DNA from: Gammaproteobacteria bacterium
Lineage (GTDB): Bacteria; Pseudomonadota; Gammaproteobacteria; UBA4575
Direction of reading: 5' to 3'
Assembly: GCA_965262455.1 (NCBI GenBank)
Contig: CBDHFH010000003.1
Location: 12,406 to 76,405 of the forward strand
Length of the DNA: 64,000 nucleotides
How positions within the stretch are numbered: the stretch's first letter is position 1; the number at the start of each line of letters is the position of its first letter. Positions 1 through 64,000 of the stretch are shown here, piece after piece. The notes under the pieces are model-generated. The model did not search any database, was not told where the DNA came from, and saw nothing but the letters and a program-made list of their open reading frames with translations. A program made the translations under genes and the position numbers.

Positions 1-35
1 GTTGCATAGCACCAGCTTTTATCGCGAATTTCAGA

Positions 36-1085
36 ATGAGTTCAAACCGACAACATCAAGACAACCAATCGATTTGTATTGTCCGGCTATCCGCCATTGG
101 TGATGTTACTCATATGTTGCCTATCATACACAGCATTCAAAAATTTCGCCCTTCTGCTCGCATTACATGGGTGATTGGCAAACTTGAATATAAACTGGTT
201 GGTGATTTAGCTAATGTAGAATTCATACAATTCGATAAACAATTAGGCTTACGCGCTTACAAGCAGGTGTTAACACAACTTGAGGGCCGCTCATTTGACA
301 TTTTATTAGCGTGTCAGGTATCCCTAAGAGCCAATATACTCAGTGCATTAATCCCGGCCAAACGCAAAATTGGTTACGATAAACAACGCGCTAAAGATTT
401 ACATAGTCTGATGATAAATGAGCATATCCCTACTGCCGATGTTCATGTGTTGGATTCTTTTTTCCAGTTTATTGAACACATTGGGATTCCACATAAAAAA
501 TTAGACTGGTCTGTACCAATACCTGAAGATGCCCATGAATTCGCTAAAACACATATCCCCAAACATTATCCTATCGTCGCCATTAGTCCATGCTCAAGTC
601 ACCCTCTAAGAAACTGGCATGCAGAAGGTTATGCAGCTGTGGCCAATCATGCGATGAAAAAACATCATGCAAAAATCATTTTATTAGGCGGCCCTAGCAA
701 ACTTGAGAGAGACTATGGAGAAAAAATCTCAGCCTTGTTGGATCAACCTGCAATCAACCTAATTGGCAAAGATACATTAAAAAAGCTGCTGGCAATTTTG
801 CAGCGCTGCACAGTATTATTGACGCCAGACTCGGGCCCAGCGCATATGGCGACATGTGTTAACATCCCGGTGATTGGATTACATGCTGCGAGCAATAGTC
901 ATAGAAGCGGCCCCTATCTGAGCCAAAATTGGTGTGTAGACAAATATGATAGTGCAGCTTTACGCTACTTAGGCAAACCTGCCGATCAAATTCGTTGGGG
1001 GACAAAAATAGAAAAACCCGGTGTAATGCAATTAATTCAAGCTGAAGACGTCATAATCAAGTTAGATCATTTACTCAAACAATAG
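36..1085 (+). CDS. ADP-heptose:LPS heptosyltransferase (glycosyltransferase family 9)
   Basis: 349 aa. GT9-like N-terminus (ICIVRLSAIGDVTHMLP) and C-terminal TPDSGPAHMA nucleotide-sugar motif. Sits in a locus with waaF, hldE and Kdo-kinase-like genes. Confidence 0.7.
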   Translation: MSSNRQHQDNQSICIVRLSAIGDVTHMLPIIHSIQKFRPSARITWVIGKLEYKLVGDLANVEFIQFDKQLGLRAYKQVLTQLEGRSFDILLACQVSLRANILSALIPAKRKIGYDKQRAKDLHSLMINEHIPTADVHVLDSFFQFIEHIGIPHKKLDWSVPIPEDAHEFAKTHIPKHYPIVAISPCSSHPLRNWHAEGYAAVANHAMKKHHAKIILLGGPSKLERDYGEKISALLDQPAINLIGKDTLKKLLAILQRCTVLLTPDSGPAHMATCVNIPVIGLHAASNSHRSGPYLSQNWCVDKYDSAALRYLGKPADQIRWGTKIEKPGVMQLIQAEDVIIKLDHLLKQ

Positions 1086-1095
1086 GTACCTACAA

Positions 1096-1482
1096 TTGCA
1101 ACTACTTGCTCCCATCTCGGTTGGTGAACTGATCGATAAAATTACTATTTTAAAAATCAAACAAAGCAAGGCCACCAACACGGAAAAACTCAAGAATATT
1201 GAGCATGAACTGGAACAATTAACCAGCACATGGAATCAGGCTAAAGCGCCCGGGTTGGATATTAGCGATCTGTTCAACCAGCTCACCGAGGTTAATCAGA
1301 CATTGTGGGATATCGAAGATGATATTCGTGCGAAAGAAGCCGCACAGATATTTGATGATGAATTCATTCAGCTAGCACGTTCCGTTTACATACAAAATGA
1401 TTTGCGCGCAGAACTTAAAAAACAAATCAACTTGCACTCAGGGTCAACCTTAGTTGAAGAAAAACTGTATCAAGAGTACTAG
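1096..1482 (+). CDS. hypothetical small helical protein (128 aa)
   Basis: ORF 10 nt downstream of the heptosyltransferase gene. No Cys, no signal peptide. Coding-like composition but no recognisable family. Confidence 0.45.
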   Translation: MQLLAPISVGELIDKITILKIKQSKATNTEKLKNIEHELEQLTSTWNQAKAPGLDISDLFNQLTEVNQTLWDIEDDIRAKEAAQIFDDEFIQLARSVYIQNDLRAELKKQINLHSGSTLVEEKLYQEY

Positions 1483-1628
1483 TGTTAGACGGCTAGCTTA
1501 ATATGTTTGCTGTTCGACTCTAAACTAAAGCAGATCTAAAAAATTAGCGCTTCATGATACTAGGATGCATGTGCATTTATAAGCATGTGTAGTCGTTAAA
1601 ATACATCTTATCAGCATCGATTAATGTT

Positions 1629-2336
1629 TCACGTCACTTGTTTTAGACGCTTATAAAAAGAGGCAATATACATAAACAAAAACATCGCTAATAAACACTC
1701 TTTGGTTTCTCCCGCTCTAATATCCAGTATATGCGGCACTGTCGTGTCAAATAATTTATATGCTTTCTCATGCAGGCTTACTAACACAGCTAATAAACAA
1801 GTGGGTATGTTGACGTATGTTGGCCATAACCAGGTATAAAATGAATCTGCTGATAACTGATTATTGCGTAATAAAAAATAGCACGGCACAAGTACGCCAC
1901 CCACGACAGCAGCAATCGTTAACAGCATCCGTGGCACCTGGTCCAACAGTGCGCTGGTATTATGCAAGTTTGTTTCGCCTTGATCGTTGACATCCATCCA
2001 ACCTTCGGGGGTTGCCCATCCAAACCAGTGTTGACCCCAGCTGATTTCCTCCCCCGCGTAATAAATACAGCCCACTACAAGTAACGTTAGCCATAACTTG
2101 AAAAACGGGAACTGAAACGATTTCATGTTCGTGATAGATAAAATGCCTAAAACAATCGCGATGGCTAATACTACAAATGTATAGTTCTCAATTATGCCTA
2201 ACTCACCATAGACGTATTGATCAGAATCAATGCTTATAATTCGCATCACATAGGGAAATAACGCCACCAACAAGGGTAGCCATAACCATAGCCACTTAGG
2301 CAAATCCAACAGAGGTTGATGTTGCATCATATGCAT
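1629..2336 (-). CDS. integral membrane protein, unknown function
   Basis: 235 aa with several hydrophobic segments (LWLWLPLLVALFPYV, FVVLAIAIVLGIL). Overlaps the downstream kinase-like ORF by about 10 nt, consistent with an operon. Confidence 0.5.
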   Translation of the reverse strand: MHMMQHQPLLDLPKWLWLWLPLLVALFPYVMRIISIDSDQYVYGELGIIENYTFVVLAIAIVLGILSITNMKSFQFPFFKLWLTLLVVGCIYYAGEEISWGQHWFGWATPEGWMDVNDQGETNLHNTSALLDQVPRMLLTIAAVVGGVLVPCYFLLRNNQLSADSFYTWLWPTYVNIPTCLLAVLVSLHEKAYKLFDTTVPHILDIRAGETKECLLAMFLFMYIASFYKRLKQVT

Positions 2337-2998
2337 TTACTCGCTTGTTTTGATAAATATTCCCAGTGTCTAAGACTGCGGTAGTCACGATGATTTTTAC
2401 TTCTTAAGCCTAACTTAAAGCCAATTGCCATAAAAGGATTGGGTGGACATAGATGCTGAGGCATTAAATTAAAGTCATATAATTTTGGCACCCAAACCCC
2501 CTTGGTGTCTTTGACTAAACGAATATTACCAGGGGGTATGTCCAAGTCATACAATCCCACCTTAGCCGCATGCTTAACAATATCATAACCGGCACGCAAT
2601 ACTTCCTTAGGTAATCCGCGACATTGTTGCATTAAATCTTCCAGCCAAATGCCTTCAATATATTCCTGCACAAACGCCAACACATAACCCTGTTCCGGTT
2701 TAATTAGTTGATATGGCTTAGCGACATATTGTTTCAACATATCAGTTTGATAGGCAAGCATATTCCGAGAAAATTCAAACTCTCCTATATTGACTTTATA
2801 TTGTGATTGATATTTTTCAATATACGCTTGCTTATAGACTTTAACTACAACTTGCTGCTCAAGATAATCTGCAAGAAACACTTGCGAGCGCCTTCCCTCA
2901 CCTAATGAATTTTTTATATTAATCTCTTTCGGCAGTGGTAATTGGGCCATGTTAGAATAGCTACTTAAGCGCTTGGAATGGCGCGCAAGTATATACAA
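2327..2998 (-). CDS. LPS kinase (Kdo/WaaP/RIO-like) family protein
   Basis: Gly-rich loop GEGRRSQVF, VVVKVYK lysine motif, DLDIPPGNIRL catalytic-loop-like segment and DFN motif. The true start may be the internal Met at about 2950. Confidence 0.5.
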   Translation of the reverse strand: MYILARHSKRLSSYSNMAQLPLPKEINIKNSLGEGRRSQVFLADYLEQQVVVKVYKQAYIEKYQSQYKVNIGEFEFSRNMLAYQTDMLKQYVAKPYQLIKPEQGYVLAFVQEYIEGIWLEDLMQQCRGLPKEVLRAGYDIVKHAAKVGLYDLDIPPGNIRLVKDTKGVWVPKLYDFNLMPQHLCPPNPFMAIGFKLGLRSKNHRDYRSLRHWEYLSKQASKCI

Positions 2999-3026
2999 TT
3001 ATCACCCATCTAAGTTATTTTTCTTT

Positions 3027-3968
3027 ATGTCTTATAATGTCGGAATCATAGGCGCTGCTAGAAGACATCAAGGCACTGGGCCGTATATTGCGAGAAAATT
3101 CGCCCAGCTTGGACATAACATCGTAGGTATAGTGGGTACAAGCGAACAATCCACGCAACAAGCTGCGCAACATCTGCTTGAAAATTACGCCATAAAGACA
3201 GATGCCCACAGCAGCTTTGATCAGTTATGCCAGCAACAATCACTGGATATATTAGTCATTGCTTCACCGCCAAATACTCACTTAAGCTATTTAGAACAAG
3301 CGCTTGAATATGGCTGTCATATTTTTTGCGAAAAACCACTCTGGTGGCCTAGCAATCAAATAAGCAAAGAAAATTATTTATTAAAAATACAGCACATAAT
3401 TGATCGTGCCCGAGAACAACACTGTCTGGTGCATTTAAATACTCAATGGCCTTATACTTTAAAGGATTTTAACCAGCTATACCCAACAGCTATTAGCAAT
3501 AATCAGATTCATCAATTTGCCATGTGGCTCAGCCCCCAAAGTAGTGGTTCAAACATGCTAATTGATGCTGCCTCACATGGACTGAGTATGCTTTATCAAT
3601 TAGTCGGCAGTGGAGAATTAGACGATATCCAGGTCACTTCTAATGACAACAGTACTCGAATAAATTTTAGTTATAGGCATCAAGCTGGGCTGACAAACTG
3701 CGAATTGCTTTTTATACAATCCAATGAAACTCCCAAGCCCGCCAGCTATCAAATAAACGGCTGCTCAGTTAAACGTATTGTTGCGTTACCCGAGTACCAA
3801 ATTCAGTTACAATCCGAGCAACAGATAACTACGATACATGATCCACTGGACGCATCCATTGAAGACTTTTTGGCGTCTATCGATGCCAGCATAGAAATTG
3901 ATGACATTGCATTAAGTCTCGGTGCCAGGCATCTGTATAAATTGATCGAATATTTTAACAAGAGCTAA
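3027..3968 (+). CDS. Gfo/Idh/MocA family NAD(P)-dependent oxidoreductase
   Basis: Rossmann N-terminus MSYNVGIIGAARRHQG with EKPL motif. Start trimmed to the ATG at 3027; the ORF track begins at 2973. Confidence 0.7.
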   Translation: MSYNVGIIGAARRHQGTGPYIARKFAQLGHNIVGIVGTSEQSTQQAAQHLLENYAIKTDAHSSFDQLCQQQSLDILVIASPPNTHLSYLEQALEYGCHIFCEKPLWWPSNQISKENYLLKIQHIIDRAREQHCLVHLNTQWPYTLKDFNQLYPTAISNNQIHQFAMWLSPQSSGSNMLIDAASHGLSMLYQLVGSGELDDIQVTSNDNSTRINFSYRHQAGLTNCELLFIQSNETPKPASYQINGCSVKRIVALPEYQIQLQSEQQITTIHDPLDASIEDFLASIDASIEIDDIALSLGARHLYKLIEYFNKS

Positions 3969-3970
3969 CC

Positions 3971-5365
3971 ATGGAAAAAATTCACTCAGCTGATGGCGAA
4001 GTGCTAATGGAGATTTCTCCATTAATAGACTTCCGCAAGAAAAATAACATTAAGTCTAGTTTGTCTGTTATTGAGGCTCCCTTGCATGCGAAAAACAATC
4101 AAGATGCACACAAAGATAAGCAGGTCGAGTTATCGCCTATTCATGATTTTTCTGCCAAATTGCGTCAACCCTCTATTATAAATACTTTAAAAGAATATGT
4201 GTTATGGCAAGCCAAGTGGCGCAATGCCTATTCTGCAGGGCAATCAATTGATGAAATACTGGAACAAGTACCCAATCATGCTCCGCTGTCTATCAATTTA
4301 GATGTCACTACCGCATGTAATTATCGTTGCGATCACTGCGTTGATATGGATATTTTGAACACTGGCATTCGTTATGATCATGAGCAGTTAAAAGATTCAC
4401 TGACGACACTAATCAATAGAGGTTTACGTTCCGTGATTATTATCGGTGGCGGCGAGCCCACCGTGTATCCGGGTTTTGCTGACATCGTTCGACACCTGAA
4501 AGCACACGATATACAAATAGGTGTGGTCACGAATGGCAGTCGTATGGATCGAGTTGCTGAGGTTGCAGATGTGCTTACCAAAGGCGACTGGGTGAGGTTA
4601 TCGTTAGACTCAGGCGATAACGAGACCTTCCGAGCTATGCATAAGCCTGTCAGCAAAAAAGTCACGCTAGACTGGATTTGCTCACATATACCTGACATTA
4701 AAAAAATAAATGCAGATTTTCAAATTGGTTATAGTTTTATTGTCGTATGGAAAGACTGCGAAGCTAACGACACTGAAATTATTGATAACACTGACGAAAT
4801 TGTTGAAGCGGCTGAACGTGCTAAACAATATCAATTTGATTATATCTCCTATAAACCTTTCCTAACACGCGCAGAAGAAAATAACGCTGAAGTTGTCAAC
4901 CTCACTCAGGAAGAAAATTCGATTGATAGCATATTGAAGAAGATACGCACCGCAATCGATGCAACAAAATCGCTAGCAAGTGATGACTTTGCTGTCATTG
5001 AGAGTACAAATCTTCGCGTGTTAGAAAATGGCAGTTATAAAGACTTTATTGACCAGCCTAGCACTTGTCATATGCAGTATTTCCGCCAGGTGCTCAGCCC
5101 ATTAGGTGTATTCAACTGTCCGGTTTACCGCCATGTCCCGCAAGCATTACTTGGTGGCAAACATGAATACCAAAACGAAGACAGCTTCAAAGAAACACAA
5201 AAAAATACTTTAAGACTTATAGAAGCGTTTGATGCTAATTACGAATGCCGTAATGTCACATGCTTATATAATCATGCCAATTGGTTGATTGAAGACTTAA
5301 TTCGTCATCCAGAAAAACTGGACTCGCTGACACCCTCTGAAGAACGCCACGATTACTTTCTCTAA
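3971..5365 (+). CDS. radical SAM domain protein
   Basis: CNYRCDHC (CxxxCxxC) motif near residue 115, GGGEPTVYPGF SAM-binding motif, VTNGS. C-terminal extra Cys cluster (C..NCPVY..YECRNVTC). 464 aa. Confidence 0.75.
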   Translation: MEKIHSADGEVLMEISPLIDFRKKNNIKSSLSVIEAPLHAKNNQDAHKDKQVELSPIHDFSAKLRQPSIINTLKEYVLWQAKWRNAYSAGQSIDEILEQVPNHAPLSINLDVTTACNYRCDHCVDMDILNTGIRYDHEQLKDSLTTLINRGLRSVIIIGGGEPTVYPGFADIVRHLKAHDIQIGVVTNGSRMDRVAEVADVLTKGDWVRLSLDSGDNETFRAMHKPVSKKVTLDWICSHIPDIKKINADFQIGYSFIVVWKDCEANDTEIIDNTDEIVEAAERAKQYQFDYISYKPFLTRAEENNAEVVNLTQEENSIDSILKKIRTAIDATKSLASDDFAVIESTNLRVLENGSYKDFIDQPSTCHMQYFRQVLSPLGVFNCPVYRHVPQALLGGKHEYQNEDSFKETQKNTLRLIEAFDANYECRNVTCLYNHANWLIEDLIRHPEKLDSLTPSEERHDYFL

Positions 5366-5421
5366 TCAATGCGACTTATATTCATCAATTATGTAGTAAT
5401 CGTAGCGATTTAACTTAGCAG

Positions 5422-7299
5422 TTAAAATTCTTCCCAATCATCATCAACAACATCGCTGCCGGCAGCCATCTGCACTTCAGCAGGATTTGCTTGCTCAGCA
5501 CGATTGTTAGACCAAGGGCGATCGCTTGAACGGCGCTCTACACCTTTATTAGCAGGTGCAGCTTGGGACATTTCCATATGAGCTTTCATCTTAAAGAAAC
5601 TCACAATGCGATTTAGCTCACTACTTTGCTCTGACATAGATTCGGCGGCGGCCGCGGCTTCTTCTACCATTGCGGTATTCTGCTGGGTGGCTGTATCCAT
5701 TTCAATAATGGCTTTATTGACCTGCTCGATGCCTTGGGCTTGCTCCTGAGTTGCTGATGAAATATCACCGACAATTTCAGCCACTTGACGCACACTCTGC
5801 ATAATTTCTTCCAACGTTTCGCCAGATTGATTGACTAATTGGCTGCCATCAGTGACTTTTTGCACACTGTCTTCAATCAGCTCTTTAATTTCTTTAGCGG
5901 CTGTTGCACTTCGTCCAGCAAGATTACGCACCTCAGTAGCGACGACTGCAAATCCACGTCCCTGCTCCCCAGCGCGTGCCGCTTCAACTGCTGCGTTTAA
6001 TGCTAGCAAGTTAGTTTGGAAAGCTATTTCATCTATCACACCTATGATATCTGAGATCTTATTACTCGATTGGTTAATCTCATGCATTGCCGAGATTGCT
6101 TTGTTTACCACATCTCCGCCAGTAGATGCCTGGTCACGTGCATCAATCGCAAGTTGATTGGCCTCTTTAGCATTATCAGCATTTTGTTTTACGGTGCTGG
6201 TCATTTGCTCCATGCTGGCTGAGGTCTCTTCTAGGCTTGCGGCCTGAGATTCAGTACGACGACTTAAATCTAAATTACCCCGTGATATCTCTTCAGCACC
6301 TGCATTGACAAGTTGGCTGGATTCTCTAATTTGTAAAACAATATCACTAATTTTTTCACAATAACTATTGACGACATTCTTAAGCTTATCAAATTGCCCT
6401 ACATAATTACCATCGACACGCTGATCAGTGTTACCTTCAGCTAAGCTCAACATAACAGAGCTGACTTCTTTTAAGATTGACTCAACAGAAATCTGCATTT
6501 GTTTTTGTTGCGTTATATCGCTGGCAAATTTGATGACCTTGTATGGGTTACCATCAAGATCCAATACTGGGTTATAGGACGCTTGAATCCAAATTTCATT
6601 ACCTCCTTTGGCGACCCGCATAAATTCACCGGCCTGATATTCGCCAGCATTCAAACTTGCCCAGAACTCTCTGTACTCATTACTATTTGCAGTTTCTTGA
6701 TCTACAAACATTCTGTGATGCTTGCCTTTAATTTCATTTAACTGATAACCCATGGCACCGAGAAAGTTATCATTCGCGGTTATTATTGTGCCATCCAAGT
6801 TAAACTCAATAACTGCTTGCGATCTGTAAATTGCATCAATTTTGGAAGAGTTGTTTAAGTTTTCAAATTTTCTTTGTGTCACATCAGTGGCGTATTTAAC
6901 CACCTTGTAAGGTTGACCATTCTCATCAAAAATAGGGTTGTAGCTCGCTTGAATCCAAATTTCGTTACCACTTTTAGTAATGCGTTTAAATTGCTTCGAA
7001 GAAAATTCACCAAGATTAAGGGAAGCCCAAAATTCTTTATACTCATTGCTATTTGCAGTGTCTCTGTCTACAAACATTGAGTGATGTTGTCCTTGAATTT
7101 CATCTAAGCGGTAGCCCATGGCACTCAGAAAATTTTCATTCGCATTAATAATAGTGCCATCCATATTGAATTCTATGACTGCTTGTGACCGCCCGATAGC
7201 TTCAACTTGGCCTTTGTAATCAATCAATTCTCGTTTCAATTGATCAATTTCACTTTTATGACTTGTTCTCATTAATGCGTTCATCATAGCGCCCATCAT
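5422..7299 (-). CDS. soluble methyl-accepting chemotaxis protein with two tandem PAS domains
   Basis: 625 aa, no TM segment. Two roughly 75% identical PAS units. C-terminal MCP signalling domain ([24 protein letters not shown]). Ends in DWEEF, a CheR-tethering-like pentapeptide. Confidence 0.85.
6490..7215 (-). repeat. tandem duplication (about 375-bp unit) encoding the two PAS domains of the MCP
   Basis: Protein units [30 protein letters not shown]... and [30 protein letters not shown]... are near-identical. Mirrored plus-strand shadow ORFs at 6499..6741 and 6874..7080 are also similar to each other. Confidence 0.7.
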
Positions 7300-7549
7300 C
7301 CCTTGTATTTTATTCGTAAAAATCTGTTTATTTAATTATGAATGGGTGTTTCTCAAGCTCAGCCCGCACTCAGATTCACTATTATTCATGCCTTTTAAGC
7401 GGCTTAAAAGAATGCTTCTTTAGCTAAATTTATCGGGGAATACTACCGTCTATGCAGTATTTTGTTACGTCTAAATATTGTTCAATCGATAAGTTGAATT
7501 TCTAATCGAATCGTCAGAGTTTTTCTTAATAATAATTCTTAAAGTATAT

Positions 7550-8528
7550 TTACACTCTATCAATCACTGCCTTAAATACTTGCTCTGGTAGTATATCTTT
7601 AAGACAACGATAGTGATTATAACGACACGTACGCTGCCAACATGGACTGCATTCCAATTTCATATAAAACGTTTTCGCCTGCGCATGTAATGGCGGCGTA
7701 TACACTGGCGTAGTCGCTCCATACATGGCAACCACAGGCACATCCACAGCAGCAGCAATATGCATCAGTCCCGAATCATTACTCACTGCAACACTACAAC
7801 TTGCCAATATATCAATGACATCCAGCAAACTGGTCTTACCGCATAAATTCATCACCGGTTGGCGGCATAACTTCTGTATCTGATCTCCTATTGCGGCATC
7901 TTTTTGTGAGCCGAGAATACAAACTTCCAGACCTTGTTCAACCAGCTTATCTATTAACTTAACAAAGTGCTCAATTGGCCATTGTTTGGAAGGTCCGAAT
8001 TCCGCGCCAACCATACAAGCAATCAGTGGGGCCTGCTGTGGAATGTTATGGTAAGCAATTAACTTGCGTTGATTTTGACTGTCAATTATCAGTTCGGGCG
8101 CGTATGTTTTTTTTTACCTCGGTGATATCTACTTCGATACCTGCATGACGCAAATAATTACACACCGTTGGGATGCTTTTACTTTTGTTAGAACTCAGCA
8201 CATGATTAATTAATCCATGTCGGAACTCTCCCAGTTCACCCACTCGTCGGGGGATGCCAGCCAGCACTGGCACCAGCGCTGATTTATATGACCTAGGCAG
8301 CACCAGTGCTTGAGTAAATGATTCAGCACGTAATGTTACCCCCAGTCGATAACGTTTACTCAAGCCAAACTCCCCATGAGCAACTTCTAACGCATGCACT
8401 TTAGTGATCTCAGGCATACGTTCGAGTAAAGCGCGAGACCATGCAGGCGCTACCACATGTATTTGGGCTGAGTTAGAATGAGCGGCAAGCGCTTTATATA
8501 GTGCTTGCGCCATAACCATATCACCCAC
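7550..8528 (-). pseudogene. waaF: ADP-heptose:LPS heptosyltransferase II (WaaF/RfaF), split by a -1/+2 frameshift inside an A9 tract
   Basis: The N-terminal ORF (8082..8528) ends ITEVKKNIRARTDN*. The C-terminal ORF frame, read back across the tract, gives KKTYAPELIIDSQNQRKLIAYHNIPQQAPLIACMVGAEFGPSKQWP, matching the conserved WaaF segment before the GAEFGPxKxWP motif. Confidence 0.7.
8107..8115 (-). repeat. homopolymeric tract (T9 on plus, A9 in the coding strand) at the waaF frameshift point
   Basis: Read directly: cgtatg-ttttttttt-acctc. A8 or A11 would restore one full-length WaaF ORF. Confidence 0.9.
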
Positions 8529-8588
8529 CCATGCTGGACCGATTACTAAACTTTTATTATTAATATATCACTCCAGATAAAAATTATT

Positions 8589-9479
8589 GTGTTTATACCT
8601 AGCCATCTTCAGCAATCAGCTAAACCCTATGCATTAGGCAAGTACGTGATTCACCCTGCGCATACAAACAACGCCAAACTGGAACAGTGGATTAATGATA
8701 TCCAGTTTGAATATTGTGAAACTCCAGCAAATCGCATGCAATTACATAGCCGCAAAAGAAATAATTTATATTCATTTCATCTTGATGCAATAGATAAACC
8801 TGTGGTACTCAAAGTCTCGCAAATTTCCGCACATTATCGCTGGTACCGAAAGTTAAATTTAATGCTGGTTGGTTTATTTAAAAATTATAGCTTAAATGCC
8901 TATTATGGTGGCATCGCATTAGAAAAAATAAATATAGATAGTATAAAAGTGATTGCACATTGGACATGTAAACACCTGGCTGAAAGTGAAAAATCTTATT
9001 TGCTGTATGAAAAGGTACCGGCTTCTATGTCAGTGTTCGATTTATGCCATGAATTAACTGAGAAAAATCCTAATGCTAAAGAGATCATTCGTCGTATTGC
9101 ATTATCACTTGCGAATATCATTAAAACATTACACCAACATAATATCCGCCATGGTGACCCTCATGCAGGTAATTTTCTGCTCCGCTCATCTGTTACTGAG
9201 CTAGGTCAACTCACACCCGAGGCAGTGACTGATATGAAGTTTACATTAATCGATTTAGATAAAGTGCACTACGCTGACAAAGAAAAGCCCTGGCGCAAGA
9301 AAATTTATGATATTCGCTGCATACGACGATTTTATGTGCATGACTTAAATAGCCAGCAATGCTTACACTACTATTTAGGCAGAAAACCTAAATTAAGCGA
9401 AAAGTTGATTTTATGGTTTTGGCTTAAAGGCGGGTTTAATATCTACAAATGGCTTAAGAGCAGTAAAAAAAGAAATTAA
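8589..9479 (+). CDS. lipopolysaccharide kinase (Kdo kinase/InaA/WaaP family)
   Basis: HGDPHAGNFLL and IDLDKV motifs typical of the Kdo/WaaP kinase family. 296 aa. Divergent from waaF. Confidence 0.6.
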   Translation: MFIPSHLQQSAKPYALGKYVIHPAHTNNAKLEQWINDIQFEYCETPANRMQLHSRKRNNLYSFHLDAIDKPVVLKVSQISAHYRWYRKLNLMLVGLFKNYSLNAYYGGIALEKINIDSIKVIAHWTCKHLAESEKSYLLYEKVPASMSVFDLCHELTEKNPNAKEIIRRIALSLANIIKTLHQHNIRHGDPHAGNFLLRSSVTELGQLTPEAVTDMKFTLIDLDKVHYADKEKPWRKKIYDIRCIRRFYVHDLNSQQCLHYYLGRKPKLSEKLILWFWLKGGFNIYKWLKSSKKRN

Positions 9480-9506
9480 CAGTTGCTCGCAGCAGTAGGA
9501 TTAGTA

Positions 9507-9722
9507 TTACTTTTCAGCATAGCCGAAACTATTCAGCCATGATTTATCTGTCTTTCTTCTACCGCTGGATTTTCTTCGTGCAGAGTCGGGATTTTTAGCT
9601 CGCACAGACTCTAGGGTGCACATATTATCCTTCAGGAAATAGGTGCATATAGGCTCGCTTATTTTTTTAGCTTGCTCATAATCCTCAGCAAGCAAGTTGA
9701 ATGTGACTATAAATTCTTTCAT
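9507..9722 (-). CDS. small hypothetical protein (71 aa), doubtful
   Basis: ORF only, with a basic C-terminus (RRKSSGRRKTDK). Lies between the hldE terminator and the convergent kinase gene. May be spurious. Confidence 0.25.
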   Translation of the reverse strand: MKEFIVTFNLLAEDYEQAKKISEPICTYFLKDNMCTLESVRAKNPDSARRKSSGRRKTDKSWLNSFGYAEK

Positions 9723-9828
9723 CGACTAAAAAAGTGAATTCTCTCCATCTGACGGCAATATAACCCATCTGCGCATCAGATAATCGTACGTCTTTCACAT
9801 TACGACCGACAAACGCGTCTGATCTGAG

Positions 9829-9858
9829 CTAAAAACGTGGCTCACTTGTGAGCCATGC
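9829..9858 (-). terminator. rho-independent terminator downstream of hldE
   Basis: Hairpin cgtggctcac-ttg-gtgagccatg (9-10 bp stem). On the minus strand it is followed by TTTTTAG. Confidence 0.55.
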
Positions 9859-9879
9859 GCCGCCAGCCAAGACATTAGT

Positions 9880-11280
9880 TTAATGTTTATCTACAATCGA
9901 TGAAATAATATTACTGGTTGAGTAGCCCTCAACAAACCGAATAATCTTAACCTCTCCACCACGCTGCATGACATATTCCGCGCCGACCACTTGATCCGGC
10001 GTATAATCACCACCTTTCACTAACACATCGGGATTCAACTCGCGAATTAACTTTTCTGGCGTGTTTTCATCAAAACTGACTATCCAGTCGACACTAGAAA
10101 AATAAGATAACATCTCTGCGCGATCATGTAGTGTATTTATTGGTCGTCCTTCACCTTTAAGTTGCTGAACAGATTGATCTGAGTTCAATGCCAAAACCAA
10201 CATGTCACCCATGGACGCGGCCTCACGTAGTAAATGTGCATGCCCTTTATGCAGCACATCAAAACAGCCATTTGTAAACACCACCGTATGTTGCTTTGCA
10301 TGAGCATCCAAGATGCGTTTAGTTAAAAAGTCACGACTCACCAATTTGCTATTCGGCGATTCATAGCTGAGCATACCGTGTGCAAGTTCTTCGGCTGATA
10401 AGGTTGCCGCACCAAATTTACCCACGACAATACTTGCAGCCACATTGGCAACATAAGCCGCCTGTTTAAAATCGCCATCAGAGGCAAGACTCATGGCAAA
10501 TGCAGAAATAACTGTGTCGCCTGCACCTGTGACATCATAGACTTCACGCATTTGTGCTGGGAAATTTGTCACCGCACCATCTTGCATGATCAATGTCATG
10601 CCTTTTTCGCTGCGCGTGATTAACAATGCTTCAAAATTATATTGTTGACATAAATGTTGTGCTTTTTGATAAATGTCTTGTTCCGACTCACACTCTCCAA
10701 CCACTGCACAAAACTCAGAATAATTTGGCGTCACTACTGATGCATTTTTATATTTGGCAAAATCAGTGCCTTTTGGATCAACAATAACTCTTTTATTATG
10801 TTTAAGTGCATTTTGAATAACTGCTTGCGCATCATCAAGCACACCTTTGCCGTAATCAGATAATATAACAATCGCACAATTTTCAACGACAGCAGAAAAT
10901 CTTTGCTGAATATCCGGCAAACTAACGTGGGCTTGATCATCAAAATCCAAGCGGATAAGTTGTTGGTTGCGACTAACTATCCTGATTTTCGAGGTTGTAC
11001 GAATATCAGGATGAGAACATAACTTGCATTCAATATTTTCTTTATCCAATAATTTTTGTAAGGCGACACCCTCTTGGTCTTCACCAATCGCACCGAGCAA
11101 CGTTACTTTAGATCCCAGTGCACTTATATTCTGCGCAACATTTGCCGCACCACCGGCTCTATCATGTGTCTCATTAATTCTTGCCACGGGCACGGGTGCC
11201 TCAGGCGAAATTCGATCAGCATCCGCATGCCAATATCGATCCAACATGACATCACCAACAACTAGTACATGAACATCCAT
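9880..11280 (-). CDS. hldE: bifunctional D-beta-D-heptose 7-phosphate kinase / heptose 1-phosphate adenylyltransferase
   Basis: N-terminal ribokinase-like domain (VLVVGDVMLDRYW, GAANVA). C-terminal cytidylyltransferase domain (TNGCFDVLHKGH). 466 aa. Confidence 0.9.
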   Translation of the reverse strand: MDVHVLVVGDVMLDRYWHADADRISPEAPVPVARINETHDRAGGAANVAQNISALGSKVTLLGAIGEDQEGVALQKLLDKENIECKLCSHPDIRTTSKIRIVSRNQQLIRLDFDDQAHVSLPDIQQRFSAVVENCAIVILSDYGKGVLDDAQAVIQNALKHNKRVIVDPKGTDFAKYKNASVVTPNYSEFCAVVGECESEQDIYQKAQHLCQQYNFEALLITRSEKGMTLIMQDGAVTNFPAQMREVYDVTGAGDTVISAFAMSLASDGDFKQAAYVANVAASIVVGKFGAATLSAEELAHGMLSYESPNSKLVSRDFLTKRILDAHAKQHTVVFTNGCFDVLHKGHAHLLREAASMGDMLVLALNSDQSVQQLKGEGRPINTLHDRAEMLSYFSSVDWIVSFDENTPEKLIRELNPDVLVKGGDYTPDQVVGAEYVMQRGGEVKIIRFVEGYSTSNIISSIVDKH

Positions 11281-11304
11281 TAGTGTTTAGCAATGGCCCA
11301 TGAG

Positions 11305-12228
11305 TTAGACAGCCGGAGTAAGCCAGTGCGTATAGTTGTCTATTTCACCATGCACAATCTGAAAATATTTGGCTTGTAGCTTTTCCGTAATCGGCCCGCG
11401 CGAGCCAGAACCAATTGGACGGTTATCTAATTCTCGGATAGGTGTTACTTCAGCGGCCGTACCGGTAAAGAATGCCTCATCAGCAATATATACCTCATCG
11501 CGTGAAATTTGCTTCTCAACAACAGGTATTTGCATTTCTGTCGCTAATCCGATAATTGTCTTACGTGTAATGCCATCTAAGGCCGAGCTTAATTCAGGCG
11601 TATAAAGTACATCATCACGAACAATAAAAACATTTTCACCACTGCCTTCTGCAACGAACCCCTGGGGATCAAGTAATAACGCTTCATCGTAGCCATCTTG
11701 AGCTGCTTCTTGTAGAGCTAACATGGAATTAACGTAATGACCATTGACTTTGGCTTTACACATTGTCGCATTCACATGATGTCGCGTATATGAAGATGTC
11801 TTAACGCGAATGCCATTTTCCAGGCATTCTTTGCCCATGTATGCACCCCATTCCCATGCAGCAATAATACAATGCACTTTAAGATTATCTGCGCGCAAGC
11901 CCATCGCTTCTGAGCCATAGAAACACATCGGGCGTATGTAGCCATATTTCATATCATTAGCTTTTACCACATCAACTTGTGCCTGATTCAGCTGTTCAGT
12001 GGTAAATGGAACATCCATACCAATAATCTTGGCAGAATTTAACAAGCGTTTAGTATGATCTTGCAATCGAAAGATAGAAGTGCCTTGCTTCGCATCATAT
12101 GCACGTACACCTTCGAATACGCCTGCACCATAATGCAATGTATGCGTTAATACATGTGTTTCTGCTTGCCGCCAATCAATCATTTCCCCATCACGCCATA
12201 TAATTCCATCGCGATCTGACATGGACAT
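11305..12228 (-). CDS. ilvE: branched-chain amino acid aminotransferase
   Basis: 307 aa with class IV aminotransferase motifs (GAGVFEGVRAY, EAFFTGTAAEVTPI). Confidence 0.9.
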   Translation of the reverse strand: MSMSDRDGIIWRDGEMIDWRQAETHVLTHTLHYGAGVFEGVRAYDAKQGTSIFRLQDHTKRLLNSAKIIGMDVPFTTEQLNQAQVDVVKANDMKYGYIRPMCFYGSEAMGLRADNLKVHCIIAAWEWGAYMGKECLENGIRVKTSSYTRHHVNATMCKAKVNGHYVNSMLALQEAAQDGYDEALLLDPQGFVAEGSGENVFIVRDDVLYTPELSSALDGITRKTIIGLATEMQIPVVEKQISRDEVYIADEAFFTGTAAEVTPIRELDNRPIGSGSRGPITEKLQAKYFQIVHGEIDNYTHWLTPAV

Positions 12229-12254
12229 AACTCGACTCCTATTCCTTTTTATTC

Positions 12255-15131
12255 TTAGTTTGCAAAAAACTTATTCCAGCACTCTCTTACTATACGCCTT
12301 TCATTCTGGTACTCACTGACAGGCACTTCGGGCGTATTCGCTTGCAATGCAATGCGGTGCATAATGTTACGAAATTGGCAATATATATCTGTGATTTCTG
12401 TCGCCATCGAACTTGCGATAAACCCACTATCAGCTAATCGTTCGAGCAAGCGCACATTATCTGAATACTCACATAAATCTATACCCTTGTTTGCATGTGC
12501 TTCATGCGCATAAGCAAGAACAGCATATTGCACCATAAATTCGATATCGGTGATACCTCCTTCGTCGTTTTTAAGGTGAAATACGCCCGCCGTTTTGCTT
12601 GCTTTTGTTTCTAACATTTTCGCGCGCATATTAACCACTTCTTGTGCAAGTCTATTGGCCTCCCGCGGTTGACAAATTATTTGTTGGCGCATTAGTTGAA
12701 ATTTCTTTTTAAGATCGCTAGCACCAGCGATACAACGCGCGCGCACCAGGGCTTGTATTTCCCATGTCCATGCACGTGTTTGATAATAATCATGTACAAA
12801 TGAGAAAAAAGGCATGATTGGACCCGACTCACCATCGGGTCTTAAACGTGTATCAACATCATATAATTTGCCAGACACGGTTTGCAGAGTGAGCATTTGT
12901 GTCAGTCGCTGCGCAAATCGAGTCGCTTTGACAATATAAGGCACATTCATATCGGAAGGATAATCTATTTCGTTTTCATTCTTACATATGTACACCAGAT
13001 CCAAATCCGAGCCATAACTTAATTCGATACCACCTAATTTACCGAAAGCAATCACAGCGACGTTATCCTGCATGACCAGATCAAATTGCTGTTCTAGATA
13101 TTTTACACAGCCATCGACCACCACTTCTGCGGTCCAACTCAGCTGATCGCTCACTTTCATCAGCGGGATTTTACCCAGCACATCCGCGCATGCGACACGC
13201 AACTCACGCGCATGTTTGAATAACCTCACCCGATTCAGTACTGCGTCATATTCGTACTCCTTACTTAACAACACTTCTTCTTTAAAACGCTGGGCTGTCT
13301 GTTGTTTTGTCAACAACAAATCTTGATCTGCACGGACAACAATATCATCCAACAACAAAGGATATGAAGAAATATGACTTGCTATCCATGGACTGGCTGA
13401 AGCCACTGCAATTAATTGTTTCAATACTTCATGATTTTCATACAACAAAACCAGATAGACGGAACGTCGTAGAATATTTTGTAGTAGTAAAAATATGCGC
13501 CCTATGACCAACGCGGGAGACTCGACCTTTTTGAGCTCTAATAAAAAACGTGGAATAAATCTGGTTAAGCGCTGTCGTCCCTCTTGGTCTTGATGACGAT
13601 AAGCATTACTTTGTATGAGCTGTTTGAGTTTTTCTACCACCTGACTAATTTCTTTATAGTCATCTAACTGAAATTCATCAATGGAATCGTCCTGATTAGG
13701 ATCAGCTAATTTCTCCCATAATGAGGCATAGATTTTCTCATCGCTCGAAGTATCCGCATCACTGTGTATTTGGTTAAATATGCGATTGACATTACTTCTG
13801 TGTTGTTCAAGCTCGGCATCAAAGTGATCAATATCAACATAACCCATCGACTGCGCTAACAATAAATGTGACAATTGATCGTCTGGTACCGTATGCGTCT
13901 GCATATCATTCGCCATCTGCAAACGATTTTCGACACGACGCAAAAACTTATAGGCATTTAAAAGTATTTCAGATTCGCTAGCATCCAGGTAACCGGCGAG
14001 TTGAATTTGCTCTATGCCTTGCAAGATTTCACACGTTTGCAGTGCCGCATTACGCCCGCCGTGAACCAACTGAAAAAATTGCACTATAAATTCAATTTCT
14101 CTTATTCCGCCCACGCCGAGCTTAATATTATCGACGTTACCTTTTTTAACAACTTGCTGGGCAATTAAGTTTTTCATTTCGCGCAAGGTACTGATCACAC
14201 CAAAGTCGATATACTTTCTGTATACGAACGAAGTCACCATTTGATTAAAACGCTGTTGATCTTCTGTTACTCCATAGATGACACGTGCTTTGACATAAGC
14301 GTATCGTTCCCACTCGCGCCCATGTGTATAAAGATAATCTTCAATATGATTGAAATTGACCACCAATGGACCTGAGTCACCAAACGGTCGCAGGCGGCAA
14401 TCGACACGATAGACAAAACTATCCACCGTGATTTCTGACAACACACGAATAATGATTTGTACTAATTGGGTAAAAAACTCTTGATTTGAAATTGAATTAG
14501 TACCATCAGTGTGACCACTGTCGGAAAAGCAGAATATGACATCAATATCAGAAGAAAAATTTAGCTCATAGCCACCCAACTTGCCCATGCCTATAACTAC
14601 AAGTTCAATCGGTTCACCTTGATCATTGCGTGGCACACCATACCTGTTAATTAATTTTGTTTGCGACCAACGTACTGCAATATCCATACAGGCATCGGCT
14701 AAATCACTTTGTTGCTTGAGTACAGCAAATATATCTTGCTGCTGAATTAAGTCATTCCAACAAATATGTAAATGCCCATGATGGCGTAGTTCGCGCAGGC
14801 GCTGTTTGAATTCATTTTCATCTTCAATAGTTATTAAGGCGTCACTTTGTTTATCTATTATCAAGCGCAAATAATCAGGCGACTGATTCTCAATAACTGC
14901 TTGCAACCAGTGCGGATACTTATGACAGATACGCACTGCATAGGCACTTTGTTGCCATAACATCTGTATGGCTTGCTTGTGATTAAGCATTTCGCTCGGA
15001 TTAATTTGAGCAACAAATTGCTGCCATAGTGATTCAGTTTCTTGACTTATATCAACGGGAAGCATCATCAACACACGCTTAATGAATAGAGAAGCAAGAA
15101 TTTCCCGGGTAATATAGAAAACACCACACAC
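12255..15131 (-). CDS. glnE: glutamine synthetase adenylyltransferase/deadenylyltransferase
   Basis: Two nucleotidyltransferase domains (VIGMGKLGGYELNFSSDIDVIF and AFGKLGGIELSYGSDLDLVY). The real start is probably the internal MM at about 15068. Confidence 0.9.
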   Translation of the reverse strand: MCGVFYITREILASLFIKRVLMMLPVDISQETESLWQQFVAQINPSEMLNHKQAIQMLWQQSAYAVRICHKYPHWLQAVIENQSPDYLRLIIDKQSDALITIEDENEFKQRLRELRHHGHLHICWNDLIQQQDIFAVLKQQSDLADACMDIAVRWSQTKLINRYGVPRNDQGEPIELVVIGMGKLGGYELNFSSDIDVIFCFSDSGHTDGTNSISNQEFFTQLVQIIIRVLSEITVDSFVYRVDCRLRPFGDSGPLVVNFNHIEDYLYTHGREWERYAYVKARVIYGVTEDQQRFNQMVTSFVYRKYIDFGVISTLREMKNLIAQQVVKKGNVDNIKLGVGGIREIEFIVQFFQLVHGGRNAALQTCEILQGIEQIQLAGYLDASESEILLNAYKFLRRVENRLQMANDMQTHTVPDDQLSHLLLAQSMGYVDIDHFDAELEQHRSNVNRIFNQIHSDADTSSDEKIYASLWEKLADPNQDDSIDEFQLDDYKEISQVVEKLKQLIQSNAYRHQDQEGRQRLTRFIPRFLLELKKVESPALVIGRIFLLLQNILRRSVYLVLLYENHEVLKQLIAVASASPWIASHISSYPLLLDDIVVRADQDLLLTKQQTAQRFKEEVLLSKEYEYDAVLNRVRLFKHARELRVACADVLGKIPLMKVSDQLSWTAEVVVDGCVKYLEQQFDLVMQDNVAVIAFGKLGGIELSYGSDLDLVYICKNENEIDYPSDMNVPYIVKATRFAQRLTQMLTLQTVSGKLYDVDTRLRPDGESGPIMPFFSFVHDYYQTRAWTWEIQALVRARCIAGASDLKKKFQLMRQQIICQPREANRLAQEVVNMRAKMLETKASKTAGVFHLKNDEGGITDIEFMVQYAVLAYAHEAHANKGIDLCEYSDNVRLLERLADSGFIASSMATEITDIYCQFRNIMHRIALQANTPEVPVSEYQNERRIVRECWNKFFAN

Positions 15132-15156
15132 AAATGAGAATACATCTCATTTGTGT
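15128..15156. promoter_or_regulatory. Fur-box-like perfect inverted repeat between glnE and the Fe(3+) ABC transporter operon
   Basis: aCACAAATGAGA-ataca-TCTCATTTGTGt: 12-bp arms and a 5-bp spacer. AT-rich nATwAT-like hexamers. Located 55 nt upstream of fbpA. Confidence 0.35.
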
Positions 15157-15210
15157 TAATATCACTGTCGGCATGGACCATTTTATGACCTTCGAAACGG
15201 ATTAAAACTA

Positions 15211-16236
15211 ATGAAACTTTATTTTAAATCAATACTTTATATTTTTCTTTGTAGCATTCTCGCACAATTTTCCTATGCTCAAGAACAAGACGAGTTAAAT
15301 GTCTATTCTGCTCGTAAAGAGGCTCTTATCAAACCTTTGTTGGATAAATTTGCCAACCAACACAACGTTAAAGTTAATTTAGTCACAAGCAAAGCTGACG
15401 CACTCATTCAACGTCTTAGCAGCGAAGGTAAACACTCACCCGCGGATATATTCATCACGACAGATGCCGGCCGATTGCATCGTGCAAAGCAAGCTGGCTT
15501 ACTGCAAGCAATAACTGATAGTGAGGTGCTATCGCTGGCACCCACTCAATACCGCGATCCGAATGGTTATTGGCTGGGTCTGTCGTTACGTGCTCGTGCC
15601 ATTGTTTACAACCCGGAACACATCAAGCCAAGCGAACTATCAACTTATGAAAATTTAGCTGACCCAATGTGGAAGCAACAAATATGCATTCGCTCCTCCA
15701 ATAATATTTACAATCAATCATTAGTCGCCTCGCTTATTGCTCATCACGGCATTGAAACGACTCAAGACTGGGCAAATAAATTCGTGGAAAACTTTGCACG
15801 TAAACCACAAGGCGGTGATCGAGATCAAGTCAAAGCATTGGCTGCCGGTCAGTGCAACCTTGCCGTCGTCAATACTTACTATTTGGGCAATATGATGGTG
15901 GGCAGTGAAGAAGAACAAGCTGCAGCTGCCAAAGCAAAATTATTCTGGCCCAATCAGGATGACCGTGGTGCGCACGTCAACGTCAGCGGAGTGGGTATTG
16001 CAAAACACTCTAAAAATAAGTCTTTTGCGATGGAATTAATAAAATTTTTATTCACACCAGAAGCACAAGCCTGGTATGCGGATGTCAATCTAGAATACCC
16101 TGTGATTGATAATGTGAGTTCCAACGATATTCTCAACAGTTGGGGAGCATTCAAAGCTGATACACTCAACCTAAGTCAGCTTGGCGAACTGAACACTAAA
16201 GCCGTTCAGATCATGGATAAAGCTCATTGGAGATAA
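15211..16236 (+). CDS. fbpA: Fe(3+) ABC transporter periplasmic substrate-binding protein
   Basis: Signal peptide followed by an FbpA/AfuA-like sequence (ELNVYSARKEALIKPLLDKF, ADIFITTDAGRLHRAKQAG). 341 aa. Confidence 0.75.
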   Translation: MKLYFKSILYIFLCSILAQFSYAQEQDELNVYSARKEALIKPLLDKFANQHNVKVNLVTSKADALIQRLSSEGKHSPADIFITTDAGRLHRAKQAGLLQAITDSEVLSLAPTQYRDPNGYWLGLSLRARAIVYNPEHIKPSELSTYENLADPMWKQQICIRSSNNIYNQSLVASLIAHHGIETTQDWANKFVENFARKPQGGDRDQVKALAAGQCNLAVVNTYYLGNMMVGSEEEQAAAAKAKLFWPNQDDRGAHVNVSGVGIAKHSKNKSFAMELIKFLFTPEAQAWYADVNLEYPVIDNVSSNDILNSWGAFKADTLNLSQLGELNTKAVQIMDKAHWR

Positions 16237-16277
16237 TGCTCCACGACTACCACTATTAGTGCTTACAGTATTCCATC

Positions 16278-17945
16278 ATGCTCACCGCAGTCTCTCGACG
16301 CAATCTATTCACACTGGGTGGGAATATCACATGGCAATGGTTTGTTACCATTTTAGTGATAACGTTGATAATCGTTTTACCGCTACTGGTGGTACTACAA
16401 TTCAACTTTCATGCACGCACTGATACATGGCAACATTTGGTAGATCATGTATTACTAGAGTATGTTAAAAACTCTATTTTTTTAGCCATTGGCGTTGCTT
16501 TTGGCACATTTATTATTGGCGTCCCGACGGCATGCTTATGTGCACTTTACTCATTTCCCGGTAGACGCATACTCGAATTATTACTGTTGCTGCCATTGGC
16601 AATGCCTGCTTATATTATTGCCTATACGTATACTGGCATACTCGACTACAGCGGTCCCGTACAGACTTATTTGCGCAGTGTATTTGATTGGGGTTATGGC
16701 GATTACTGGTTTCCTGAAATACGCTCATTGGGTGGAGCAATTGCTATGTTTTCTTTCGTTCTTTACCCCTATGTATTTTTACTGACTCGTTCAACATTAA
16801 TTAATCAATCCAACAATGTGATAGATGCTGCGCGCTCGCTTGGCGCCACTGGTGTTGAGAGGTTGTTTAATATTATTTTGCCACTAGCTCGTCCGGCAGT
16901 TGCGGCGGGCATTACACTCGCTTTGATGGAAACACTAGCTGATTACGGCACAGTACAATACTTTGGTGTTGATACGTTTACTACAGGGATATTTCGTACT
17001 TGGTTTGGTTTCGGCGAACCCGCGACAGCAGCACAACTCTCTAGCATATTAATGCTGACTGTCTTTATATTATTTATCCTGGAGCAAAGTCAGCGCAAAA
17101 GAATTCGCTACCATAACCCAAGTCATGCTGTTAAAAACCATCATCCAAGAAAGCTGATAGGTTCTCATGCGTTGCTGGCAATCATAATTTGCATGATTCC
17201 ACCGCTATTTGGTTTTATTATTCCGCTGTTACAACTCAGTGCTTGGGCAATTAAAACTGCTGCTGACATGGTCAATAGTGAATTCTATTCACTGGCATTC
17301 AATAGCTTGTTATTAGCCGCTTGTGCAGCTATTACAACCTTAGTGATTGCAACTATCCTTGCTTATGCTAAGCGTGCAAGCAACAACACTTTGCTACATG
17401 GCATGATAAATTTAAGCGCGATGGGTTATGCAGTCCCTGGCACAATTATCGCGGTAGGCACATTAATTGTTTTTGGCAGTCTAGATAATTGGCTAATCAC
17501 ACTGCTAGATAATCAATTCAATATTAACAGCCAATTAATTTTTACTGGTACCATAGCAGCATTAGTGTTTGCGCATACGGTTCGCTTCTTATCGTTGGGC
17601 TTGCAAACTGTCAGCGCCAGCTTAACTAAAATTAATCATTCTATCGATGAAGCCTCTCACTTACTTGGTAGCAGTTTGTTTGCCACTTTGCGTAATATTC
17701 ATCTACCTTTAATACGTAGCGGATTGCTCACCGCCGCGTTACTGGTGTTTGTCGAGGTCATGAAAGAATTACCCGCCACTTTAATTATGCGCCCATTCAA
17801 CTTTAATACTTTAGCGGTACGCGCGTATGAATTGGCATCCGATGAGCGCTTGGCGGATGCTTCGACGGCAGCACTCGCAATTGTTTTAACTGGTATTATC
17901 CCTGTGCTGCTGTTAAATATTGCAATAAAAGCCAATGCCAGATAA
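16278..17945 (+). CDS. fbpB: Fe(3+) ABC transporter permease (two fused permease domains)
   Basis: 555 aa with 12 predicted TM helices and two ABC permease EAA-like regions (DAARSLGATGVERLF, DEASHLLGSSLFATLRNIHLPL). Confidence 0.8.
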   Translation: MLTAVSRRNLFTLGGNITWQWFVTILVITLIIVLPLLVVLQFNFHARTDTWQHLVDHVLLEYVKNSIFLAIGVAFGTFIIGVPTACLCALYSFPGRRILELLLLLPLAMPAYIIAYTYTGILDYSGPVQTYLRSVFDWGYGDYWFPEIRSLGGAIAMFSFVLYPYVFLLTRSTLINQSNNVIDAARSLGATGVERLFNIILPLARPAVAAGITLALMETLADYGTVQYFGVDTFTTGIFRTWFGFGEPATAAQLSSILMLTVFILFILEQSQRKRIRYHNPSHAVKNHHPRKLIGSHALLAIIICMIPPLFGFIIPLLQLSAWAIKTAADMVNSEFYSLAFNSLLLAACAAITTLVIATILAYAKRASNNTLLHGMINLSAMGYAVPGTIIAVGTLIVFGSLDNWLITLLDNQFNINSQLIFTGTIAALVFAHTVRFLSLGLQTVSASLTKINHSIDEASHLLGSSLFATLRNIHLPLIRSGLLTAALLVFVEVMKELPATLIMRPFNFNTLAVRAYELASDERLADASTAALAIVLTGIIPVLLLNIAIKANAR

Positions 17946-19002
17946 GAATGACATACGTGATGTATTGCTGAATGTAAATGAGGTCTCTGCTCATTATGAA
18001 CAGACAGTCATACTCGACAAAACATCATTACAAGTTAACGCCCACGATATTGTTTGTTTACTCGGTCCAAGTGGCTGTGGCAAAACGACTCTGTTGAGAA
18101 CAATTGCTGGCTTACATGAAATAGATCATGGCAGCATTGAAGTCAAGCATGCCGTCATCAGTACACCGGAAATGATGGTAGCGCCAGAGACTCGTAATAT
18201 TGGCATGATGTTCCAGGATCTTGCTTTATTCCCGCACTTAACTGTTTACGACAATGTTGCCTATGGCATCCGCAAACACAGTAAACAACATATTCAACAA
18301 CAGTCGAAACACGTATTAGATTTAGTCGATATAAGCTCAAGTCAATTTCAGAAATATCCTCATGAGCTATCTGGAGGTCAACAACAACGTGTCGCGTTGG
18401 CACGCGCTCTAGCACCAAAGCCTGCCATATTATTACTTGATGAACCGTTCTCCAGCCTTGACCCTGATTTAAGAGAACAGTTAGCCACACAAGTGAGAGA
18501 CATTCTTAAGCTGGAACAGATGACCGCTGTCTTGGTCACACATGATCAACACGAAGCATTTGCAGTCGCGGACTTAGTTGGCGTCATGCAGCAAGGTGAA
18601 ATTGTTCAGTTTGATACGCCTTATAACATTTACCATGAACCTAACTCCCGCTTTGTGGCCGACTTTGTTGGCTTAGGTAATTTAATCCCTGCGACAGTTA
18701 TAGATAAGCACCGCATTGAAACTGTGTTCGGTGAGTTGCATGGCACAATTGACCCGTCATTTGAGCCTGGCGATCAAGTTGACTTATTGGTTCGACCGGA
18801 CGATATCCCGCATGATGATTCCAGCCAGGTATCTGCCATTGTGGAACAGAAACGTTTTCTTGGCGCAGAATTTCTTTACACATTGCGCCTACCCAATGGG
18901 CATAGTGTGTTGTGTTATGCCCCCAGTCACCATGACCATGTCATAGGAAAACCACTTGGCATCGGGCTTGATTTAGAACATTTGGTACTGTTCCGCCGAT
19001 AA
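17935..19002 (+). CDS. fbpC: Fe(3+) ABC transporter ATP-binding protein
   Basis: Walker A (GPSGCGKTT), signature (LSGGQQQRVALARAL), Walker B (LLLDEPFSSLD). C-terminal TOBE-like domain. Overlaps fbpB. Confidence 0.8.
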   Translation: MPDKNDIRDVLLNVNEVSAHYEQTVILDKTSLQVNAHDIVCLLGPSGCGKTTLLRTIAGLHEIDHGSIEVKHAVISTPEMMVAPETRNIGMMFQDLALFPHLTVYDNVAYGIRKHSKQHIQQQSKHVLDLVDISSSQFQKYPHELSGGQQQRVALARALAPKPAILLLDEPFSSLDPDLREQLATQVRDILKLEQMTAVLVTHDQHEAFAVADLVGVMQQGEIVQFDTPYNIYHEPNSRFVADFVGLGNLIPATVIDKHRIETVFGELHGTIDPSFEPGDQVDLLVRPDDIPHDDSSQVSAIVEQKRFLGAEFLYTLRLPNGHSVLCYAPSHHDHVIGKPLGIGLDLEHLVLFRR

Positions 19003-19075
19003 GCTGGAGTGATTCCATAAAAACTTGACGTAACCTATTAAAAGTACAAGAATTATCTAAATTTGAGCTTTTAAT

Positions 19076-19456
19076 TTGAAATCCATGGCAGATTGGTTCC
19101 AACGTTACTTGTCCCGCATCATATTAAGTTGTTGCTTTGTGCTTCACGGCGCTAATGCCGGCATGCTCTCAACACAGCAGATTGAGGTCAGCATGAGTAC
19201 ATCGAGTCAACATCAAATGGTCATGACAACATTACAACGTGATGATGTGCGTAACGCATTAATCAAACATGGCGTAGATCCCGCACATGTTCAGCAACGT
19301 ATTGACCAACTAACAGATCAAGAATTACAGCAGCTTGCTGAGCAATTTGATACCTTGCCTGCCGCTAGCGGTGTTGGACTGGTGTTATTTGCCACGGGGC
19401 CTATTGTATTTATGTTAGAACTCATGGGTTACACTGATTTAACAACAACATTTTAA
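19076..19456 (+). CDS. PA2779-family small secreted protein
   Basis: 126 aa. Signal peptide, a QELQQLAEQF segment and a C-terminal hydrophobic helix. Stop/start overlap (TAATG) with the next gene. Confidence 0.5.
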   Translation: MKSMADWFQRYLSRIILSCCFVLHGANAGMLSTQQIEVSMSTSSQHQMVMTTLQRDDVRNALIKHGVDPAHVQQRIDQLTDQELQQLAEQFDTLPAASGVGLVLFATGPIVFMLELMGYTDLTTTF

Positions 19457-20487
19457 TGCGCTCGCCATTATTCTCTTTCGCACTCGCTATTGGTTTACTT
19501 AACTTGCAATTGTATTTGTCAGGCTGTACTGCTATCGCCGTTGCGGATCGCATCATTCCCAAACAGCCACAGTATTTAGCTTCGGATATAAAAATTGACG
19601 TTCCTTTTATAGAACAAACTGACCATCATTGCGGCCCCGCTGCACTTGCCATGGTTGCAAATTACTATGGCAATACAGTCACCGCAGAACAAGTCGCGCA
19701 ACTTATTTATTTGCCTGAAAAGAAAGGCAGCCTACAAATTGAAATGCAGGCCGCAGCACGCAGTTTAGATTTGGTCGCATACAAAACTCAGCTGGATTTT
19801 GCTTCTTTACGCGCTGAAATAAATGCCGAACGCCCTGTGATTATTTTACAGAACCTTGCATTGAGTCTTTACCCAATCTGGCATTACTCAGTGGTTACTG
19901 GACGTTCTGCCAATAACGACTCTTTCTTATTACATAGCGGCCGTCATGAATATTACAGAAGTGCTTGGACGACACTAGAAAATACCTGGCGCCGAGGGAA
20001 ATATTGGGCGCTTATTGCTGTACCTGCAGGTGACCTTCCAGGCAGCATTAACATAAATGATGCCACTAAAGCGGCGATGGATTTAGAAAAAGTCGGCAAA
20101 TACCGTGCTGCCCAATTGACTTATGCTGCTATAGCACAACGATGGCCTGATAAATTTATCGCTCATGTAGGTTTAGCTAACACCCATATGCAACTCAAAG
20201 AACCATTAGCTGCTAGCCAAGCTTATAAACATGCATTACAACTTAACGCTCAATCTGCAGAGGCTCTCAATAATTTCGCTTATAGCGCATTTGAATTGGG
20301 TTGCGAGGTTACTGCTATAGAAGCAGCTAATTGCGCCATCCGCATCGAAGGTGCTAATCATAAGACGCTTTCTGCCACACTCAGTGAACTTAAAAGTCTT
20401 ACCGCAAGCCCAACTAATCATGCAACTTGCCCAAAAATACAATGCAACAGTCGATCTTTTGCAGCAGTTAAAACTACGCAAAACTAA
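19456..20487 (+). CDS. PA2778-family C39-like cysteine peptidase with TPR repeats
   Basis: Lipoprotein-like N-terminus (LSGCTA). Peptidase C39-like core (HHCGPAALAMVANYYG ... WHYSVVTG). C-terminal TPR-like helices. Confidence 0.6.
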   Translation: MRSPLFSFALAIGLLNLQLYLSGCTAIAVADRIIPKQPQYLASDIKIDVPFIEQTDHHCGPAALAMVANYYGNTVTAEQVAQLIYLPEKKGSLQIEMQAAARSLDLVAYKTQLDFASLRAEINAERPVIILQNLALSLYPIWHYSVVTGRSANNDSFLLHSGRHEYYRSAWTTLENTWRRGKYWALIAVPAGDLPGSININDATKAAMDLEKVGKYRAAQLTYAAIAQRWPDKFIAHVGLANTHMQLKEPLAASQAYKHALQLNAQSAEALNNFAYSAFELGCEVTAIEAANCAIRIEGANHKTLSATLSELKSLTASPTNHATCPKIQCNSRSFAAVKTTQN

Positions 20488-20636
20488 TCAAGCATAATGT
20501 ATTTAATTTAGCTATCATTGCACCCCAAAATTATCAGCACACCCCACTTTATTAAAGCAAGGCGCTTTTTATATTCTCAATGACACATATCACTGCACTT
20601 TAACTATCAGAGTATTATTTCTAAGGAGAGAACTAA

Positions 20637-21254
20637 ATGTCATCATTTAATCGTTGGCGGCCCCACCCTTGGCATGGTATAGATGTCGGGCCCAGGCCTC
20701 CCAAAGTTGTTCATGCTTATATTGAAAGTACTCCTTTCAACCATATTAAATACGAAGTAGATAAACAAACAGGCTATTTAAGAGTCGATCGGCCTCACCG
20801 CACCTCTTCACTACCGCCCACACTGTATGGATTCATTCCACAAACATATTGCGGTCGCCGCGTTGGCGCAAACATGGAAGGCGCCACTCAGGGTGATGAT
20901 GATCCATTGGATATTTGTGTTGTCAGCGATCGTCCAATCGATCGCGCAGAATTGATTTTAAATGCACGCGTGGTTGGTGGCCTACCTATGCTTGATGATG
21001 GTGAAGCTGATGACAAAATTATTGCCGTGCTTGAAAAAGATCACGTCTGGTCAAATGTGCATGATATCTCTGAGCTTCCTCACTCCATAGTAGAACGTTT
21101 GCGCCATTACTTTAGCACTTATAAATCTTTACCCGGAGAAGAATCTAAAGTACATGTTGGTGACGCATATGGCAGCGAACATGCACAAAAAGTTGTTCAG
21201 TTATCTATTGATGACTATCTAGATAAATTTGAACGCCTCTCTTCGAGTAACTAG
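20637..21254 (+). CDS. ppa: inorganic pyrophosphatase, family I (plant-like long form)
   Basis: [18 protein letters not shown] and [10 protein letters not shown] motifs. 205 aa, with an insertion relative to E. coli Ppa. Confidence 0.85.
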
Positions 21255-21459
21255 CGTCATAATAATATTGCATGCTTAGGGACAACATATCTTTTTGGCT
21301 ACTAAAGGCAACACCATCAAGCTTTGATTTACTAAACAGCATCTCAAACAATTGGTGATGTGACGCAGCAATCAAACAAACAATCAGCTCACTATGCTGC
21401 CTCGTACACGAGCACAGTTGGGCTGATTCGCATCAAAGGCACAGCCAATCAAAATTTGC

Positions 21460-22677
21460 TTAAACCGTCTTACGATGTCCAAACGGCTTCCATGCTGGCG
21501 CAATCACATTAGGCATTTCTGAACGATTAATTAAATTAGCAGGCGCAAGAGTAAATTCACCGTAACGTTGATTAATCTTGTCCATAGCTAAATTGATCTG
21601 ATCGCGTTGAGTATCATGAGTTTCAAACAGGCACAGTTGGCGACCTGCAAAGCTAGGATCTAATGCCGTAATCTGCACTTGTGAACAACCTTGCTTGCGC
21701 CATTCATTACGCAAAAATGCATTCGCCAGTTTTTTTATATGCTGACTATCATTAGTCGGTATGTAGTTTTGTGTTTTTTGCGTTATCCAGCCTTGATTTG
21801 TTTTCACACCAATAAAATATGTTTGTGCTTCCAATTGATGTTTGCGCAGCCTGGCAGCAACTTTTTCTGCCATATGATGAAGATACATTTTTATTGTTGT
21901 TATGCTCTTGGTATTAGGCGGCATCACTTTGCCATGCCCGATAGATTTTGGCGCTGCCACACTTTGCTTTACTGGGTCAGGGTCTTGACCTTGCGCCATA
22001 TACCAAATGCGCCTGCCTAAGTTACCAAATCTATTTGCCAATTCACCAATTGGCAAGCGCTGCATATCTCCACATACATGCACGCCTCGATCATTTAGAA
22101 AATTACCAATGCCTGACGCAATACCACTCAGCTCCGTTACGGGTAATGCACTTAGATACTCACGTGCCTGTTTGGGAGGGACTACAAACAATCCATTCGG
22201 TTTTCTTTTTTTTGCGGCATGCTTAGCTGTGGTTTTATCTCCACTCACACCTACACTACACGTTACTCCACTCGCTTCATGGACTAACTGTTTGGCCATC
22301 TCTCCTGCTTCTACAGGGCTGGCATAAATTTTTTGACAACGCGTCACATCCAGGAATGCTTCATCCACGGAAAACACCTCAACATCAGGCGTTACTGTTT
22401 GCAGCACAGACATAATCTCTGTAGATACTTGCGCATAACGATAGGGCCTCGCTGGCACTTGAATTACATCAGGGCAAAGTTGTCGTGCTTGTTTAATATG
22501 CATGCCTGTTTGAATGCCGTACTTTCTTGCTTCGTAAGAACAAGTAATAAAGCATGTGCCAATTTCGCCATTAGTAATACCAATCGGTTTGCCGCGTAAT
22601 TCAGGACGATCAAATTGCTCAATACTGGCAAAGAAAGCATCCATATCAATAAATACTATGGCCCGCTCCCAATGCAT
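21460..22677 (-). CDS. umuC: Y-family translesion DNA polymerase (UmuC-like)
   Basis: IVFIDMDAFFASIEQ and SVDEAFLDVT catalytic motifs. UmuC-like blocks (ITNGEIGTCFITCSYEARKYGI, VGVSGDKTTAKHAAKK). The start overlaps the lexA stop. Confidence 0.75.
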   Translation of the reverse strand: MHWERAIVFIDMDAFFASIEQFDRPELRGKPIGITNGEIGTCFITCSYEARKYGIQTGMHIKQARQLCPDVIQVPARPYRYAQVSTEIMSVLQTVTPDVEVFSVDEAFLDVTRCQKIYASPVEAGEMAKQLVHEASGVTCSVGVSGDKTTAKHAAKKRKPNGLFVVPPKQAREYLSALPVTELSGIASGIGNFLNDRGVHVCGDMQRLPIGELANRFGNLGRRIWYMAQGQDPDPVKQSVAAPKSIGHGKVMPPNTKSITTIKMYLHHMAEKVAARLRKHQLEAQTYFIGVKTNQGWITQKTQNYIPTNDSQHIKKLANAFLRNEWRKQGCSQVQITALDPSFAGRQLCLFETHDTQRDQINLAMDKINQRYGEFTLAPANLINRSEMPNVIAPAWKPFGHRKTV

Positions 22678-22678
22678 T

Positions 22679-23281
22679 TCAATCGTACACTCTCACTTGC
22701 CCCACCAATACACCTTGAATAGTGACGCGTTTAGCTGCGTATTCTTTTGCTTGCATATTTTTATTGGCAGGAATTAACCGCACCGTATTTTTATTCGGGT
22801 ACTGAATACGTTTAAGCGTAACGTCCTGGGCATCAATTAATGCCACTACAATTTGATTACTGCGCGCGCTGCTGGCATGTTCAATAATCACCATGTCACC
22901 ATGACGAATGCCCTCATCCACCATCGACTGCCCTTTTACTTCCAGCACATAACGGTTAGGTCCATTTAATAAATGAGTAAAATTTATTGTTTGTTTATCT
23001 TCAATCGCCTCAATAGGCTTGCCTGCGGCAATACAACCCAACAAGGGCAAATCGTCAATATCTGGGTGATCGGCTAACTCAATACCACGCGTTTTAGGAT
23101 TGCGAATAATATAGCCTTTGTCTTCCAGCGCTGATACATAGCGGTGTACCACCCCTTTAGACTGAATCCCCAAGCCCGTAGCAATTTCAGTCAATAGCGG
23201 CGCTTTGCGCTGTTTAACATAGTAATTAACAATAAAATCGAAGGTGTCTTGTTCGCGTTTGGTTAGCATATAAGTTCTCAT
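22679..23281 (-). CDS. lexA: LexA repressor (wHTH + S24 peptidase domains)
   Basis: N-terminal winged-HTH (LTKREQDTFDFIVNYY...GYIIRNPKTRGIEL). Ala-Gly cleavage site (CIAAGKP). Ser (GQSMVDEGI) and Lys (TLKRI) of the catalytic dyad. The true start is likely the second Met (MLTKREQ). Confidence 0.8.
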   Translation of the reverse strand: MRTYMLTKREQDTFDFIVNYYVKQRKAPLLTEIATGLGIQSKGVVHRYVSALEDKGYIIRNPKTRGIELADHPDIDDLPLLGCIAAGKPIEAIEDKQTINFTHLLNGPNRYVLEVKGQSMVDEGIRHGDMVIIEHASSARSNQIVVALIDAQDVTLKRIQYPNKNTVRLIPANKNMQAKEYAAKRVTIQGVLVGQVRVYD

Positions 23282-23284
23282 AAA

Positions 23285-23313
23285 GTTCTCGATAATGAGA
23301 ACATAGTGAGAAC
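23285..23313 (-). promoter_or_regulatory. candidate LexA operator: GTTCTC-gataat-GAGAAC palindrome overlapping a GAAC-N7-GAAC direct repeat
   Basis: Read directly: GTTCTCgataatGAGAACatagtgaGAAC, ending 4 nt before the annotated lexA start. GTTC-N7-GTTC is the LexA box type known from alphaproteobacteria. No CTGT-N8-ACAG box was found in this intergenic region. Confidence 0.45.
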
Positions 23314-23427
23314 CTTGATGTCAATGTAAAAATTTTTTCCTGAAATACACTGCATAATCAGTAAATTTCACATTCATTAGCATGCAAAACGAGAGTATGC
23401 TTCATTAAATCAGCCATACAACACATC

Positions 23428-24480
23428 ATGCTCATAAATATGCGAACAACATTACAATGCTTAGCATTTATTTTGCTAATAGTTTTTTCATTCAATAGTC
23501 TGGCAGAAAAAATTATTATGCATACAGTGATGGACACAAAGCGCAATATGCCTATGCATCACATTCCATTGCCTGCGGACTGGAAAATAATTACACCTCA
23601 ATCAACAGAAGAGCCCAACATCACGGGCCCAAATGGAATCAAAATATATTATCGCGCGGGTGGCTCTTATGTATTTAGCCAAGACCCTTACATGCAGCAG
23701 ATTTATGCGCAAAGCGGACAAGCGATGCGTCCACCAATTAATGCACAACAAATAGTAGAGCAGGATTTAAAACCAACACTTAGTCAACATGGCTTTAGCC
23801 TAACCAATATGGAGCCATTACCAGAGGTCGCAAAACGCAGCGAAGCGTATAGTAATAAGTTATATCAAAGTGTGCCCGCACAAAAATATTTTGCCGCACT
23901 GGGCACAGAATGGAATGACGGTAAAGGCAATAGTGCATATATTATTATCGACCAGATGATTACCGAAGGACAAGGAAGTACTTTTTGGTACTACTCATTA
24001 AAAATGGTTGAAGCACCTAACGCGCATATAGCCGATGCCAAGCAAGCATTTATTTATGGCATCGTGAATACGCAGGACAATCCACAGCAAATTCAAGCAT
24101 ACAATTTAAGTGAGCAACAAAAATCTGCTCACAGCTGGCAACAACATAATTCACGTATGCAGCAAAACCAGCAAAATTTTGAACGCCAACAAGCGTTACA
24201 CAGAAATACAACAGATGCGATTAATCGTTCTATCAACGAAACCTACCGCAACCAAGATGCTGCCAGTGATCGTATTCAGGACAAGCAAGTCAATGTTATT
24301 CGCGATGAGAGCACTGTCACTAGCCCTTATGATGGTGAAAAGTATCAAGTTGAAGCTGGTGCAGACCAATATTGGATTAACAATGAAGGCGAATATATTT
24401 ATAGCGAAGATCCAAACTATAATCCAAATGCACATCCAGACAATAATCAACAATGGGAACAGGTTGAGCCCGAATACTAA
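23428..24480 (+). CDS. secreted hypothetical protein with a Q/N-rich C-terminal region
   Basis: Signal peptide (LQCLAFILLIVFSFNSLA). Low-complexity Q/N-rich C-terminal half. No recognisable domain. Probable start at 23440. Confidence 0.5.
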   Translation: MLINMRTTLQCLAFILLIVFSFNSLAEKIIMHTVMDTKRNMPMHHIPLPADWKIITPQSTEEPNITGPNGIKIYYRAGGSYVFSQDPYMQQIYAQSGQAMRPPINAQQIVEQDLKPTLSQHGFSLTNMEPLPEVAKRSEAYSNKLYQSVPAQKYFAALGTEWNDGKGNSAYIIIDQMITEGQGSTFWYYSLKMVEAPNAHIADAKQAFIYGIVNTQDNPQQIQAYNLSEQQKSAHSWQQHNSRMQQNQQNFERQQALHRNTTDAINRSINETYRNQDAASDRIQDKQVNVIRDESTVTSPYDGEKYQVEAGADQYWINNEGEYIYSEDPNYNPNAHPDNNQQWEQVEPEY

Positions 24481-24489
24481 CGTATAGAA

Positions 24490-25083
24490 CTAAAACCTAA
24501 TCTTTCCCACCACTTCTATATTATCTTTTAACACAAGCGCTTCTCCCGGGATTAGATTTAAGCCTGTAATCGCCAAAATATTTTCTGGGTGCGTCATCAG
24601 CACAAGCGCATTTGAACTCTTCCAATTAGAAATAACTTTTATTGCTTGTTTAGTGTAATAAGACTTATTCTCTGGTCGCAAATTAAAAGAATCAAATGAA
24701 GCATTTGCAAATGTCATTCCAGGAAAAGCAAGCGTCGCTGTTTCGCGTGTTCGACACCAGCGCGAATGCAGCACAATGCCGACTTTAATATTATTTTTAC
24801 GAAATCTTTGCCCAACTCGTCTTGCTTGGCTGCGCCCAGCTTCCGATAAATTAACTTGCGTACTACAATCACCCATGCGAAATCTGTAAGGATTATCGAT
24901 ACCTTTCACATGCGTATGTGACATCATTAAAATGCCACCTTCACTTAATGCGCGCCATGAAATTTGCTCTTTGAGACGATCGAAGAAAATTGAATTTAAA
25001 TGTGCTGAACAGCAAAGAAATAATGTAAGGCATAAGACAATTGTCTGCCTTAAAAAACTATCCGCCAATAAATTTTCTCGCAT
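24490..25083 (-). CDS. histidine phosphatase superfamily (SixA/PGAM-like) protein, putative
   Basis: N-terminal signal or membrane anchor. Segments LSEAGRSQARRVG and IVLHSRWCRTRETA resemble the PGAM/SixA fold. The RHG motif is not canonical. Confidence 0.4.
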   Translation of the reverse strand: MRENLLADSFLRQTIVLCLTLFLCCSAHLNSIFFDRLKEQISWRALSEGGILMMSHTHVKGIDNPYRFRMGDCSTQVNLSEAGRSQARRVGQRFRKNNIKVGIVLHSRWCRTRETATLAFPGMTFANASFDSFNLRPENKSYYTKQAIKVISNWKSSNALVLMTHPENILAITGLNLIPGEALVLKDNIEVVGKIRF

Positions 25084-25200
25084 AAATACTCCTTTGAGAA
25101 AGTACTTATTTGAATACCTCTACTTATCGACCATAATAAGAAAATTAAAAATTTAATGTGAACCTCTTGACAAAAAATTACGATCATTCGTCAAGTAATT

Positions 25201-25226
25201 TATATTAGAATAATAATTCTAATATA
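25201..25226. other. AT-only inverted repeat (11-bp arms, 4-bp spacer)
   Basis: TATATTAGAAT-aata-ATTCTAATATA. Lies 118 nt upstream of the phosphatase-like gene and downstream of the omp gene. Confidence 0.3.
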
Positions 25227-25337
25227 TTAGCTGCATTAATAGCCCAGATTTTGCATACAAAACCTGAGCTATTTAATTATTTTGATATTCGCTAAAAACT
25301 GACAACGTTATCAATTAATGACGTCTGTGTTTAATAA

Positions 25338-25979
25338 TTAAAACTGTATGACAACACCTGCCGAGATCAAATCAATATCTAAAGTGCCTATCTCACTATC
25401 ACCGATATTATTGAATCTCTCCCATTCAGCTCTGAGTTTAATGTTTTCAGTGATATTATAATGTGCACCAAATCCAAAATGGATATCGGTACCATTTTCA
25501 TCTTCATCGCCAATCAATTCGAGATTATTGTCAGTGATACCAAATTCAATATCCCAATAAATCATTCCCAACTTCATAAGCACACTAAAATTATTAGTCA
25601 AAGGCCATTCAGCCAACCCTGAGAGAAAGAACCCATCAATCTTCACCTCTAAAGTACCCGGAACAATTGCTAACGTATTAACATTTATAAATAAAGCATC
25701 CGCATCTGATTGACCAAAATCAACTGCCCCACCTTCTATAGCAAAATATTGATTAAACTTATAACCAGCATACACTTTCCAACCTAAGTCATCATCACAC
25801 GAGCCAAGCACATCTTCGCATGCATCTTTTTGGTCAGCTTGGCCAACACTTGCACCAACATAAAATCCATTATTGTCATTTTGCGCAAAGCCATTAGGGG
25901 CAATCATAACTAGCGCAAAAATCATGACTAATGCATTTAGCAAATATATTCGCTTATTACGTATTTGAAATACTTTCAC
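25338..25979 (-). CDS. outer-membrane beta-barrel (OmpA-like/porin family) protein
   Basis: Signal peptide, alternating amphipathic beta-strands and a C-terminal aromatic residue (VVIQF). 213 aa. Confidence 0.65.
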   Translation of the reverse strand: MKVFQIRNKRIYLLNALVMIFALVMIAPNGFAQNDNNGFYVGASVGQADQKDACEDVLGSCDDDLGWKVYAGYKFNQYFAIEGGAVDFGQSDADALFINVNTLAIVPGTLEVKIDGFFLSGLAEWPLTNNFSVLMKLGMIYWDIEFGITDNNLELIGDEDENGTDIHFGFGAHYNITENIKLRAEWERFNNIGDSEIGTLDIDLISAGVVIQF

Positions 25980-26192
25980 TTTATTACTCCAAAATTTATT
26001 AATATTTATTTTTTATATAAATAATTATTGATTAATACACATTTAATGCTTGGAATTCAGATCAACTGCAATGTTGATCGCGCATTCGGTAAATGTTTTT
26101 GTTAATTGATTTTGTGTTTGATTGAGACTCGTTAACAGCTGAGGCATCCGGTATAGTACGCGCACATATTTATGACAAACTACTAACAAACA

Positions 26193-27869
26193 ATGACTAA
26201 AAAACTTCGACCTCATTCATCTATTGTTGTTGATGGCACCGAGCGCGCACCCAGTCGCGCAATGTTGCGTGCAGTAGGATTTAAAGACGACGATTTCAAA
26301 AAACCGCAAATAGGAATCGCATCGACATGGAGCATGGTCACACCATGTAATATGCACATTAATAAGTTGGCAGAAAAGGCCGCGGCGGGCGCCGATAGTG
26401 CCGGCGGCAAAGGCGTCATCTTCAATACAATTACCATTTCAGATGGTATTTCAATGGGCTCCGAAGGTATGAAGTATTCGTTAGTATCACGCGAAGTGAT
26501 TGCTGACTCCATTGAGACAGTCACCGGTTGCGAGGGATTTGATGGCGTCGTTGCCATCGGTGGCTGTGATAAAAATATGCCTGGTTGTTTGATCGCACTC
26601 GCGCGTCTCAATCGACCCGCAGTGTTTGTATATGGCGGCACCATCATGCCCGGCAATTATAAAGGTACAAAGGTCGATGTGGTTTCCGTCTTTGAAGCTG
26701 TTGGTCAACATGCCAAACGGCAGATTACCAATCAAGAATTAAAACAAGTGGAATCAACCGCCATCCCTGGTGCCGGTTCCTGTGGCGGGATGTATACCGC
26801 CAACACAATGGCCTCAGCGATTGAGGCACTGGGAATGAGCTTGCCAGGCAGTTCTGCTCAAGCAGCAATTTCTAAATCAAAAGAAACGGACTGCCGTAAT
26901 GCAGGCAAAGCTGTGTATAACTTATTAAAGAAAAACATACTTCCTAGTGACATTATGACGCGCCAGGCATTTTTAAATGCGATTGCTGTCATTACTGCAT
27001 TAGGTGGTTCAACCAACGCCGTATTGCATTTACTTGCAATGGCACATGCAATGAAAGTCAAACTAACCATTGATGACTTCACGCGTGTAGGCAAAAAAGT
27101 CCCTGTGCTCGCTGATTTACGTCCAAGCGGCAAATATATGATGTCAGAACTAATCGCCATTGGTGGTATTCAGCCGCTAATGAAGATGCTATTGGATAAA
27201 GGCTTACTTTATGGTGACTGCCTCACGGTTACCGGCAAGACGCTAAAGCAAAATCTTAAAGACGTTAAGCCATACTCAAAACGTCAGCAAATCGTGCGTA
27301 GTTTTGATAACCCAATAAAGAAAGACGGGCACTTGGTTATCCTGTATGGAAATTTAGCACCACAAGGTGCCGTGGCGAAAATATCAGGCAAAGAAGGACT
27401 CGCTTTCACTGGCATAGCAAAAGTTTTTGCCTCAGAAGAGACCGCATTAAAGAAAATATTAGATGGCGGCATCAAAGCCGGTGATGTCATTGTGATTCGT
27501 TATGAAGGCCCGATTGGCGGGCCCGGCATGCGTGAAATGCTGTCGCCCACTTCCGCCATTATGGGCAAAGGGTTAGGCAAAGACGTCGCACTCATCACGG
27601 ATGGTAGATTTTCTGGTGGCAGTCATGGGTTTGTTGTCGGTCATATCACTCCTGAAGCCGCCGTCGGAGGCCCATTGGCGCTGGTAAAAAATGGGGACAA
27701 AATTACGATTGACGCTAAAAACCGCGAAATGACGCTACATGTTAGCAAAAATGAGCTAAACAAGCGCAAACGCTCATGGAAAGCGCCCAAACCAAATTAC
27801 ACTCGCGGGGTACTTGCCAAATACGCGAAACAAGTGAGCTCTGCTTCTGATGGAGCTGTAACAGATTAG
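26193..27869 (+). CDS. ilvD: dihydroxy-acid dehydratase (short form)
   Basis: 558 aa. Fe-S cluster Cys motifs ([13 protein letters not shown]) and [11 protein letters not shown] near the C-terminus. Confidence 0.9.
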
Positions 27870-28237
27870 GCATTTTAATCATGTATTTACATAGTTCACT
27901 CGCTTAGAGTTTATATGCAGACTCAGAAGTGTTTGCATGACTCATGCACGTAAGCACTTGAACAATGTAGAAAAACAAAAAATATTATGTCTGCTTTTCG
28001 ACCTGGAGTAAGGCTCGAAACTATTGCTGCGAGATAGATGAGGGTAGCACTCAGCCTCTATCCAGTATAAATTACCCTCGTTATGAGTTTACTGAAGCAG
28101 ATACGACAAAAACAGGCGTCAAAATAACAAACATATACGCACTGAATCCCACGATTTGTAGATTACATTTGGAGCACACTCTACCCCTCACTGGGAATCG
28201 TCCAGTTATTCACATTTTAAATATAAGGAGCAGTTGA

Positions 28238-28870
28238 ATGTCACTGACACCAGAAGAATTAGAAGCCATCATGGAACGTAAAAATAAGATGCGACGCGAG
28301 GCATATGACCGTCGCAACGCACAAGAAAACAAGGATGAGGTTAGCGCTAAAGCCGTTAAACGCTTTATGGAGCTGCCTGACTATCAGAATGCTCACTGTG
28401 TTATGTGGTACATCGACTGCCGATCAGAAACGCGCACCAAGCCTGAGTTACTCGCAGAAGTCGCCAAGGGCGAAAAGAAAATTATCGTGCCTTACTGCAC
28501 TGAAGATGAAAACGGTGAAAACAAACTTGGTCTATGGTGGATGGAAAGCCTAGAAGAGATGGTGGTTGGTAAATGGGATATCCTTGAGCCGCCTAAAGAA
28601 ATGTGGGGCAATCCAGAAAAAGAAGTTGAAGCTGAAGACCTCGATCTTGTTATGGTTCCTGGCGTTGGCTTTGACCGTAATGGGGGACGCATGGGTAATG
28701 GCCAAGGTTACTATGACCGCTTGCTGGAAAAAGTTCGCCCAGAATCACCTTTGATTGCGCTCTGCTACGAGTCGCAGTTATTCGACAATGTGTTAGTGGC
28801 ACCACATGATGTTTACATGGATAAAGTTGTTACTGAAGATGCTGTTTACGAAGGTAAAGGAAGAGACTAA
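28238..28870 (+). CDS. 5-formyltetrahydrofolate cyclo-ligase (MTHFS) family protein
   Basis: 210 aa. MTHFS-family signature (MVPGVGFDRNGGRMGNGQGYYDRLL). Stop overlaps the fhcD start (TAATG). Confidence 0.7.
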   Translation: MSLTPEELEAIMERKNKMRREAYDRRNAQENKDEVSAKAVKRFMELPDYQNAHCVMWYIDCRSETRTKPELLAEVAKGEKKIIVPYCTEDENGENKLGLWWMESLEEMVVGKWDILEPPKEMWGNPEKEVEAEDLDLVMVPGVGFDRNGGRMGNGQGYYDRLLEKVRPESPLIALCYESQLFDNVLVAPHDVYMDKVVTEDAVYEGKGRD

Positions 28871-29793
28871 TGACTGCCATTATTGATGACACTTATGCAG
28901 AAGCGTTTAGAAGCTTCTACACAGAGTTTCTAATTACTGCAAAAGACTTGAAGTGGGTGGAGCACGCCGTGAATGCGGCCACAGGCAATGCATCAAGTTC
29001 CATTCTATGTGATTGTGAAGCCGGGCTAGATCGATATGTGGGTCCTGGTGCTGATGAGAGTTTTGAAACACCTGATGGTCGTCCTGGCGCATTGGTGCAG
29101 TTGCACGTGCCACGTTTTCGCAAAGATCGCGTAGAAGCATTAGAGCGCTCTGCGTTAGTGAGGATCAGTCAGAATGTGATGACATGCCCAACTGCATCAT
29201 GTTTCAACATGATTGACTCTGAGAACTACTATCATATGGGCCGCAAAGTCGCTTACTTCGGTAATGGTTACCAAAAACGTATTGAACGTTATGGGCGCAA
29301 AATGTGGTGGATCCCGATTCTTGGTGGCGAGTTTGTGCTTGATCGCCGATTGGGGCAAGCCGATGGTCTAATGGGGGGCAATCTTTGGTTCTTTGGTAAA
29401 GATGTTGACTCTGCACTGGAAGCCGCCGAAAAAGGCTGCGAAGCTATTTCTCCTATCGATGGCGTGATCACTACATTCCCGGGCGGTATTGCTGGCAGCG
29501 GTTCTAAAGCTGGTAGTAATTACGATTTCACTATTGCAAGTACCTATGAAAAGTTTTGTCCACTACTGCAAGATGATCCCACCGTTGAACATGGTCTCCC
29601 TGAAGGCGTTAACTCAGTGATGGAAATTATCATGAATGGACGCGATATGGCTTGCATTGTTGAAGCAACTCAAGCGGCGATCCAAGCATCTAAAGAAACA
29701 GATGGACTCATTATGATATCAGCAGGTAACTATAATGGACGTCTAGGTAAGAGCTTTATTTACCTGGATCCGAGCAAACAGCCCAATGACTAA
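28870..29793 (+). CDS. fhcD: formylmethanofuran:tetrahydromethanopterin N-formyltransferase (Ftr/FhcD)
   Basis: 307 aa. Ftr-like throughout (DDTYAEAFRSFYTEFLITA, GNASSSILCDCEAGLDRYV). No fhcA/B/C adjacent. Confidence 0.85.
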   Translation: MTAIIDDTYAEAFRSFYTEFLITAKDLKWVEHAVNAATGNASSSILCDCEAGLDRYVGPGADESFETPDGRPGALVQLHVPRFRKDRVEALERSALVRISQNVMTCPTASCFNMIDSENYYHMGRKVAYFGNGYQKRIERYGRKMWWIPILGGEFVLDRRLGQADGLMGGNLWFFGKDVDSALEAAEKGCEAISPIDGVITTFPGGIAGSGSKAGSNYDFTIASTYEKFCPLLQDDPTVEHGLPEGVNSVMEIIMNGRDMACIVEATQAAIQASKETDGLIMISAGNYNGRLGKSFIYLDPSKQPND

Positions 29794-29904
29794 TAATTGC
29801 ATTGGCACACCAGCATTTGCAGCAATAAGTAATATGCACTATTGGTATTTATATTTAGTAGATATTGCTAATAAATCATAGATTGTTCGGTTGTAAGTTG
29901 CACC

Positions 29905-29945
29905 TAAGGCCAGTTGAATTAAACTCAATTGGCCTTTTTTAATTG
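29905..29945 (+). terminator. rho-independent terminator after fhcD
   Basis: Hairpin GGCCAGTTG-aattaaact-CAATTGGCC, followed by TTTTTTAATTG. Confidence 0.5.
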
Positions 29946-29976
29946 TTTCACAGACCTAAACAACGAGGGTTTAACA

Positions 29977-30834
29977 GTGGTTATCGACGGCAAAAAAGTT
30001 GCTTTACAAATTCGCAACAGAATCAAAGCACAACTAGAAAACTTCCCACATGCAAACATTACCCTAGCCACTGTTATTGTCGGCAAGAACCCTGCAAGTC
30101 AGTTATACGTAGGCATGAAACACCGTGAAGCAAATGCAGCGGGCATTCACTCGAAACATGTCGAACTAGATGAAAACATTACCCAACTTGAATTAGAGCA
30201 ACAAATTACACTGTTAGCGAATGACGATAACGTCCATGGCATACTTGTACAATTGCCGTTGCCAAAGCATTTGAACAAAGAAAAAATGCTGGAAAAAATT
30301 CCTGCGGAGAAAGACGTTGATGGTTTGACTGACACCAACATGGGCCGTCTACTGCAAGGACATAAACAACTTGTGCCCTGTACACCCTTGGGTGTGATGC
30401 GTCTAATTGAAGCATACAATGTCACTACCAACGGCAAAAACGCGGTAGTTATTGGGCGCTCATCTTTGGTTGGCTTACCGCAAGTGTTATTGCTTGCAGA
30501 ACGCGGCGCAGATGCCACTGTCACACTGGCTCATTCACGCACTCAAGATCTAGCCGAGGTATGCAAACAGGCCGATATATTAGTAAGTGCAGTGGGCTCT
30601 CCCGCACTTGTTACAGAGCAGTTTATTAAACCTGGTGCAATGGTATTTGATGTTGGCGTAACTCGCCTAGATAACCAAAAAATCCAGGGTGATGTTGATT
30701 TTGATGCAGCGATAAAAATTGCTGGCGGCGTCACGCCTATGCCGGGCGGAACAGGCCCGATGACGGTGGCTTGTTTACTCGAAAACACTATTCTTGCAGC
30801 CACCCTGCAAGACGCATTACCCAGATCACATTAA
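29977..30834 (+). CDS. folD: bifunctional methylene-H4F dehydrogenase / methenyl-H4F cyclohydrolase
   Basis: FolD motifs (GKNPASQLYVGMKHRE, VQLPLPKHL, GRSSLVGLP, GGVTPMPGGTGPMT). Start set at the GTG at 29977, preceded by GAGGG. The ORF track begins at 29929. Confidence 0.85.
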   Translation: MVIDGKKVALQIRNRIKAQLENFPHANITLATVIVGKNPASQLYVGMKHREANAAGIHSKHVELDENITQLELEQQITLLANDDNVHGILVQLPLPKHLNKEKMLEKIPAEKDVDGLTDTNMGRLLQGHKQLVPCTPLGVMRLIEAYNVTTNGKNAVVIGRSSLVGLPQVLLLAERGADATVTLAHSRTQDLAEVCKQADILVSAVGSPALVTEQFIKPGAMVFDVGVTRLDNQKIQGDVDFDAAIKIAGGVTPMPGGTGPMTVACLLENTILAATLQDALPRSH

Positions 30835-31067
30835 GCAATAAAACATCGGTAAAAGCAGTCAAACTGATCTTGTGGCTAAGGCTGTGCTTGTGGCATTATG
30901 GCGAACTTTTCGAACATGGCGGAAATATCCATCATGTTTGCATGACTCTGATTCAACCTATACATATCAGACTCGACTGTTTTCATAGAAGCTGTTTTTC
31001 ACGTATCACAATTACAGTTTCAATTATTTTATTTCATATAAATTAACTCACATTAAAAGGTACTGTT

Positions 31068-32351
31068 ATGCCTGGCGAAAAACTTAGTTACCCTGGAAGA
31101 AATTATCTATTTGCACCTGGTCCGACGCATATCCCTAATGAAGTAATGAATGCCATGGTCGTTCCCCAAGAAGACCATCGCGCACCGGACTTTCCACAAC
31201 TAGTGAAGCCCTTACTAGAAGACTTGAAGAAAATTTTCAGAACTAAAAAAGGCCAGTGTTTTATTTTTCCTGCAACCGGCACAGCAGGTTGGGAAATTGC
31301 ATTAGCAAATACATTATCACCTGGCGATAAAATACTGACATCACGTTTTGGTCAGTTCAGTCACTTGTGGTATGACTTAGCCATACGCATCGGCCTAGAC
31401 GTTGAACTTATTGAAATCCCATGGGGCGAAGGTGTGCCAGTCATGGAATTTAAAAAGCGTCTTCGTGCTGATAAAGATCACAAAATTAAAGCCGTTGTTG
31501 CATGTCATAATGAAACTGCGACTGGTGTGACAAGCGATATCGCCGCACTTGGCAAAATGATAAAGAAGGATCTCAAACATCCTGCGCTGTTAATGGTTGA
31601 CGGTGTTAGCTCAATTGCGAGTATTGATTTTCGCATGGACGAGTGGGGTGTAGACGTTGCCGTAAGCGGATCACAAAAAGGCTTCATGCTTCCTGCGGGT
31701 ATGGCGCTGTTAGCATTTAGTCCCAAGGCACTTGCTAAGCATAAATCTTCAAAGTGCGCGAAGTGCTTTTTAGATATCAAAGATCACATCAATACTAATA
31801 AAGACGGCTTCTTCCCGTACACGCCTTCAGTACCCATGTTACGTGGTTTACGTGCCTCACTCGACTTGCTACTCGGAGAAGGCCTAGACAATGTCTATGC
31901 TCGACACTTCCGTCTTGCCGAAGGAGTGCGTAAGGCCGTTAAAGCATGGGGCTTAGAGACGTGTGCCACTTCTCCAAAATGGCGTTCTGACACAGTTACC
32001 GCAATTTTGGCCCCACCCAGTGTTAATGCGGCAGAAGTCATCCACATTGCATATCATCGTTACAATATCTCCTTGGGTGCCGGCCTGACAAAAGTCGCAG
32101 GTAAAGTATTTCGCATCGGCCATCTTGGTGATAATAACGATGTGCGCATGATGGCCGCACTTGGTGGCGTTGAAATGGCCATGCGTGATGCCGGTATCCG
32201 TATCAAACCCGGCAGCGGTACAGGTGCAGCATGCGAATACTATCGTAAGACTGCTAAAGCAATTCCTGCGTTTAAAGCACCGGCCGCGACTAAACCTAAA
32301 GCAAAGCGTAAAACTAAAAGAAGAACAGTTAAACGCACAGCTGCAAAATAA
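31068..32351 (+). CDS. sga: serine-glyoxylate aminotransferase with a C-terminal lysine/alanine-rich basic tail
   Basis: Class V aminotransferase, SGAT-like throughout (LFAPGPTHIPNEVMNAM, SGSQKGFMLPAG). 427 aa, including a roughly 25-aa tail APAATKPKAKRKTKRRTVKRTAAK. Confidence 0.85.
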   Translation: MPGEKLSYPGRNYLFAPGPTHIPNEVMNAMVVPQEDHRAPDFPQLVKPLLEDLKKIFRTKKGQCFIFPATGTAGWEIALANTLSPGDKILTSRFGQFSHLWYDLAIRIGLDVELIEIPWGEGVPVMEFKKRLRADKDHKIKAVVACHNETATGVTSDIAALGKMIKKDLKHPALLMVDGVSSIASIDFRMDEWGVDVAVSGSQKGFMLPAGMALLAFSPKALAKHKSSKCAKCFLDIKDHINTNKDGFFPYTPSVPMLRGLRASLDLLLGEGLDNVYARHFRLAEGVRKAVKAWGLETCATSPKWRSDTVTAILAPPSVNAAEVIHIAYHRYNISLGAGLTKVAGKVFRIGHLGDNNDVRMMAALGGVEMAMRDAGIRIKPGSGTGAACEYYRKTAKAIPAFKAPAATKPKAKRKTKRRTVKRTAAK

Positions 32352-32367
32352 GAGAGGATATTAACCT

Positions 32368-33315
32368 ATGAGTTTTACACAACCTACACCTGCCAGACAA
32401 AGAGTGCAGCGATGCGAGCTCGCAGTACCTGCATCCAATGTCAAAATGATCGAGAAGTCCGCCGACTGTGATGCAGACTTTGTATTTCTAGATTTAGAAG
32501 ATGCCGTCGCACCGGGTGACAAAGTTCAAGCACGTAAGAACGCCATTGAAGCGGTCAATGATATTGACTGGGCTGGTAAAGGCAAAACGATTGCAGTTCG
32601 CATTAATGGCCTTGATACACATTATATGTATCGTGATGTCATAGATCTTGTCGAACAAGCAGGCAGTAAGCTCGATACGATTTTTATTCCTAAAGCGGGT
32701 GTTCCGGCGGATGTTTACATGGTTGATGCCTTACTTACTCAAATCGAGGAAGCCAAAGGATTCGAAAATAAAATCGCCATAGAAGCCATCATTGAAACCA
32801 CCTTAGGCATGTCCAACGTAGAGTCGATTGCGCAATCAAGCCCGCGCCTGGAAGCTCTGCACTTTGGTGTAGCGGACTACTCAGCTAGTTGTCGTGCGCG
32901 TACCGTTAATATTGGTGGGTTAAATCCAGATTACCCGGGTGACCAGTGGCATTCCGCAATCTCACGCATGGTTGTTGCTTGTCGCGCATATGGTTTACGT
33001 CCTATTGACGGTCCATTCGGCGATATCAAAGACCCGGAAGGTTACATGCTGGCATGTCGTCGTGGTGCTGCACTTGGTATCGAGGGTAAATGGGCTATCC
33101 ACCCATCACAAATTGAAATGGCGAATGAGGTCTTCTCTCCACCTGAAGAAGAGGTCGCAAAAGCACATCGAATTCTAGAAGAACTAGAAAAAGCCGCTCA
33201 AGCGGGCCAAGGCGCTGCCACCTTGGATGGCAAAATGATCGACGCGGCGTCAGCAAAAATGGCAGAGAACGTTGTTCGTGCCGCTGAAGCCATTGCTGCT
33301 AAGAGTAAATCTTAA
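32368..33315 (+). CDS. mcl: malyl-CoA lyase
   Basis: Near-collinear with MclA of serine-cycle methylotrophs (FLDLEDAVAP, INGLDTHYMYRDV, GKWAIHPSQI). 315 aa. Confidence 0.9.
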   Translation: MSFTQPTPARQRVQRCELAVPASNVKMIEKSADCDADFVFLDLEDAVAPGDKVQARKNAIEAVNDIDWAGKGKTIAVRINGLDTHYMYRDVIDLVEQAGSKLDTIFIPKAGVPADVYMVDALLTQIEEAKGFENKIAIEAIIETTLGMSNVESIAQSSPRLEALHFGVADYSASCRARTVNIGGLNPDYPGDQWHSAISRMVVACRAYGLRPIDGPFGDIKDPEGYMLACRRGAALGIEGKWAIHPSQIEMANEVFSPPEEEVAKAHRILEELEKAAQAGQGAATLDGKMIDAASAKMAENVVRAAEAIAAKSKS

Positions 33316-33327
33316 TCACATATCTCC

Positions 33328-33353
33328 TCATGTACCTTGCACTATAGTGCAAG
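33328..33353. repeat. perfect 26-bp palindrome immediately downstream of mcl
   Basis: GTACCTTGCACTATAGTGCAAGGTAC equals its own reverse complement. No strong T-tract follows. Confidence 0.9.
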
Positions 33354-33511
33354 GTACCCCTAAAATAGTCGTATAAAAATAATAACCATATATTTTTTAC
33401 GTCTTTCCAAATCCAACGTAAGTAAATTGATGGAGTAATAATTACTCGCACGCACACTCTGTATGCGCGCGTATATTTCTTTTTTCACATTTAACATGGG
33501 AGGGAGATGCT

Positions 33512-34687
33512 GTGGACATCCACGAGTATCAAGCAAAAGAGCTATTATCCAAATTCGGCGTCAGTATCGCGCCAGGTGGATTAGCATACAGCCCGGAACA
33601 GGCTGTTTATCGCGCTAAAGAAATTGGCGGAAATAAATGGGTGGTTAAAGCACAAATACACTCTGGCGCACGCGGAAAAGCAGGCGGTGTAAAACTGTGT
33701 ACGTCTGAAGAAGAAGTACTCGCTGTTGCCACTGAGTTACTTGGAAAAACCCTAGTCACGCACCAAACCGGGCCACAAGGAAAAGTTGTCTACCGCCTGT
33801 ATATAGAAGAAGGCACAGACATCGAAAAAGAACTCTACGTTGCGCTTGTGCTTGACCGAGTTAAACAACGCGTGGCAATTATTGCATCAACCGAAGGCGG
33901 CATGGACATTGAAGAAGTGGCCGCCACTAATCCTGATGCCATTATTCGAACTGAAATCGAACCACAAGTCGGTTTGACCGACTTCCAGGCACGTGAAATC
34001 GCGTTCCAACTTGGTCTCGATCCTTCTCTTATCTCTCAAGCAGTAAAAACCTTAAAAGGTGCATACCGCTCTTTCACAGAACTTGATGCAACTATGGTTG
34101 AAATCAATCCATTAGTGATTACCAAGGACGGCCACATCCGTGCACTTGATGCCAAAATGGGATTTGATAGTAATGCCCTATTCCGTCGCCCACAAATTGC
34201 TGAATTACGTGATAAATCTCAAGAAGATCCTCGCGAAACTGCAGCTTCAGACTATGGCTTAAGTTATGTTGGTTTAGACGGCGATATCGGTTGCATGATT
34301 AACGGTGCCGGCTTAGCCATGGCATCCCTTGATATGATCAAGCACAAAGGCGGCGAACCTGCCAACTTCCTAGATATTGGTGGCGGTGCCTCACCCGAAC
34401 GTGTCGCAAAAGCATTTGAACTGGTACTTGCAGATGAGGGCGTAAAAGCATTTCTAGTCAATATTTTTGCCGGCATTAACCGTTGCGATTGGATTGCTGA
34501 AGGGATTGTTCAAGCCTTCAAACAGTTAGACGTGAAAGTACCTCTCGTGGTTAGACTCTCTGGAACCAATGTTGAGCAAGGACAAAAAATTCTTGCCGAT
34601 AGCGGTTTACCAATTATCAATGCGCACACACTTGCTGAAGCTGCTGAAAAAGCGGTAGAAGCACGCAACCAAGCCGTTGGCGCCTAG
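33512..34687 (+). CDS. mtkA: malate thiokinase (malate-CoA ligase) large/beta subunit
   Basis: ATP-grasp succinyl-CoA-synthetase-beta-like ([28 protein letters not shown]). 391 aa. Lies in the serine-cycle block. Confidence 0.9.
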
Positions 34688-34711
34688 TTCAAGGAAAAGG
34701 GAGATTAACTT

Positions 34712-35599
34712 ATGACTGTATTACTTAATGAAAATACCAAAGTAATCGTACAAGGTTTTACCGGAAAGATTGGTACTTTCCACGCTGAAGAAATGATGGA
34801 ATACGGCACCAACCTAGTGGGCGGCGTAACACCGGGTAAAGGCGGAAAAGAGCATCTTGGCAAGCCAGTATTCAATACTGTTAAAGAAGCTGTCAACGAA
34901 GTCGGCGCTGAAGCCAGCATCATTTTCGTCCCGGCAGCATTTGCTGCTGACTCCATCATGGAAGCGGCAGATGCGGGCATTAAATATTGTGTCGCTATTT
35001 CTGATGGCATCCCAGCGCAAGACATGATGAAAGTGAAGCGCTACATGTATCGTTACAAAAAAGAAGACCGCATGGTCCTCACTGGCCCTAACTGTGCAGG
35101 CACCATCAGCCCAGGCAAAGCCATGCTAGGCATTATGCCAGGCCATATATACATGGAAGGCAATGTCGGTGTGGTCGGCCGCTCTGGCACATTGGGATAC
35201 GAAGCAGCATCACAAATGAAAGCGCTAGGCATTGGTATCACTACCAGTGTTGGCATTGGCGGTGACCCCATCAATGGCAGCTCTCACAAAGACATACTCG
35301 AGCACTTCGAAAAAGATCCAGATACTAAAGCGGTGATGATGATAGGTGAAATCGGTGGTCCACAAGAAGCCGAAGCAGCCGAGTTCTTCAAAAATCATAT
35401 GACAAAGCCATTGGTGGCTTATATTGCAGGCCTCACAGCACCTAAAGGACGACGCATGGGTCATGCTGGAGCAATTGTTTCGGGTGTCGGTGAAAGCGCT
35501 GCAGAGAAAGTCGCACTTCTCCAAGAAGCGGGCGTGACTGTTGCACCTAATCCATCGGATCTAGGCATTACGATGGAAAAAGTACTCAAAGAAATGTAA
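34712..35599 (+). CDS. mtkB: malate thiokinase small/alpha subunit
   Basis: SucD-like CoA-binding subunit (VIVQGFTGKIGTFH, catalytic His region GHAGAIVSG). 295 aa. Confidence 0.9.
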   Translation: MTVLLNENTKVIVQGFTGKIGTFHAEEMMEYGTNLVGGVTPGKGGKEHLGKPVFNTVKEAVNEVGAEASIIFVPAAFAADSIMEAADAGIKYCVAISDGIPAQDMMKVKRYMYRYKKEDRMVLTGPNCAGTISPGKAMLGIMPGHIYMEGNVGVVGRSGTLGYEAASQMKALGIGITTSVGIGGDPINGSSHKDILEHFEKDPDTKAVMMIGEIGGPQEAEAAEFFKNHMTKPLVAYIAGLTAPKGRRMGHAGAIVSGVGESAAEKVALLQEAGVTVAPNPSDLGITMEKVLKEM

Positions 35600-35669
35600 C
35601 TACGTATTGCGTGCAGTCATGCTGCCCAATCGCAAATCGGAATAAATCAATTTAGGGAGAGTCCTGAAA

Positions 35670-36638
35670 ATGAGTAAACCTAAAGTTATCGTTACCCGCA
35701 AATGGCCAGAACCCGTTGAAGCTCAGCTTAAAGAGTTATACGACGTTCAACTTAATGACAATGACGTTGCAATGACGCCAGACGAAATGAAAGCAGCACT
35801 TAATAACTGCGATGCATTTTGTCCTACGGTAACAGATCCAGTTAACGCAGATGTGTTAGGAACAGCGGATATTTCAGCGAAGATAATTGCCAGCTATGGT
35901 GTTGGCTTTAACCATATCGACTTGGACGCGGCAAAAGCACGCAATCTTACTGTCACCAACACACCTGAAGTGTTAACAGACTGCACTGCTGACATTGCCA
36001 TGGGTTTACTACTTTCTGCCGCACGCAGAATTGGCGAAGGTGAACGTCACTTGCGTGGTGGCGAATGGACTGGTTGGCGTCCAACTCACATGATGGCAAC
36101 TAAAGTCACTGGAAAAACCTTGGGCTGTATTGGCTTTGGACGTATCGCACAAGCCACCGCTGCGCGTGCACATTTTGGTTTCGGTATGAAAATCATTTTC
36201 AGTGATCCTTACCCACCTTCACAAGAAGTGATGAATCGCTTTGGCGCTACTCAAATGAGTGTCGAGGAAGTGTTACAGCAAGCTGACTTTGTTTCACTGC
36301 ATTGCCCTGGCGGTAAAGATACATATCACTTACTTAACGAAGAGCGCATTGGCATGATGCAAAAACATGCTGTGCTTGTTAACTCAGCACGAGGAGATGT
36401 CATCGACAACCAAGCGCTAATCAAAGCACTAAAAGATGGCACTATTGCAGGCGCAGGTTTAGATGTGTTTGAAGGTGAACCTAAGTTGGATCCTGGCTTT
36501 TTAGATTGCGAAAATGCCGTGTTACTTCCGCACCTTGGAAGTGCATCAATCGAAACACGTATTGCCATGGGTGAGCGCGTGTTAGAAAACTTAAAAGCAT
36601 TTTTTGCGGGCGATGTCCCTCGTGATAAGTTGGTATAA
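35670..36638 (+). CDS. hprA: hydroxypyruvate reductase / D-glycerate dehydrogenase (D-2-hydroxyacid dehydrogenase family)
   Basis: NAD-binding motif GCIGFGRIAQA. Catalytic R/E/H of D-2-hydroxyacid dehydrogenases. Position between mtkB and ppc. Confidence 0.7.
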   Translation: MSKPKVIVTRKWPEPVEAQLKELYDVQLNDNDVAMTPDEMKAALNNCDAFCPTVTDPVNADVLGTADISAKIIASYGVGFNHIDLDAAKARNLTVTNTPEVLTDCTADIAMGLLLSAARRIGEGERHLRGGEWTGWRPTHMMATKVTGKTLGCIGFGRIAQATAARAHFGFGMKIIFSDPYPPSQEVMNRFGATQMSVEEVLQQADFVSLHCPGGKDTYHLLNEERIGMMQKHAVLVNSARGDVIDNQALIKALKDGTIAGAGLDVFEGEPKLDPGFLDCENAVLLPHLGSASIETRIAMGERVLENLKAFFAGDVPRDKLV

Positions 36639-36710
36639 TCCAATAGCATATTATTGCTATAAACATACTTCGCATCTTCTGATGTGAAGAGTTTAGTTTA
36701 ATAAGTTAAC

Positions 36711-36740
36711 AAAAGGAGGCTGCCAGCCTCCTTTTGTACG
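36711..36740 (+). terminator. rho-independent (probably bidirectional) terminator between hprA and ppc
   Basis: AAAAGGAGGCTG-c-CAGCCTCCTTTT: near-perfect 12-bp stem flanked by A-run and T-run. Confidence 0.7.
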
Positions 36741-36761
36741 TATACAAAGCAAGTTAAAACC

Positions 36762-39557
36762 ATGACAACCAAGAAGAAATCAATGTCTATAAAATCGTTT
36801 TTATCAAACTGGACTCAGTTTGTATCGATGTCGAGTAGCGCTTCAATCTCAGAGCGAGTAACCAAGTACGGCGACGAAGTATCGGAACTTTTATTCAACA
36901 GTTTGCTTGCTGTCATTCGCAAACGTAGCCCTGAAATTGAAGATATTATTCTTGGTAACCAGGAGCTACGACAGTCGAACGAAACATTACTGACTCACGC
37001 ACTGCAAGCATATGGCATTTGGTTTCAGTTATTATCTATTCTTGATCAACATGTTCATGAAAAGCGCTTGCGCTTGATAGAAACAGATATAGGTCATGAT
37101 CAAGTACCCGGGACATTTGCGCAAGTCGTTGCACAAGCAGCAAACGAAGGTGTCACAGCGGAACAACTGCAAAACGTATTACAAAACTCATCTATCTTGC
37201 CCACTATTACGGCACACCCAACAGAAGCAAAGCGCGTGACTGTGCTGGAAATTCATCACCGAATTTATATGCTACTTAAGCAGCTCGAGAAAGACCGCAC
37301 TACTCCACGCGAAAAAGATATGCTTAAACAAAAAGTCAAAGATGAAATTGATCTACTTTGGCTGACGGGTGAGATTCGTCTCGAAAAACCAACGGTTCTA
37401 CAAGAAGTATCTTGGGGAATGCATTTCTTTAAAGAGTCACTATACGAAGGGGTGGTGCAACTCTATTCAGAATTAGAACGTGTGCTTATTACCTATTATC
37501 CGGATAGCGAATTTAATATTCCGGCATTTTTCCAGTTTGGTTCATGGATTGGTGGCGATCGTGATGGTAATCCTTTTGTTACTACCGAAGTGACAGATCA
37601 TGCAGTTAAACAATCTGCTAAAGCCACTCTGCAACATTACCTTACTGAATTAAAGCAACTTGGTTCTTATTTAAGTATCGCTAATCATTCAGTTGAGTTA
37701 CCCGAAAAATTTTATGATGAACTAAATAATATCCTAGAAAAAAGCGGAGAAGCAGATAACATAAAGTCACGCAATCCGGGCGAAGTATTTAGACAGATTG
37801 TCTATTGCATTGTTAAACGCCTTACCGCCAATCTTTATCAACTTTCTACTGACAGCAAACAAATCATTGCTTATGCATCTGCCGGTGAAATCGCAGCTGA
37901 TTTGCGCGTCATAGAAGATGGACTTATTGCAGCCAAGTGTGAATCACTATGCATGAACTATATTCGTCCATTCCGCCATGCTGTCGAAGCATTTGGTTTT
38001 CACACCACAAGCTTGGATCTAAGACAAAATTCAACCGTCACCACACAGGCATTACAAGACATCTGGAAAGTACAAAATGGTCTAGATGACGAGCCGCCGG
38101 CGAAAGAGAGTAAACAATGGCGTGATTGGCTATTAGAGAAAATTCAAGAGCCTATCGATCGGCTGCCACAGTTTAGCTCGCTATCGGAAATGAGTGCAGC
38201 GACGCTCGAGCTGATGGCTTTAATTCGTAACCTGCAAGAAAAAGTCGATCGTGATGCATTTGGTGTGTTTATTTTAAGTATGACGCAGTCGAGTGAAGAC
38301 ATTATCGGCGTTTACCTGCTTGCCAAGTATGCTGGCCTGTTTACAGATGCCAAGCATGTCGAATCAAGCCGCATCTTGATTGTGCCACTGCTAGAAACGA
38401 TTGATGATTTACGCAATGGCCCAGCTATTTTAGAGGATTTACTCGATATCCCATTTGTTCGTCGTACGATTGTGGAACATGGTGGCCATCAAGAAATCAT
38501 GGTGGGTTACTCTGATTCCAATAAAGATGGTGGTTGCGTGTGTTCTACTTGGGAAGTCAGTAAAGCTCAAACAATGATTTATCAAGCCGGCCAAAAACAT
38601 GGTATTGAAATTTCATTTTTCCATGGTCGTGGCGGTTCTGTCTCTCGTGGCGGCGCACCTGCTGGTCGCGCTATTGCTGCACAACCGGCTGGCACAATTA
38701 ATGGGCGCATGCGAGTGACTGAACAAGGTGAAGTCGTCTCAAGTAAATTTGCTAACCGTGAAGTTGCTGAGCAACAGATGGAGCTGCTTGCTGCAAGTGT
38801 TCTATCGCACACACTATTCTCAAAACAGGATCCCAACTTACAAAAACGTTCTGAATATGACGAGATCATGGAGATACTGTCTTCAACGTCGCAAATAAGA
38901 TATCGAGAGTTAGTCGAAACACCGGGATTGGTCGATTTCTATCAATATGCCAGTCCGGTTGAAGAACTCACTCTGATGAAAATTGGGTCACGCCCGGCAC
39001 GACGCTTTGGCGCTTCAAGTCTTGATGACTTACGTGCAATTCCATGGGTATTTGCCTGGACTCAGAACCGCTTAATGGTTCCGGGGTGGTATGGCTATGG
39101 TACAGCAATTAATCATCTGCTAAATGAACGTGGCGAGGATGGCTTAACAATATTGCATGAAATGTTTGAGAAGTGCCCTATCTTCAGACTCATCACAGAC
39201 AACGTAGAAAAAATGTTATTTCTGACTGACTTTGATGTCGCCAATGAATATGCATCATTAGTCGAAGATGAAACAAGCTGCAAAGAAATTATGGGCTTAA
39301 TTCAGTCAGAGCGTGAACTCACAGAACAAATGTTACTTAAAGTGACACAAGAAACAGAGTTGTGTAAGCGTTTCCCTAATTTCCATGACACAATGGTCGC
39401 AAGAATTGACGGCATCAAACAAATTGGCTTGGAACAAGTAAAACTTGTCAAGCAATTCAGAGATCCTGATACGACCAAGATTAGCGGACAGGAAAGCTTG
39501 GTTCCGCTGTTGTTATCAATTAACTGCGTAGCTGCTGGTTTAGGCTGGACCGGATAA
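36762..39557 (+). CDS. ppc: phosphoenolpyruvate carboxylase
   Basis: 931 aa with PEPC signatures (VMVGYSDSNKDGG, FHGRGGSVSRGG). Possible start at 36783. Confidence 0.9.
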   Translation: MTTKKKSMSIKSFLSNWTQFVSMSSSASISERVTKYGDEVSELLFNSLLAVIRKRSPEIEDIILGNQELRQSNETLLTHALQAYGIWFQLLSILDQHVHEKRLRLIETDIGHDQVPGTFAQVVAQAANEGVTAEQLQNVLQNSSILPTITAHPTEAKRVTVLEIHHRIYMLLKQLEKDRTTPREKDMLKQKVKDEIDLLWLTGEIRLEKPTVLQEVSWGMHFFKESLYEGVVQLYSELERVLITYYPDSEFNIPAFFQFGSWIGGDRDGNPFVTTEVTDHAVKQSAKATLQHYLTELKQLGSYLSIANHSVELPEKFYDELNNILEKSGEADNIKSRNPGEVFRQIVYCIVKRLTANLYQLSTDSKQIIAYASAGEIAADLRVIEDGLIAAKCESLCMNYIRPFRHAVEAFGFHTTSLDLRQNSTVTTQALQDIWKVQNGLDDEPPAKESKQWRDWLLEKIQEPIDRLPQFSSLSEMSAATLELMALIRNLQEKVDRDAFGVFILSMTQSSEDIIGVYLLAKYAGLFTDAKHVESSRILIVPLLETIDDLRNGPAILEDLLDIPFVRRTIVEHGGHQEIMVGYSDSNKDGGCVCSTWEVSKAQTMIYQAGQKHGIEISFFHGRGGSVSRGGAPAGRAIAAQPAGTINGRMRVTEQGEVVSSKFANREVAEQQMELLAASVLSHTLFSKQDPNLQKRSEYDEIMEILSSTSQIRYRELVETPGLVDFYQYASPVEELTLMKIGSRPARRFGASSLDDLRAIPWVFAWTQNRLMVPGWYGYGTAINHLLNERGEDGLTILHEMFEKCPIFRLITDNVEKMLFLTDFDVANEYASLVEDETSCKEIMGLIQSERELTEQMLLKVTQETELCKRFPNFHDTMVARIDGIKQIGLEQVKLVKQFRDPDTTKISGQESLVPLLLSINCVAAGLGWTG

Positions 39558-39720
39558 TCTTGTTATTGCATTCGAATATACTGTATTAAAAAATAATTTA
39601 AGCTGCGGATTTACTCAATATAAATTCGTCACTTGAATTATTTGTTTGCCTTGTACTTTTATCGCTAGTAACACAGAAATAATTAAACTGAATTAATATA
39701 AAATTTACCCATCAAATCTA

Positions 39721-40578
39721 ATGAAAAAGTTACTTTACCATTTCGATACTGACAAGATACCCAGTGTTTTTGATTCTGTGGTGGCCTATGACGGTGGCGC
39801 AGATCATGTTACTCAACTGGCAGGCATTAATCCTGACAATTGTTATTCCCTAGTTGAAGGGGCAATTTATACGCGTGCACCTAAACACAAGAAAAATACC
39901 GCTTTGTTTATTGGAGGTAGCGATTTAGCTGCCGGCCAAACATTATTTGAAGCAGTACAAAAAATATTTTTTCAAAACTTCCGTGTATCTGTGATGCTTG
40001 ATAGTAACGGCTGTAACACAACCGCTGCTGCAGGGGTAGCACTGATCGCTAACTCTACTGATATTCAAGGCAAAACGGCAGTCGTATTAGCTGGCACCGG
40101 TCCTGTTGGTCAGCGTGCCGCCGCAATGCTTGCCATGAACGGTGCTAATGTTCGTTTAACTTCACGCAAATTAGATCGTTCCCAACAATCATGTGAATTA
40201 ATGCAACAGCAATTTGGTGTCGAATTAACTCCTATGGTTGCCGCGGATGATGAATCGATTAGTCAAGCACTGGATAATGCTCATATTGTATTTGGTGCTG
40301 GCAAGACAGGCATTCAGTTATTAAATGCACAGCAGTGGCAAGATCATCCAACCATCGAAGTCATGGCAGACGTTAATACCGCGCCACCTCTTGGTTTTGA
40401 GGGCATCGACATGATGGATAAAAATGAGCAGCGCTTTGGCAAGCGTATTTTTGGCGGCATCGGCATTGGCGCACTTAAATTACAATTGCATCGTGCATGT
40501 ATTGCGCGTTTATTTGAAAGTAATGACTTGGTGCTTGACGCCAAAGAAGTTTATCAGACTGCAGAATCGCTACTTTAA
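39721..40578 (+). CDS. mtdA: NADP-dependent methylene-H4MPT/methylene-H4F dehydrogenase
   Basis: 285 aa, MtdA-like (VVAYDGGADHV, AVVLAGTGPVGQRAA Rossmann motif). Confidence 0.85.
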   Translation: MKKLLYHFDTDKIPSVFDSVVAYDGGADHVTQLAGINPDNCYSLVEGAIYTRAPKHKKNTALFIGGSDLAAGQTLFEAVQKIFFQNFRVSVMLDSNGCNTTAAAGVALIANSTDIQGKTAVVLAGTGPVGQRAAAMLAMNGANVRLTSRKLDRSQQSCELMQQQFGVELTPMVAADDESISQALDNAHIVFGAGKTGIQLLNAQQWQDHPTIEVMADVNTAPPLGFEGIDMMDKNEQRFGKRIFGGIGIGALKLQLHRACIARLFESNDLVLDAKEVYQTAESLL

Positions 40579-40588
40579 CATCAAGCTT

Positions 40589-40969
40589 ATGCAACGCAAT
40601 CAACATCCAACATTCGGATATAAGCGTATATTCAATGCGGTAATCTTTTCTTTTCGCGGCATTGCTGCTACCTGGAAAAGTGAAGCGGCTTTTCGTGAAG
40701 AGATTATTTCGGGTATTATTTTATTCCCCGCGGCATTTTTACTTGGCGAATCACTCACGCAGACAGCCATATTAATCATTCCATTATTTATAGTATTGAT
40801 TGTTGAATTACTTAATACCGGGATTGAACACGTGGTTGACCGCGTTGGCTTGGAACATCATGAGTTATCAAAATTGGCAAAAGATGCGGGTTCCGCTGCG
40901 GTATTCCTGGGCAATATGTTAATCATTAGTGTATGGACACTGGTGGCATTCGATCGATTCCTTTTCTAA
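40589..40969 (+). CDS. dgkA: diacylglycerol kinase
   Basis: 127 aa from the ATG at 40589. E. coli DgkA-like (FREEIISGI, VELLNTGIEHVVDRVGLEHHELSKLAKDAGSAAV). The ORF track begins upstream at a non-homologous extension. Confidence 0.85.
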   Translation: MQRNQHPTFGYKRIFNAVIFSFRGIAATWKSEAAFREEIISGIILFPAAFLLGESLTQTAILIIPLFIVLIVELLNTGIEHVVDRVGLEHHELSKLAKDAGSAAVFLGNMLIISVWTLVAFDRFLF

Positions 40970-41033
40970 TCATTCAGCAATACTTTCTTCAATTTCTATG
41001 TTTTGATACTGGCGTTGGTCATATAATCACACT

Positions 41034-42182
41034 ATGACTAAACTCCCCACACAACTTGAAATGCTTGAGACCCTCATTTCTAGCCCTTCAATCAGTAGTA
41101 ATCATCCTCATCTTGATAGCAGCAACATAACTGTGATCACACATCTTGCAGAGTGGTTTGAATCTGCAGGCTTTAGTGTCGAAGTATGCCCGTTGCCAGA
41201 TCAACCCAGTAAGGCCAATATGATTGCACGTATGGGAGTTGGCGATGACGGTTTAGTATTATCGGGACATACCGATACGGTGCCATGTGATGAAAACTTG
41301 TGGCAAGTAGACCCTTTTAAATTCACCGCAAAAGACAATCGCTTTTATGGCCTTGGCTCAAGCGACATGAAAAGCTTTTTTGCCTTGGTATTATCAAGCT
41401 TAAAAGATATCAACCTCAAGCAACTAAAAAAACCACTCACGATACTGGCCACTGCTGACGAAGAAAGCTCGATGGCAGGCGCCAAAGCATTACTTAAAGA
41501 TCAGACCAGGTTAGGACAATACTGCATTATAGGAGAACCCACTTCACTGAAACCGGTTCACCAACATAAAGGCATTTTTATGGAGAGCATTCGCTTACTA
41601 GGACAGTCCGGTCATTCAAGCGACCCCTCATTGGGGAACAACGCCTTGGAGGGCATGCATGAAATCATGCAGGCAATGATGAACTATCGTGACCACTTAG
41701 GTAAGCGGTTTGCCAACCAGGACTTTGCGGTACCCACTCCCACGCTAAATTTAGGTCATATCCATGGCGGTGATAATGCTAATCGCATCTGTGGCCAGTG
41801 TGAATTGCATTACGATTTGCGTTTGCTACCTGATATGCACATCGATAGCATTAAGAATAATTTACATAGCATTGCACACGAAATCGCGCAACGTCGTAAA
41901 CTAAAATGTGAATTCATTAGTTTATTTGACGGAACGCCCGCATTATCAACTCCTGCTGATAGCAACATAGTGAAAATGGCCGAGCAGCTCACACATGCAA
42001 GCAGTAATTCCGTGGTGTTCGCAACAGAGGGACCATATTTTTCTCAAATGGGAATAGAAACGATTATCCTCGGCCCTGGTAGTATTGATGTCGCTCATCA
42101 GCCCAATGAATATATCGATATGCAACAACTTGAATCTGCTGTCCCTTTATATAGGCAGTTTATAGAAAAGATTTGTTGTTGA
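41034..42182 (+). CDS. argE: acetylornithine deacetylase (M20 family)
   Basis: ArgE-like (LSGHTDTVP, GLGSSDMK, ATADEESSMAGA). 382 aa. Confidence 0.75.
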   Translation: MTKLPTQLEMLETLISSPSISSNHPHLDSSNITVITHLAEWFESAGFSVEVCPLPDQPSKANMIARMGVGDDGLVLSGHTDTVPCDENLWQVDPFKFTAKDNRFYGLGSSDMKSFFALVLSSLKDINLKQLKKPLTILATADEESSMAGAKALLKDQTRLGQYCIIGEPTSLKPVHQHKGIFMESIRLLGQSGHSSDPSLGNNALEGMHEIMQAMMNYRDHLGKRFANQDFAVPTPTLNLGHIHGGDNANRICGQCELHYDLRLLPDMHIDSIKNNLHSIAHEIAQRRKLKCEFISLFDGTPALSTPADSNIVKMAEQLTHASSNSVVFATEGPYFSQMGIETIILGPGSIDVAHQPNEYIDMQQLESAVPLYRQFIEKICC

Positions 42183-42334
42183 CTTAATAAGCTAAAAGTC
42201 TAGAAAAATTTAGCTACATACAGGCCATAACCAACAGTGTTTATTAGTCATGTCCTGTATGCGTTAGTGAAAAATAGTTGCCAAAAAAATCATACGCAGA
42301 ATAATCACATTGGATTATTTTTACATTTAATTTG

Positions 42335-43105
42335 TTAACTCTTGGCAATGCGGGTTCTATTAAACATCAAGCCTGCAATCGCTGATAAGAATAACCAAAT
42401 ACCCGCAGGGATAGGCACAACAGTTGAATTGAATGCATCTACGCCCGCTTCAAACAGCTCTTCACTTAAACCATTGTTAAAAAATAAGCCAAATGTATGC
42501 GAGTCCATAATGCCGGATTGATCAGTAGTCAGTGACATCAACAAGCCATACGCGCCTGTTAAGCCATTATTCAATGTAAAGTCGACATGCTCATGCACAA
42601 CTCCATCAATACCTGCCTGGCCGATGATATTTTCTTCCATGCCAGATAGATAACCGGCAAGGTCTGAAACAGTACTACTAGATATTACTGATGCAGTACT
42701 AGGAAAACCATTATCATCAATTGTTATAGTCGCTGATCCAGGATCCAGAAACTGTGTACCATCCCAGTAAGAGAGTGGGCCTAATATGTTGAATCCTAAA
42801 AATGAACCATTTGCTAGTCTTGACGACAGTGGAAACTCTTCATTATCGAAACCAGGGTCTTCAGTCTTACCATTAGGTTGATCGTCAATTTCAGGGCTAT
42901 TGAAATCACCTTCAAATACGAAAAGACCTGGCTCGGGGAGTTCAAATTCGATTTTTCCGTCTACGATTTCGTACTCGACATCGCTATGAACCTCAGTCGC
43001 TAATGCGCTGTTAATTGGTAATAAGCCAAGCGCACAAATTGCAGCAACCAATGATGAAAAGCACAAAATCTTACTGGTTACTATTGAATAATATTTTCTA
43101 AGCAT
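42335..43105 (-). CDS. secreted protein with a VPxP (VPLPA/PEP-CTERM-like) C-terminal sorting signal; paralog A
   Basis: Signal peptide. C-terminus VPIPAGIWLFLSAIAGLMFNRTRIAKS (motif, TM helix, basic tail). Shares blocks with 45632..46495 (LSYWDG/LQYWDP, HEHVDF/HVHMDW, GAY). The ORF-track start is TTG; the first ATG is at 43105. Confidence 0.6.
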   Translation of the reverse strand: MLRKYYSIVTSKILCFSSLVAAICALGLLPINSALATEVHSDVEYEIVDGKIEFELPEPGLFVFEGDFNSPEIDDQPNGKTEDPGFDNEEFPLSSRLANGSFLGFNILGPLSYWDGTQFLDPGSATITIDDNGFPSTASVISSSTVSDLAGYLSGMEENIIGQAGIDGVVHEHVDFTLNNGLTGAYGLLMSLTTDQSGIMDSHTFGLFFNNGLSEELFEAGVDAFNSTVVPIPAGIWLFLSAIAGLMFNRTRIAKS

Positions 43106-43131
43106 TCTTATCTCTCCCAAATAGACATATA

Positions 43132-43170
43132 ATGATATAACATAGCTTCAACTGCATTATGTTATATCAT
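43132..43170. promoter_or_regulatory. Fur-box-like inverted repeat in the divergent promoter region of paralog A and TBDR1
   Basis: ATGATATAACAT-agcttcaactgcatt-ATGTTATATCAT: 12-bp perfect arms. The left arm plus its 5' flank reads tATAATGATAtaaCAT, close to the GATAATGATAATCATTATC consensus. Confidence 0.4.
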
Positions 43171-43241
43171 AACAATAAAATAAAGCAGTTCCTGTAAACA
43201 AATTTTTAAAGTTACTTTTCAGTAATATTTTGATCGCTCAT

Positions 43242-45608
43242 ATGACAAATTCGCTGTACATAGTTGCGGTTCATAGCGTTATCTTCGCTATCGCACCAAA
43301 ATTGATCTATGCACAAATCGAAGAATTGCACGACAACTATCAACACTTCAATCCCACACACTATAATTCACAGCCGACGTCTTACAATAATGCCAGTACC
43401 AATATAGTCGTTCTTGAGGATAAATCAGAACAACAAATAAATAATCATGTGCATACTGACTTACATGAACCTATCAAACTTGCAGAGACTGTTGCTGAAG
43501 ATAACAACCAGCAATATAGCAAAGCAACTAACTCAAATAATGAATCACTGGAGGATGCAGATATTTTATTGGAAACTATTGAAGTGATTGGTGAGAAAAA
43601 TAACTTTAAAACAGAACCTGCATCTACTTTAAAGGGTGACGAACTCACACAAGAACTTGCACCAACCTTAGGTGAAACATTACAAAACCAAGCTGGGGTA
43701 CATAACTCAACATTTGGTCCTGGCGTAGGAATACCCGTAATCAGAGGAATGACAGGTTCTAGAATTAAAGTCTTGCAAAGTTCTATGGGTACTTTTGATG
43801 CATCCTCGGTCAGTCCTGATCATGCGATTACAATTGAACCCTTATTAGTGAAAGAAATTAAAGTCTTGAGAGGTCCTGCAACATTTCGTTATAACGGTAC
43901 AGCTATGGGAGGCGCAGTTGATGTTAAGACGGGGCGTATTCCAGAGTGGATTCCTGATAACAACATAGATGCAACATTTGAGTCTCGATATGACTGGAAT
44001 TCTGATCTTACTGCAAATGTTTTTAAATTAGATGCCGGTACTGGCCCTCTAGTAGTCCATATTGATGGTTATGATCGAAGTTCCAACAATATTCATATTC
44101 CCGATAATGCATTGGCTGAAGAAGCGGTACTGGAACAATTCGGCAACCTCATAGAGTTTGACAATACCGATGGATTTGTTGCTAATTCGGATAGTGAAAG
44201 TCATGGATACTCATTTGGCTCATCTTTGGTTTTTGACCAGGGTTATATAGGTTTTGCCGTAAATGAACTTGAAAATAACTATGGCATCCCACCTGGTGGG
44301 TTGCCACCACATAGTGATGATCCTGCAAATGTCCCGGTGACACCTGAGAATCTGCGTATTGATATGGATCAAACACGATGGGATTTTGCAACTGAAATAT
44401 ATGATTTACCTTATGGCATAAATTCTGTCTCACTCAAGTTTGGCGATGTTGATTACACTCATTCAGAATTAGCTAGGGGCTTACCTTCGACAACATATGA
44501 TAGTGACGCCCAGGAATTTCGATTTGATATAGATGTCACTCATAACGAATTCTTTCAAGGCAGTTTTGGCTATCAATGGTCTGATCAAGAGTTTGGCGCT
44601 GTAGGTATTGAATCTTTTATTCCACCCTCAGATATTGAAAGATATAGTTTTTATATCATTGAATCTATATGGATACAGGATTTTCTTAATTTCGAATTTG
44701 GTTATCGTGAAGAGTCATCTAAAATTAAACCCAAGGATGACTTTCGTAATGTTAGCGGCACTCTAGTCGAGTTACCTGATTTTGATCATACAGCACATTC
44801 ATTATCTGGTGCATTCGAATTAATCATCACAGATAACATAAGTATCAGATTAGCTTTAACTCAAGCTCAGCGCACTCCTGCTATACAAGAAGTATTATCA
44901 CTTGGCCCGCATTTTGCCACACGCAGTTATGAAATCGGCAATATTGAATTAGAGGACGAGGAAATTTCTAACGTCGATCTTGGTGTTGGCTTTAGTAATG
45001 AGCATTTGGATTTCAATGTAAATATTTTTCAAAGTGACATAGACAACTTTATATATCAGGAAAATATTGGATTTTTTTATGATATTGAAACACGCGGTTT
45101 TCAACTGGCATGTGTACAAGTGACGGATTGTGTCCCCGTGTTTGCCTATTTTCAACAAGACGCTGAATTTTCAGGTTATGAAGCTGAGTTAAAATTTCGT
45201 CCTGTAACTCTTGATAATTTTTCTGCTGAAGTTGGATTTTTTGCTGATTATGTGCGCGGTAAGTTTGTTAATGCAACAAATGATGCCGAAGATGTGCCGC
45301 GTCTACCTCCTCGTCGTGCTGGTGTGTTTTTCGAGAGCTCATGGGATGCTTTTGATTTTAATTGGCGCTTTACTCATGCATCTGATCAAAAACGTGCTGG
45401 CCTGAATGAAACACCTACCGAGGGTTACAACCGCATTGATGCAGGACTAACTTACAACTGGCCATTCATGTTTGAAAGTGATGCAAAACTTTTTCTGAAT
45501 GCAAAAAATATTACTGATGAAGAAATCAGGCACTCAACATCATTTTTAAGAAATTTTACTCCTGAGCCAGGACGGTCAATTGAGCTAGGACTACGACTAA
45601 GTTTTTAA
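43242..45608 (+). CDS. TonB-dependent outer-membrane receptor
   Basis: Signal peptide. Long low-complexity N-terminal extension. TonB box/plug (ETIEVIG, TLGETLQNQAGV, IRGMTG). C-terminal beta-barrel ending RLSF. First ATG at 43242; the ORF-track start is TTG at 43230. Confidence 0.85.
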   Translation: MTNSLYIVAVHSVIFAIAPKLIYAQIEELHDNYQHFNPTHYNSQPTSYNNASTNIVVLEDKSEQQINNHVHTDLHEPIKLAETVAEDNNQQYSKATNSNNESLEDADILLETIEVIGEKNNFKTEPASTLKGDELTQELAPTLGETLQNQAGVHNSTFGPGVGIPVIRGMTGSRIKVLQSSMGTFDASSVSPDHAITIEPLLVKEIKVLRGPATFRYNGTAMGGAVDVKTGRIPEWIPDNNIDATFESRYDWNSDLTANVFKLDAGTGPLVVHIDGYDRSSNNIHIPDNALAEEAVLEQFGNLIEFDNTDGFVANSDSESHGYSFGSSLVFDQGYIGFAVNELENNYGIPPGGLPPHSDDPANVPVTPENLRIDMDQTRWDFATEIYDLPYGINSVSLKFGDVDYTHSELARGLPSTTYDSDAQEFRFDIDVTHNEFFQGSFGYQWSDQEFGAVGIESFIPPSDIERYSFYIIESIWIQDFLNFEFGYREESSKIKPKDDFRNVSGTLVELPDFDHTAHSLSGAFELIITDNISIRLALTQAQRTPAIQEVLSLGPHFATRSYEIGNIELEDEEISNVDLGVGFSNEHLDFNVNIFQSDIDNFIYQENIGFFYDIETRGFQLACVQVTDCVPVFAYFQQDAEFSGYEAELKFRPVTLDNFSAEVGFFADYVRGKFVNATNDAEDVPRLPPRRAGVFFESSWDAFDFNWRFTHASDQKRAGLNETPTEGYNRIDAGLTYNWPFMFESDAKLFLNAKNITDEEIRHSTSFLRNFTPEPGRSIELGLRLSF

Positions 45609-45631
45609 ATCAAAATATTTGGAGACAAATA

Positions 45632-46495
45632 ATGCTACGTTTATTCACTTTAATACTTGGATGCCTACTATCGACAGCTTCCATGGCAATACACCTGGAT
45701 GTTGCTGTTTCCTCTGAAAGTGGCAAATTGAAAACGGATTTTTGTCTAGAGCCGGCACAAGGCGGGATCGCATGTGATGAACTTCCTGTGCTAATACTGC
45801 TAGGCGTCCCTCCGCTCACTACGCCGGTTGATATTGAAACCGGCAAGAATATATTTGTATCTGATTTTAATGATTTTGAAGGTGGGCCGAATGCTGTAGA
45901 CGACCCAGGTTTCATATCAGGCACTTCTAGCGTAAGCAATCTTCCCGCCGGACTGCGCCTAAGCTATGAAGCAGTTGGCCAACTTCAGTACTGGGATCCT
46001 GTAGTTAAAGCATGGACCACTAATGTCCCCGGCTCAACTCGCATCGAGTTATTCGGTGGTATTGAAGTACTCACAGGCCCCCAGTGCGCTCCTTTACTTA
46101 TCTGTTTTCAGCCTGGCAGTACGCTATTTTCTGAAAGCGGCATTTCCGGTACGCCCTCTTTAATTGTTGGCGACACAAATTCTTCGGGTGTACTGCATGT
46201 ACATATGGACTGGTTTTTAGAAGACAGTAGCAATAATCCAGGCGGGCCGGACGGTGCTTACATGATCGAGATGAAATTAACTGCGCAAGGTTATCAGGAT
46301 AGTGAGTCATTCTTTATTATGTTTGCAAAAGAACTGTCTACAGAACAATTTGGCGAGGCTTTAGCTGCAAGAATTTCTTCACAACAAGCTGTGCCTGCAG
46401 TTCAGGTTCCAATGCCACAGCCTTATATATTTATTTTAATAATGTTACTTATAGCCAGTGCTATTTATGTGATTAGATCAAGCAAACATAAATAA
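45632..46495 (+). CDS. secreted protein with a VPxP (VPLPA/PEP-CTERM-like) C-terminal sorting signal; paralog B
   Basis: Signal peptide. C-terminus VPMPQPYIFILIMLLIASAIYVIRSSKHK. Homologous to 42335..43105 over the mature domain. Confidence 0.6.
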   Translation: MLRLFTLILGCLLSTASMAIHLDVAVSSESGKLKTDFCLEPAQGGIACDELPVLILLGVPPLTTPVDIETGKNIFVSDFNDFEGGPNAVDDPGFISGTSSVSNLPAGLRLSYEAVGQLQYWDPVVKAWTTNVPGSTRIELFGGIEVLTGPQCAPLLICFQPGSTLFSESGISGTPSLIVGDTNSSGVLHVHMDWFLEDSSNNPGGPDGAYMIEMKLTAQGYQDSESFFIMFAKELSTEQFGEALAARISSQQAVPAVQVPMPQPYIFILIMLLIASAIYVIRSSKHK

Positions 46496-46568
46496 TCATC
46501 AGTTAATTCGAACCACTAATCGCATGCGCCTAATTTGATCCGATTACTAACTGATTATGATTGGTTAA

Positions 46569-47099
46569 TTATCTTTTCACAGGATATTTTTGTAACTTGC
46601 GTTGCAATGTTCGGCGATGCATATTCAGTGCGCGTGCCGCTGCTGACACATTGCCATCATGCTCAAGCAACACTTTCTGCAAATGCTCCCACTCCAAGCG
46701 CTTAACCGATAGGGTTTTTTCTTCAATAGGTTGCTGCGGATTTGCTTGGTTGTTATGCAACTTGTTAATAATATCCTGCACGGATGCCGGTTTAGTTAAA
46801 TAGTTAATGGCACCAAGCTTAATGGCTTCTACTGTTGTAGCAATACTTGCATATGCAGTAAGCATGACGATTTTAATGTCGGGATTTTTTGCTAATAAAA
46901 ATTTAATTGCATTCAGCCCTGAATCTGCACCAATGCGTAAATCCACGACACCAAACTGCATGGCATGCAGGTTATCAAGTTTTTCCAGTTCGGCAATATT
47001 ATTCACTACACTAGTGGAGTAATCACGTTTTTCGAATGCCCGCGATAACGCGGCACCGAAAGCAACATCATCATCAACAATGACTACATTCATACTCAT
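46569..47099 (-). CDS. RegA/PrrA/ActR-family response regulator (REC + Fis-type HTH)
   Basis: Receiver domain (VVIVDDD..., D in VVDLRIGADSG). C-terminal HTH GNVSAAARALNMHRRTLQRKL. Confidence 0.8.
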   Translation of the reverse strand: MSMNVVIVDDDVAFGAALSRAFEKRDYSTSVVNNIAELEKLDNLHAMQFGVVDLRIGADSGLNAIKFLLAKNPDIKIVMLTAYASIATTVEAIKLGAINYLTKPASVQDIINKLHNNQANPQQPIEEKTLSVKRLEWEHLQKVLLEHDGNVSAAARALNMHRRTLQRKLQKYPVKR

Positions 47100-47101
47100 G
47101 A

Positions 47102-48346
47102 TTACTTTATTGGCTGTAATGGAAGTGTAATTAATGTTTCTACACCTCCAACTGTTCGGTTAGACAATTTTATAGCACCACCCAAGCGCTGAATAATTTC
47201 ATGCGCAAGAAATGCGCCCAGACCAATGCCTTCTGGTTTCGTCGAGTAAGGACGTACACCAATCTCTTTTATCAGCGTTGGATCTATGCCTTCGCCACGA
47301 TCAATAATCGTCAATTGTGCTTGGTCGTTCTGCCAATGCGCTTCAATAGACACCGACTCGGGTGACGCATCTGCAGCGTTATCAAGCAAGTTAATTAACG
47401 CTTTAGATAAAGTTTTACTCGCCACTACTCCAGCGGTGTCCGCGCCATTAAGCTGTCTATTCAGCTGAACATTTGGCCGTGTTTTCTGCCAGCTTGTTAG
47501 TAGTTGATTTATATATTCTTCAAATTTGACTACACCATCACTTTCAACGAGTCCAGTTCCCGCGCTGGTTGACATTTCCGCTAGCGCTTCCTTACAGCGC
47601 GATACTTGCTGCAATAAAATATCAATATCGTCTTGAGTGATTTTATTTTCTTCTAAATCCGAAATAATCAATTGTATCGTGCCTAACGGCGTACCCATCT
47701 CATGTGCGGTACTGGCAGCCAACGCGCCTAAGGAGACAAGTTTTTCATCATTCATTACGCGTTCCTTTGCTAACGCCAATTGATGATCTTTTTGCTGCAA
47801 TGCGGAGCGCATTTTAACTACAAAATAAGCCATCACAGTGGCGCTTAAAACGAAACTCACCCACATGCCTAGTACGTGTAAACCAAATGACTGTTGATGA
47901 TGAGCATGCTCATTAGGGAACCACCACATCAAAAATGAGTATGCAGCGATACTTATTATCGCTAATACCCATACCCAGGACTTCGGCAATAACACTGCAC
48001 TAATCGCCAAAGGCAGTAAGTACATAGAGACAAATGGATTGGTCGCCCCGCCGGAAAAGAAGAACAGCGCAGTCAGGGCACTAATATCTATGAGTAATTG
48101 AATAAATACTTCCGTGTCACTGGCATCAGAGACAAGATTTGCACGATATAGAGTAATGCCGTTGACGGCTGCCAGCCCTGCAATCACTAAGGTCACTGCC
48201 CAGCCATTGAGGGGGAAATCAAATATAAACGTTGCTAGTAAACACGCGACAACCTGGCCGATGATTGAGGCCGCGCGAAACCAGAATAATAATTTCAACG
48301 TATTCTGTTCTCGGGTAATACCCCATGGAAAATTCATTTTTGCCAT
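47102..48346 (-). CDS. RegB/PrrB/ActS-family sensor histidine kinase
   Basis: Six N-terminal TM helices. H-box AASTAHEMGTPLGTI. HATPase motifs (NLLDNAADA, IDRGEGI, GIGLG). 2 nt from the regulator gene. Confidence 0.75.
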   Translation of the reverse strand: MAKMNFPWGITREQNTLKLLFWFRAASIIGQVVACLLATFIFDFPLNGWAVTLVIAGLAAVNGITLYRANLVSDASDTEVFIQLLIDISALTALFFFSGGATNPFVSMYLLPLAISAVLLPKSWVWVLAIISIAAYSFLMWWFPNEHAHHQQSFGLHVLGMWVSFVLSATVMAYFVVKMRSALQQKDHQLALAKERVMNDEKLVSLGALAASTAHEMGTPLGTIQLIISDLEENKITQDDIDILLQQVSRCKEALAEMSTSAGTGLVESDGVVKFEEYINQLLTSWQKTRPNVQLNRQLNGADTAGVVASKTLSKALINLLDNAADASPESVSIEAHWQNDQAQLTIIDRGEGIDPTLIKEIGVRPYSTKPEGIGLGAFLAHEIIQRLGGAIKLSNRTVGGVETLITLPLQPIK

Positions 48347-48511
48347 TATTTATCGTTATTGTTCGTTAGCATCTCAACGCGAGTTGTCGATCATTATAAA
48401 CAAGTCTTTTCTATAACAATCAAATACCTATGCGACATTTTGTCACATTGCTGGAGAGTTAATATTTGCTACTCTGCGCGACATTCGTATCGCCCCCACA
48501 AGAAGGAAGCC

Positions 48512-50638
48512 ATGTCAGTTACAAGGAAGCACACTTACATTTTTATTTCGGCAAGTATACTAGCATCTCTGCATACATCCTGGTTATCTGCCGAACAGCT
48601 TCAGCCGATCTCAGTCACAGACACAGTAATAGAAGATTCCAACTCCGCCAAACCTAAAACAGTTGAGACAGACGTGACTCACATGATGGAATCCGTCCCT
48701 GGTGGTGGTATTCACAGTAATGGGGCAATTAGCGGTCAAACTTATTTTCGTGGGATTTTTGGCCCAAGAATGAATGTGCTGATAGACGATGTTCGTATCC
48801 AGAGTGGTGGCCCCAACTGGATGGACCCTCCTTTACATTACATGCCAAATACTTTGGTTGATTCATTTGAAGTGGAACGCGGCATTGACGCAATCAGTAA
48901 TGGCAGCACCTTAGGAACTACCGTCAAAGTCACCCCTAAGACAAGTAAATTCACCAATACAGACCAATTCAAAGTTAGTAGCGATGTAGAGATCTCCGGT
49001 CACACTGTCGACTCGGGTTATAACGCTGGCGGTGTTGTAGGATTGTCTAACAAACAGCATCGTATACATATTTCTGGCAGTCATGACCAAGGCGATGATT
49101 TTAGTTCTGGTGATGGTGAAATTGATGGCACAGAATATGAACGCAGCAGCATAGGTGCTGGTTACGGTTACCAGATTGGCACACACGAATTATCATTTGA
49201 CGCACGTTATGTCAGTTCAAAAGACTCAGGCACACCTTCATTACCTCTTGACCCAAATTACTTCCACACTCAATTGTACAATGCGAAGTATATAGGCGAA
49301 GTCGCTGACTTTGATGTTGAGCTCACACTATTTCATACTGATGTTGAACATCAGATGAATAACTTTGATCAACGTCCTGCGCCGAATTTTTCTAACATAA
49401 TGCTACCGCCATTTGCAGGCACCGATCGTCGAGTGGTTGATGTAAAGTCTGACGATACTGGTGCCAAGCTCAAGCTAACTCGAGCGATTTCAAATGGGCA
49501 GATTAGTATTGGTGTTAATGGACATAATGCGGATCATGATTCAGTAATTACTGACCCTGACTTTGCGCCATTTGAGGTGGTCAACTTTAATAATGCAGAA
49601 GAAGATCATTTGAGTATATTTACTGAATGGAATGGTAACATTCAGCAGGCAAATGTTGAGATTGGTATGCGTTATCAGCGTGTCAAAACTGATGCTGATG
49701 AAATTTCTATCGTCCCGCCTGCATTAGCCCCTGCTGTCGCATTACGTGATCGATTCAACTCCTCTGATCGATCTAAATCAGATGATAACGTTGACTTTGC
49801 TGCCAAATTAAGTATACCAATTAGCAACGAGGTAGATTTTATTGCGGGCTATGCACGCAAAACTCGATCCCCAACTTACATAGAGCGCTATCAATGGATA
49901 CCTCTTAATGTCAATGCTGGCTTGGGTGATGGCAATAATTACATCGGCAATCCTGACCTGGATGCAGAATGGTCCAATCAATTTGAATTAGGATTCAATT
50001 GGGCAACAGATAAAACCTACTTTAGCCCACGTGCATATTACCAACGCATTAATAACTATATTCAAGGTGTTGCCACTGCAGACACACCAACGGTAATGGT
50101 CAGCATGAATGCCAATGGCGACGCGACGCCACTGCAATTTGAAAACGTCGACGCTGAAATTTATGGTATCGATACTGATTGGGGTTATGAAATTAATCAG
50201 GATTGGATGTTGTCAGGTACCGCTAGCTATGTGCGCGGCAAGCGACGTGATGTCAACGATGATTTATTTCATATTGCTCCGCCACGTACTAGTGCTGCTG
50301 TAACCAGACACTTTGGCAACGGTTCCGCGACCATTGAGGGCGTGCTCGTTGCAAGTCAAACAAAGATTTCTGATGAGTTGACTGACGACCCTAACAACCC
50401 TAATAATAATAACGATGCCACACCTGGATATGGTTTGATAAATTTATATGGCCAATATAGCCCAGCAAGCATGTCAAATCTGACTATTCAAGCAGGCATA
50501 GAAAATTTATTAGACAAAGAATATACCGATCACCTGAATGGCTTTAATCGTGTCGCCGGCAATGGTGTTGATGTTGGTGAACGTCTGCCGGGCCCTGGCA
50601 TCAATGCTTACTTCACCATTGGTATTGCTTTTCAGTAA
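48512..50638 (+). CDS. TonB-dependent outer-membrane receptor
   Basis: Start set at MSVTRKHTYIF, preceded by GGAAG. Plug domain (TYFRGIFGPRMNVLIDDVRIQSGGPNWMDPPLHYMPNTLVDSFEVERG). Barrel ends GIAFQ. Confidence 0.8.
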   Translation: MSVTRKHTYIFISASILASLHTSWLSAEQLQPISVTDTVIEDSNSAKPKTVETDVTHMMESVPGGGIHSNGAISGQTYFRGIFGPRMNVLIDDVRIQSGGPNWMDPPLHYMPNTLVDSFEVERGIDAISNGSTLGTTVKVTPKTSKFTNTDQFKVSSDVEISGHTVDSGYNAGGVVGLSNKQHRIHISGSHDQGDDFSSGDGEIDGTEYERSSIGAGYGYQIGTHELSFDARYVSSKDSGTPSLPLDPNYFHTQLYNAKYIGEVADFDVELTLFHTDVEHQMNNFDQRPAPNFSNIMLPPFAGTDRRVVDVKSDDTGAKLKLTRAISNGQISIGVNGHNADHDSVITDPDFAPFEVVNFNNAEEDHLSIFTEWNGNIQQANVEIGMRYQRVKTDADEISIVPPALAPAVALRDRFNSSDRSKSDDNVDFAAKLSIPISNEVDFIAGYARKTRSPTYIERYQWIPLNVNAGLGDGNNYIGNPDLDAEWSNQFELGFNWATDKTYFSPRAYYQRINNYIQGVATADTPTVMVSMNANGDATPLQFENVDAEIYGIDTDWGYEINQDWMLSGTASYVRGKRRDVNDDLFHIAPPRTSAAVTRHFGNGSATIEGVLVASQTKISDELTDDPNNPNNNNDATPGYGLINLYGQYSPASMSNLTIQAGIENLLDKEYTDHLNGFNRVAGNGVDVGERLPGPGINAYFTIGIAFQ

Positions 50639-50659
50639 TCAGAAAATGATACAAGCTAA

Positions 50660-50695
50660 ACAAAAATGCAGTTGATGTCACAACATCAACTGCAT
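50660..50695 (-). terminator. rho-independent terminator (12-bp perfect stem) for the minus-strand hypothetical gene; possibly bidirectional
   Basis: TGCAGTTGATGT-caca-ACATCAACTGCA. On the minus strand it is followed by TTTTTGTTT. Confidence 0.65.
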
Positions 50696-50727
50696 TGCAG
50701 GATAAATGATTATTGAATGATTAAGAT

Positions 50728-51516
50728 CTATTTGTCTCGACTTGCTAGCTCATCATCTAAAGCAGCAATGACTTTCTTTAGATCATCACCAGATTTGGCA
50801 AAATCTGTTTCAGCTCTAGCCTGCTTCACTTTAGCATAAGACTCATCCAGTGATTTTCGATAACTTCCAATGTGTGTTGCCTCATCTACCATATCTTCTT
50901 TGAGGCGCGCATAAAAATCTGGAAATTTTTGAAAGGCATACAGCATCGACATGTAGGCAGCCGCAAACCGAAAGTCGTATGAAGGATAATCTTGTAAATT
51001 TTCTACCACTTGACGATTTCTCATCATGTCAACTTCAAAAGTGCTTTTATAACTGAGTAATGTTTCTTTAAACTCACCTTCAATTTGATAATCTGCGATT
51101 AAGTGAGGAATCACATCAGCTATCGACAACCTTACTAAATCATGATCCATGAGTTGCTTGAATAATTTTTCTTCCGCCTGTTGAATTTCATCTTCGTTAG
51201 CGGCAGTCAGCTCTAAGCTTTGTAAGTGTGATTGACGTAAATCGCTGATTTCTTCTGTCGAGAGCTTGGATAAATTTTCCGGCACATTAAATACGATTGT
51301 GTCTTGAATCGGCATTCCGCCATCTGCTTGAAGATTGGCTGTAAACGAAATAAGTGTGATTGCACAGACAATCGCTACGGTGCTTGCAAGCCGTGCACTC
51401 TTCTCAGCAAAAGTAGTCTTATGTTTAGCTAACATACTGTATTTTCCAAATATTCGGCCTCTTTTGGCCTTGTTCTTTAATGATCGAGTTATTGCGTAGA
51501 ATATTACCATAGGCAC
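50728..51516 (-). CDS. hypothetical secreted protein
   Basis: Probable start at MLAKHK (about 51435), with signal peptide TVAIVCAITLISFTANLQA. Helical and charged. No family recognised. Confidence 0.5.
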   Translation of the reverse strand: MPMVIFYAITRSLKNKAKRGRIFGKYSMLAKHKTTFAEKSARLASTVAIVCAITLISFTANLQADGGMPIQDTIVFNVPENLSKLSTEEISDLRQSHLQSLELTAANEDEIQQAEEKLFKQLMDHDLVRLSIADVIPHLIADYQIEGEFKETLLSYKSTFEVDMMRNRQVVENLQDYPSYDFRFAAAYMSMLYAFQKFPDFYARLKEDMVDEATHIGSYRKSLDESYAKVKQARAETDFAKSGDDLKKVIAALDDELASRDK

Positions 51517-51605
51517 TATACATAAATATTAGGCTGACCACATTTTTACTTTTTATTTGCGTATAATTCCTGACAAATATTCCGCTTTTTATTAAGATTC
51601 TTGCT

Positions 51606-52883
51606 ATGGAAACATTTGATATTGAAACATTTCGCAGCGCTGCGCCATACATCTATGCGCACCAAGGGAATGTATTTGTCATCACCATTCCAAATAGCAT
51701 GCTTAACAGTGAGCAATTGCCCGCATTAGTACAAGATTTAGCCCTAATGCAAACATTAGGCATTAAGCTCGTGCTTGTTTATGCCACTGGATTAGTCTCA
51801 AAATCAAGAAAAAAACCTGCTGTCATTGATGAAAGAAAACTGACCAAATTACAGCATAGAATTGGGGAACTACAGTCACGTCTAGAGTCATTATTCTCTA
51901 CTGGCTTGGTCAACACGCCGATGGCAGGCATGAAGCTCACTACCATCTCCGGGAACTTTGTCCATGCCAAACCCAGCGGCGTCGTTGATGGCGTAGATCT
52001 TCAATATCATGGTGAAGTACGCAGGGTGGATACGCAATCAATCCTCAAGCAACTCGACAATGGCAATATCGTATTACTTTCATCAATCGGCTACTCACCA
52101 AGTGGCGAGTGTTTTTATCTAGATGAACACGATGTTGCTACCACGGTGGCGGCGAGTATTCCTTCTGAAAAATTAATTTTCTTAATGGATGACAAAACGC
52201 TATTAAATAGCCGCAAACAACGCATCAAGTTCCTGACGCTAAAAGGCGCACAAAACCTTTTAACACGACGCAAGACTCTTGATGCTAGTGCAAGACAGTA
52301 TATTGAATTCGCAATTAACGCGTGCCTGAATCGCGTGCAACGTGTGCATCTATTGAGTACGCATGCGCAAGGCGCATTATTACAAGAACTATATAGCCAT
52401 GATGGGGCTGGCACACTGATTACTGCAGAACAGTATGATGATATTCGCCCTGCTACCATTGAAGATGTAGGTGGAATATTGTCGTTGATCAATCCTCTTG
52501 AAGAACAACAAGTGCTGGTTGAGCGAACTCGCGAACAGATTGAATTAGAAATTCACAATTATGATGTGATTGAACATGATGGTTTTGTCATTGCATGCGG
52601 CGCCTTGCATCCCGTTAAAGAAAAACATATCGGTGAAATTGCATGTCTCGCAGTGCATTCTGACTATCAAAAAGAAGGCTTAGGTAATCGCTTGTTAAAG
52701 CACTTAGAGCAAAAGGCCTGGTCACTGAATTTAAATGCCGTGTTTGTATTAACCACCAAAGCATTACATTGGTTTCGCGAGCATGGTTATCGCAAGTCGA
52801 GTATCCAGAAATTACCCATCAGCAAACAGAAAACGTATAATTACCAGAGAAATTCACGGGTTTATTTAAAGTCCTGCAGGTAA
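51606..52883 (+). CDS. argA: amino-acid N-acetyltransferase (N-acetylglutamate synthase)
   Basis: N-terminal amino-acid-kinase fold (GNVFVITIP..., LVLVYATG). C-terminal GNAT domain. 425 aa. Confidence 0.85.
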   Translation: METFDIETFRSAAPYIYAHQGNVFVITIPNSMLNSEQLPALVQDLALMQTLGIKLVLVYATGLVSKSRKKPAVIDERKLTKLQHRIGELQSRLESLFSTGLVNTPMAGMKLTTISGNFVHAKPSGVVDGVDLQYHGEVRRVDTQSILKQLDNGNIVLLSSIGYSPSGECFYLDEHDVATTVAASIPSEKLIFLMDDKTLLNSRKQRIKFLTLKGAQNLLTRRKTLDASARQYIEFAINACLNRVQRVHLLSTHAQGALLQELYSHDGAGTLITAEQYDDIRPATIEDVGGILSLINPLEEQQVLVERTREQIELEIHNYDVIEHDGFVIACGALHPVKEKHIGEIACLAVHSDYQKEGLGNRLLKHLEQKAWSLNLNAVFVLTTKALHWFREHGYRKSSIQKLPISKQKTYNYQRNSRVYLKSCR

Positions 52884-53040
52884 TTTTTATGTCATTTCAT
52901 ATACGAATTACCAAGAATATTAAATTTTTTTAATGTATTTGCAATGATGTGAGCCTGTCATGCCAGTAAAATTCGCATGAAATCAAACGCTAGATTAGTG
53001 GGTCTTTTATTCACAGCAGGTAATTACTTGGAGATTAATA

Positions 53041-53307
53041 ATGAAACTATTTATTGCAGCATGCTTGGCCGCACTTGTCACCTTCTCTACTCAAGCATTT
53101 TCTTTGGGCGGCGGGCTAGACCTCAAAGATGGTCTATTCTGGAGCGCTGATCTGAATCGTAACGAACAGCTAGATATTAATGAAGCAAAAGCGATTTATA
53201 ACCTGGGTGATGAGAAAGTATTTGCTAAATACGATACCAGTGGAGAAGGCGTAATCACAAAATTTGAATTTTATGATTATTTGAATAGACGAAGTAGCTC
53301 TGAGTAA
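53041..53307 (+). CDS. small periplasmic EF-hand calcium-binding protein
   Basis: Signal peptide. Two canonical 12-residue EF loops (DLNRNEQLDINE and DTSGEGVITKFE). Confidence 0.6.
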   Translation: MKLFIAACLAALVTFSTQAFSLGGGLDLKDGLFWSADLNRNEQLDINEAKAIYNLGDEKVFAKYDTSGEGVITKFEFYDYLNRRSSSE

Positions 53308-53326
53308 TTCAACTTAAACAAATGCA

Positions 53327-54766
53327 TTAAAGCTCTTTAGAGCGAATCACTATTTGTTTATCAATTTGCATGTCTTCAAAGGTGTAGGGAATTCCCCCTA
53401 CGCCTAATCCTGATTGGCGCAAGCCAGCAAAGGGCATCCAGTCGACACGGAAAGCAGTGTGGTCGTTAATCATCACACTGGCCGCATCCAGACGTTGACT
53501 GCAACGCAAGCCAACATCCAAATTTTGCGTAAGCACTGAGGCTTGAAATGCATATGGCAAGTTATTCGCCTGTGCGATTGCCGCATCGATATCCTCATAT
53601 GCATACACGCATACTGCCGGGCCAAAGATTTCCTGCTGACTGATAATTGATTGCTCGGAGGGATTTAATAATACCGTGCACTCATAACTTGTTTCTGAGA
53701 GAGGCTTACCGCCAAAGACGACACTAGCACCCTGTTTAACTGCGTCATCAACCCACGTTGTAACACGCTCACATTCGCGCGGTCGAATTAGCGGCCCAAC
53801 TTCTGTTGTTGCTAAAGTTGGGTCACCGATGTTCATGGCTTCTGCAAACGATGCTAAACGCTGCGCCACCTCATTTGCCATTGCCTTTGGTGCAAACACT
53901 CTTTGCACTGACACACAGACTTGCCCAGCATGATAATAACCACCCTTGGCAATTAATGGCAATGTGTCATCAAGATCTGCACTTTCATCAATAATCACGG
54001 GTGCCACGCCGCCATGCTCTAATGCACAACGTGCTCCTGCAGCTAATTTTGAACGCAGCATCCAGCCGACTTTGGCACTACCGATAAATGAGAAGAAACT
54101 TACGCGTTCATCCGTAACAAGTTTTTCTGCCACGCTTAGATCACTGGTGACACATGCCTGGCAGTATTCTTCAGGCAAGCCGGCATCCCTTAAAATTTGT
54201 ACAAAACGAAAACAAGATAACGGTGTATCTTCAGCCGGTTTCACTATCACGGGACAACCCGCGGCAACGGCAGGGCCCACTTGATGCACAATTAAATTCA
54301 ATGGATGGTTGAAAGCACTGACAGCCACTACCACACCAATCGGTTCTTTACGCGTAAACGCTAAACGATTTTGAGAAGCTGCGTTTAGCCCCATAGGTAT
54401 TTCACGTCCACTTTCAGTACGCAATACTTCAATACAGTTTTTCACCCCATCAATTGCACGTGCCACTTCAACACGCGAATCCATTAATGGCTTACCACCC
54501 TCTCGCGCAGCTTCTATCGCGAGTGTTTCTGCTTGGGCTTGCATGAGTTGCGCAGTCTTTTCTAATACTTCAATACGCTTGGGGATCGGCAACCACCGTT
54601 CGCGATCACGATAAATAGCATATGCAGTTTGCAGCGCATGTTCAGCATCATCAATTGAGATGGTAGGAACATCACTAATAGGTGATAAATCCCATGGAGC
54701 AACAACAGTGATAGTATTGCCGTCACCATGTGCACCTGGAATCATTAAATTGAATGTTTCACTCAT
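53327..54766 (-). CDS. NAD(P)-dependent aldehyde dehydrogenase
   Basis: 479 aa with ALDH motifs (catalytic Cys region QVCVSVQRV, Glu region ALEHGG, GxPxNxP-like). Confidence 0.85.
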   Translation of the reverse strand: MSETFNLMIPGAHGDGNTITVVAPWDLSPISDVPTISIDDAEHALQTAYAIYRDRERWLPIPKRIEVLEKTAQLMQAQAETLAIEAAREGGKPLMDSRVEVARAIDGVKNCIEVLRTESGREIPMGLNAASQNRLAFTRKEPIGVVVAVSAFNHPLNLIVHQVGPAVAAGCPVIVKPAEDTPLSCFRFVQILRDAGLPEEYCQACVTSDLSVAEKLVTDERVSFFSFIGSAKVGWMLRSKLAAGARCALEHGGVAPVIIDESADLDDTLPLIAKGGYYHAGQVCVSVQRVFAPKAMANEVAQRLASFAEAMNIGDPTLATTEVGPLIRPRECERVTTWVDDAVKQGASVVFGGKPLSETSYECTVLLNPSEQSIISQQEIFGPAVCVYAYEDIDAAIAQANNLPYAFQASVLTQNLDVGLRCSQRLDAASVMINDHTAFRVDWMPFAGLRQSGLGVGGIPYTFEDMQIDKQIVIRSKEL

Positions 54767-54798
54767 GATCAGTATTTAAAACGTGTGACACTAACAGT

Positions 54799-56463
54799 TT
54801 ATTCTTCACCACCATTGCCTGTCACCAGGCGACTAAGTTCTTCAGTTAATTTCATATTTTCTGAGTAATCTACCGGACAATCAACGATTACAACTGTGTC
54901 ATCTGCAATTGCTTGCTTCAACGTAGGCACTAATTCTTCAGCACTATTGACGCGATAGCCTTTGGCTCCAAAGCTCTCGGCATATTTAACAAAATCAGGA
55001 TTTGTAAATTCAATATGACTTGATCGCCCCAACTTACGCATTTGATGCCATTTAATTAAGCCATACTCGCTGTCATTCCATACCAGGATCACAATCGCGA
55101 CGCCAATACGCAATGCTGTTTCGATTTCTTGTGAATTCATCATGAATCCTGCATCACCTGTTACAGTTAGCGCAGTGATATTTGGATTAACTAACTTCGC
55201 AGCAATAGCACCTGGTACGCCAATACCCATGGAGGCAAAGCCGTTTGAAATAATGCATGTATTTGGGCGTTCAGCTTGATACATTCGCGCCATCCACATT
55301 TTATGTGCGCCGACATCAGAAATAACAACATCTTCAGGATTCAGCACCGCACGTAAATCACAAATAATCTTTTGTGGTTTAATTGGGAAACATGTGTCTG
55401 CTGCGTGCTCATTTAATTCATTCACAATCGTATCACGCAGTTCATCGTTAAACCCACCGATATGTGGTTTAGCAATTTTAGCAATCTCTTGTAAACCAGA
55501 TTTAATATCTCCAGTTACGCCAACCTCAAGTATGTAGTGCTCATCCACTTCTGCTGGGCTCATGTCAATGTGAATAATCTTTTTATCTTTATACTTGTGC
55601 CAAATGTGTGGATGGAACTCGACCATGTCAAAGCCGACACAAATAATCACATCTGATTTTTCAAACCCGCAGGCAACATAATCTTTTGCTTGCAGACCCA
55701 CTGTACCTAACGATAATTTATGTGAGAATGGAATTGCACCTTTGGCCATAAATGTGGTGGCTACCGCTATGTTTAACTGCTCAGCAAATTCCACTAACTG
55801 ACTAGACGCATTATTTCTAATCACACCGTTGCCCGCCATGATAATGGGGTAACTGGCTTGGCTAATTACCTCAGCTGCTTGTTGAATTTTTTCTATGGGT
55901 GGCACAGGTTCTAATGGAGACTGCACTTTTAGTGGATGTTTTTCTACCGGCATTTTTGCGCCCGCAATATTTTCCGGGAAATCAATAAAACTGCCGCCCG
56001 GCTTTTCCATTTGTGCATCTTTAAATGCTTTACGCACAATTTCAGGAATTATTTGTGGTGCGCGTATCTGAGTGCTGTATTTTGAAATAGGCTCAAACAA
56101 ATTCACCAAATCCAATACCTGATGGCTTTCCTTATGCATACGAGTGGTTGCACCTTGCCCGGCGATGGCTACTATTGGTGCACGATCCATATCGGCATCG
56201 GCAAAACCCGTGACTAAATTGGTTGCGCCCGGACCCAATGTCGCTAAACACACACCGGCTTTACCTGTAAGCCGGCCGTAGACATCGGCCATAAATGCGG
56301 CGCCTTGTTCATGCCGTGTAGTAATAAATTTAATCTTGCTATCTAATAGTGCATCCATGACATCGAGATTTTCTTCGCCAGGAATACCAAAAATATACTC
56401 AACCCCTTCATTTTCAAGGCATTTAATAAACAGTTCAGATGCTTTCATAAGCTCCTCTCTCAC
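54799..56463 (-). CDS. acetolactate synthase-like thiamine-pyrophosphate enzyme (catabolic AlsS type)
   Basis: TPP-enzyme N-terminal, central and C-terminal domains (GIPGEENLDVMDAL, RHEQGAAFMADVYGRLTGK, GDAGFMMNSQE). Confidence 0.75.
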   Translation of the reverse strand: MREELMKASELFIKCLENEGVEYIFGIPGEENLDVMDALLDSKIKFITTRHEQGAAFMADVYGRLTGKAGVCLATLGPGATNLVTGFADADMDRAPIVAIAGQGATTRMHKESHQVLDLVNLFEPISKYSTQIRAPQIIPEIVRKAFKDAQMEKPGGSFIDFPENIAGAKMPVEKHPLKVQSPLEPVPPIEKIQQAAEVISQASYPIIMAGNGVIRNNASSQLVEFAEQLNIAVATTFMAKGAIPFSHKLSLGTVGLQAKDYVACGFEKSDVIICVGFDMVEFHPHIWHKYKDKKIIHIDMSPAEVDEHYILEVGVTGDIKSGLQEIAKIAKPHIGGFNDELRDTIVNELNEHAADTCFPIKPQKIICDLRAVLNPEDVVISDVGAHKMWMARMYQAERPNTCIISNGFASMGIGVPGAIAAKLVNPNITALTVTGDAGFMMNSQEIETALRIGVAIVILVWNDSEYGLIKWHQMRKLGRSSHIEFTNPDFVKYAESFGAKGYRVNSAEELVPTLKQAIADDTVVIVDCPVDYSENMKLTEELSRLVTGNGGEE

Positions 56464-56626
56464 CAGCTAACAATGTTAAGATGAATCAACTTCAAACTGA
56501 CTTATAATTGACTATTTCTACATATCGGCAAATTGGATATTTATTTAACTAAATGTTCAGATAAATCACTCAATCACAAGCATTTTTATACCCTAGCATA
56601 GATCGCCAATTATTATCCCAAATGAT

Positions 56627-57604
56627 ATGAACCATACGACCGATGAACGTGCTGCGTTATTACACGCATGGATTAGTCGACATTATCCGATAGTAGAAAA
56701 TTCATTCATGAGTGTTTCAGGCGATGCAAGTTTTCGTCGCTATTTTAGATTTACAGTCGAACAAACTGATGGATCAGACAATCTCAGTCTGATCGCAGTT
56801 GATGCTCCGCCTGAATTAGAAAATAGCCAGCCATTTCTGGACATTGCGCAATTACTCGCTACCAATAATTTATCGGTACCGATTATTTATGAGCATGATT
56901 TACAGCAAGGCTTTTATATTCAACAAGATTTTGGTGATCAATTATTACTTGATTTATTAAACGGCAATTCAGTTGATAGTTTTTACCAACAGGCAATGCA
57001 AGACATTGCACACCTACAGCATGTCGAGTGTGATCAGTTGCCCTTGTATAACTCACAACTGCTGCATAGAGAAATGAATTTATTCACTGAGTGGTACCTA
57101 GCAAATCACTTAAATGTCACGCTTAATGAAATAGAAAAAAAATGTTTACAGGCTTGTTATCAATTATTAGAGGCTAATGCTGTCGAACAACCACAAGTAT
57201 TTGTTCATCGGGATTATCATTCAAGAAATCTAATGGTGCTGGATAACAACACACTTGGCATGATTGATTTCCAGGATGCAGTGAAGGGCCCGATTACTTA
57301 TGACTTAGTATCATTGCTTAGAGACTGTTACATCGCTTGGCCACAGGATAAAATTAATCAATGGTTAAGTTATTTTCATACCTATATTGTTAGTGCGATT
57401 CCAATCGATACTTTCACGCGTTGGTTTGATCTTATGGGTATGCAACGCCACCTTAAAGCAACCGGTATATTTTGTCGCTTACACTATCGTGACGACAAGC
57501 CGGGTTATCTTAATGACATCCCCCGCACGATGAATTATATCAAACAAGTTAGCGCAAAGTATCCTGAACTGAACGAGTTTAATCAGCTAGTGAGCAAGTT
57601 GTGA
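56627..57604 (+). CDS. amgK: N-acetylmuramate/N-acetylglucosamine anomeric kinase (aminoglycoside-phosphotransferase fold)
   Basis: APH/ChoK fold (VHRDYHSRNLMV, IDFQDA). Overlaps and precedes a MurU-like gene. Confidence 0.65.
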   Translation: MNHTTDERAALLHAWISRHYPIVENSFMSVSGDASFRRYFRFTVEQTDGSDNLSLIAVDAPPELENSQPFLDIAQLLATNNLSVPIIYEHDLQQGFYIQQDFGDQLLLDLLNGNSVDSFYQQAMQDIAHLQHVECDQLPLYNSQLLHREMNLFTEWYLANHLNVTLNEIEKKCLQACYQLLEANAVEQPQVFVHRDYHSRNLMVLDNNTLGMIDFQDAVKGPITYDLVSLLRDCYIAWPQDKINQWLSYFHTYIVSAIPIDTFTRWFDLMGMQRHLKATGIFCRLHYRDDKPGYLNDIPRTMNYIKQVSAKYPELNEFNQLVSKL

Positions 57605-58272
57605 AAGCCATGATATTAGCTGCAGGGCGAGGCGCTCGACTAAGTCCGCTCACCGATAAAATCCCCAAGCCTTTAGTCAAAGTCGGTCATGATACTCTTA
57701 TTGAGCATCATATAAGGAAGCTTGCAAAAGCAGGCTTCGAGAGCATTGTGATTAACACTGCGCATTTAGGCGAAAAAATTCGCAGTCACCTTGGAGACGG
57801 AGAACAATACGGTATAGCCATCGAATATTCCGATGAAGGCGAGCAGGCACTAGAAACCGCAGGCGGCATTGCATACGCACTGCCACTACTGGGTAAGCAA
57901 CCATTTTTAGCGATTAGTTCAGATGTGTATTGCGATATTCCCTTTGATACACATTTCCAGCTAAAGCAGAGTCGCATGCACTTAATTATGGTGAACAATC
58001 CGCCACATCACCCCAATGGAGATTTTAATGCGCAAGAAATTAATCTCGATAGTGCACCAGAGCTACGCTTTACTTACAGTGGCATCGCTTACATTAACCC
58101 TAACTTATTTACTCATGAGAAAAAAACTTACCCACTTATTGACGTCATTAAGCAATGCATAGAAGAAAATACCATTAGTGCCGACTTATATGAGGGCAAA
58201 TGGATTGATGTAGGGACTATCGATCGAGTGCATGCAGCCAATAAAGCAGCAATGAAAATTGGAGCACATTAG
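57601..58272 (+). CDS. murU: N-acetylmuramate alpha-1-phosphate uridylyltransferase
   Basis: Nucleotidyltransferase motif MKAMILAAGRGARLSPLTDKIPKPL. 223 aa. 4-nt overlap with amgK. Confidence 0.7.
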   Translation: MKAMILAAGRGARLSPLTDKIPKPLVKVGHDTLIEHHIRKLAKAGFESIVINTAHLGEKIRSHLGDGEQYGIAIEYSDEGEQALETAGGIAYALPLLGKQPFLAISSDVYCDIPFDTHFQLKQSRMHLIMVNNPPHHPNGDFNAQEINLDSAPELRFTYSGIAYINPNLFTHEKKTYPLIDVIKQCIEENTISADLYEGKWIDVGTIDRVHAANKAAMKIGAH

Positions 58273-58295
58273 CCCCAAATAGGTCAATATATAAT

Positions 58296-58320
58296 GACCG
58301 CTTTCGACCCAAAGCAGACA
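58296..58320. repeat. possible degenerate copy of the 25-bp island repeat (12 of the first 12 nt identical, then divergent)
   Basis: AATGACCGCTTTcgacccaaagcagac, versus AATGACCGCTTTtgcgctgaaaacggact at 61820. Lies 20 nt after the murU stop, at the left edge of the AT-rich islet. Confidence 0.3.
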
Positions 58321-58381
58321 TTTATGAGTCATTACAATATTATGTATTTTTGTTATTAAATTCTTTTTAAAGTCGAATAAT

Positions 58382-59290
58382 ATGAATAAATATATACTAA
58401 TTGTACTTGGGATATTTATTCTTACTGGGTGTGGCGAATCCTATACAGTTCCTAGAGCTACATTTCATATTGATTTAAATAATCCCGATGAAGCAAAAAA
58501 ACTCTCTTTACAAATGAATGAGTTTTTGCTTTCTGAGGGGTTTGAGGATTTAGGAATTTATGAAGAAATGATTGATTTACTCTCGCACAATGGTGCAAGA
58601 GATGAATACAATATGAAGGACATATATGACGACCAGATTCAGAGAACTAGATTAGAGAGAAACTATATAAACAGAACTAGAAAAATAGATGTGATGATAA
58701 CCGACTACTCTGATCCTGAACTAAAAAAGCGATATGTCAATTATCCTACATCTGAATCTACAATTACTGACCTACCATCACTGGAAGTAAATATTCATAA
58801 TATGCGTCCTGGTGGTTTCTCTGCTGATGCGCTTCTTTTTTATGAAAAATTTCATTCGCTTATTAAAAGCAAACATGACGGTGATATAAATATTGTGTTT
58901 AGCCCACCAAAATCTGATCAAAAAGAATTTTATAGGATTAGCGCAAAGAACTTTATTGGAAAAATTTTTAATTGGTTAGTTGTATTTGCCGTGTCGATTA
59001 CAATATTTGGTTTAATAATTATCAAATTGTTGAAACTAACCAAACTAAATATATTGCAAAAACGAGCAATATTCGGTATTTCTGGCTCAATCTTATCAAC
59101 TCCCTTGCCATTTCCGATTGCTACAATATTTACAACCTTATTACCGAGTGTGTTAGCAATACCTCTAATTGGATCAGACTATTTCTCAAGAATAGCTGAT
59201 GTGGGAATTAAATCATTTTTAGTTTGCTTTTCCTTATGCGCGATACTATCGGTACTTCTCATTAAAGAAAAGAAAACAGCTGGCGAATGA
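58382..59290 (+). CDS. lipoprotein with a C-terminal polytopic membrane domain
   Basis: Lipobox LTGC. Soluble N-terminal region. Four hydrophobic helices in the C-terminal third. Very AT-rich codon usage. Confidence 0.55.
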   Translation: MNKYILIVLGIFILTGCGESYTVPRATFHIDLNNPDEAKKLSLQMNEFLLSEGFEDLGIYEEMIDLLSHNGARDEYNMKDIYDDQIQRTRLERNYINRTRKIDVMITDYSDPELKKRYVNYPTSESTITDLPSLEVNIHNMRPGGFSADALLFYEKFHSLIKSKHDGDINIVFSPPKSDQKEFYRISAKNFIGKIFNWLVVFAVSITIFGLIIIKLLKLTKLNILQKRAIFGISGSILSTPLPFPIATIFTTLLPSVLAIPLIGSDYFSRIADVGIKSFLVCFSLCAILSVLLIKEKKTAGE

Positions 59291-59462
59291 CCTCTAATGC
59301 GCCGATAGGCGACATTAAACTTCTAGAAAAAATATAATTAAAACATAGATTTATATATATGCTATTAACATCATATAAAATATTTAATATTTTTGATAAA
59401 TACTTAAAGAAAAGTATATATACTAAAAGAGTACTCTTAATCTGATCACATGGTGAATTCTG

Positions 59463-61823
59463 ATGCGTTGCATTAACTTGTCACCGACTTATTACGCAAT
59501 ACCCATACAATCTTGTACTATTAGACTATTAAAGTTATGTGCATTTTCTATTTTATTTTTTTTATTAGCCGTCCCCTCATTTGCAGTAGATACTGACAAC
59601 GACGGTATTTCTGACGCTACAGAATTGTTAATTGGTAGTGATCCCTATGTTGGTGAAACGTCAACATTAAGCTTACATACTGAGGATAATAATCCGATTC
59701 TAGAAGGTTGGACAGGTAACTTATCAGCTGGGATGACTACCTCGGGTATTCAAAATGATTTAGGATTTGATTCTTGGGGTATTGGTACAATATTTGTAGG
59801 TAGCAGTGGTGGGTATACTCAAACACTCAACTCAACTCAACAATATGGATGGGCTTTGATTGCAAGAATTAGAGCTTCTGAGTTTACAAGTCCACCAGGT
59901 AATAATCCTCTAGTCTTCACACAGTACTCTACAGGCTCTTCAAGATACTCTTTAACATTCTCTGGCAATAATTTTACTGATACAACTGTTTATACTAATG
60001 ATGGGCGTTCCCATACCCTTACCGGAGAAGGAAGCGTATACCATTTATACCAAATTATTTTTAATCCCTTTACACAATCTGCTCAAGTATATATAAATGA
60101 TAGTCTGATTTTTGATGATTATGCGGGTAATGAAGTTGCATCTACTCAAGAAATATTTTTTGGTAGTGCGACAACTACCGCAGTTGGTGGAGGTCGTTAC
60201 AACTTAGTTCAGTTTGTTACTATTAATGGGGATGCCGATAGAGATGGTGATGGTCTAACTGAACACGAAGAGTTAACGCTCAATACAAATCCACTATCAA
60301 TGGATACTGATGGTGATGGATTTAATGATAGAGTTGAAGTTAACTTTGGAACTGACCCGTTATCTGAGTTAAACAACCCAGTACTAACTAAAGTTGTTCC
60401 CAACGATGTTGATGATGATGATCGATTTGGCGGAAGTGTCGCACTATCGGCTGATACTGCTATTGTAAGCGCACTTCAAAATAGCAATGGTCTTGGTGCA
60501 GCATATGTTTACACTCGAAGTGGTAATAATTGGATTGAACAGCAAAAACTTGTTCCAAGTGGAAACTTCGTGGGTTTTGGATCGAGTGTGGATATTGATG
60601 GGGATACAGTGATCGTTGGTGCTGGAGCAAATGAAGAAGCCTATGTCTTCACTAGAACTGGTTCGACCTGGAGTGAACAGCAAACACTTACTTCGAGTGA
60701 TATGTTTTTTGGTGATAATTTTGGCTTTAGTGTTGGCATCTCTGGTGATACAGCAGTCGTTGGTGCGTATTTAGATAATGAAAATGGGATCCAGTCCGGG
60801 TCAGCATATGTATTTACTCGCAATGGGTCACTTTGGAGTGAGCAACAAAAGCTAACAGCGAGTGATGCTGCCTCAGGAGATCTGTTTGGTAACTGTATCG
60901 ATGTGTCAGGTGATACAGTTGTTGTTTGTGCAATTAATGATGATGATAATGGTGTCAATTCAGGATCTATTTATGCATTTACTCGCAATGGATTAGTCTG
61001 GAATGAACAGCAAAAGTTAACTGCAAGTGATGCCGCTATTTTAGACAGCTTTGGTAGTGATGTTGCAATTGAGAACGACACTATTGTGGTTGGTGCAAAT
61101 TCAACAGATGAAAATGAATTTAATTCTGGTGCAGCCTATGTCTTCACCCGCAGTGGAGTAAATTGGAGTGAACAGCAAAAGTTAACTGCAAGTGATGCTG
61201 ATGCTAATGATAAGTTTGGAAACAGTGTTTCAATTTCCGGCAACAAGATCATCATAGGTTCAGCATTTGATGATCTAAGTACAAGTAATTCCGGCTCAGC
61301 CTATCTTTTTATTAGGACAAGCAATTCATGGGAAGAGGTAACTAAACTAGTAGCTATTGATGCTGATAGTGAAGACTTATTTGGTTGGGATGTAGCACTA
61401 TCTAATGACATTGTTATAAATGGTGCATTCTCTGATGAGGCGAATGGAATGAACTCTGGCTCTGCTTATTTATTTGACATGGACATTGACGATGACAATT
61501 TGATCAACGAAATAGAAATACAATTAGGAACAGATCAATTCTTATCAGATAGCGATGAAGATGGCTTGAATGATTTCAATGAACTTAATATTGATGGTGA
61601 CCCTACAAACTATACAGTTGGAATTGATACTGATCCAAATAATAGTGATACAGACAACGATGGGTTTAGTGACAGTGAAGAAGTAAATTCAGGCTCTGAC
61701 CCAAATGACCCATTATCTATACCAAGTATTCCCAGTGTCAAAGTGCCATCACCTTCTTGGTTATTCCATGTATTAGTCTTAACATTACTTATTATTGCTT
61801 TCAGACAAATTAGTGCTCAATGA
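59463..61823 (+). CDS. large surface protein: TSP3-type Ca-binding repeats + LamG-like region + 7 FG-GAP beta-propeller repeats + VPxP C-terminal sorting signal
   Basis: DxDxDGxxD motifs (DTDNDGISD, DRDGDGLTE, DTDGDGFND, DTDNDGFSD). Seven roughly 55-aa repeats FGxSVxIxGDTxVVGA...GSAYVFTRxGxxWxEQQKLTASD. C-terminus VKVPSPSWLFHVLVLTLLIIAFRQ. Confidence 0.75.
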   Translation: MRCINLSPTYYAIPIQSCTIRLLKLCAFSILFFLLAVPSFAVDTDNDGISDATELLIGSDPYVGETSTLSLHTEDNNPILEGWTGNLSAGMTTSGIQNDLGFDSWGIGTIFVGSSGGYTQTLNSTQQYGWALIARIRASEFTSPPGNNPLVFTQYSTGSSRYSLTFSGNNFTDTTVYTNDGRSHTLTGEGSVYHLYQIIFNPFTQSAQVYINDSLIFDDYAGNEVASTQEIFFGSATTTAVGGGRYNLVQFVTINGDADRDGDGLTEHEELTLNTNPLSMDTDGDGFNDRVEVNFGTDPLSELNNPVLTKVVPNDVDDDDRFGGSVALSADTAIVSALQNSNGLGAAYVYTRSGNNWIEQQKLVPSGNFVGFGSSVDIDGDTVIVGAGANEEAYVFTRTGSTWSEQQTLTSSDMFFGDNFGFSVGISGDTAVVGAYLDNENGIQSGSAYVFTRNGSLWSEQQKLTASDAASGDLFGNCIDVSGDTVVVCAINDDDNGVNSGSIYAFTRNGLVWNEQQKLTASDAAILDSFGSDVAIENDTIVVGANSTDENEFNSGAAYVFTRSGVNWSEQQKLTASDADANDKFGNSVSISGNKIIIGSAFDDLSTSNSGSAYLFIRTSNSWEEVTKLVAIDADSEDLFGWDVALSNDIVINGAFSDEANGMNSGSAYLFDMDIDDDNLINEIEIQLGTDQFLSDSDEDGLNDFNELNIDGDPTNYTVGIDTDPNNSDTDNDGFSDSEEVNSGSDPNDPLSIPSIPSVKVPSPSWLFHVLVLTLLIIAFRQISAQ
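60400..61490 (+). repeat. tandem in-frame roughly 165-bp coding repeats (FG-GAP blades) with high nucleotide identity between units
   Basis: For example tttactcgcaatgg...gagcaacaaaagctaacagcgagtgatgc, versus tttactcgcaatgg...gaacagcaaaagttaactgcaagtgatgc, versus cttcacccgcagtgg...gaacagcaaaagttaactgcaagtgatgc. Confidence 0.7.
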
Positions 61824-61847
61824 CCGCTTTTGCGCTGAAAACGGACT
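61823..61847. repeat. 25-bp direct repeat, copy 1 (ACCGCTTTTGCGCTGAAAACGGACT); overlaps the stop codon of the FG-GAP gene
   Basis: Identical 25-mer recurs at 62801..62825. Contains an imperfect hairpin CCGcTTTT-gcgctg-AAAACGG. Confidence 0.85.
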
Positions 61848-62000
61848 TAATTTGAGTAGGTTCAATAAATTTATAACTGAGGATACTTTCTTAATAGATT
61901 AGCGTGTACATTACAAAGTGATATTAATAGTTTCATTTTTCATTGAGAAGTTTGTAAGAGGTATCGTTGCTACATAGAATTACACTAAATTTTAAAAACT

Positions 62001-62540
62001 GTGGAATATAAAAAGGATGCCCAATTGAACTTATCCGTGCCAATACCGTTAAATGAAATGGAGAGACTAGCCGCAGTTAGAGATCTAGGCTCTCATACTT
62101 CAATTAATAGTGATAAATTTGACCAAATTACTTATCACACTGCAAAACAACTAAATACACCTTTCTGCTTCTTATCAGTAATTTATAGTTCAAAAATAAA
62201 ATTTTTATCTTCCTTTGGTTCAGAAGTTAAAGAAATTCCTCGTGAATTTGGGATTTGCACACATGTAATCGCCGAGATTAAAACAAGAAATCACTTTGAG
62301 CGTTTATATGAAATATCTAATATGCTCGACGATCATAAGTTTAGGGATAACCCTCTAGTGTGTAACTCACCAGAAGTGCGTTCTTATCTGGGCTATACAC
62401 TGCAATCAGCAAATGGTTGCAACCTAGGGACATTGTGTGTAATGGATTCTTCTCCCAGAAATTTTAGTAACGAGAATAAATTTAATTTAGCTGTCTTGGG
62501 TGAGATAGCAAACAAATTATTACTCGGTTCAATCAACTAA
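62001..62540 (+). CDS. stand-alone GAF domain protein
   Basis: GAF-like signature (ERLAAVRDLG ... DNPLV ... GCNLGTLCVMDSSPRNFS). 179 aa. A later start (MERLAAV) is possible. Confidence 0.65.
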   Translation: MEYKKDAQLNLSVPIPLNEMERLAAVRDLGSHTSINSDKFDQITYHTAKQLNTPFCFLSVIYSSKIKFLSSFGSEVKEIPREFGICTHVIAEIKTRNHFERLYEISNMLDDHKFRDNPLVCNSPEVRSYLGYTLQSANGCNLGTLCVMDSSPRNFSNENKFNLAVLGEIANKLLLGSIN

Positions 62541-62565
62541 ATAAAAAACCAAATAGTTTCAATCA

Positions 62566-62775
62566 ATGATAAGCAAAGATAATGAAAACTCTGATCAAGT
62601 ATTTGATCTTATTGATCGGATTAGATCCACTGAAATAGAGCTTATGAAATCTGCTCTATTGAAAGCGAATGGCGACCCAAATGTTGTAGCGCAAAGCTTT
62701 GGTGTAGAAGTATCGTATGTCTTTAGTAAAACACGAGAGTTAGACCTTGAGGAGTACTTACAGATTAATATATAA
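62566..62775 (+). CDS. small Fis/NtrC-C-terminal-type HTH protein
   Basis: 69 aa. A C-terminal helix-turn-helix-like segment (IELMKSALLKANGDPNVVAQSFGVEVSYVFSK) resembles the DNA-binding tail of Fis/sigma54 activators. Confidence 0.45.
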   Translation: MISKDNENSDQVFDLIDRIRSTEIELMKSALLKANGDPNVVAQSFGVEVSYVFSKTRELDLEEYLQINI

Positions 62776-62800
62776 ATATACTTCAACATATCTATTAATC

Positions 62801-62825
62801 ACCGCTTTTGCGCTGAAAACGGACT
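62801..62825. repeat. 25-bp direct repeat, copy 2 (ACCGCTTTTGCGCTGAAAACGGACT)
   Basis: Exact match to 61823..61847. Lies 26 nt after the HTH gene stop. Confidence 0.85.
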
Positions 62826-62936
62826 CTTGCTAGAAATTCATGCAAATTTATCTCTTAATAATGATTGCACGTACAGATTAATAATAAACAAAGTATAAAT
62901 TTAATTATATATATTCAGTTACGATTTCCTATTTAG

Positions 62937-63872
62937 CTATTGCCGACTCTCTGCGGCTTGTTGATCCGCGTGATATGACGACCGCACCATGGGTCCACTA
63001 GCGACATTGGCAAATCCCATTGCAAGCCCCTCTTCTTTCAGTATGTTGAATTCTTCGGGTGTTACATAACGCATCACAGGTAAATGATGTTTTGATGGTT
63101 GCAGATATTGACCGAGCGTTAACATATCGCATTGATGTTCACGCAGGTCGCGCATGACTTGCCTGACTTCATCTAACTGTTCGCCTAAACCCAGCATAAG
63201 ACCTGACTTGGTAGGGATATGAGGATTGTCTAGTTTGAATTTGTTAAGCAAGTCGAGCGACCATTGATAATCTGACCCTGGCCGGGCTTGTTTATATAAT
63301 CGCGGAACCGTTTCTAGATTATGGTTAAACACATCAGGCAACTGTGGTTGTAACGCTGTTAATGCTCTGTCCATTCGGCCACGAAAGTCTGGTACAAGCA
63401 CTTCTATTTTTATATCTGGATTCAATCTGCGTACGTGTTCGATACATTTCTGAAAATGTGTCGCACCACCATCCTTTAGATCATCTCGATCCACTGATGT
63501 AATAACCACATAATTAAGCTGCATTAATTTAATTGTTTCTGCCAGCTTACGCGGTTCTTCTTCATCAGGAGGTTGAGGCCGACCATGAGCGACATCGCAA
63601 AATGGACAACGGCGTGTACATAAGTCGCCAAGTATCATGAATGTCGCCGTACCATGGGCATAACATTCATTTAAGTTAGGACAAGACGCTTCTTCGCATA
63701 CGGTATATAAATCATGTTGTTTAATAAGCTTTTTTAAATGCGAAACTTTGTCAGAGTTAGTAATCTTGATACGTATCCAATCCGGCTTGCGCAATACAGC
63801 ATCTGACGGTAGTACTTTTATGGGAATGCGCGAGACTTTTTCCGCACCTCGTTGTTTTTGATGACTACCCAT
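62937..63872 (-). CDS. lipA: lipoyl synthase
   Basis: Radical-SAM CxxxCxxC (CTRRCPFC) plus the N-terminal auxiliary-cluster Cys motif ([12 protein letters not shown]). 311 aa. Confidence 0.9.
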
Positions 63873-64000
63873 ATGATATTAAACAATATAATTAATAAAA
63901 TTCATCTTGTATAAACGTTTCAAATGATAACGCTACATCATTAAGTGATTGTTGTATACCTAATTGCTTTAGCTGTATAACTTTCATGTTGGTTAACCCA

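Follow-up and report, generated by a model that had tools for sequence, protein, structure and literature searches.

Why should a radical SAM enzyme lie in an LPS core locus? The heptose of the LPS inner core is activated as ADP-glycero-manno-heptose, and we know of no radical SAM or Gfo/Idh/MocA step in the canonical pathway that provides it, nor of radical chemistry in inner-core assembly; neither did the literature searched describe such a step in the ADP-heptose pathway, or the present system. The stretch of DNA analyzed here (64 kb, referred to throughout as the window) comes from an uncultured marine bacterium and carries, inside its LPS core locus, a two-gene operon that encodes a Gfo/Idh/MocA-family oxidoreductase (hereafter Gfo) and a radical SAM protein, surrounded by waaF, hldE, GT9 and Kdo/WaaP-kinase genes. 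The reading that we favor, with a probability of roughly 0.6, is that the two proteins are a dedicated two-enzyme unit that modifies ADP-glycero-manno-heptose through a carbonyl and its subsequent reduction, and that the product is a deoxy- or epi-heptose. The genes of the locus are the following.

36-1085, plus strand: divergent GT9 glycosyltransferase, heptosyltransferase-like (PF01075, 128.8 bits)
1096-1482, plus strand: DUF6165 protein, small accessory gene of the core locus
1629-2336, minus strand: membrane protein of 235 aa, small accessory gene of the core locus
2327-2950, minus strand: kinase-like protein of 207 aa, divergent from the Gfo gene
3027-3968, plus strand: Gfo/Idh/MocA-family NAD(P)-dependent oxidoreductase of 313 aa (PF01408), proposed carbonyl reductase partner
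3971-5365, plus strand: radical SAM enzyme of 464 aa, uncharacterized family (PF04055), proposed ADP-heptose-modifying enzyme
5422-7299, minus strand: cytoplasmic PAS-PAS-MCP chemoreceptor (Pfam matches)
7550-8528, minus strand: waaF (LPS heptosyltransferase II), convergent with the radical SAM gene, frameshifted
8589-9479, plus strand: Kdo/WaaP-family LPS kinase (PF06293, 34.3 bits for a cutoff of 21.3)
9880-11280, minus strand: hldE, bifunctional heptose-7-P kinase and heptose-1-P adenylyltransferase (NF008454, 620.6 bits for a cutoff of 521)

A first-pass annotation of this DNA had described a 464-aa radical SAM protein 3 nt downstream of a Gfo/Idh/MocA gene, within a block of heptosyltransferase, hldE and Kdo/WaaP-type kinase genes. 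Profile matches confirm the block, and the length, the gene order and both family assignments stand; the spacing does not, as 2 nt separate the TAA stop of the Gfo gene from the ATG of the radical SAM gene. The hldE product supplies ADP-heptose, and no hldD is found within the 64-kb window. The GT9 gene at 36-1085 reaches none of the HepI, HepII and HepIII cutoffs of the NCBIfam profiles and accompanies the locus in gammaproteobacterial clades; it is a candidate for the transferase of the modified heptose. The three small genes in 1096-2950 likewise co-occur with the locus in relatives. A frameshift within a homopolymer of 9 bases (8107-8115; the tblastn frame change falls at 8106-8113) interrupts waaF in the window, and the intact orthologue of a related locus (L001, 11432-12400) scores 348 bits on TIGR02195, for a cutoff of 134.6. 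Of the close relatives, only some share the chemoreceptor gene that separates waaF from the radical SAM gene, and L001 lacks it: it is a lineage-specific insertion, outside the pathway.

The Gfo open reading frame starts at the ATG at 3027 and ends at 3968, while the mechanically called frame reaches back to a TTG at 2973. Its product scores 61.6 bits on PF01408 (GFO_IDH_MocA, cutoff 24), and it has the N-terminal Rossmann fold, the EKP motif and the downstream Asp/His of the Gfo/Idh/MocA family. Residues conserved in at least 90% of 82 orthologues comprise G9, R12, Q15, G16 and G18 of the nucleotide loop, C101-E-K-P104, D180 and H184; EKP, which contains the catalytic Lys, D180 and H184 are the catalytic residues of the family. 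None of the named NCBIfam subfamily cutoffs is reached, and the closest named models, those of inositol and UDP-GlcNAc 3-dehydrogenases, are all far under cutoff.

The second protein scores 75.1 bits on PF04055 (Radical_SAM, cutoff 29.5). It displays the sequence and fold features of the radical SAM superfamily, namely CxxxCxxC, GGE and, in an AF2 model, alternating beta/alpha elements, and it is predicted to cleave SAM reductively to the 5'-deoxyadenosyl radical. Three elements of the gene are relevant here.

4316-4339, plus strand: CxxxCxxC (C116/C120/C123), predicted to hold the [4Fe-4S] cluster of radical SAM enzymes, without variation in both alignments, A1 and A2, and across 275 members of the family
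4445-4462, plus strand: GGGEPT (residues 159-164, G159-T164), the 'GGE' element for SAM binding, with no variation in A1 and A2
5066-5263, plus strand: Twitch-like auxiliary-cluster domain, C366-x12-G379-x3-C383, helix, C426-x4-C431

Conservation among the 275 family members is 100% for each of four cysteines of the C-terminal region (C366, C383, C426 and C431), 96% for C237 and lacking for C263. The radical SAM core begins at about residue 105; in the extension that precedes it, residues 55-100 form helices conserved family-wide, and residues 1-50 are largely restricted to gammaproteobacterial members. The AF2 model (m1fc86e1d24ef; pLDDT 87, pTM 0.90) was built on an 87-sequence alignment, an alignment of 19 sequences having given a pLDDT of 64. 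It places C366 before a beta-hairpin (372-376/379-381), C383 after it, and C426 and C431 after a helix (403-419). A Twitch domain consists of a C-terminal beta-hairpin followed by helix alpha2', with cysteines on both sides of the hairpin and beyond the helix, and holds one auxiliary cluster (PMC6231123). In the model, the C-terminal region has this layout, of the BtrN type, and is predicted to bind such a cluster. The first-pass annotation had pointed out CxxxCxxC and GGEPT motifs, extra C-terminal cysteines suggestive of an auxiliary cluster and an N-terminal extension of roughly 110 aa; all were recovered.

To which family does this protein belong? At Pfam, NCBIfam and PADLOC cutoffs, neither it nor ten distant relatives fall into a specific family, and no curated family cutoff was reached. 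The first-pass annotation had advised profile searches, and had held that a well-characterized non-sugar family combined with a lack of conserved linkage to LPS genes would count against its proposal; neither applies. The best NCBIfam match is viperin (NF038283), with 66.6 bits for a cutoff of 180 over model positions 2-163 of 281. Similarly, PADLOC pVip gives 70.5 bits over positions 1-161 of 257, and the profile search of the PDB a viperin match with an E-value of 3.6e-9; the C-terminal extension of viperins and pVips is unmatched, which places the protein outside that group. Nor is it a MoaA (GTP 3',8-cyclase), as it scores 54.6 bits on TIGR02666 for a cutoff of 284, and its family has four conserved cysteines as against the three-cysteine, open-iron-site auxiliary cluster of MoaA. 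SPASM domains are recognized by seven cysteines (CX9-15GX4C...CX2CX5CX3C...C) and two auxiliary clusters; here the conserved C-terminal cysteines are four, CX2CX5CX3C is missing and PF13186 is unmatched. Pfam searches detected neither an N-terminal B12-binding domain nor a HemN-type C-terminal domain, and what extends the protein at the N-terminus is about 50 residues of conserved helices; a C-methyltransferase, cobalamin-dependent (class B) or HemN-like, was rejected on these grounds. We also rejected a defence viperin, given the partial match, the biosynthetic context and the presence of the Twitch domain.

Searches of the PDB by sequence and profile matched the N-terminal half of the core only, to viperin, YydG, MoaA and SkfB. 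The family profile detected neither BtrN nor DesII in the PDB, and the C-terminal half matches no solved enzyme by sequence; the single protein gave a weak match to DesII (E 0.008) and none to BtrN. By structure, the top Foldseek matches of the model are DesII, then SkfB and BlsE, and SuiB, CteB and anSME are also among the matches. DesII and BlsE are radical SAM enzymes of nucleotide- or nucleoside-sugars. Each word-index search retrieved about 1,900 to 2,400 related proteins at an E-value of 0.001 or better, and those at 1e-30 or better form 115 clusters at 50% identity. The protein is a member of a large, as yet uncharacterized family. That it could be a Twitch/SPASM peptide or cofactor maturase (SkfB, SuiB or PqqE type) which lies in the locus by chance is highly improbable: SkfB, SuiB, CteB and anSME do figure among the Foldseek matches, along with several weak NCBIfam maturase matches, but no RiPP recognition element, precursor-peptide gene or seven-cysteine SPASM motif was seen and PF13186 is unmatched, and it is a sugar-type oxidoreductase that is conserved as its partner, with heptose genes as the recurrent neighbors.

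Conservation of the oxidoreductase-radical SAM pair next to LPS genes had been named as a further check, and the pair proved to be widely conserved. Of 88 loci, 80 have a Gfo gene as the immediate upstream neighbor of the radical SAM gene; among the 27 most distant loci the figure is 24. These counts were made by tblastn with a limited query panel and by clustering of all open reading frames, among loci that are not phylogenetically independent. The pair is found in marine Gammaproteobacteria, Planctomycetota, Nitrospiraceae and Acidobacteriota, and all relatives come from metagenomes or uncharacterized genomes. Its recurrence in 80 of the 88 loci and in several phyla places the pairing above chance. 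In addition, at least six proteins, whose fusions are independent of one another, join the two in a single chain with the Gfo domain N-terminal (P0122, P0126, P0135, P0146, P0446 and P0480). Because of the 2-nt spacing, the upstream position of Gfo in so many loci and these fusions, we consider that the two proteins are one functional unit.

The radical SAM family also has a conserved genomic linkage to ADP-heptose genes across independent lineages. In three Planctomycetota loci (L059, L064 and L080), a true hldD, scoring 316 to 384 bits on TIGR02197 (cutoff 274.6), is directly upstream of the Gfo-radical SAM pair, and hldD lies within 5 kb of the pair in two others (L004 and L054). Three proteins, mutually 63 to 66% identical, are fusions of an HldD-like domain to the radical SAM protein (P0125, P0392 and P0393); one of them is surrounded in L091 by a gmhA-hldC fusion, hldA, a gmhB-like gene and a GT9 gene. 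Elsewhere, gmhA abuts the radical SAM gene (L068 and L070), a true waaF is convergent with it in gammaproteobacterial loci, and an HldC-like adenylyltransferase gene is the sole other recurrent neighbor in the distant loci. Among 16 lineage clusters defined at 70% identity, eight carry a gene of the heptose pathway or for a GT9 enzyme at a distance of up to 8 kb, and eight have no heptose gene in the flanks examined; the latter include Candidatus Uabimicrobium, where the pair stands alone. The first-pass annotation had proposed a modified heptose or a Kdo-like sugar: heptose is supported by this linkage, the context favoring heptose, with ADP-heptose as the level of action, over Kdo, and the reaction itself is a matter of inference, to which we return below. 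A hint of a free nucleotide, and not a sugar, as substrate comes from a single protein on a 3-kb contig, in which Ham1 (XTP/dITP pyrophosphatase) and the radical SAM protein are fused.

This last fusion bears on the possibility that we are dealing with a viperin- or MoaA-like enzyme acting on a free NTP, or on another nucleotide sugar such as CMP-Kdo, the LPS position then reflecting a loose clustering of envelope genes. The best sequence matches are indeed to viperin (66.6 bits in NCBIfam, 70.5 bits for pVip, E 3.6e-9 for the PDB profile). Nevertheless, these are confined to the N-terminal half of the core and stay far under the cutoff of 180, a four-cysteine Twitch domain takes the place of the viperin C-terminal extension, the Ham1 fusion is a singleton, and linkage to hldD, hldC, gmhA and GT9 genes is seen in unrelated phyla and in Patescibacteria that lack a Kdo context. 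We regard this alternative as distinctly unlikely.

Very unlikely, in our view, is that the pair replaces HldD, with the radical SAM protein dehydrogenating C6'' of ADP-D,D-heptose and Gfo performing a stereo-inverting reduction, so that the product would be ordinary ADP-L,D-heptose and no new sugar would arise. The window without hldD is in keeping with this, as is the resemblance to HldD of the SDR part of the radical SAM fusions P0125, P0392 and P0393. Moreover, hldD of E. coli sits beside waaF, a position comparable to that of the pair here. Against this stand the bona fide hldD genes in the Gfo-radical SAM operons of L059, L064 and L080 and within 5 kb in L004 and L054: where hldD is in the same operon or near the pair, the two coexist and there is no substitution.

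The identity of the partner is informative as to the chemistry. In L091, an aldo-keto reductase gene overlaps the HldD-radical SAM fusion and Gfo is missing; in L092, a relative from Patescibacteria, an adh_short ketoreductase is followed by an HldC-like gene and a GT9 gene. Members of the aldo-keto reductase and adh_short families normally run reductively. The partner family changes while the function is kept, with Gfo, AKR and SDR interchanging, and it is this swap of the reductase from Gfo to aldo-keto reductase or adh_short that argues for a carbonyl formed first and reduced second. In L090 and L091, genes for DegT aminotransferases lie beside the HldD-radical SAM fusions, in parallel with the known pairings of a radical SAM enzyme and an aminotransferase in DesII/DesV and BtrN/BtrS. 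A 318-aa neighbor of an HldD-radical SAM fusion was considered as a diverged Gfo and rejected, no similarity being found.

In the pathway that we infer, from its substrate and sugar position to the enzyme order, the carbonyl formation and the choice between dehydration and dehydrogenation, HldE would yield ADP-heptose together with an HldD encoded elsewhere in the genome. SAM would be cleaved at the CxxxCxxC [4Fe-4S] cluster, and the resulting 5'-deoxyadenosyl radical would abstract hydrogen from the heptose, at a carbinol carbon. The substrate radical could then reach a carbonyl by two routes: by shedding the adjacent hydroxyl (1,2-diol dehydration as in AprD4, or elimination as in DesII), or by being oxidized via the fully cysteine-ligated Twitch auxiliary cluster (dehydrogenation as in BtrN). 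Gfo, with NAD(P)H, would reduce the carbonyl, to a deoxy-heptose after dehydration or to an epimeric heptose after dehydrogenation, and the GT9 enzyme of the same locus may attach the modified heptose.

The order of the two enzymes might also be reversed, with Gfo first oxidizing the nucleotide sugar, one hydroxyl of which becomes a ketone, and the radical SAM protein then acting on the keto-sugar (skeleton rearrangement, ring contraction, C-C bond formation, or epimerization beside the ketone). Gfo comes first in the operon and its domain is N-terminal in the fusions, so that context alone is compatible with Gfo acting first; many Gfo/Idh/MocA enzymes are sugar dehydrogenases, and the nearest named models are the inositol and UDP-GlcNAc 3-dehydrogenases mentioned above, albeit far under cutoff. 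We nonetheless hold this order to be unlikely, as Gfo is replaced elsewhere by the normally reductive aldo-keto reductase and adh_short enzymes, and as full ligation of the Twitch cluster typifies enzymes that oxidize the substrate radical themselves (PMC6231123).

If carbonyl formation followed by reduction is correct, a conserved radical SAM and reductase step adds a new reaction, and probably a new sugar, to ADP-heptose biosynthesis. A broader proposal, for which we see about even odds, is that the family defines a previously unrecognized radical branch of the ADP-heptose pathway, widespread in abundant uncultured marine Gammaproteobacteria and in Planctomycetota and extending to LPS-less Patescibacteria. 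Its product would be a heptose so far undescribed from this route, either a deoxy- or epi-heptose or, where DegT replaces the reductase, an amino-deoxy-heptose, built by GT9 enzymes into the inner core or into other glycans. The family occurs in ecologically important and mostly uncultured lineages, and a change to ADP-heptose or to the core heptose could have effects on the properties of the outer membrane, on phage receptors and on how ADP-heptose is recognized as a signal by innate immunity. For enzymology, the family would provide a new and tractable radical SAM enzyme of the Twitch type, with a proposed nucleotide-sugar substrate, a built-in redox partner and natural fusions.

How does the pair compare with known systems? 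By sequence profile, the closest relatives are viperin and the pVips, the similarity covering the N-terminal half of the core. These are NTP 3'-deoxy-3',4'-didehydro synthases, which carry out a radical dehydration on a nucleotide-linked sugar; unlike them, the present family has a Twitch domain in place of the C-terminal extension and lies in a biosynthetic context, not one of defence. By structure, DesII (PDB 8HZV and 8HZY) is the best match, with a Foldseek E-value of 5e-11 over about 390 to 410 aligned columns, although the similarity is modest, at about 16% identity and a TM-score of about 0.49. DesII is a TDP-4-amino-4,6-dideoxy-D-glucose deaminase/dehydrogenase, whose 3-keto sugar product is used by a DegT-family aminotransferase. 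To our knowledge it is described with a single cluster, unlike the present family with its conserved four-cysteine Twitch site. BtrN, a 2-deoxy-scyllo-inosamine dehydrogenase, converts a carbinol to a ketone that is used by the DegT-type aminotransferase BtrS. The predicted Twitch domain resembles that of BtrN in its four cysteines, one before and one after the beta-hairpin and two after helix alpha2'; however, the substrate class differs, about 50 residues of conserved helices extend the present family at the N-terminus, and BtrN is absent from the sequence and profile matches in the PDB and from the top 50 Foldseek matches.

In gene logic, the likeness is to AprD4/AprD3, a radical SAM 1,2-diol dehydratase and an NADPH-dependent reductase that perform the C3'-deoxygenation of apramycin (PMC5461906). 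As in that system, the two genes are side by side, and a radical SAM enzyme making a keto-sugar would be followed by a nicotinamide reductase that finishes the reaction; the likeness here is in gene logic alone. The substrate of AprD4 is an aminoglycoside pseudodisaccharide of secondary metabolism, whereas that proposed for the pair is a nucleotide-activated heptose of the envelope. Finally, it is in the canonical ADP-heptose pathway (GmhA, HldE or HldA/HldC, GmhB and HldD), together with GT9 enzymes, that the pair is embedded, its genes being fused or adjacent to those of the pathway in several phyla.

The Gfo/Idh/MocA oxidoreductase (Gfo) and the 464-aa radical SAM protein (rSAM) form a conserved unit, and our main conclusion is that this pair probably acts on ADP-heptose, the building block of the LPS inner core, to which we assign a probability of about 0.8. 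The whole case for ADP-heptose modification is built on comparison and prediction. The pair lies in the following neighborhood:

36-1085, + strand: divergent GT9
1096-1482, + strand: DUF6165
1629-2336, - strand: membrane protein, 235 aa
2327-2950, - strand: kinase-like protein, 207 aa, no Pfam family
3027-5365, + strand: the pair
3027-3968, + strand: Gfo, ATG at 3027 (the mechanical ORF reaches upstream to TTG 2973), PF01408
3971-5365, + strand: rSAM, 464 aa, PF04055
5422-7299, - strand: PAS-PAS-MCP chemoreceptor, cytoplasmic
7550-8528, - strand: waaF (heptosyltransferase II), frameshifted
8589-9479, + strand: Kdo/WaaP-family kinase
9880-11280, - strand: hldE (620 bits, cutoff 521)

The first-pass annotation had placed the pair in an LPS-core locus and described a CxxxCxxC cluster and a GGEPT motif in rSAM. 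Both descriptions hold: GT9, waaF, the Kdo/WaaP-family kinase and hldE surround the pair, Gfo scores 61.6 bits on PF01408 (cutoff 24) and rSAM 75.1 bits on PF04055 (cutoff 29.5), the latter with the motifs C116-x3-C120-x2-C123 and G159-GGEPT-164. The sole correction to the observation concerns the spacing, put at 3 nt: 2 nt separate the Gfo TAA stop from the rSAM ORF.

Several features of the window are of interest in themselves. The DUF6165, 235-aa membrane and 207-aa kinase-like proteins co-travel with the divergent GT9 in gammaproteobacterial core-LPS loci. A frameshift at a nine-base homopolymer (8107-8115) divides waaF into ORFs 7550-8014 and 8082-8528; a slipped-strand switch, a pseudogene or a sequencing error could account for it, and relatives have one unbroken 322-aa waaF (L001:11432-12400). 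Because only some close relatives carry the chemoreceptor gene between rSAM and waaF (present in loci L005, L006, L008, L010 and L015, missing from L001, L007, L009, L011 and L013), we regard its insertion in the core-LPS locus as recent. Elsewhere lie a second, unrelated radical SAM ORF (311 aa, 62937-63872, - strand; PF04055, 71.5 bits), an APH-type kinase overlapping an NTP_transferase (56627-58272, + strand), which looks like an AmgK/MurU-type sugar-recycling pair, and a low-GC patch (58000-62000, GC 0.34-0.38) in which a 302-aa ORF draws no Pfam hit and 59463-61823 encodes a 786-aa protein of FG-GAP/TSP3 repeats.

A genome scan for rSAM returned 80 loci, nearly all from metagenome-assembled genomes (MAGs): marine Gammaproteobacteria labelled Thiotrichales, Ca. 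Porisulfidus, Ca. Oxydemutator and Acidiferrobacterales, many Planctomycetota, Ca. Uabimicrobium among them, and one MAG each of Nitrospiraceae and Acidobacteriota. In a clustering of every ORF up to 6 kb from the rSAM gene, Gfo was the sole near-universal neighbor: in 80 of 88 loci, which are phylogenetically non-independent, it is the gene immediately upstream. Among the 27 most distant loci, 24 show the same order. Intergenic gaps are mainly -4 to +20 nt, at least six natural Gfo::rSAM fusions exist (proteins P0122, P0126, P0135, P0146, P0446 and P0480), and the Gfo partners retain the nucleotide loop, the EKP motif and the Asp180/His184 pair. It is possible that Gfo acts before rSAM, but in other lineages the partner is swapped for AKR and KR-type reductases, which argues against that order.

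All other recurrent neighbors of the pair are ADP-heptose genes or GT9 transferases; linkage to waa/LPS genes recurs in other genomes. In gammaproteobacterial loci, the gene convergent with rSAM is a true waaF (348-402 bits on TIGR02195, cutoff 134.6). In distant loci, the sole third recurrent gene encodes an HldC-like heptose-1-P adenylyltransferase (163-177 aa; 137-170 bits on rfaE_dom_II, slightly below the cutoff of 181.5). The gmhA gene adjoins rSAM in L068 and L070, and a bona fide hldD directly precedes the pair in Planctomycetota L059, L064 and L080 (316-384 bits on TIGR02197, cutoff 274.6); in L004 and L054 hldD is no more than 5 kb away. With true hldD in the same operon at three loci, replacement of HldD by the pair is unlikely. 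In three proteins with 63-66% mutual identity, the radical SAM domain is fused to one resembling HldD; around one such fusion, L091 holds a gmhA-hldC fusion, hldA, a gmhB-like phosphatase, GT9, a DegT aminotransferase, an F420-type oxidoreductase and an aldo-keto reductase overlapping the fusion's end, and L090 resembles it. In a distant relative from Patescibacteria (P0161) the order is rSAM, adh_short ketoreductase, HldC-like gene, unknown gene, GT9. After loci were collapsed at 70% radical SAM identity, 8 of 16 lineage clusters had a GT9 gene or one of the heptose pathway no more than 8 kb away, neighbors being detected by tblastn with a limited query panel; several of the other eight are single loci, one of just 4 kb.

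L090 (10001-13243) and L091 (8283-14998) also contain extra radical SAM genes (BlsE-like, 303 aa; SPASM, 350-357 aa), a Methyltransf_21 gene, an F420-type LLM oxidoreductase and DegT aminotransferases, which together suggest a more elaborate heptose-derived product.

The rSAM family is large (two word-index searches gave 1,858 and 2,381 proteins at E 0.001 or better, and 115 clusters at 50% identity reach E 1e-30 or better), and profile searches assigned rSAM to no curated family (Pfam, NCBIfam, PADLOC); ten more distant relatives also fell under every family cutoff. The top NCBIfam match was prokaryotic viperin (66.6 bits, cutoff 180), and PADLOC pVip models gave the same pattern. A viperin-like enzyme acting on free NTP would fit this partial core similarity and a lone Ham1 (XTP/dITP pyrophosphatase)::rSAM fusion (P0123, 712 aa), a singleton that ADP-heptose modification leaves unexplained; we found no other support for it. 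An APH-kinase::rSAM fusion in a more distant relative (P0257, 786 aa) is likewise unaccounted for. In PDB searches by sequence or family profile, the matches to viperin, YydG, SkfB, MoaA and BlsE were confined to the N-terminal core.

The extra C-terminal cysteines had been taken to suggest an auxiliary cluster, a view that the family strengthens: across 275 members the three radical SAM cysteines and C366, C383, C426 and C431 are 100% conserved (C237, 96%; C263, not conserved). In a cofactor-free AlphaFold2 model built on 87 diverse homologues (pLDDT 87, pTM 0.90), C366 precedes and C383 follows a beta-hairpin (372-376/379-381), and C426 and C431 come after helix 403-419. The four are arranged as in the Twitch domain of BtrN, and a cluster is predicted. 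The proposed N-terminal extension of about 110 aa is present as 105 residues; 55-100 form conserved helices family-wide, but the first 50 or so are mostly restricted to gammaproteobacterial members. A peptide maturase is unlikely, as no recognition element, precursor gene or seven-cysteine SPASM motif turned up.

Constant across loci is rSAM with a nicotinamide-dependent carbonyl reductase (Gfo, AKR, classical SDR or fused HldD-like SDR) among ADP-heptose genes, one branch adding a DegT aminotransferase. In the chemistry we propose, rSAM would take a hydrogen from a carbinol carbon of the heptose; a carbonyl would arise by loss of the neighboring OH (dehydration, as in AprD4/AprD3) or by oxidation of the radical via the Twitch cluster (dehydrogenation, as in BtrN), and the partner would reduce or transaminate it, yielding a deoxy- or epi-heptose or, where DegT is present, an amino-deoxy-heptose. 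We consider this order, carbonyl then reduction, somewhat better than an even bet and, within it, slightly favor deoxygenation over epimerization. The exocyclic C6-C7 diol is, speculatively, an attractive site of attack, given that an HldD-like domain is the fused partner and that HldD works through a 6''-keto intermediate.

Literature searches returned no paper tying a radical SAM enzyme to ADP-heptose or LPS core synthesis. Among known systems, viperin matches rSAM over the first half of its model only, far under cutoff. No solved structure is close; by Foldseek the nearest is the TDP-sugar deaminase/dehydrogenase DesII (E 5e-11 over about 400 aligned columns), followed by SkfB, BlsE, then SuiB, viperin and MoaA, so that two nucleotide- or nucleoside-sugar enzymes, DesII and BlsE, are among the nearest structures. 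DesII is the best structural match but a modest one (TM about 0.49), and its weak match to the single rSAM sequence (E 0.008) was not confirmed by the family profile. BtrN, undetected in PDB sequence and profile searches, shares the four-cysteine arrangement, which there fully ligates one auxiliary [4Fe-4S] cluster thought to oxidize the substrate radical (PMC6231123, the SkfB paper). AprD4/AprD3, in which a radical SAM diol dehydratase works with an NADPH reductase (PMC5461906), resembles the pair in combining a radical SAM enzyme with a nicotinamide-dependent reductase, dehydration being a proposal for the pair. Twitch radical SAM enzymes that act on sugars alongside a reductase are a known type; what is new is the proposed substrate pathway, the rSAM family itself and its breadth.

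Follow-up and report, generated by a model that had tools for sequence, protein, structure and literature searches.

A single surplus base at an A9 run in waaF: a probable miscall in sequencing or a slip of very recent date rather than an evolved LPS switch

Introduction

Does an LPS gene that is broken at a run of nine adenines represent an evolved on/off switch, an old pseudogene or simply a mistake in the sequence? The question is raised by waaF, the gene of LPS heptosyltransferase II, in a 64-kb stretch of gammaproteobacterial DNA, which as a whole is here called the window. LPS glycosyltransferases are the classic phase-varied class in Neisseria, Haemophilus, Campylobacter and Helicobacter, and the original prediction had offered two explanations, a phase-variable switch of the LPS core or a homopolymer sequencing error. 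These alternatives omitted a third one, a real frameshift that is partly bypassed by RNA polymerase slipping on the A9 run. Considering all of them, the frame break is more readily explained by a miscall in sequencing or by a slip of very recent date than by an evolved switch. The relevant features are compiled in Table 1. The orthologs were collected by scanning a genome collection with conserved peptides; the figures given below hold among the matches listed, the best of which is 77% identical.

Table 1. Features of the waaF locus (positions in the window)
Feature	Position	Strand	Evidence or remark
waaF (LPS heptosyltransferase II), whole gene, broken by one surplus base	7550..8564	minus	TIGR02195, PF01075 and 1PSW matches
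Frame-0 segment ahead of the tract, encoding the N-terminal (acceptor-binding) domain	8116..8561	minus	invariant-residue check
Undecayed +1-frame segment encoding the C-terminal (ADP-heptose-binding) domain	7550..8104	minus	stop TAA 7552..7550
A9 homopolymer on the coding strand (T9 on the plus strand), longest homopolymer of the window	8107..8115	minus	
9-nt interval AAAAAAACA that must hold the surplus base	8105..8113	minus	bounds: C-frame stop TAA 8116..8114 and conserved TAC (Tyr) 8104..8102
Premature TGA met in the A9 frame	8082..8084	minus	predicted product of 160 aa: 152 native residues followed by NIRARTDN, without the ADP-heptose-binding domain
Inferred ATT (AUU) start codon	8562..8564	minus	no ATG, GTG or TTG between the in-frame TGA and conserved KSLVIGPAW
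In-frame TGA stop bounding the possible start region	8568..8570	minus	
Shine-Dalgarno GGAG, 6 nt upstream of ATT	8571..8574	minus	
LPS kinase-like gene (Kdo/WaaP family), divergent neighbour, intact	8589..9479	plus	PF06293, 34.3 bits; position kept in relatives
hldE (ADP-heptose synthesis), intact, supplies the WaaF donor	9880..11280	minus	NF008454, 620.6 bits (cutoff 521); synteny

Identity of the gene

Two minus-strand open reading frames, 8082..8528 and 7550..8014, had been taken for the halves of WaaF. Both are present, and upon removal of a single base they merge into a product of 337 residues that matches TIGR02195 with 381.7 bits (cutoff 134.6), residues 5-333 covering positions 2-334 of the 339 in the model. 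The GT9 domain PF01075 is found with 185.5 bits, and the structure of E. coli WaaF, 1PSW, aligns with residues 4-331 of the repaired protein at 234 bits, while the models of HepI and HepIII stay at or below 67 bits. The narrower enterobacterial RfaF model NF008162 yields 284.8, which is below its cutoff of 569 and indicates a distant ortholog belonging to a Thiotrichales-like clade of uncultured bacteria. An AlphaFold2 model of the repaired protein (pLDDT 78.9, pTM 0.79) displays an alternation of strands and helices in both halves. The enzyme would thus be a GT9/GT-B glycosyltransferase that puts the second heptose on the Hep-Kdo2-lipid A inner core, and its donor, ADP-heptose, is probably derived from the product of the adjoining hldE.

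The neighbourhood is conserved: the order ilvE, hldE, small ORF, kinase, waaF is shared by all five closest relatives among the matches listed, and in four of them an MCP gene follows downstream. The kinase-like gene starts 24 nt from the start of waaF, and a GT9 paralogue close by is intact as well.

The frame break

On the coding strand the critical site reads GAG GTA AAA AAA AAC ATA. As had been predicted, shortening of the run to A8 opens a frame of 337 residues and extension to A11 one of 338, while A9 and A10 run into stops; the frame is restored by losing one base or gaining two. The claim that the downstream frame, if read back across the tract, encodes KKTYAPELIIDSQNQRKLIAYHNIPQQAPLIACMVGAEFGPSKQWP proved equally correct. 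As the sequence stands, there is no uninterrupted frame for the two domains: the A9 frame ends at the TGA 8084..8082 after 152 native residues. In the AlphaFold2 model, the break falls at the end of helix 147-153, just before the interdomain linker.

The surplus base had been placed inside the A9 run. This is its likeliest position, not a proven one: given the stops in both frames, the switch must fall within 8113..8085, and if the conserved Y-x-P-x-L is taken into account, only AAAAAAACA (8113..8105) is left, an interval that reaches past the run to a C and an A. A surplus A after this C (ancestral AAC TAC, which reads VKKNY as in ortholog L003) fits equally well, and residue statistics mildly favour the N, since the second variable position is occupied by D, N, E, Q or L, and never by T, in the 22 closest homologues among the matches listed. 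Mutation-rate reasoning, in turn, strongly favours a surplus base in the homopolymer (ancestral VKKTY, A8) over an A after the C (VKKNY, with an in-frame A9). The orthologs always have VK-x-x-Y/F at this site; therefore, the length after the -1 repair is the native one.

How unusual is such a run? In the 64 kb, a single A/T 9-mer is observed, and no further run of at least nine exists there. Dinucleotide shuffles contain 3.96 on average, and one or more turn up in 94 out of 100 shuffles; for A/T 8-mer matches the count is 5 against 12.4 expected from the shuffles. AAA makes up 74% of the lysine codons, and 18 of the 41 KK dipeptides are written AAAAAA. The run is simply GTA+AAA+AAA+AA, i.e., default lysine codon usage. 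As such, the A9 tract is nothing special; its coincidence with the sole frameshift of the window is what deserves attention. Of about 52 genes, waaF alone is broken, no other frameshift was seen in the window, and the reading frame is kept at 14 further coding runs (7-8 A/T or 6 G), so that homopolymer errors do not seem to be a general problem of the assembly. Five suspicious pairs of same-strand ORFs were also considered as split genes; they turned out to be distinct, complete genes.

Absence of decay

If the lesion were old, the part of the gene beyond it should have accumulated damage. It has not. The out-of-frame C-terminal half keeps all 75 residues that are invariant in the orthologs and 99 of 100 near-invariant ones, and the N-terminal segment keeps 45 of 45, which adds up to 120 out of 120 invariant residues for both halves. 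The ratio of C- to N-terminal identity, 1.018, agrees with the ortholog background of 1.033 ± 0.065. Neither several lesions nor a relaxed constraint past the first one, as would mark a decayed pseudogene, were found. Judged by these comparisons, the lesion appears to be without detectable age, and the gene looks like a normal waaF that functioned until recently.

An old decaying pseudogene, or an enzyme naturally split into N- and C-domains made as separate polypeptides, is accordingly hardly credible, although two separate ORFs can be called and the break lies near the interdomain linker of a GT-B fold. A second lesion is missing, the invariant residues are complete and the halves are equally conserved. 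A two-piece GT-B enzyme also fails on structural grounds: the first ATG of the downstream ORF encodes M184, which is invariant in the family and closes strand E180-184, the first one of the C-domain, and a product starting there would be without part of the Rossmann core. No Shine-Dalgarno-like motif was seen by eye upstream of this ATG. The apparent lack of a start codon in front of the N-terminal half, which might be read as a second lesion, is a conserved trait of the clade, as is outlined below.

The start of translation

The N-terminal ORF had been thought to begin with the GTG at 8528. This boundary is wrong, because the conserved beta-1 strand KSLVIGPAW is encoded upstream of that codon, and third-position synonymous variation in this region indicates that the codons before 8528 are translated. 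The only plausible start left is ATT 8564..8562. ATT or ATC together with a Shine-Dalgarno sequence is kept in all five closest positional orthologs among the matches listed: GGAG or GGGG is found at equal spacing in L001, L002, L003 and L008, and in L004 a GGAG precedes ATC by 6 nt and ATT by 9 nt. Four further loci, L015, L016, L061 and L062, are likewise devoid of a canonical start, the candidates being ATA or ATT. In the 1PSW alignment, M1-K2 of E. coli WaaF falls on K4 of the window protein.

The absence of a canonical start, a near-cognate codon behind a Shine-Dalgarno sequence and the conservation of both in orthologs come together here, and this comparative evidence shows that translation of waaF most probably starts at the conserved AUU. 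Damage to the start codon as a second lesion of a decaying pseudogene is ruled out by the same conservation. A naturally low rate of initiation is implied by such a start.

The finding reaches beyond the individual locus. A whole uncultured gammaproteobacterial clade appears to initiate waaF at AUU or AUC; gene callers therefore systematically shorten WaaF to 320-331 residues, whereby the first beta-strand gets lost. With this gene, the very short list of conserved bacterial non-AUG starts gains a candidate. Although a side finding, the start codon is the more reusable result than the frameshift.

Phase variation

The proposal of a phase-variable switch of the LPS core found no positive support. 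It would imply that A9 is an evolved contingency locus, a hypermutable switch of heptose II addition selected for bet-hedging against phages or grazers. The frame junction does lie at a mutable homopolymer within an LPS glycosyltransferase gene, and the gene is undecayed, as expected if it were regularly ON. A selected tract should, however, be conserved, and this one is not. The suggested comparison of tract lengths in related genomes yields A3-A5 in L001, L002, L004 and L008 and an in-frame A8 in L003; an intact waaF ORF is present in the five closest positional orthologs and at 79 of 80 related loci among the matches listed, none of which has a homopolymer longer than eight, so that a run of at least nine is found in 0 of these 79 intact ORFs. 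Same-species sequence for comparing tract lengths was retrieved neither by exact-protein look-up with HldE and the C-terminal ORF in an index of public assemblies nor by scanning metagenomes with a pattern that allowed the tract to vary in length.

The length of the tract is also marginal. PhasomeIt applies cut-offs derived from experimentally phase-variable loci, at least 7 for poly-G/C and at least 10 for poly-A/T (PMC6321876). A9 falls one base short, a soft failure only, as the mutability of tracts is described as a continuum (PMC6321876). Moreover, default codon usage suffices to explain the tract, and long A/T runs are depleted relative to the shuffles within the window, where a contingency-locus genome would be expected to show an excess of SSRs. 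Titles and abstracts retrieved from the literature dealt with LOS/LPS of Campylobacter and Helicobacter in general, and none of them presented an SSR phase-variable waaF. Taken together, an evolved contingency locus is improbable.

The same low standing applies to the view that A9 is real and that a free-living gammaproteobacterium of methylotroph-like character maintains it in the population as a reversible, leaky switch of heptose II. Slippage of DNA would then toggle WaaF ON and OFF, e.g., under phage pressure, and slippage of RNA polymerase would maintain a trickle of full-length enzyme on top of the conserved weak AUU start, by which WaaF would be kept very scarce in any case. If true, SSR-type bet-hedging at the cell surface would no longer be confined to host-adapted pathogens but would include an environmental lineage, and an inner-core gene as well.

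Transcriptional slippage

On runs of nine A or T, the RNA polymerase of bacteria slips efficiently in living cells and thereby produces mRNAs with extra bases (PMC5009743). Split genes such as tssM1 of C. rodentium and mxiE of Shigella are rescued in this way at roughly 15-30% (PMC4256274), and frameshifted yet undecayed genes have been described in Blochmannia and Buchnera (PMC3017870). Could the waaF frameshift be a genuine and stably kept one, with the A-run serving as a recoding site that throttles WaaF output because the gene is expressed only when RNA polymerase slips or the ribosome slides there? A run of at least nine A/T does lie at the junction of an otherwise intact gene, which is the length with documented productive slippage (PMC5009743), and the conserved weak AUU start suggests that the lineage keeps expression of WaaF low. 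A stable recoding site should, however, be retained in relatives, and the frameshift is seen in none of those examined: every one is in frame, in line with the 79 intact loci out of 80 among the matches listed. Nor did an RNA stimulator for programmed recoding emerge: the fold of 8040..8175 has a z of -2.15, and the sole hairpin nearby, a weak one of 6 bp, ends 8 nt before the run, unlike the placement of known slippage or frameshift stimulators. Stable recoding is thus very unlikely.

Origin of the surplus base

This leaves two explanations that leave the same trace. The first is a consensus or assembly error that turned A8 into A9. The native tract would be GTA AAA AAA ACA TAC (VKKTY), the ninth A would be a miscall of length, and the organism would make full-length WaaF and have no switch at all. 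Residual errors of long-read or low-coverage consensus sequences concentrate at long homopolymers. The error explanation put forward at the outset has therefore stood up as fully viable, and we consider it the likelier one because there is no decay, because waaF is the sole broken gene of about 52 and because the break occurs at the longest homopolymer of the window. A single-base repair restores the full-length protein, and the lesion is confined to 9 nt that overlap this homopolymer. The heptose pathway around waaF, with hldE, the kinase and the GT9 paralogue, is intact, which argues for a working waaF, since an organism devoid of HepII would have little use for it. That several of the nearest relatives are single-chromosome MAGs and that the source proteins gave no exact-index match is compatible with a recent long-read assembly, a weak and circumstantial hint. 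On the other hand, the rest of the window is clean of homopolymer frameshifts, the Thr that the VKKTY repair demands is absent from the 22 closest homologues among the matches listed, and a very young genuine slip predicts exactly identical sequence features. We infer that the surplus base is technical rather than biological and favour the miscall over the genuine slip, though we give it no better than an even chance.

The second explanation is a genuine and very recent +1 replication slippage, which again turned A8 into A9, either in the clone that was sequenced or in a dominant variant of the population. We regard it as quite possible, though the less probable of the two. Its signature, a single lesion in an undecayed gene, is that of the artefact, and the lack of other homopolymer frameshifts in the window speaks in its favour. 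The truncated protein of 160 residues would lack the ADP-heptose domain, and the core would end with heptose I. Such a variant might be selected, e.g., by an LPS-binding phage. It would probably be leaky, since RNA polymerase slipping on A9 could yield some A8 or A11 mRNAs and, in consequence, full-length WaaF. With A11 in the transcript, the protein would gain a Lys at exactly the site where the aligned E. coli WaaF is longer by one residue, and an insertion at the end of helix 147-153, before the linker, would plausibly be tolerated according to the structural model. The slip would also revert readily through DNA slippage, which would create an ON/OFF heterogeneity that is accidental and not evolved. 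However, deep-rough mutants pay for their defect with a permeability cost, so that the variant should not persist for long; a loss of long standing is hard to reconcile with the intact hldE, kinase and GT9 neighbours; and expression that depends on slippage alone would be very low, as the AUU start is weak already.

For practical purposes, the locus is best annotated as one waaF that starts with ATT, occupies 7550..8564 on the minus strand and carries a single-base homopolymer frameshift; an annotation as two genes, an old pseudogene or an LPS switch would be misleading. If the surplus base were real, it would constitute a small natural case of an inner-core LPS gene that is knocked out and probably part-rescued at A9, and it would be of some interest for the way in which phages and their environmental hosts interact.

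Comparison with known systems

The closest reference is E. coli WaaF/RfaF (1PSW; TIGR02195; CAZy GT9). Once one base is removed, the homology extends over the full length, and the strand/helix pattern of the window model appears to fit the two-domain GT-B fold. As in E. coli, the gene sits among genes of the LPS core, here hldE and the LPS kinase-like one. The E. coli gene, however, starts at AUG and is uninterrupted, whereas that of the window has AUU and a one-base frame break.

With respect to its start, waaF resembles the AUU-initiated infC and pcnB of E. coli. A near-cognate AUU/AUC, a well-spaced Shine-Dalgarno sequence and conservation in orthologs are shared, which implies an IF3-discriminated initiation at low level. 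In contrast to these genes, waaF encodes an LPS glycosyltransferase with no known autoregulatory logic, and the evidence for its start is comparative.

The phase-variable genes lgtA, lgtC and lgtG of Neisseria (poly-G/C), wlaN and cgtA of Campylobacter (poly-G) and lic2A and lgtC of Haemophilus (tetranucleotides) likewise carry a repeat in the ORF of a surface-glycan glycosyltransferase, and a change in length by ±1 toggles their frame as it does at A9. Their repeats, however, are usually G/C or tetranucleotide ones above validated cut-offs, while the tract of the window is a sub-threshold A9. They are conserved yet variable in length among strains and reside in genomes rich in such tracts, whereas the present tract is not conserved and A/T runs are depleted around it. 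Finally, they affect decorations of the outer core; waaF is an inner-core gene and costly to lose.

The last group comprises the slippage-rescued genes of Buchnera and Blochmannia, tssM1 of C. rodentium with its A11, mxiE and spa13 of Shigella and dnaX of T. thermophilus. Like waaF, they have at least nine A/T at the junction and are undecayed, and their in-frame product arises from mRNAs with one nucleotide less or two more, as would be possible for waaF. Their frameshifts, however, are conserved among strains or species or have been verified by experiment, whereas the apparent one of waaF is unique to this sequence.

The reading frame of waaF

With one base removed from its A-run, the interrupted minus-strand gene encodes what is, by its sequence, a full-length LPS heptosyltransferase II. 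The repaired protein scores 381.7 bits against TIGR02195 (curated cutoff 134.6; model positions 2-334 of 339), 185.5 bits against Pfam PF01075 (GT9) and at most 67 bits against the heptosyltransferase I and III models. Among solved structures, E. coli WaaF (1PSW) is the nearest (234 bits, residues 4-331); the nearest relatives among the matches listed are uncultured Gammaproteobacteria/Thiotrichales MAGs (68-78% identity). The related loci L001, L002, L004 and L008 have the window's gene order, ilvE-hldE-71-aa ORF-(divergent LPS-kinase-like gene)-waaF-MCP, and so does L003 apart from the MCP, which was not found there. These five are therefore positional orthologs, and waaF is uninterrupted in all of them.

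The coding strand reads ...ATC ACC GAG GTA AAA AAA AAC ATA CGC..., its nine A's (8107..8115) being the longest homopolymer of the 64-kb window. The split into two halves of WaaF, as originally predicted, is confirmed, with a corrected boundary and a 9-nt localisation. Both minus-strand ORFs, 8082..8528 and 7550..8014, are callable, and KKTYAPELIIDSQNQRKLIAYHNIPQQAPLIACMVGAEFGPSKQWP is obtained when the downstream frame is read back through the run. Translation also bears out that A8 or A11 gives one intact protein (337 and 338 aa, respectively), while A9 and A10 both reach stops. Translated literally, A9 yields 152 native residues plus NIRARTDN, i.e., 160 aa. Such a product would be the acceptor-binding domain alone and is predicted to be inactive, because the ADP-heptose-binding domain is missing.

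Two stops, TAA at 8116..8114 in the C-terminal frame and TGA at 8084..8082 in the N-terminal one, confine the switch to 8113..8085. The conserved Y-x-P-x-L of the C-terminal frame, with P156 and L158 invariant, narrows it to AAAAAAACA, 8113..8105. Orthologs have VK-x-x-Y/F here without exception, which means that a one-base deletion gives back the native length and that the A11 protein would be longer by one Lys. The ancestor may have had either of two states: GTA AAA AAA ACA TAC (VKKTY, A8), whose run then slipped to A9, or GTA AAA AAA AAC TAC (VKKNY, in-frame A9), which then gained an A after the C. The claim that the frames meet inside the run holds in so far as the 9-nt interval overlaps it, but the second state puts the insertion after the C. 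L003 reads GTG AAA AAA AAT TAC, to be compared with that second state. Homologues have D, N, E, Q or L at the T/N position, never T, which mildly favours VKKNY. We favour A8 to A9 as the origin of the break, in part because no homopolymer longer than 8 occurs in the 79 intact waaF ORFs of the 80 fetched loci.

A conserved, probable non-AUG start

The gene spans 7550..8564. The N-terminal boundary first placed at 8528 has to be abandoned: the conserved first beta-strand, KSLVIGPAW, is encoded upstream of GTG 8528. Between the in-frame TGA (8570..8568) and this strand there is no ATG, GTG or TTG, and the sole candidate start is ATT 8564..8562 (minus strand), 6 nt past GGAG (site 8562..8574). All five closest orthologs likewise have ATT or ATC 6 nt past GGAG/GGGG (Table). 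Upstream of the non-AUG start there is an in-frame stop, at a distance of six codons in L001 and of 1-2 codons in the other five clade sequences. The KSLVIGPA codons vary among the five orthologs mainly at synonymous third positions and, in consequence, are translated. Also the more distant loci L015, L016, L061 and L062 lack a canonical start, the candidates being ATA or ATT (ATA in L015). M1-K2-I3-L4 of E. coli WaaF aligns to K4-S5-L6 of the window's protein.

The absent ATG was considered as a second lesion and rejected, since a start shared across orthologs is a conserved trait. Across the window, the five orthologs and the four distant loci just named, waaF appears to initiate at a conserved non-AUG codon. 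Many homologues in public calls measure 320-331 aa because gene callers cut off the N-terminus. Confirmed AUU starts in E. coli are limited to infC and pcnB, and initiation at near-cognate codons amounts to ~0.02-3% of AUG (bioRxiv 10.1101/063800). The conserved AUU/AUC start is the most reusable by-product of this analysis.

The start codons of waaF and the divergent LPS-kinase-like gene are 24 nt apart (8564..8589), and 23-27 nt in the five orthologs. The promoter and 5' UTR of each gene must therefore fall within the other; a consensus scan of 8564..8589 revealed no sigma-70-like promoter.

Other genes of the window

The heptose machinery around waaF is intact, comprising hldE (620.6 bits), the LPS-kinase-like gene and a second GT9 gene. 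The latter, which scores below the curated cutoffs of the HepI, HepII and HepIII models, looks like a divergent paralogue. The two overlapping ORFs have no Pfam or NCBIfam match and may be two orphan genes or one split gene. In the pair that follows, the first gene is suggestive of an NAD-dependent oxidoreductase, its N-terminal part weakly resembling inositol 2-dehydrogenase (46 bits, well short of the cutoff); the best NCBIfam match of the radical-SAM protein is the prokaryotic viperin family, sub-threshold at 66.6 bits vs 180. The two are located between LPS-core genes and might together modify a sugar or nucleotide. The guess at a methylotroph-like organism is supported by the cyclo-ligase and FTR genes. 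The S24 peptidase and Y-family polymerase genes are arranged in the manner of umuDC (SOS mutagenesis), with an in-frame T8 run inside the polymerase gene (plus strand, 22206..22213).

Table. Features of the window and waaF start regions of the five closest orthologs (positions of the latter refer to their own loci)
Feature	Position	Strand	Remark
GT9 heptosyltransferase-like gene, 349 aa	36..1085	+	HepI 86, HepII 62, HepIII 76 bits, all sub-cutoff
ORF, 235 aa	1629..2336	-	
ORF, 223 aa	2327..2998	-	10-nt overlap with 235-aa ORF
Oxidoreductase-like gene, then 464-aa radical-SAM gene	2973..5365	+	
71-aa ORF between hldE and kinase gene	9507..9722	-	76-89% identity in 5/5 closest relatives
Terminator-like hairpin directly 3' of hldE	9855..9838	-	
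LexA-like S24 peptidase gene (200 aa), directly upstream of Y-family DNA polymerase gene (405 aa)	21460..23281	-	
5-formyl-THF cyclo-ligase gene, then formylmethanofuran-H4MPT formyltransferase (FTR) gene	28238..29793	+	
L001 start region	3972		GGAGtcgcgtATT
L002 start region	~3995-4001		GGAGtgagctATT
L003 start region	~3995-4001		GGAGtgagttATT
L004 start region	~3995-4001		GGAGtagagaATC-ATT
L008 start region	~3995-4001		GGGGtgaaatATC

Age and nature of the lesion

Decay was judged from columns invariant or near-invariant in the 22 closest homologues. The window's waaF keeps 45/45 invariant and 65/67 near-invariant columns upstream of the shift, and 75/75 and 99/100 downstream; its C-half/N-half identity ratio is 1.018, vs 1.033 +/- 0.065 in ortholog pairs. 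By these measures neither side of the shift shows any sign of decay, which leaves three readings of the lesion: it arose very recently, it is not real, or expression bypasses it. An old pseudogene or a split enzyme is hardly credible: the invariant columns past the shift are all kept, and the ATG of the downstream ORF is the family-invariant M184 within the predicted C-domain strand E180-184, which makes a two-piece WaaF implausible.

The 14 other runs inside long ORFs of the window (A/T of at least 7, G/C of at least 6) are all in frame, three of them of length 8. Among ~52 genes, waaF is the only one identifiable as broken; five adjacent same-strand ORF pairs were considered as split genes and rejected, each consisting of complete, different genes. 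A consensus of poor quality throughout can thereby be dismissed, but a single residual length error at the longest run would be compatible with these results. A consensus or assembly miscall, by which A8 would have become A9, is the likeliest reading, and we put it at an even balance; the sequencing error had been one of the two original interpretations.

The other, a phase-variable LPS core switch, is not borne out. Comparison with relatives reveals no conservation of the tract among orthologs, and A9 falls one base below the PhasomeIt cut-off for poly-A/T of at least 10 (poly-G/C at least 7), which derives from experimentally variable loci (PMC6321876). The run is a product of default codon usage: AAA makes up 74% of Lys codons, and AAAAAA encodes 18 of 41 KK dipeptides. 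The window has fewer long A/T runs than dinucleotide-preserving shuffles (9-mers, 1 observed vs 3.96 expected; 8-mers, 5 vs 12.4), suggesting that slippery runs are selected against in this genome (41.5% GC). On all four counts an evolved contingency locus is improbable. A literature search gave no report of SSR phase variation of waaF itself; judged by title and abstract, the matching papers deal with Campylobacter or Helicobacter LOS/LPS generally.

Possible transcriptional slippage and known systems

Less probable than the miscall, but a serious if tentative alternative, is a real slippage mutation of very recent date, which would be reversible and probably leaky. The A11-derived extra Lys coincides with one additional residue of E. 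coli WaaF in the alignment; in the predicted GT-B fold it sits at the end of helix 147-153, ahead of the interdomain linker. No recoding stimulator is evident around the A-run. The predicted RNA fold of 8040..8175 (minus strand) has z = -2.15, with 3/200 shuffles folding as well; a long-range stem in it (~8166..8146 with ~8067..8047) encloses the run. Lacking a stimulator and conservation of the frameshift, any rescue would be adventitious, not programmed, and maintained slippage-dependent expression is, for the same reasons, very unlikely.

A homopolymer frameshift such as that of waaF is a kind of finding already known. A real A9 would not necessarily inactivate the gene: in-frame transcripts would arise from A8 or A11. 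In vivo, bacterial RNA polymerase slips efficiently on 9 A or T, whereby transcripts gain bases (PMC5009743). In C. rodentium tssM1 (A11) ~20% of products are restored, in Shigella mxiE 20-30% (PMC4256274), and genes of endosymbionts that each carry one poly(A) frameshift are undecayed and regarded as functional (PMC3017870).

Follow-up and report, generated by a model that had tools for sequence, protein, structure and literature searches.

Gene content of the lexA-dinB locus

The window (the whole 64-kb stretch of gammaproteobacterial DNA analyzed here) contained a lexA gene directly followed by a gene for a Y-family DNA polymerase, both downstream of a symmetric operator (Table 1). The two genes formed an operon on the minus strand, which corrects the first reading of this DNA. 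Their junction read TGA-A-ATG with a 1-nt gap, one base away from the overlap of stop and start described in an earlier note made from the sequence alone.

Table 1. Coordinates of the genes and regulatory features of the lexA-dinB locus along the window
Feature	Position	Strand	Description
dinB (DNA polymerase IV, Y family)	21460-22677	minus	405 aa; starts 1 nt past the lexA stop
lexA	22679-23269	minus	196 aa; wHTH DNA-binding domain and S24 self-cleaving domain
Direct repeat 2, inverted, GAGAAC-tttat-GAGAAC (hexamers H3 and H4)	23274-23290	minus	Ends 4 nt before the ATG
Central spacer, 6 nt	23291-23296	minus	ATTATC toward lexA, GATAAT on the plus strand
Direct repeat 1, GTTCTC-actat-GTTCTC (hexamers H1 and H2)	23297-23313	minus	Promoter spacer/-10 region
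-35-like hexamer TTGACA	23319-23324	minus	5 nt upstream of hexamer 1

The lexA open reading frame delimited by the ORF finder encoded 200 aa from a start at 23281. Translation very probably begins at the second ATG instead, at 23269 (protein beginning MLTKREQ), because homologues were mostly 196 aa long and the upstream ATG, located inside hexamer 4 of the operator, was out of frame or missing in relatives. The protein passed the NCBIfam equivalog model TIGR00498 (137.2 bits, cut-off 110.95) and matched PF01726 (LexA wHTH; 35.6 bits, cut-off 23.7) over residues 6-63 and PF00717 (S24 peptidase; 87.5 bits) over residues 79-193. The predicted cleavage site Ala82-Gly83 (AAGKP, from residue 81) and the catalytic residues Ser115 (GQSM, from 113) and Lys153 (TLKR, from 151) aligned with A84-G85, S119 and K156 of E. 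coli LexA. Judged by the equivalog model, the protein is a bona fide LexA, and the earlier description of a full-length LexA with its wHTH, Ala-Gly site and Ser/Lys dyad held. Its recognition helix was SKGVVHRYVSALEDKG, displaying S-K-x-x-x-H-R where E. coli LexA has S-P-N-A-A-E-E, and its nearest relatives were gammaproteobacterial LexAs of about 200 aa. The C-terminal domain matched UmuD models weakly (58.7 bits, cut-off 110) and UmuD' structures with E values of about 1e-8. No further S24 gene was found in the 64-kb window, and the gene upstream of the polymerase was a full LexA, in agreement with the earlier statement that no separate umuD is present.

The polymerase had previously been read as a UmuC lacking its UmuD. 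The active-looking catalytic motifs of the Y family were recovered (DMDAFF at residue 11, with DMD at 11-13, and SVDEAF at residue 103, with DE at 105-106), along with PF00817 (IMS; 148 bits) and PF11799 (little-finger; 49.5 bits), but the UmuC assignment was not. The protein failed the UmuC model NF002955 (106.5 bits, cut-off 431), narrowly passed the Pol IV equivalog PRK02406/NF002677 (257.6 bits, cut-off 256), and scored 215 to 261 bits against other Pol IV models, each under its own cut-off. The top matches among solved structures were all Pol IV, Dbh or Dpo4 (7yll, 197.6 bits; E. coli 4ir1, 148.8 bits), and the Methylophaga homologue is labeled DNA polymerase IV by NCBI. By these comparisons the polymerase is DinB/Pol IV and not UmuC, and the absence of umuD therefore needs no explanation. 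Pol IV works without UmuD, thus the accessory role that had been suggested for the LexA C-terminal domain would not be needed. At its full length the protein was longer than E. coli DinB, with 54 more residues following a clamp-binding-like motif (QLCLF, residues 347-351) that we take to be such from the established QL[SD]LF consensus. No second Y-family gene was found in the 64-kb window.

Operator and promoter architecture

The operator spanned 40 bp (23274-23313) and encompassed four hexamers, GTTCTC-N5-GTTCTC-N6-GAGAAC-N5-GAGAAC, so that two GTTC-N7-GTTC direct repeats face each other across the promoter. Read toward lexA, the region was TTGACA-tcaag-GTTCTC-actat-GTTCTC-attatc-GAGAAC-tttat-GAGAAC-ttat-ATG. 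The string given in the earlier note (GTTCTC-gataat-GAGAAC-atagtga-GAAC) was present on the plus strand, but one hexamer had been missed, the operator holding four and not three. GTTCTC/GAGAAC occurred 20 times in the 64 kb (18.9 expected), with four occurrences arranged symmetrically within 40 bp, and the 24 bases fixed by this arrangement came back at 33 other species-level sites. GTTC-N7-GTTC matched three times in the window (1.15 expected): two matches were the operator copies (23299-23313 on the minus strand and 23274-23288 on the plus strand), while the third, in a serine-cycle gene cluster and probably within a coding region, is probably due to chance.

A consensus sigma-70 scan returned no promoter at the window operator, where the -10 element is non-canonical, and the promoter was assigned from the comparison with sister loci. 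The sister loci (group 2, 21 loci) displayed the order TTGAAT / H1-N5-H2 (17 bp) / TATGAT / H3-N5-H4 / ATG, in which the central spacer was the -10 box (TATGAT, TATAAT or TATTAT) and lay exactly 17 bp past the TTGAAT -35 box. On this spacing, the group 2 operator has a consensus sigma-70 promoter running through it; H4 of the sister loci read GGAGAAC and doubled as ribosome-binding site. Among loci of the window type (group 1), TTGAC(A/T) was kept at the same offset in all 12 and the central spacer always started with AT. For these we infer, with uncertainty, that the -10 box is probably TCTCAT or CATTAT, overlapping H2; in the window, TTGACA lay 18 bp from TCTCAT, which is devoid of the key A at position 2, and 21 bp from CATTAT. 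The second direct repeat likely overlies the transcription start and the 5' leader. No RNA family was detected by an Rfam scan of the window.

Conservation and distribution of the operator

The pattern GTTCTC-N5-GTTCTC-N6-GAGAAC was scanned over 185,579 species-representative genomes and yielded 33 gammaproteobacterial sites (Gammaproteobacteria/Thiotrichales). All four hexamers were exact in 30 of the 33 sites, the remaining three having GAGAAT as the last one. Hexamer columns carried about 2 bits, while spacers and flanks varied (33 unique operator sequences), and the H2-H3 spacing was fixed at 6 nt in every one of the 33 sites. Most sites (31/33) were located directly upstream of lexA, with dinB next wherever the retrieved locus reached that far; in two cases the retrieved locus ended just before the adjoining gene. 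Six three-hexamer matches on viral contigs, with neither a fourth hexamer nor lexA, were taken as chance. The hosts are abundant marine bacteria with serine-cycle (methylotrophy-type) genes.

The locus was chromosomal, syntenic across at least seven species-level genomes and close in composition to its surroundings (GC 0.43 against 0.415). Chromosome OZ244982.1 carried a second full operator before a dinB-p147 pair without lexA (L047), an arrangement that would count for action in trans, and lone dinB genes behind the same operator without adjoining lexA were found at two other loci (L134 and L136). Two paralogous cassettes (L008 and L067) occurred in one assembled genome, bin PL25a_bin.154. 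In a close relative (IlvD 91% identical), dinB, lexA and three neighbors were deleted between ppa and ilvD, and only a 50-aa remnant of an outer-membrane protein gene was retained; the locus is therefore dispensable. As to the genome-wide recurrence of the motif that the earlier note had asked about, strong sites, with at least three hexamers, recurred at lexA and at dinB only within the clade, and in four complete clade chromosomes (OZ245760.1, OZ244982.1, OZ241890.1 and OZ252002.1) they were confined to lexA-dinB and the second dinB. Outside the main operators, the 321 kb of clade DNA searched contained no isolated two-hexamer site, direct or palindromic, and a search of 820 kb of related contigs gave a single one (L099), probably by chance. 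The neighborhoods compared had no conserved regulator gene beside the operator.

More distant relatives displayed looser arrangements. A LexA 48% identical to that of the window (L080) was preceded by only one repeat, flanked by TTGAAT and TACAGT, with no palindrome, and at a locus whose LexA was 45% identical (L079) the second repeat lay 11 nt further away; across metagenome loci the second repeat began 0 to 12 nt after the -10 box. In Methylophaga thiooxydans, four TTCTC cores were all in direct orientation. Methylophaga LexAs were only about 45% identical to the window LexA, and the window thus does not come from Methylophaga itself. In seven loci of relatives (7-21 kb each), even the relaxed core TTCT[CA]-N6-TTCT[CA] was found at the lexA promoter only. 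A metagenome scan requiring one particular promoter layout, with the repeat embedded in the promoter, listed 120 loci, among which about 78 were lexA, 5-6 lone dinB, 13 MrfA-type helicase genes and 2 imuA-imuB cassettes, the latter without adjoining lexA; none of the 120 matches listed for this layout was recA, uvrA, ssb or recN. Metagenome contigs of this LexA lineage spanned 34-69% GC.

Members of the family were also found on mobile elements. The 320-kb plasmid of Methylophaga thalassica carried a GIY-YIG nuclease gene and lexA-dinB-p146 beside a Tn3 transposase; its lexA was preceded by a single direct repeat without palindrome, and its LexA had a 100% identical copy under the name Marinobacter and occurred on 22 contigs. 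A Methylobacter plasmid harbored umuDC and lexA, likewise beside Tn3. Other related LexAs (L080 and Methylophaga sp. OBS3) stood alone in a housekeeping context without polymerase gene, and those of cultured Methylophaga are simply named LexA by NCBI. The motif accompanied the LexA family in every context examined, chromosomal or plasmid-borne, with or without dinB.

An alphaproteobacterial-type box with a LexA of other descent

The CTGT-N8-ACAG box is taken as the norm for "most beta- and gamma-Proteobacteria" (PMC3323433), whereas the direct-repeat type is ascribed to Alphaproteobacteria (PMC8565304), for whose LexA binding to GTTC-N7-GTTC has been reported (PMC8565304, PMC3323433, PMC9578287). 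CTGT-N8-ACAG was absent from the window (0.81 expected by chance) and from the related gammaproteobacterial loci (about 320 kb of clade DNA), so that the earlier reading of the operator as GTTC-N7-GTTC in place of this box was borne out. Its likeness to alphaproteobacterial operators was also confirmed. Verified alphaproteobacterial lexA promoters (Sphingomonas, Cereibacter) displayed the same GTTC/GAAC repeats with an 11-bp period, and the full GTTCTC-N5-GTTCTC of the window operator also preceded imuA and dinB genes of Alphaproteobacteria. The box known from Caulobacter, Rhodobacter and Rhizobium shares tetranucleotide, 11-bp period and direct orientation with the window repeats, and likewise occupies lexA and translesion-polymerase promoters. 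The recognition helices have S-K-x-x-x-H-R in common (SKSG[IV]HRL in alphaproteobacteria, SKGVVHRY in the window LexA).

The two systems differ in other respects. The host here is a gammaproteobacterium; its LexA has 196 aa and no long linker, in contrast to the 226-228 aa and long linker of alphaproteobacterial LexAs; and its two repeats face each other in a 40-bp palindrome, whereas the alphaproteobacterial lexA promoters examined had three repeats in tandem. Over the DNA-binding domain, identity was 21-22 of 65 positions to the Sphingomonas and Cereibacter LexAs and 24 of 64 to E. coli LexA. Alphaproteobacterial descent of the window LexA was rejected, and common descent with alphaproteobacterial LexA is unsupported, because identity to the latter was no higher than to E. 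coli LexA; the comparison did not place the protein in the alphaproteobacterial lineage. Overall, this uncultured marine gammaproteobacterial lineage appears to use a direct-repeat LexA site of alphaproteobacterial type and not the E. coli-type SOS box. In the open-access literature searched, no report described a LexA box made of GTTC direct repeats for Gammaproteobacteria or Methylophaga.

Proposed regulation and alternative explanations

The reading favored here, with a probability of somewhat under 0.8, is that the locus is a DNA-damage-inducible, self-repressed lexA-dinB operon in which LexA acts on the direct-repeat operator. In the undamaged cell, LexA would sit on the 40-bp operator over its own promoter and 5' leader and keep both LexA and DinB low. 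The binding unit would be the direct repeat, two GTTCTC hexamers 11 bp apart, and the two head-to-head repeats would most likely accommodate two LexA dimers, one in the -35/-10 region and the other covering the start of transcription and the leader. Once DNA is damaged, RecA filaments would trigger self-cleavage of LexA between Ala82 and Gly83 and the operator would clear; lexA and dinB would then be transcribed together, with translational coupling across TGA-A-ATG, and fresh LexA would reset the switch. Such autoregulation is predicted from the conserved operator, which overlaps the promoter of lexA itself, and RecA-aided cleavage is a further prediction. The direct repeat is likely the binding unit because distant relatives had either a single repeat pair or pairs set at varying distances. 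We infer that LexA is the hexamer-binding protein, that two dimers bind and that RecA is required. We lean toward a small regulon centered on damage-tolerance genes.

Whether this LexA commands more than its own operon can be read in two opposite ways, both possible though somewhat doubtful. It may be a dedicated cassette regulator, a second LexA like LexA2 of Pseudomonas putida, with a canonical LexA on CTGT-N8-ACAG elsewhere running the main SOS response. The confinement of strong sites to lexA-dinB and the second dinB in complete chromosomes would fit, as would the mobility of related modules next to Tn3, the paralogous cassettes within one bin and the dispensability of the locus, and the lexA2-imuA-imuB-dnaE2 cassette offers a published precedent (PMC3901139). 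Against it stand the lack of any canonical box in the window and clade DNA, the chromosomal, composition-matched and syntenic setting of lexA, the related LexAs that stand alone without polymerase gene and are named LexA in cultured Methylophaga, and the single lexA of most bacteria (PMC3789691). Several of the same observations, together with the pass of the equivalog model, suit the opposite possibility, that this is the only LexA and master SOS repressor of the lineage and that its motif has been replaced; GTTCTC repeats would then govern a full regulon including recA and excision repair, and lexA-dinB would simply be the strongest site. The same motif and promoter layout at imuA-imuB, MrfA-type helicase and dinB genes of relatives point that way, and such a LexA replacement in Betaproteobacteria has reportedly been described by Sanchez-Alberola et al. 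(2015). One published proposal is that, once the primary copy is lost, a divergent LexA may regain command of the SOS network (PMC8565304). Difficulties for a master repressor are the absence of recA, uvrA, ssb and recN among the 120 promoter-embedded repeats listed, the near absence of isolated two-hexamer sites from clade and related DNA, and the deletion of the locus in one close relative.

With regard to the binding unit, the LexA box might instead be the inner 18-bp palindrome GTTCTC-N6-GAGAAC (H2-H3), to which a single dimer would bind in the E. coli manner, the outer hexamers being auxiliary or cooperative. The invariant H2-H3 spacing speaks for this mode, half-site centers 12 bp apart equal the CTGT-N8-ACAG distance (arithmetic on the sequence), and LexA boxes are mostly palindromes (PMC8565304). 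It is nonetheless unlikely in view of relatives with the same recognition helix and a single direct repeat (L080, M. thalassica plasmid), others with two repeats at variable separation, and the uniformly oriented cores of M. thiooxydans. A UmuC-type Pol V catalytic subunit without UmuD, using the LexA C-terminal domain as accessory subunit, is very improbable. The weak UmuD resemblance of that domain, the length of the polymerase with its extension past the clamp-like motif, and a reported modulation of DinB by E. coli UmuD (according to the citing text in PMC9578287) could be quoted for it, but the UmuC model was failed where Pol IV models gave 245-261 bits, structures and NCBI naming agreed on Pol IV-type enzymes, and dinB was found alone behind the same operator. 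Response regulators of the OmpR/PhoB type also typically use direct repeats with a period of 11 bp, and the repeat geometry taken by itself would be compatible with binding by a regulator of that kind. This last alternative is hardly credible, since the motif travels with the LexA family, marks SOS-type genes and has no conserved regulator gene next to it.

Beyond the self-repressed lexA-dinB operon, a broader picture can be offered tentatively, at a little less than an even chance. This lineage, Methylophaga and relatives may have no E. coli-type LexA, their only LexA reading GTTCTC repeats, an alphaproteobacterial-style box served by a non-alphaproteobacterial protein. Their SOS network may have shrunk to portable modules (dinB, imuAB-dnaE2, MrfA-type helicase) that can be duplicated, plasmid-borne or deleted whole.

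Significance and comparison with known systems

A broad gammaproteobacterial LexA lineage reading a direct-repeat motif, cultured Methylophaga included, would, if true, be a second lineage with this box and what looks like a further independent instance of change in the LexA motif. The E. coli matrix would then be unfit for predicting SOS regulons in such organisms. The operator would provide a clean natural system for studying direct-repeat recognition by a symmetric LexA dimer, as one LexA family displays two head-to-head repeats, a lone repeat, four tandem cores and two ways of threading the promoter. Through the operon, production of an error-prone polymerase would also be coupled directly to turnover of the repressor.

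Pairing of lexA and dinB has reportedly been described by Jara et al. (2003) in Geobacter sulfurreducens, where lexA1 and lexA2 are each said to be co-transcribed with a dinB. The motif of that deltaproteobacterium is a long palindrome (GGTT-N10-AACC; PMC8565304), in contrast to the direct repeats of the present gammaproteobacterium. Acidobacterium capsulatum LexA (Mazon et al. 2006, as cited in PMC3789691) is another case of an alphaproteobacterial box outside Alphaproteobacteria; that case is explained by lateral acquisition of an alphaproteobacterial lexA, whereas the window protein is not alphaproteobacteria-like overall. Francisella FddR-dinB and Acinetobacter UmuDAb combine S24 self-cleaving repressors and error-prone polymerases in compact units, as here (PMC13148647). 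The UmuDAb operator has two repressor binding sites (PMC11332147) and resembles the two-repeat operator of the window, but UmuDAb is a UmuD derivative needing DdrR, while the window protein is, by its model match, a bona fide LexA with predicted co-transcription of dinB. The P. putida LexA2 cassette likewise has lexA first in a self-regulated operon for error-prone synthesis, under a box unlike that of E. coli (PMC3901139), and there coexistence with a primary LexA is proven. It differs in its motif and in its cargo: instead of ImuA, ImuB and DnaE2, only a single, catalytically intact-looking DinB follows lexA in the window.

The LexA-DinB operon

The window LexA combined a LexA-type winged helix with an S24 peptidase domain in domain models, passed the NCBI LexA equivalog model (137.2 bits, cut-off 110.95) and retained the cleavage site Ala82-Gly83 as well as Ser115 and Lys153; a winged helix, an Ala-Gly site and a Ser/Lys dyad had been described in the earlier note. 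The true start of lexA is very probably at 23269, since homologues (1,320 sequences) mostly displayed a 196-aa form with an MLT... start, and the upstream ATG lies within the operator in a frame not kept in relatives. The lexA and polymerase genes were separated by a one-base gap (GAT TGA A ATG), and not overlapping as first thought.

The polymerase, previously taken for UmuC, is DinB, and the umuC/umuD interpretation fails. Pol IV family models gave 245-261 bits, including the Pol IV equivalog PRK02406 (257.6 vs. a cut-off of 256), while the UmuC model reached 106.5 for a cut-off of 431; best matches among solved structures were exclusively Pol IV, Dbh or Dpo4, and the Methylophaga homologue is annotated as DNA polymerase IV at NCBI. 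No umuD was found within the 64-kb window, in agreement with the earlier reading, but its absence is no anomaly because Pol IV does not need UmuD. The catalytic motifs DMD and SVDE of DinB were intact, and residues 347-351 (QLCLF), followed by 54 further residues, resemble by consensus a clamp-binding motif. In many relatives, e.g., four metagenome lexA-dinB loci (L116, L138, L155, L201), the first catalytic motif was VDMN[AS]FFASIEQ, with Asn replacing the second Asp of the DMD found in the window and in E. coli DinB.

Features of the window and of related loci (L numbers, loci fetched from other genomes, plasmids or metagenome contigs)
Feature	Location	Strand	Remark
lexA, 196 aa	window 22679-23269	minus	mechanical ORF list extends start to 23281
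Y-family polymerase gene, 405 aa	window 21460-22677	minus	directly 3' of lexA
Two GTTC-N7-GTTC direct repeats	window 23299-23313 and 23274-23288		head to head; motif scan
lexA-dinB deletion	window 21255-26192 vs. L209 9542-10000		roughly 4.9 kb missing
Serine-cycle and C1-transfer cluster	window 28238-40578		5-formyl-THF cyclo-ligase-like, FTR, FolD, MtdA-like, serine-glyoxylate aminotransferase-like, malyl-CoA lyase-like, malate thiokinase-like subunits, hydroxypyruvate reductase-like, PEP carboxylase
DEDD exonuclease + Cho/UvrC-like GIY-YIG excinuclease fusion, 471 aa	L001 8424-9839 (= L036 1394-2809)		one chromosome
GIY-YIG protein gene, 123 aa	L202 5467-5838		Methylophaga thalassica plasmid
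~147-aa protein gene	L001 11809-12252; L202 7840-8280; also L020, L034, L047, L049, L053, L067, L071		
MrfA/YprA-type helicase genes	L128, L129, L130, L147, L164, L171, L175, L196, L199 and others		800-843 aa
GTTCTCCTTTCGTTCTCCGAAAGGAGAAC/agctaaatttgc element	L009, L016, L027, L041, L055, L065, L072		
Gluconobacter loci	L011, L015, L025, L033, L038, L039, L043, L051, L059, L064, L066, L068, L069, L078		

Operator sequence and conservation

Towards lexA, the operator reads TTGACA-tcaag-GTTCTC-actat-GTTCTC-attatc-GAGAAC-tttat-GAGAAC-ttat-ATG, its hexamers being numbered H1 to H4 in this direction. The earlier proposal of a GTTC-N7-GTTC operator, made from three of these hexamers, was correct, and the case for it is stronger than first put; the initial observation was real as a whole, with three details misdescribed. 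The hexamer GTTCTC/GAGAAC was not in excess across the window (20 observed, 18.9 expected), and four of the 20 were packed into the 40 bp of the operator. The genes would form an operon repressed by its own LexA product through a non-canonical box (other than CTGT-N8-ACAG); self-repressed LexA operons are already known.

Scanning one genome per species (185,579 species) for GTTCTC-N5-GTTCTC-N6-GAGAAC yielded 71 loci, 33 of them with the whole array, in metagenome-assembled genomes named Gammaproteobacteria, Thiotrichales or Pseudomonadota. All four hexamers were exact in 30 arrays, and the last one was GAGAAT in three. The next gene coded for a LexA 45-84% identical to that of the window in 31 loci, the fetched sequence ending just before the next gene in two, and DinB followed LexA wherever the sequence reached that far. 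Once the 33 unique operator sequences were aligned, hexamer columns were essentially invariant among variable spacers and flanks, a pattern that amounts to a phylogenetic footprint.

In many lexA-dinB cassettes, dinB was followed by a third gene, coding for a conserved protein of ~147 aa that matched no Pfam or NCBIfam family; this third gene was missing from the window. The genome scan also returned an element (GTTCTCCTTTCGTTCTCCGAAAGGAGAAC then agctaaatttgc) repeated several times per genome in Eubacteriales/Clostridia gut genomes, which could represent either the end of a mobile element or a family of repeats and, as far as we looked, had no relation to lexA. One Candidatus Peribacteria locus (L037) displayed many GTTCTC hexamers within a short stretch, and a Parcubacteria locus (L063) was grouped with it.

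A promoter threaded through the operator

Two promoter layouts were found among the arrays. In 21 sister loci, TTGAAT was followed by H1-N5-H2 (exactly 17 bp), TATGAT or TATAAT, H3-N5-H4 and ATG, the GGAGAAC of H3-N5-H4 serving also as ribosome-binding site. In the 12 loci of the window type, TTGACA was placed 5 bp further upstream. Since the first spacer ended in T and H2 was directly followed by AT in all 12, the sequences tentatively suggest a TG-extended -10 element TCTCAT at 18 bp. Its second position is not the A normally present there, and a sigma-70 consensus scan called no promoter at the window operator.

The direct repeat as the probable unit read by LexA

When 1.84 billion representative proteins were searched, the nearest LexA outgroups were 44-58% identical, about 200 aa long, and shared with the window LexA the recognition helix S-[KR]-G-x-x-H-R-Y. 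In one outgroup locus, set in a housekeeping neighbourhood without dinB (L080, LexA 48% identical), one repeat alone stood between TTGAAT and TACAGT. In another, with dinB (L079, 45%), the second repeat was inverted and shifted downstream by a further 11 nt. Upstream of lexA-dinB in Methylophaga thiooxydans, four TTCTC cores were all in direct orientation, and Methylophaga sp. OBS3 displayed ATTCTA-N5-TTTCTA. The relaxed core TTCT[CA]-N6-TTCT[CA] was restricted to the lexA promoter in seven relative loci of 7-21 kb.

The pattern TTGNNN-GTTCTC-N5-GTTCTC-TANNNT matched at least 120 metagenome loci. Among the matches listed, at least about 78 preceded lexA genes (GC 34% to 69%), with a recognition helix of the window type or of the SRGSLHKH type and many directly followed by dinB; the second repeat, if any, began 0-12 nt past the -10. 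Because repeats in relatives were single, with a distant second copy or all direct, the comparison argues that a LexA dimer would read one direct repeat, and not the inner palindrome. Binding of a dimer to one direct repeat has been reported for alphaproteobacterial LexA. On chromosome OZ244982.1, a second complete operator preceded a dinB gene paired with that of the conserved ~147-aa protein, p147 (L047), and from this lexA-less copy the operator is predicted to work in trans.

Metagenome matches in front of genes other than lexA form a coherent damage-tolerance set. Those listed encompassed lone dinB genes (L134, L136 and others), at least two cassettes of imuA and imuB (215.9 bits with the ImuA model, cut-off 150) and at least 13 genes for MrfA-type helicases (DEAD, Helicase_C, HRQ1 winged helix and MrfA zinc domains), several with the full four-hexamer layout including the inverted repeat. 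One of these helicase genes (in L130) was transcribed divergently from a lexA with the SRGSLHKH helix. At least two different IS91-family transposase genes (L093, L139; Y2_Tnp and zinc-binding domains) lay directly 3' of the promoter, which hints at damage-inducible transposition in hosts of this LexA family. At least three small proteins of 77-103 aa (L087, L098, L170), encoded behind TTGTTT-GTTCTC-N5-GTTCTC-TATACT-type promoters, all contained [FL]M[RG]DRV.NRV..F and ended in a hydrophobic tail; they matched no known family and could be SOS-induced membrane proteins. recA, uvrA, ssb and recN were not among the matches listed, which is weak evidence as one promoter layout was required. Nuclease genes divergent from lexA and sharing the intergenic operator were also observed (Table).

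Resident repressor or dispensable module

The window LexA may be the resident main LexA of its host: synteny of the locus was kept in at least seven species-level genomes, its GC content was native, E. coli-type boxes were found neither in the window nor in related gammaproteobacterial loci, stand-alone relatives occurred in housekeeping contexts, and cultured Methylophaga relatives are annotated simply as LexA. Alternatively, lexA-dinB may be a self-contained, dispensable module. A GIY-YIG nuclease gene and lexA-dinB-p146 (p146, a member of the ~147-aa protein group) adjoined Tn3 on a Methylophaga thalassica plasmid, as did umuDC and lexA on a Methylobacter plasmid; the plasmid LexA recurred, identical, under a Marinobacter name, and one bin held two lexA-dinB cassettes. 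Moreover, in the close relative L209 (2.16-Mb contig, IlvD 91% identical), ppa and ilvD were only 460 bp apart, dinB, lexA and three neighbours being deleted: genes for a 350-aa secreted protein and a 197-aa protein were missing, and of that for a 213-aa outer-membrane protein the last 50 codons were left. Genes for an IS1595 transposase and a methylase/HNH protein were located just upstream of ppa in L209.

The host (GC 41.5%) looks like a methylotroph, judging from the serine-cycle and C1-transfer cluster of the window, whose gene names were read from Pfam domains of syntenic L209 genes and from window ORF translations.

Relation to alphaproteobacterial LexA

In the literature, GTTC-N7-GTTC is the LexA box of Alphaproteobacteria, and most beta- and gammaproteobacteria are credited with CTGT-N8-ACAG (PMC8565304, PMC3323433, PMC9578287). 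The lexA promoters of Sphingomonas and Cereibacter, used as positive controls, displayed three GTTC (or GAAC) repeats with an 11-bp period, and their LexA the recognition helix SKSG[IV]HRL. Alphaproteobacterial dinB genes behind GTTCTC-N5-GTTCTC were also caught by the genome scan. In Gluconobacter genomes, a 261-263-aa gene (MTTDAVARLREQV...) was present once or twice, with a weak Y-family match after it, and the two were read as a putative imuA-imuB pair; GTTCTC-N5-GTTCTC-N6-(G)GAGAAC preceded the putative imuA, the third hexamer being its ribosome-binding site.

Lateral gain of an alphaproteobacterial lexA is the explanation given for Acidobacterium. For the window LexA it was rejected because this protein resembled alphaproteobacterial LexA no more than it did that of E. 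coli (21-22/65 vs. [quoted passage not shown] With phmmer, alphaproteobacteria-like LexAs scored about 119-126 bits in one sequence set, and Thermotoga and E. coli LexA 89 and 84 bits in a different set. The window LexA nevertheless shared S-K-x-x-x-H-R with the alphaproteobacterial proteins, where E. coli LexA has S-P-N-A-A-E-E (SKGVVHRY in the window against SPNAAEEH in E. coli, with His and Arg in the places of E44 and E45), and would represent a separate LexA lineage reading the same half-site.
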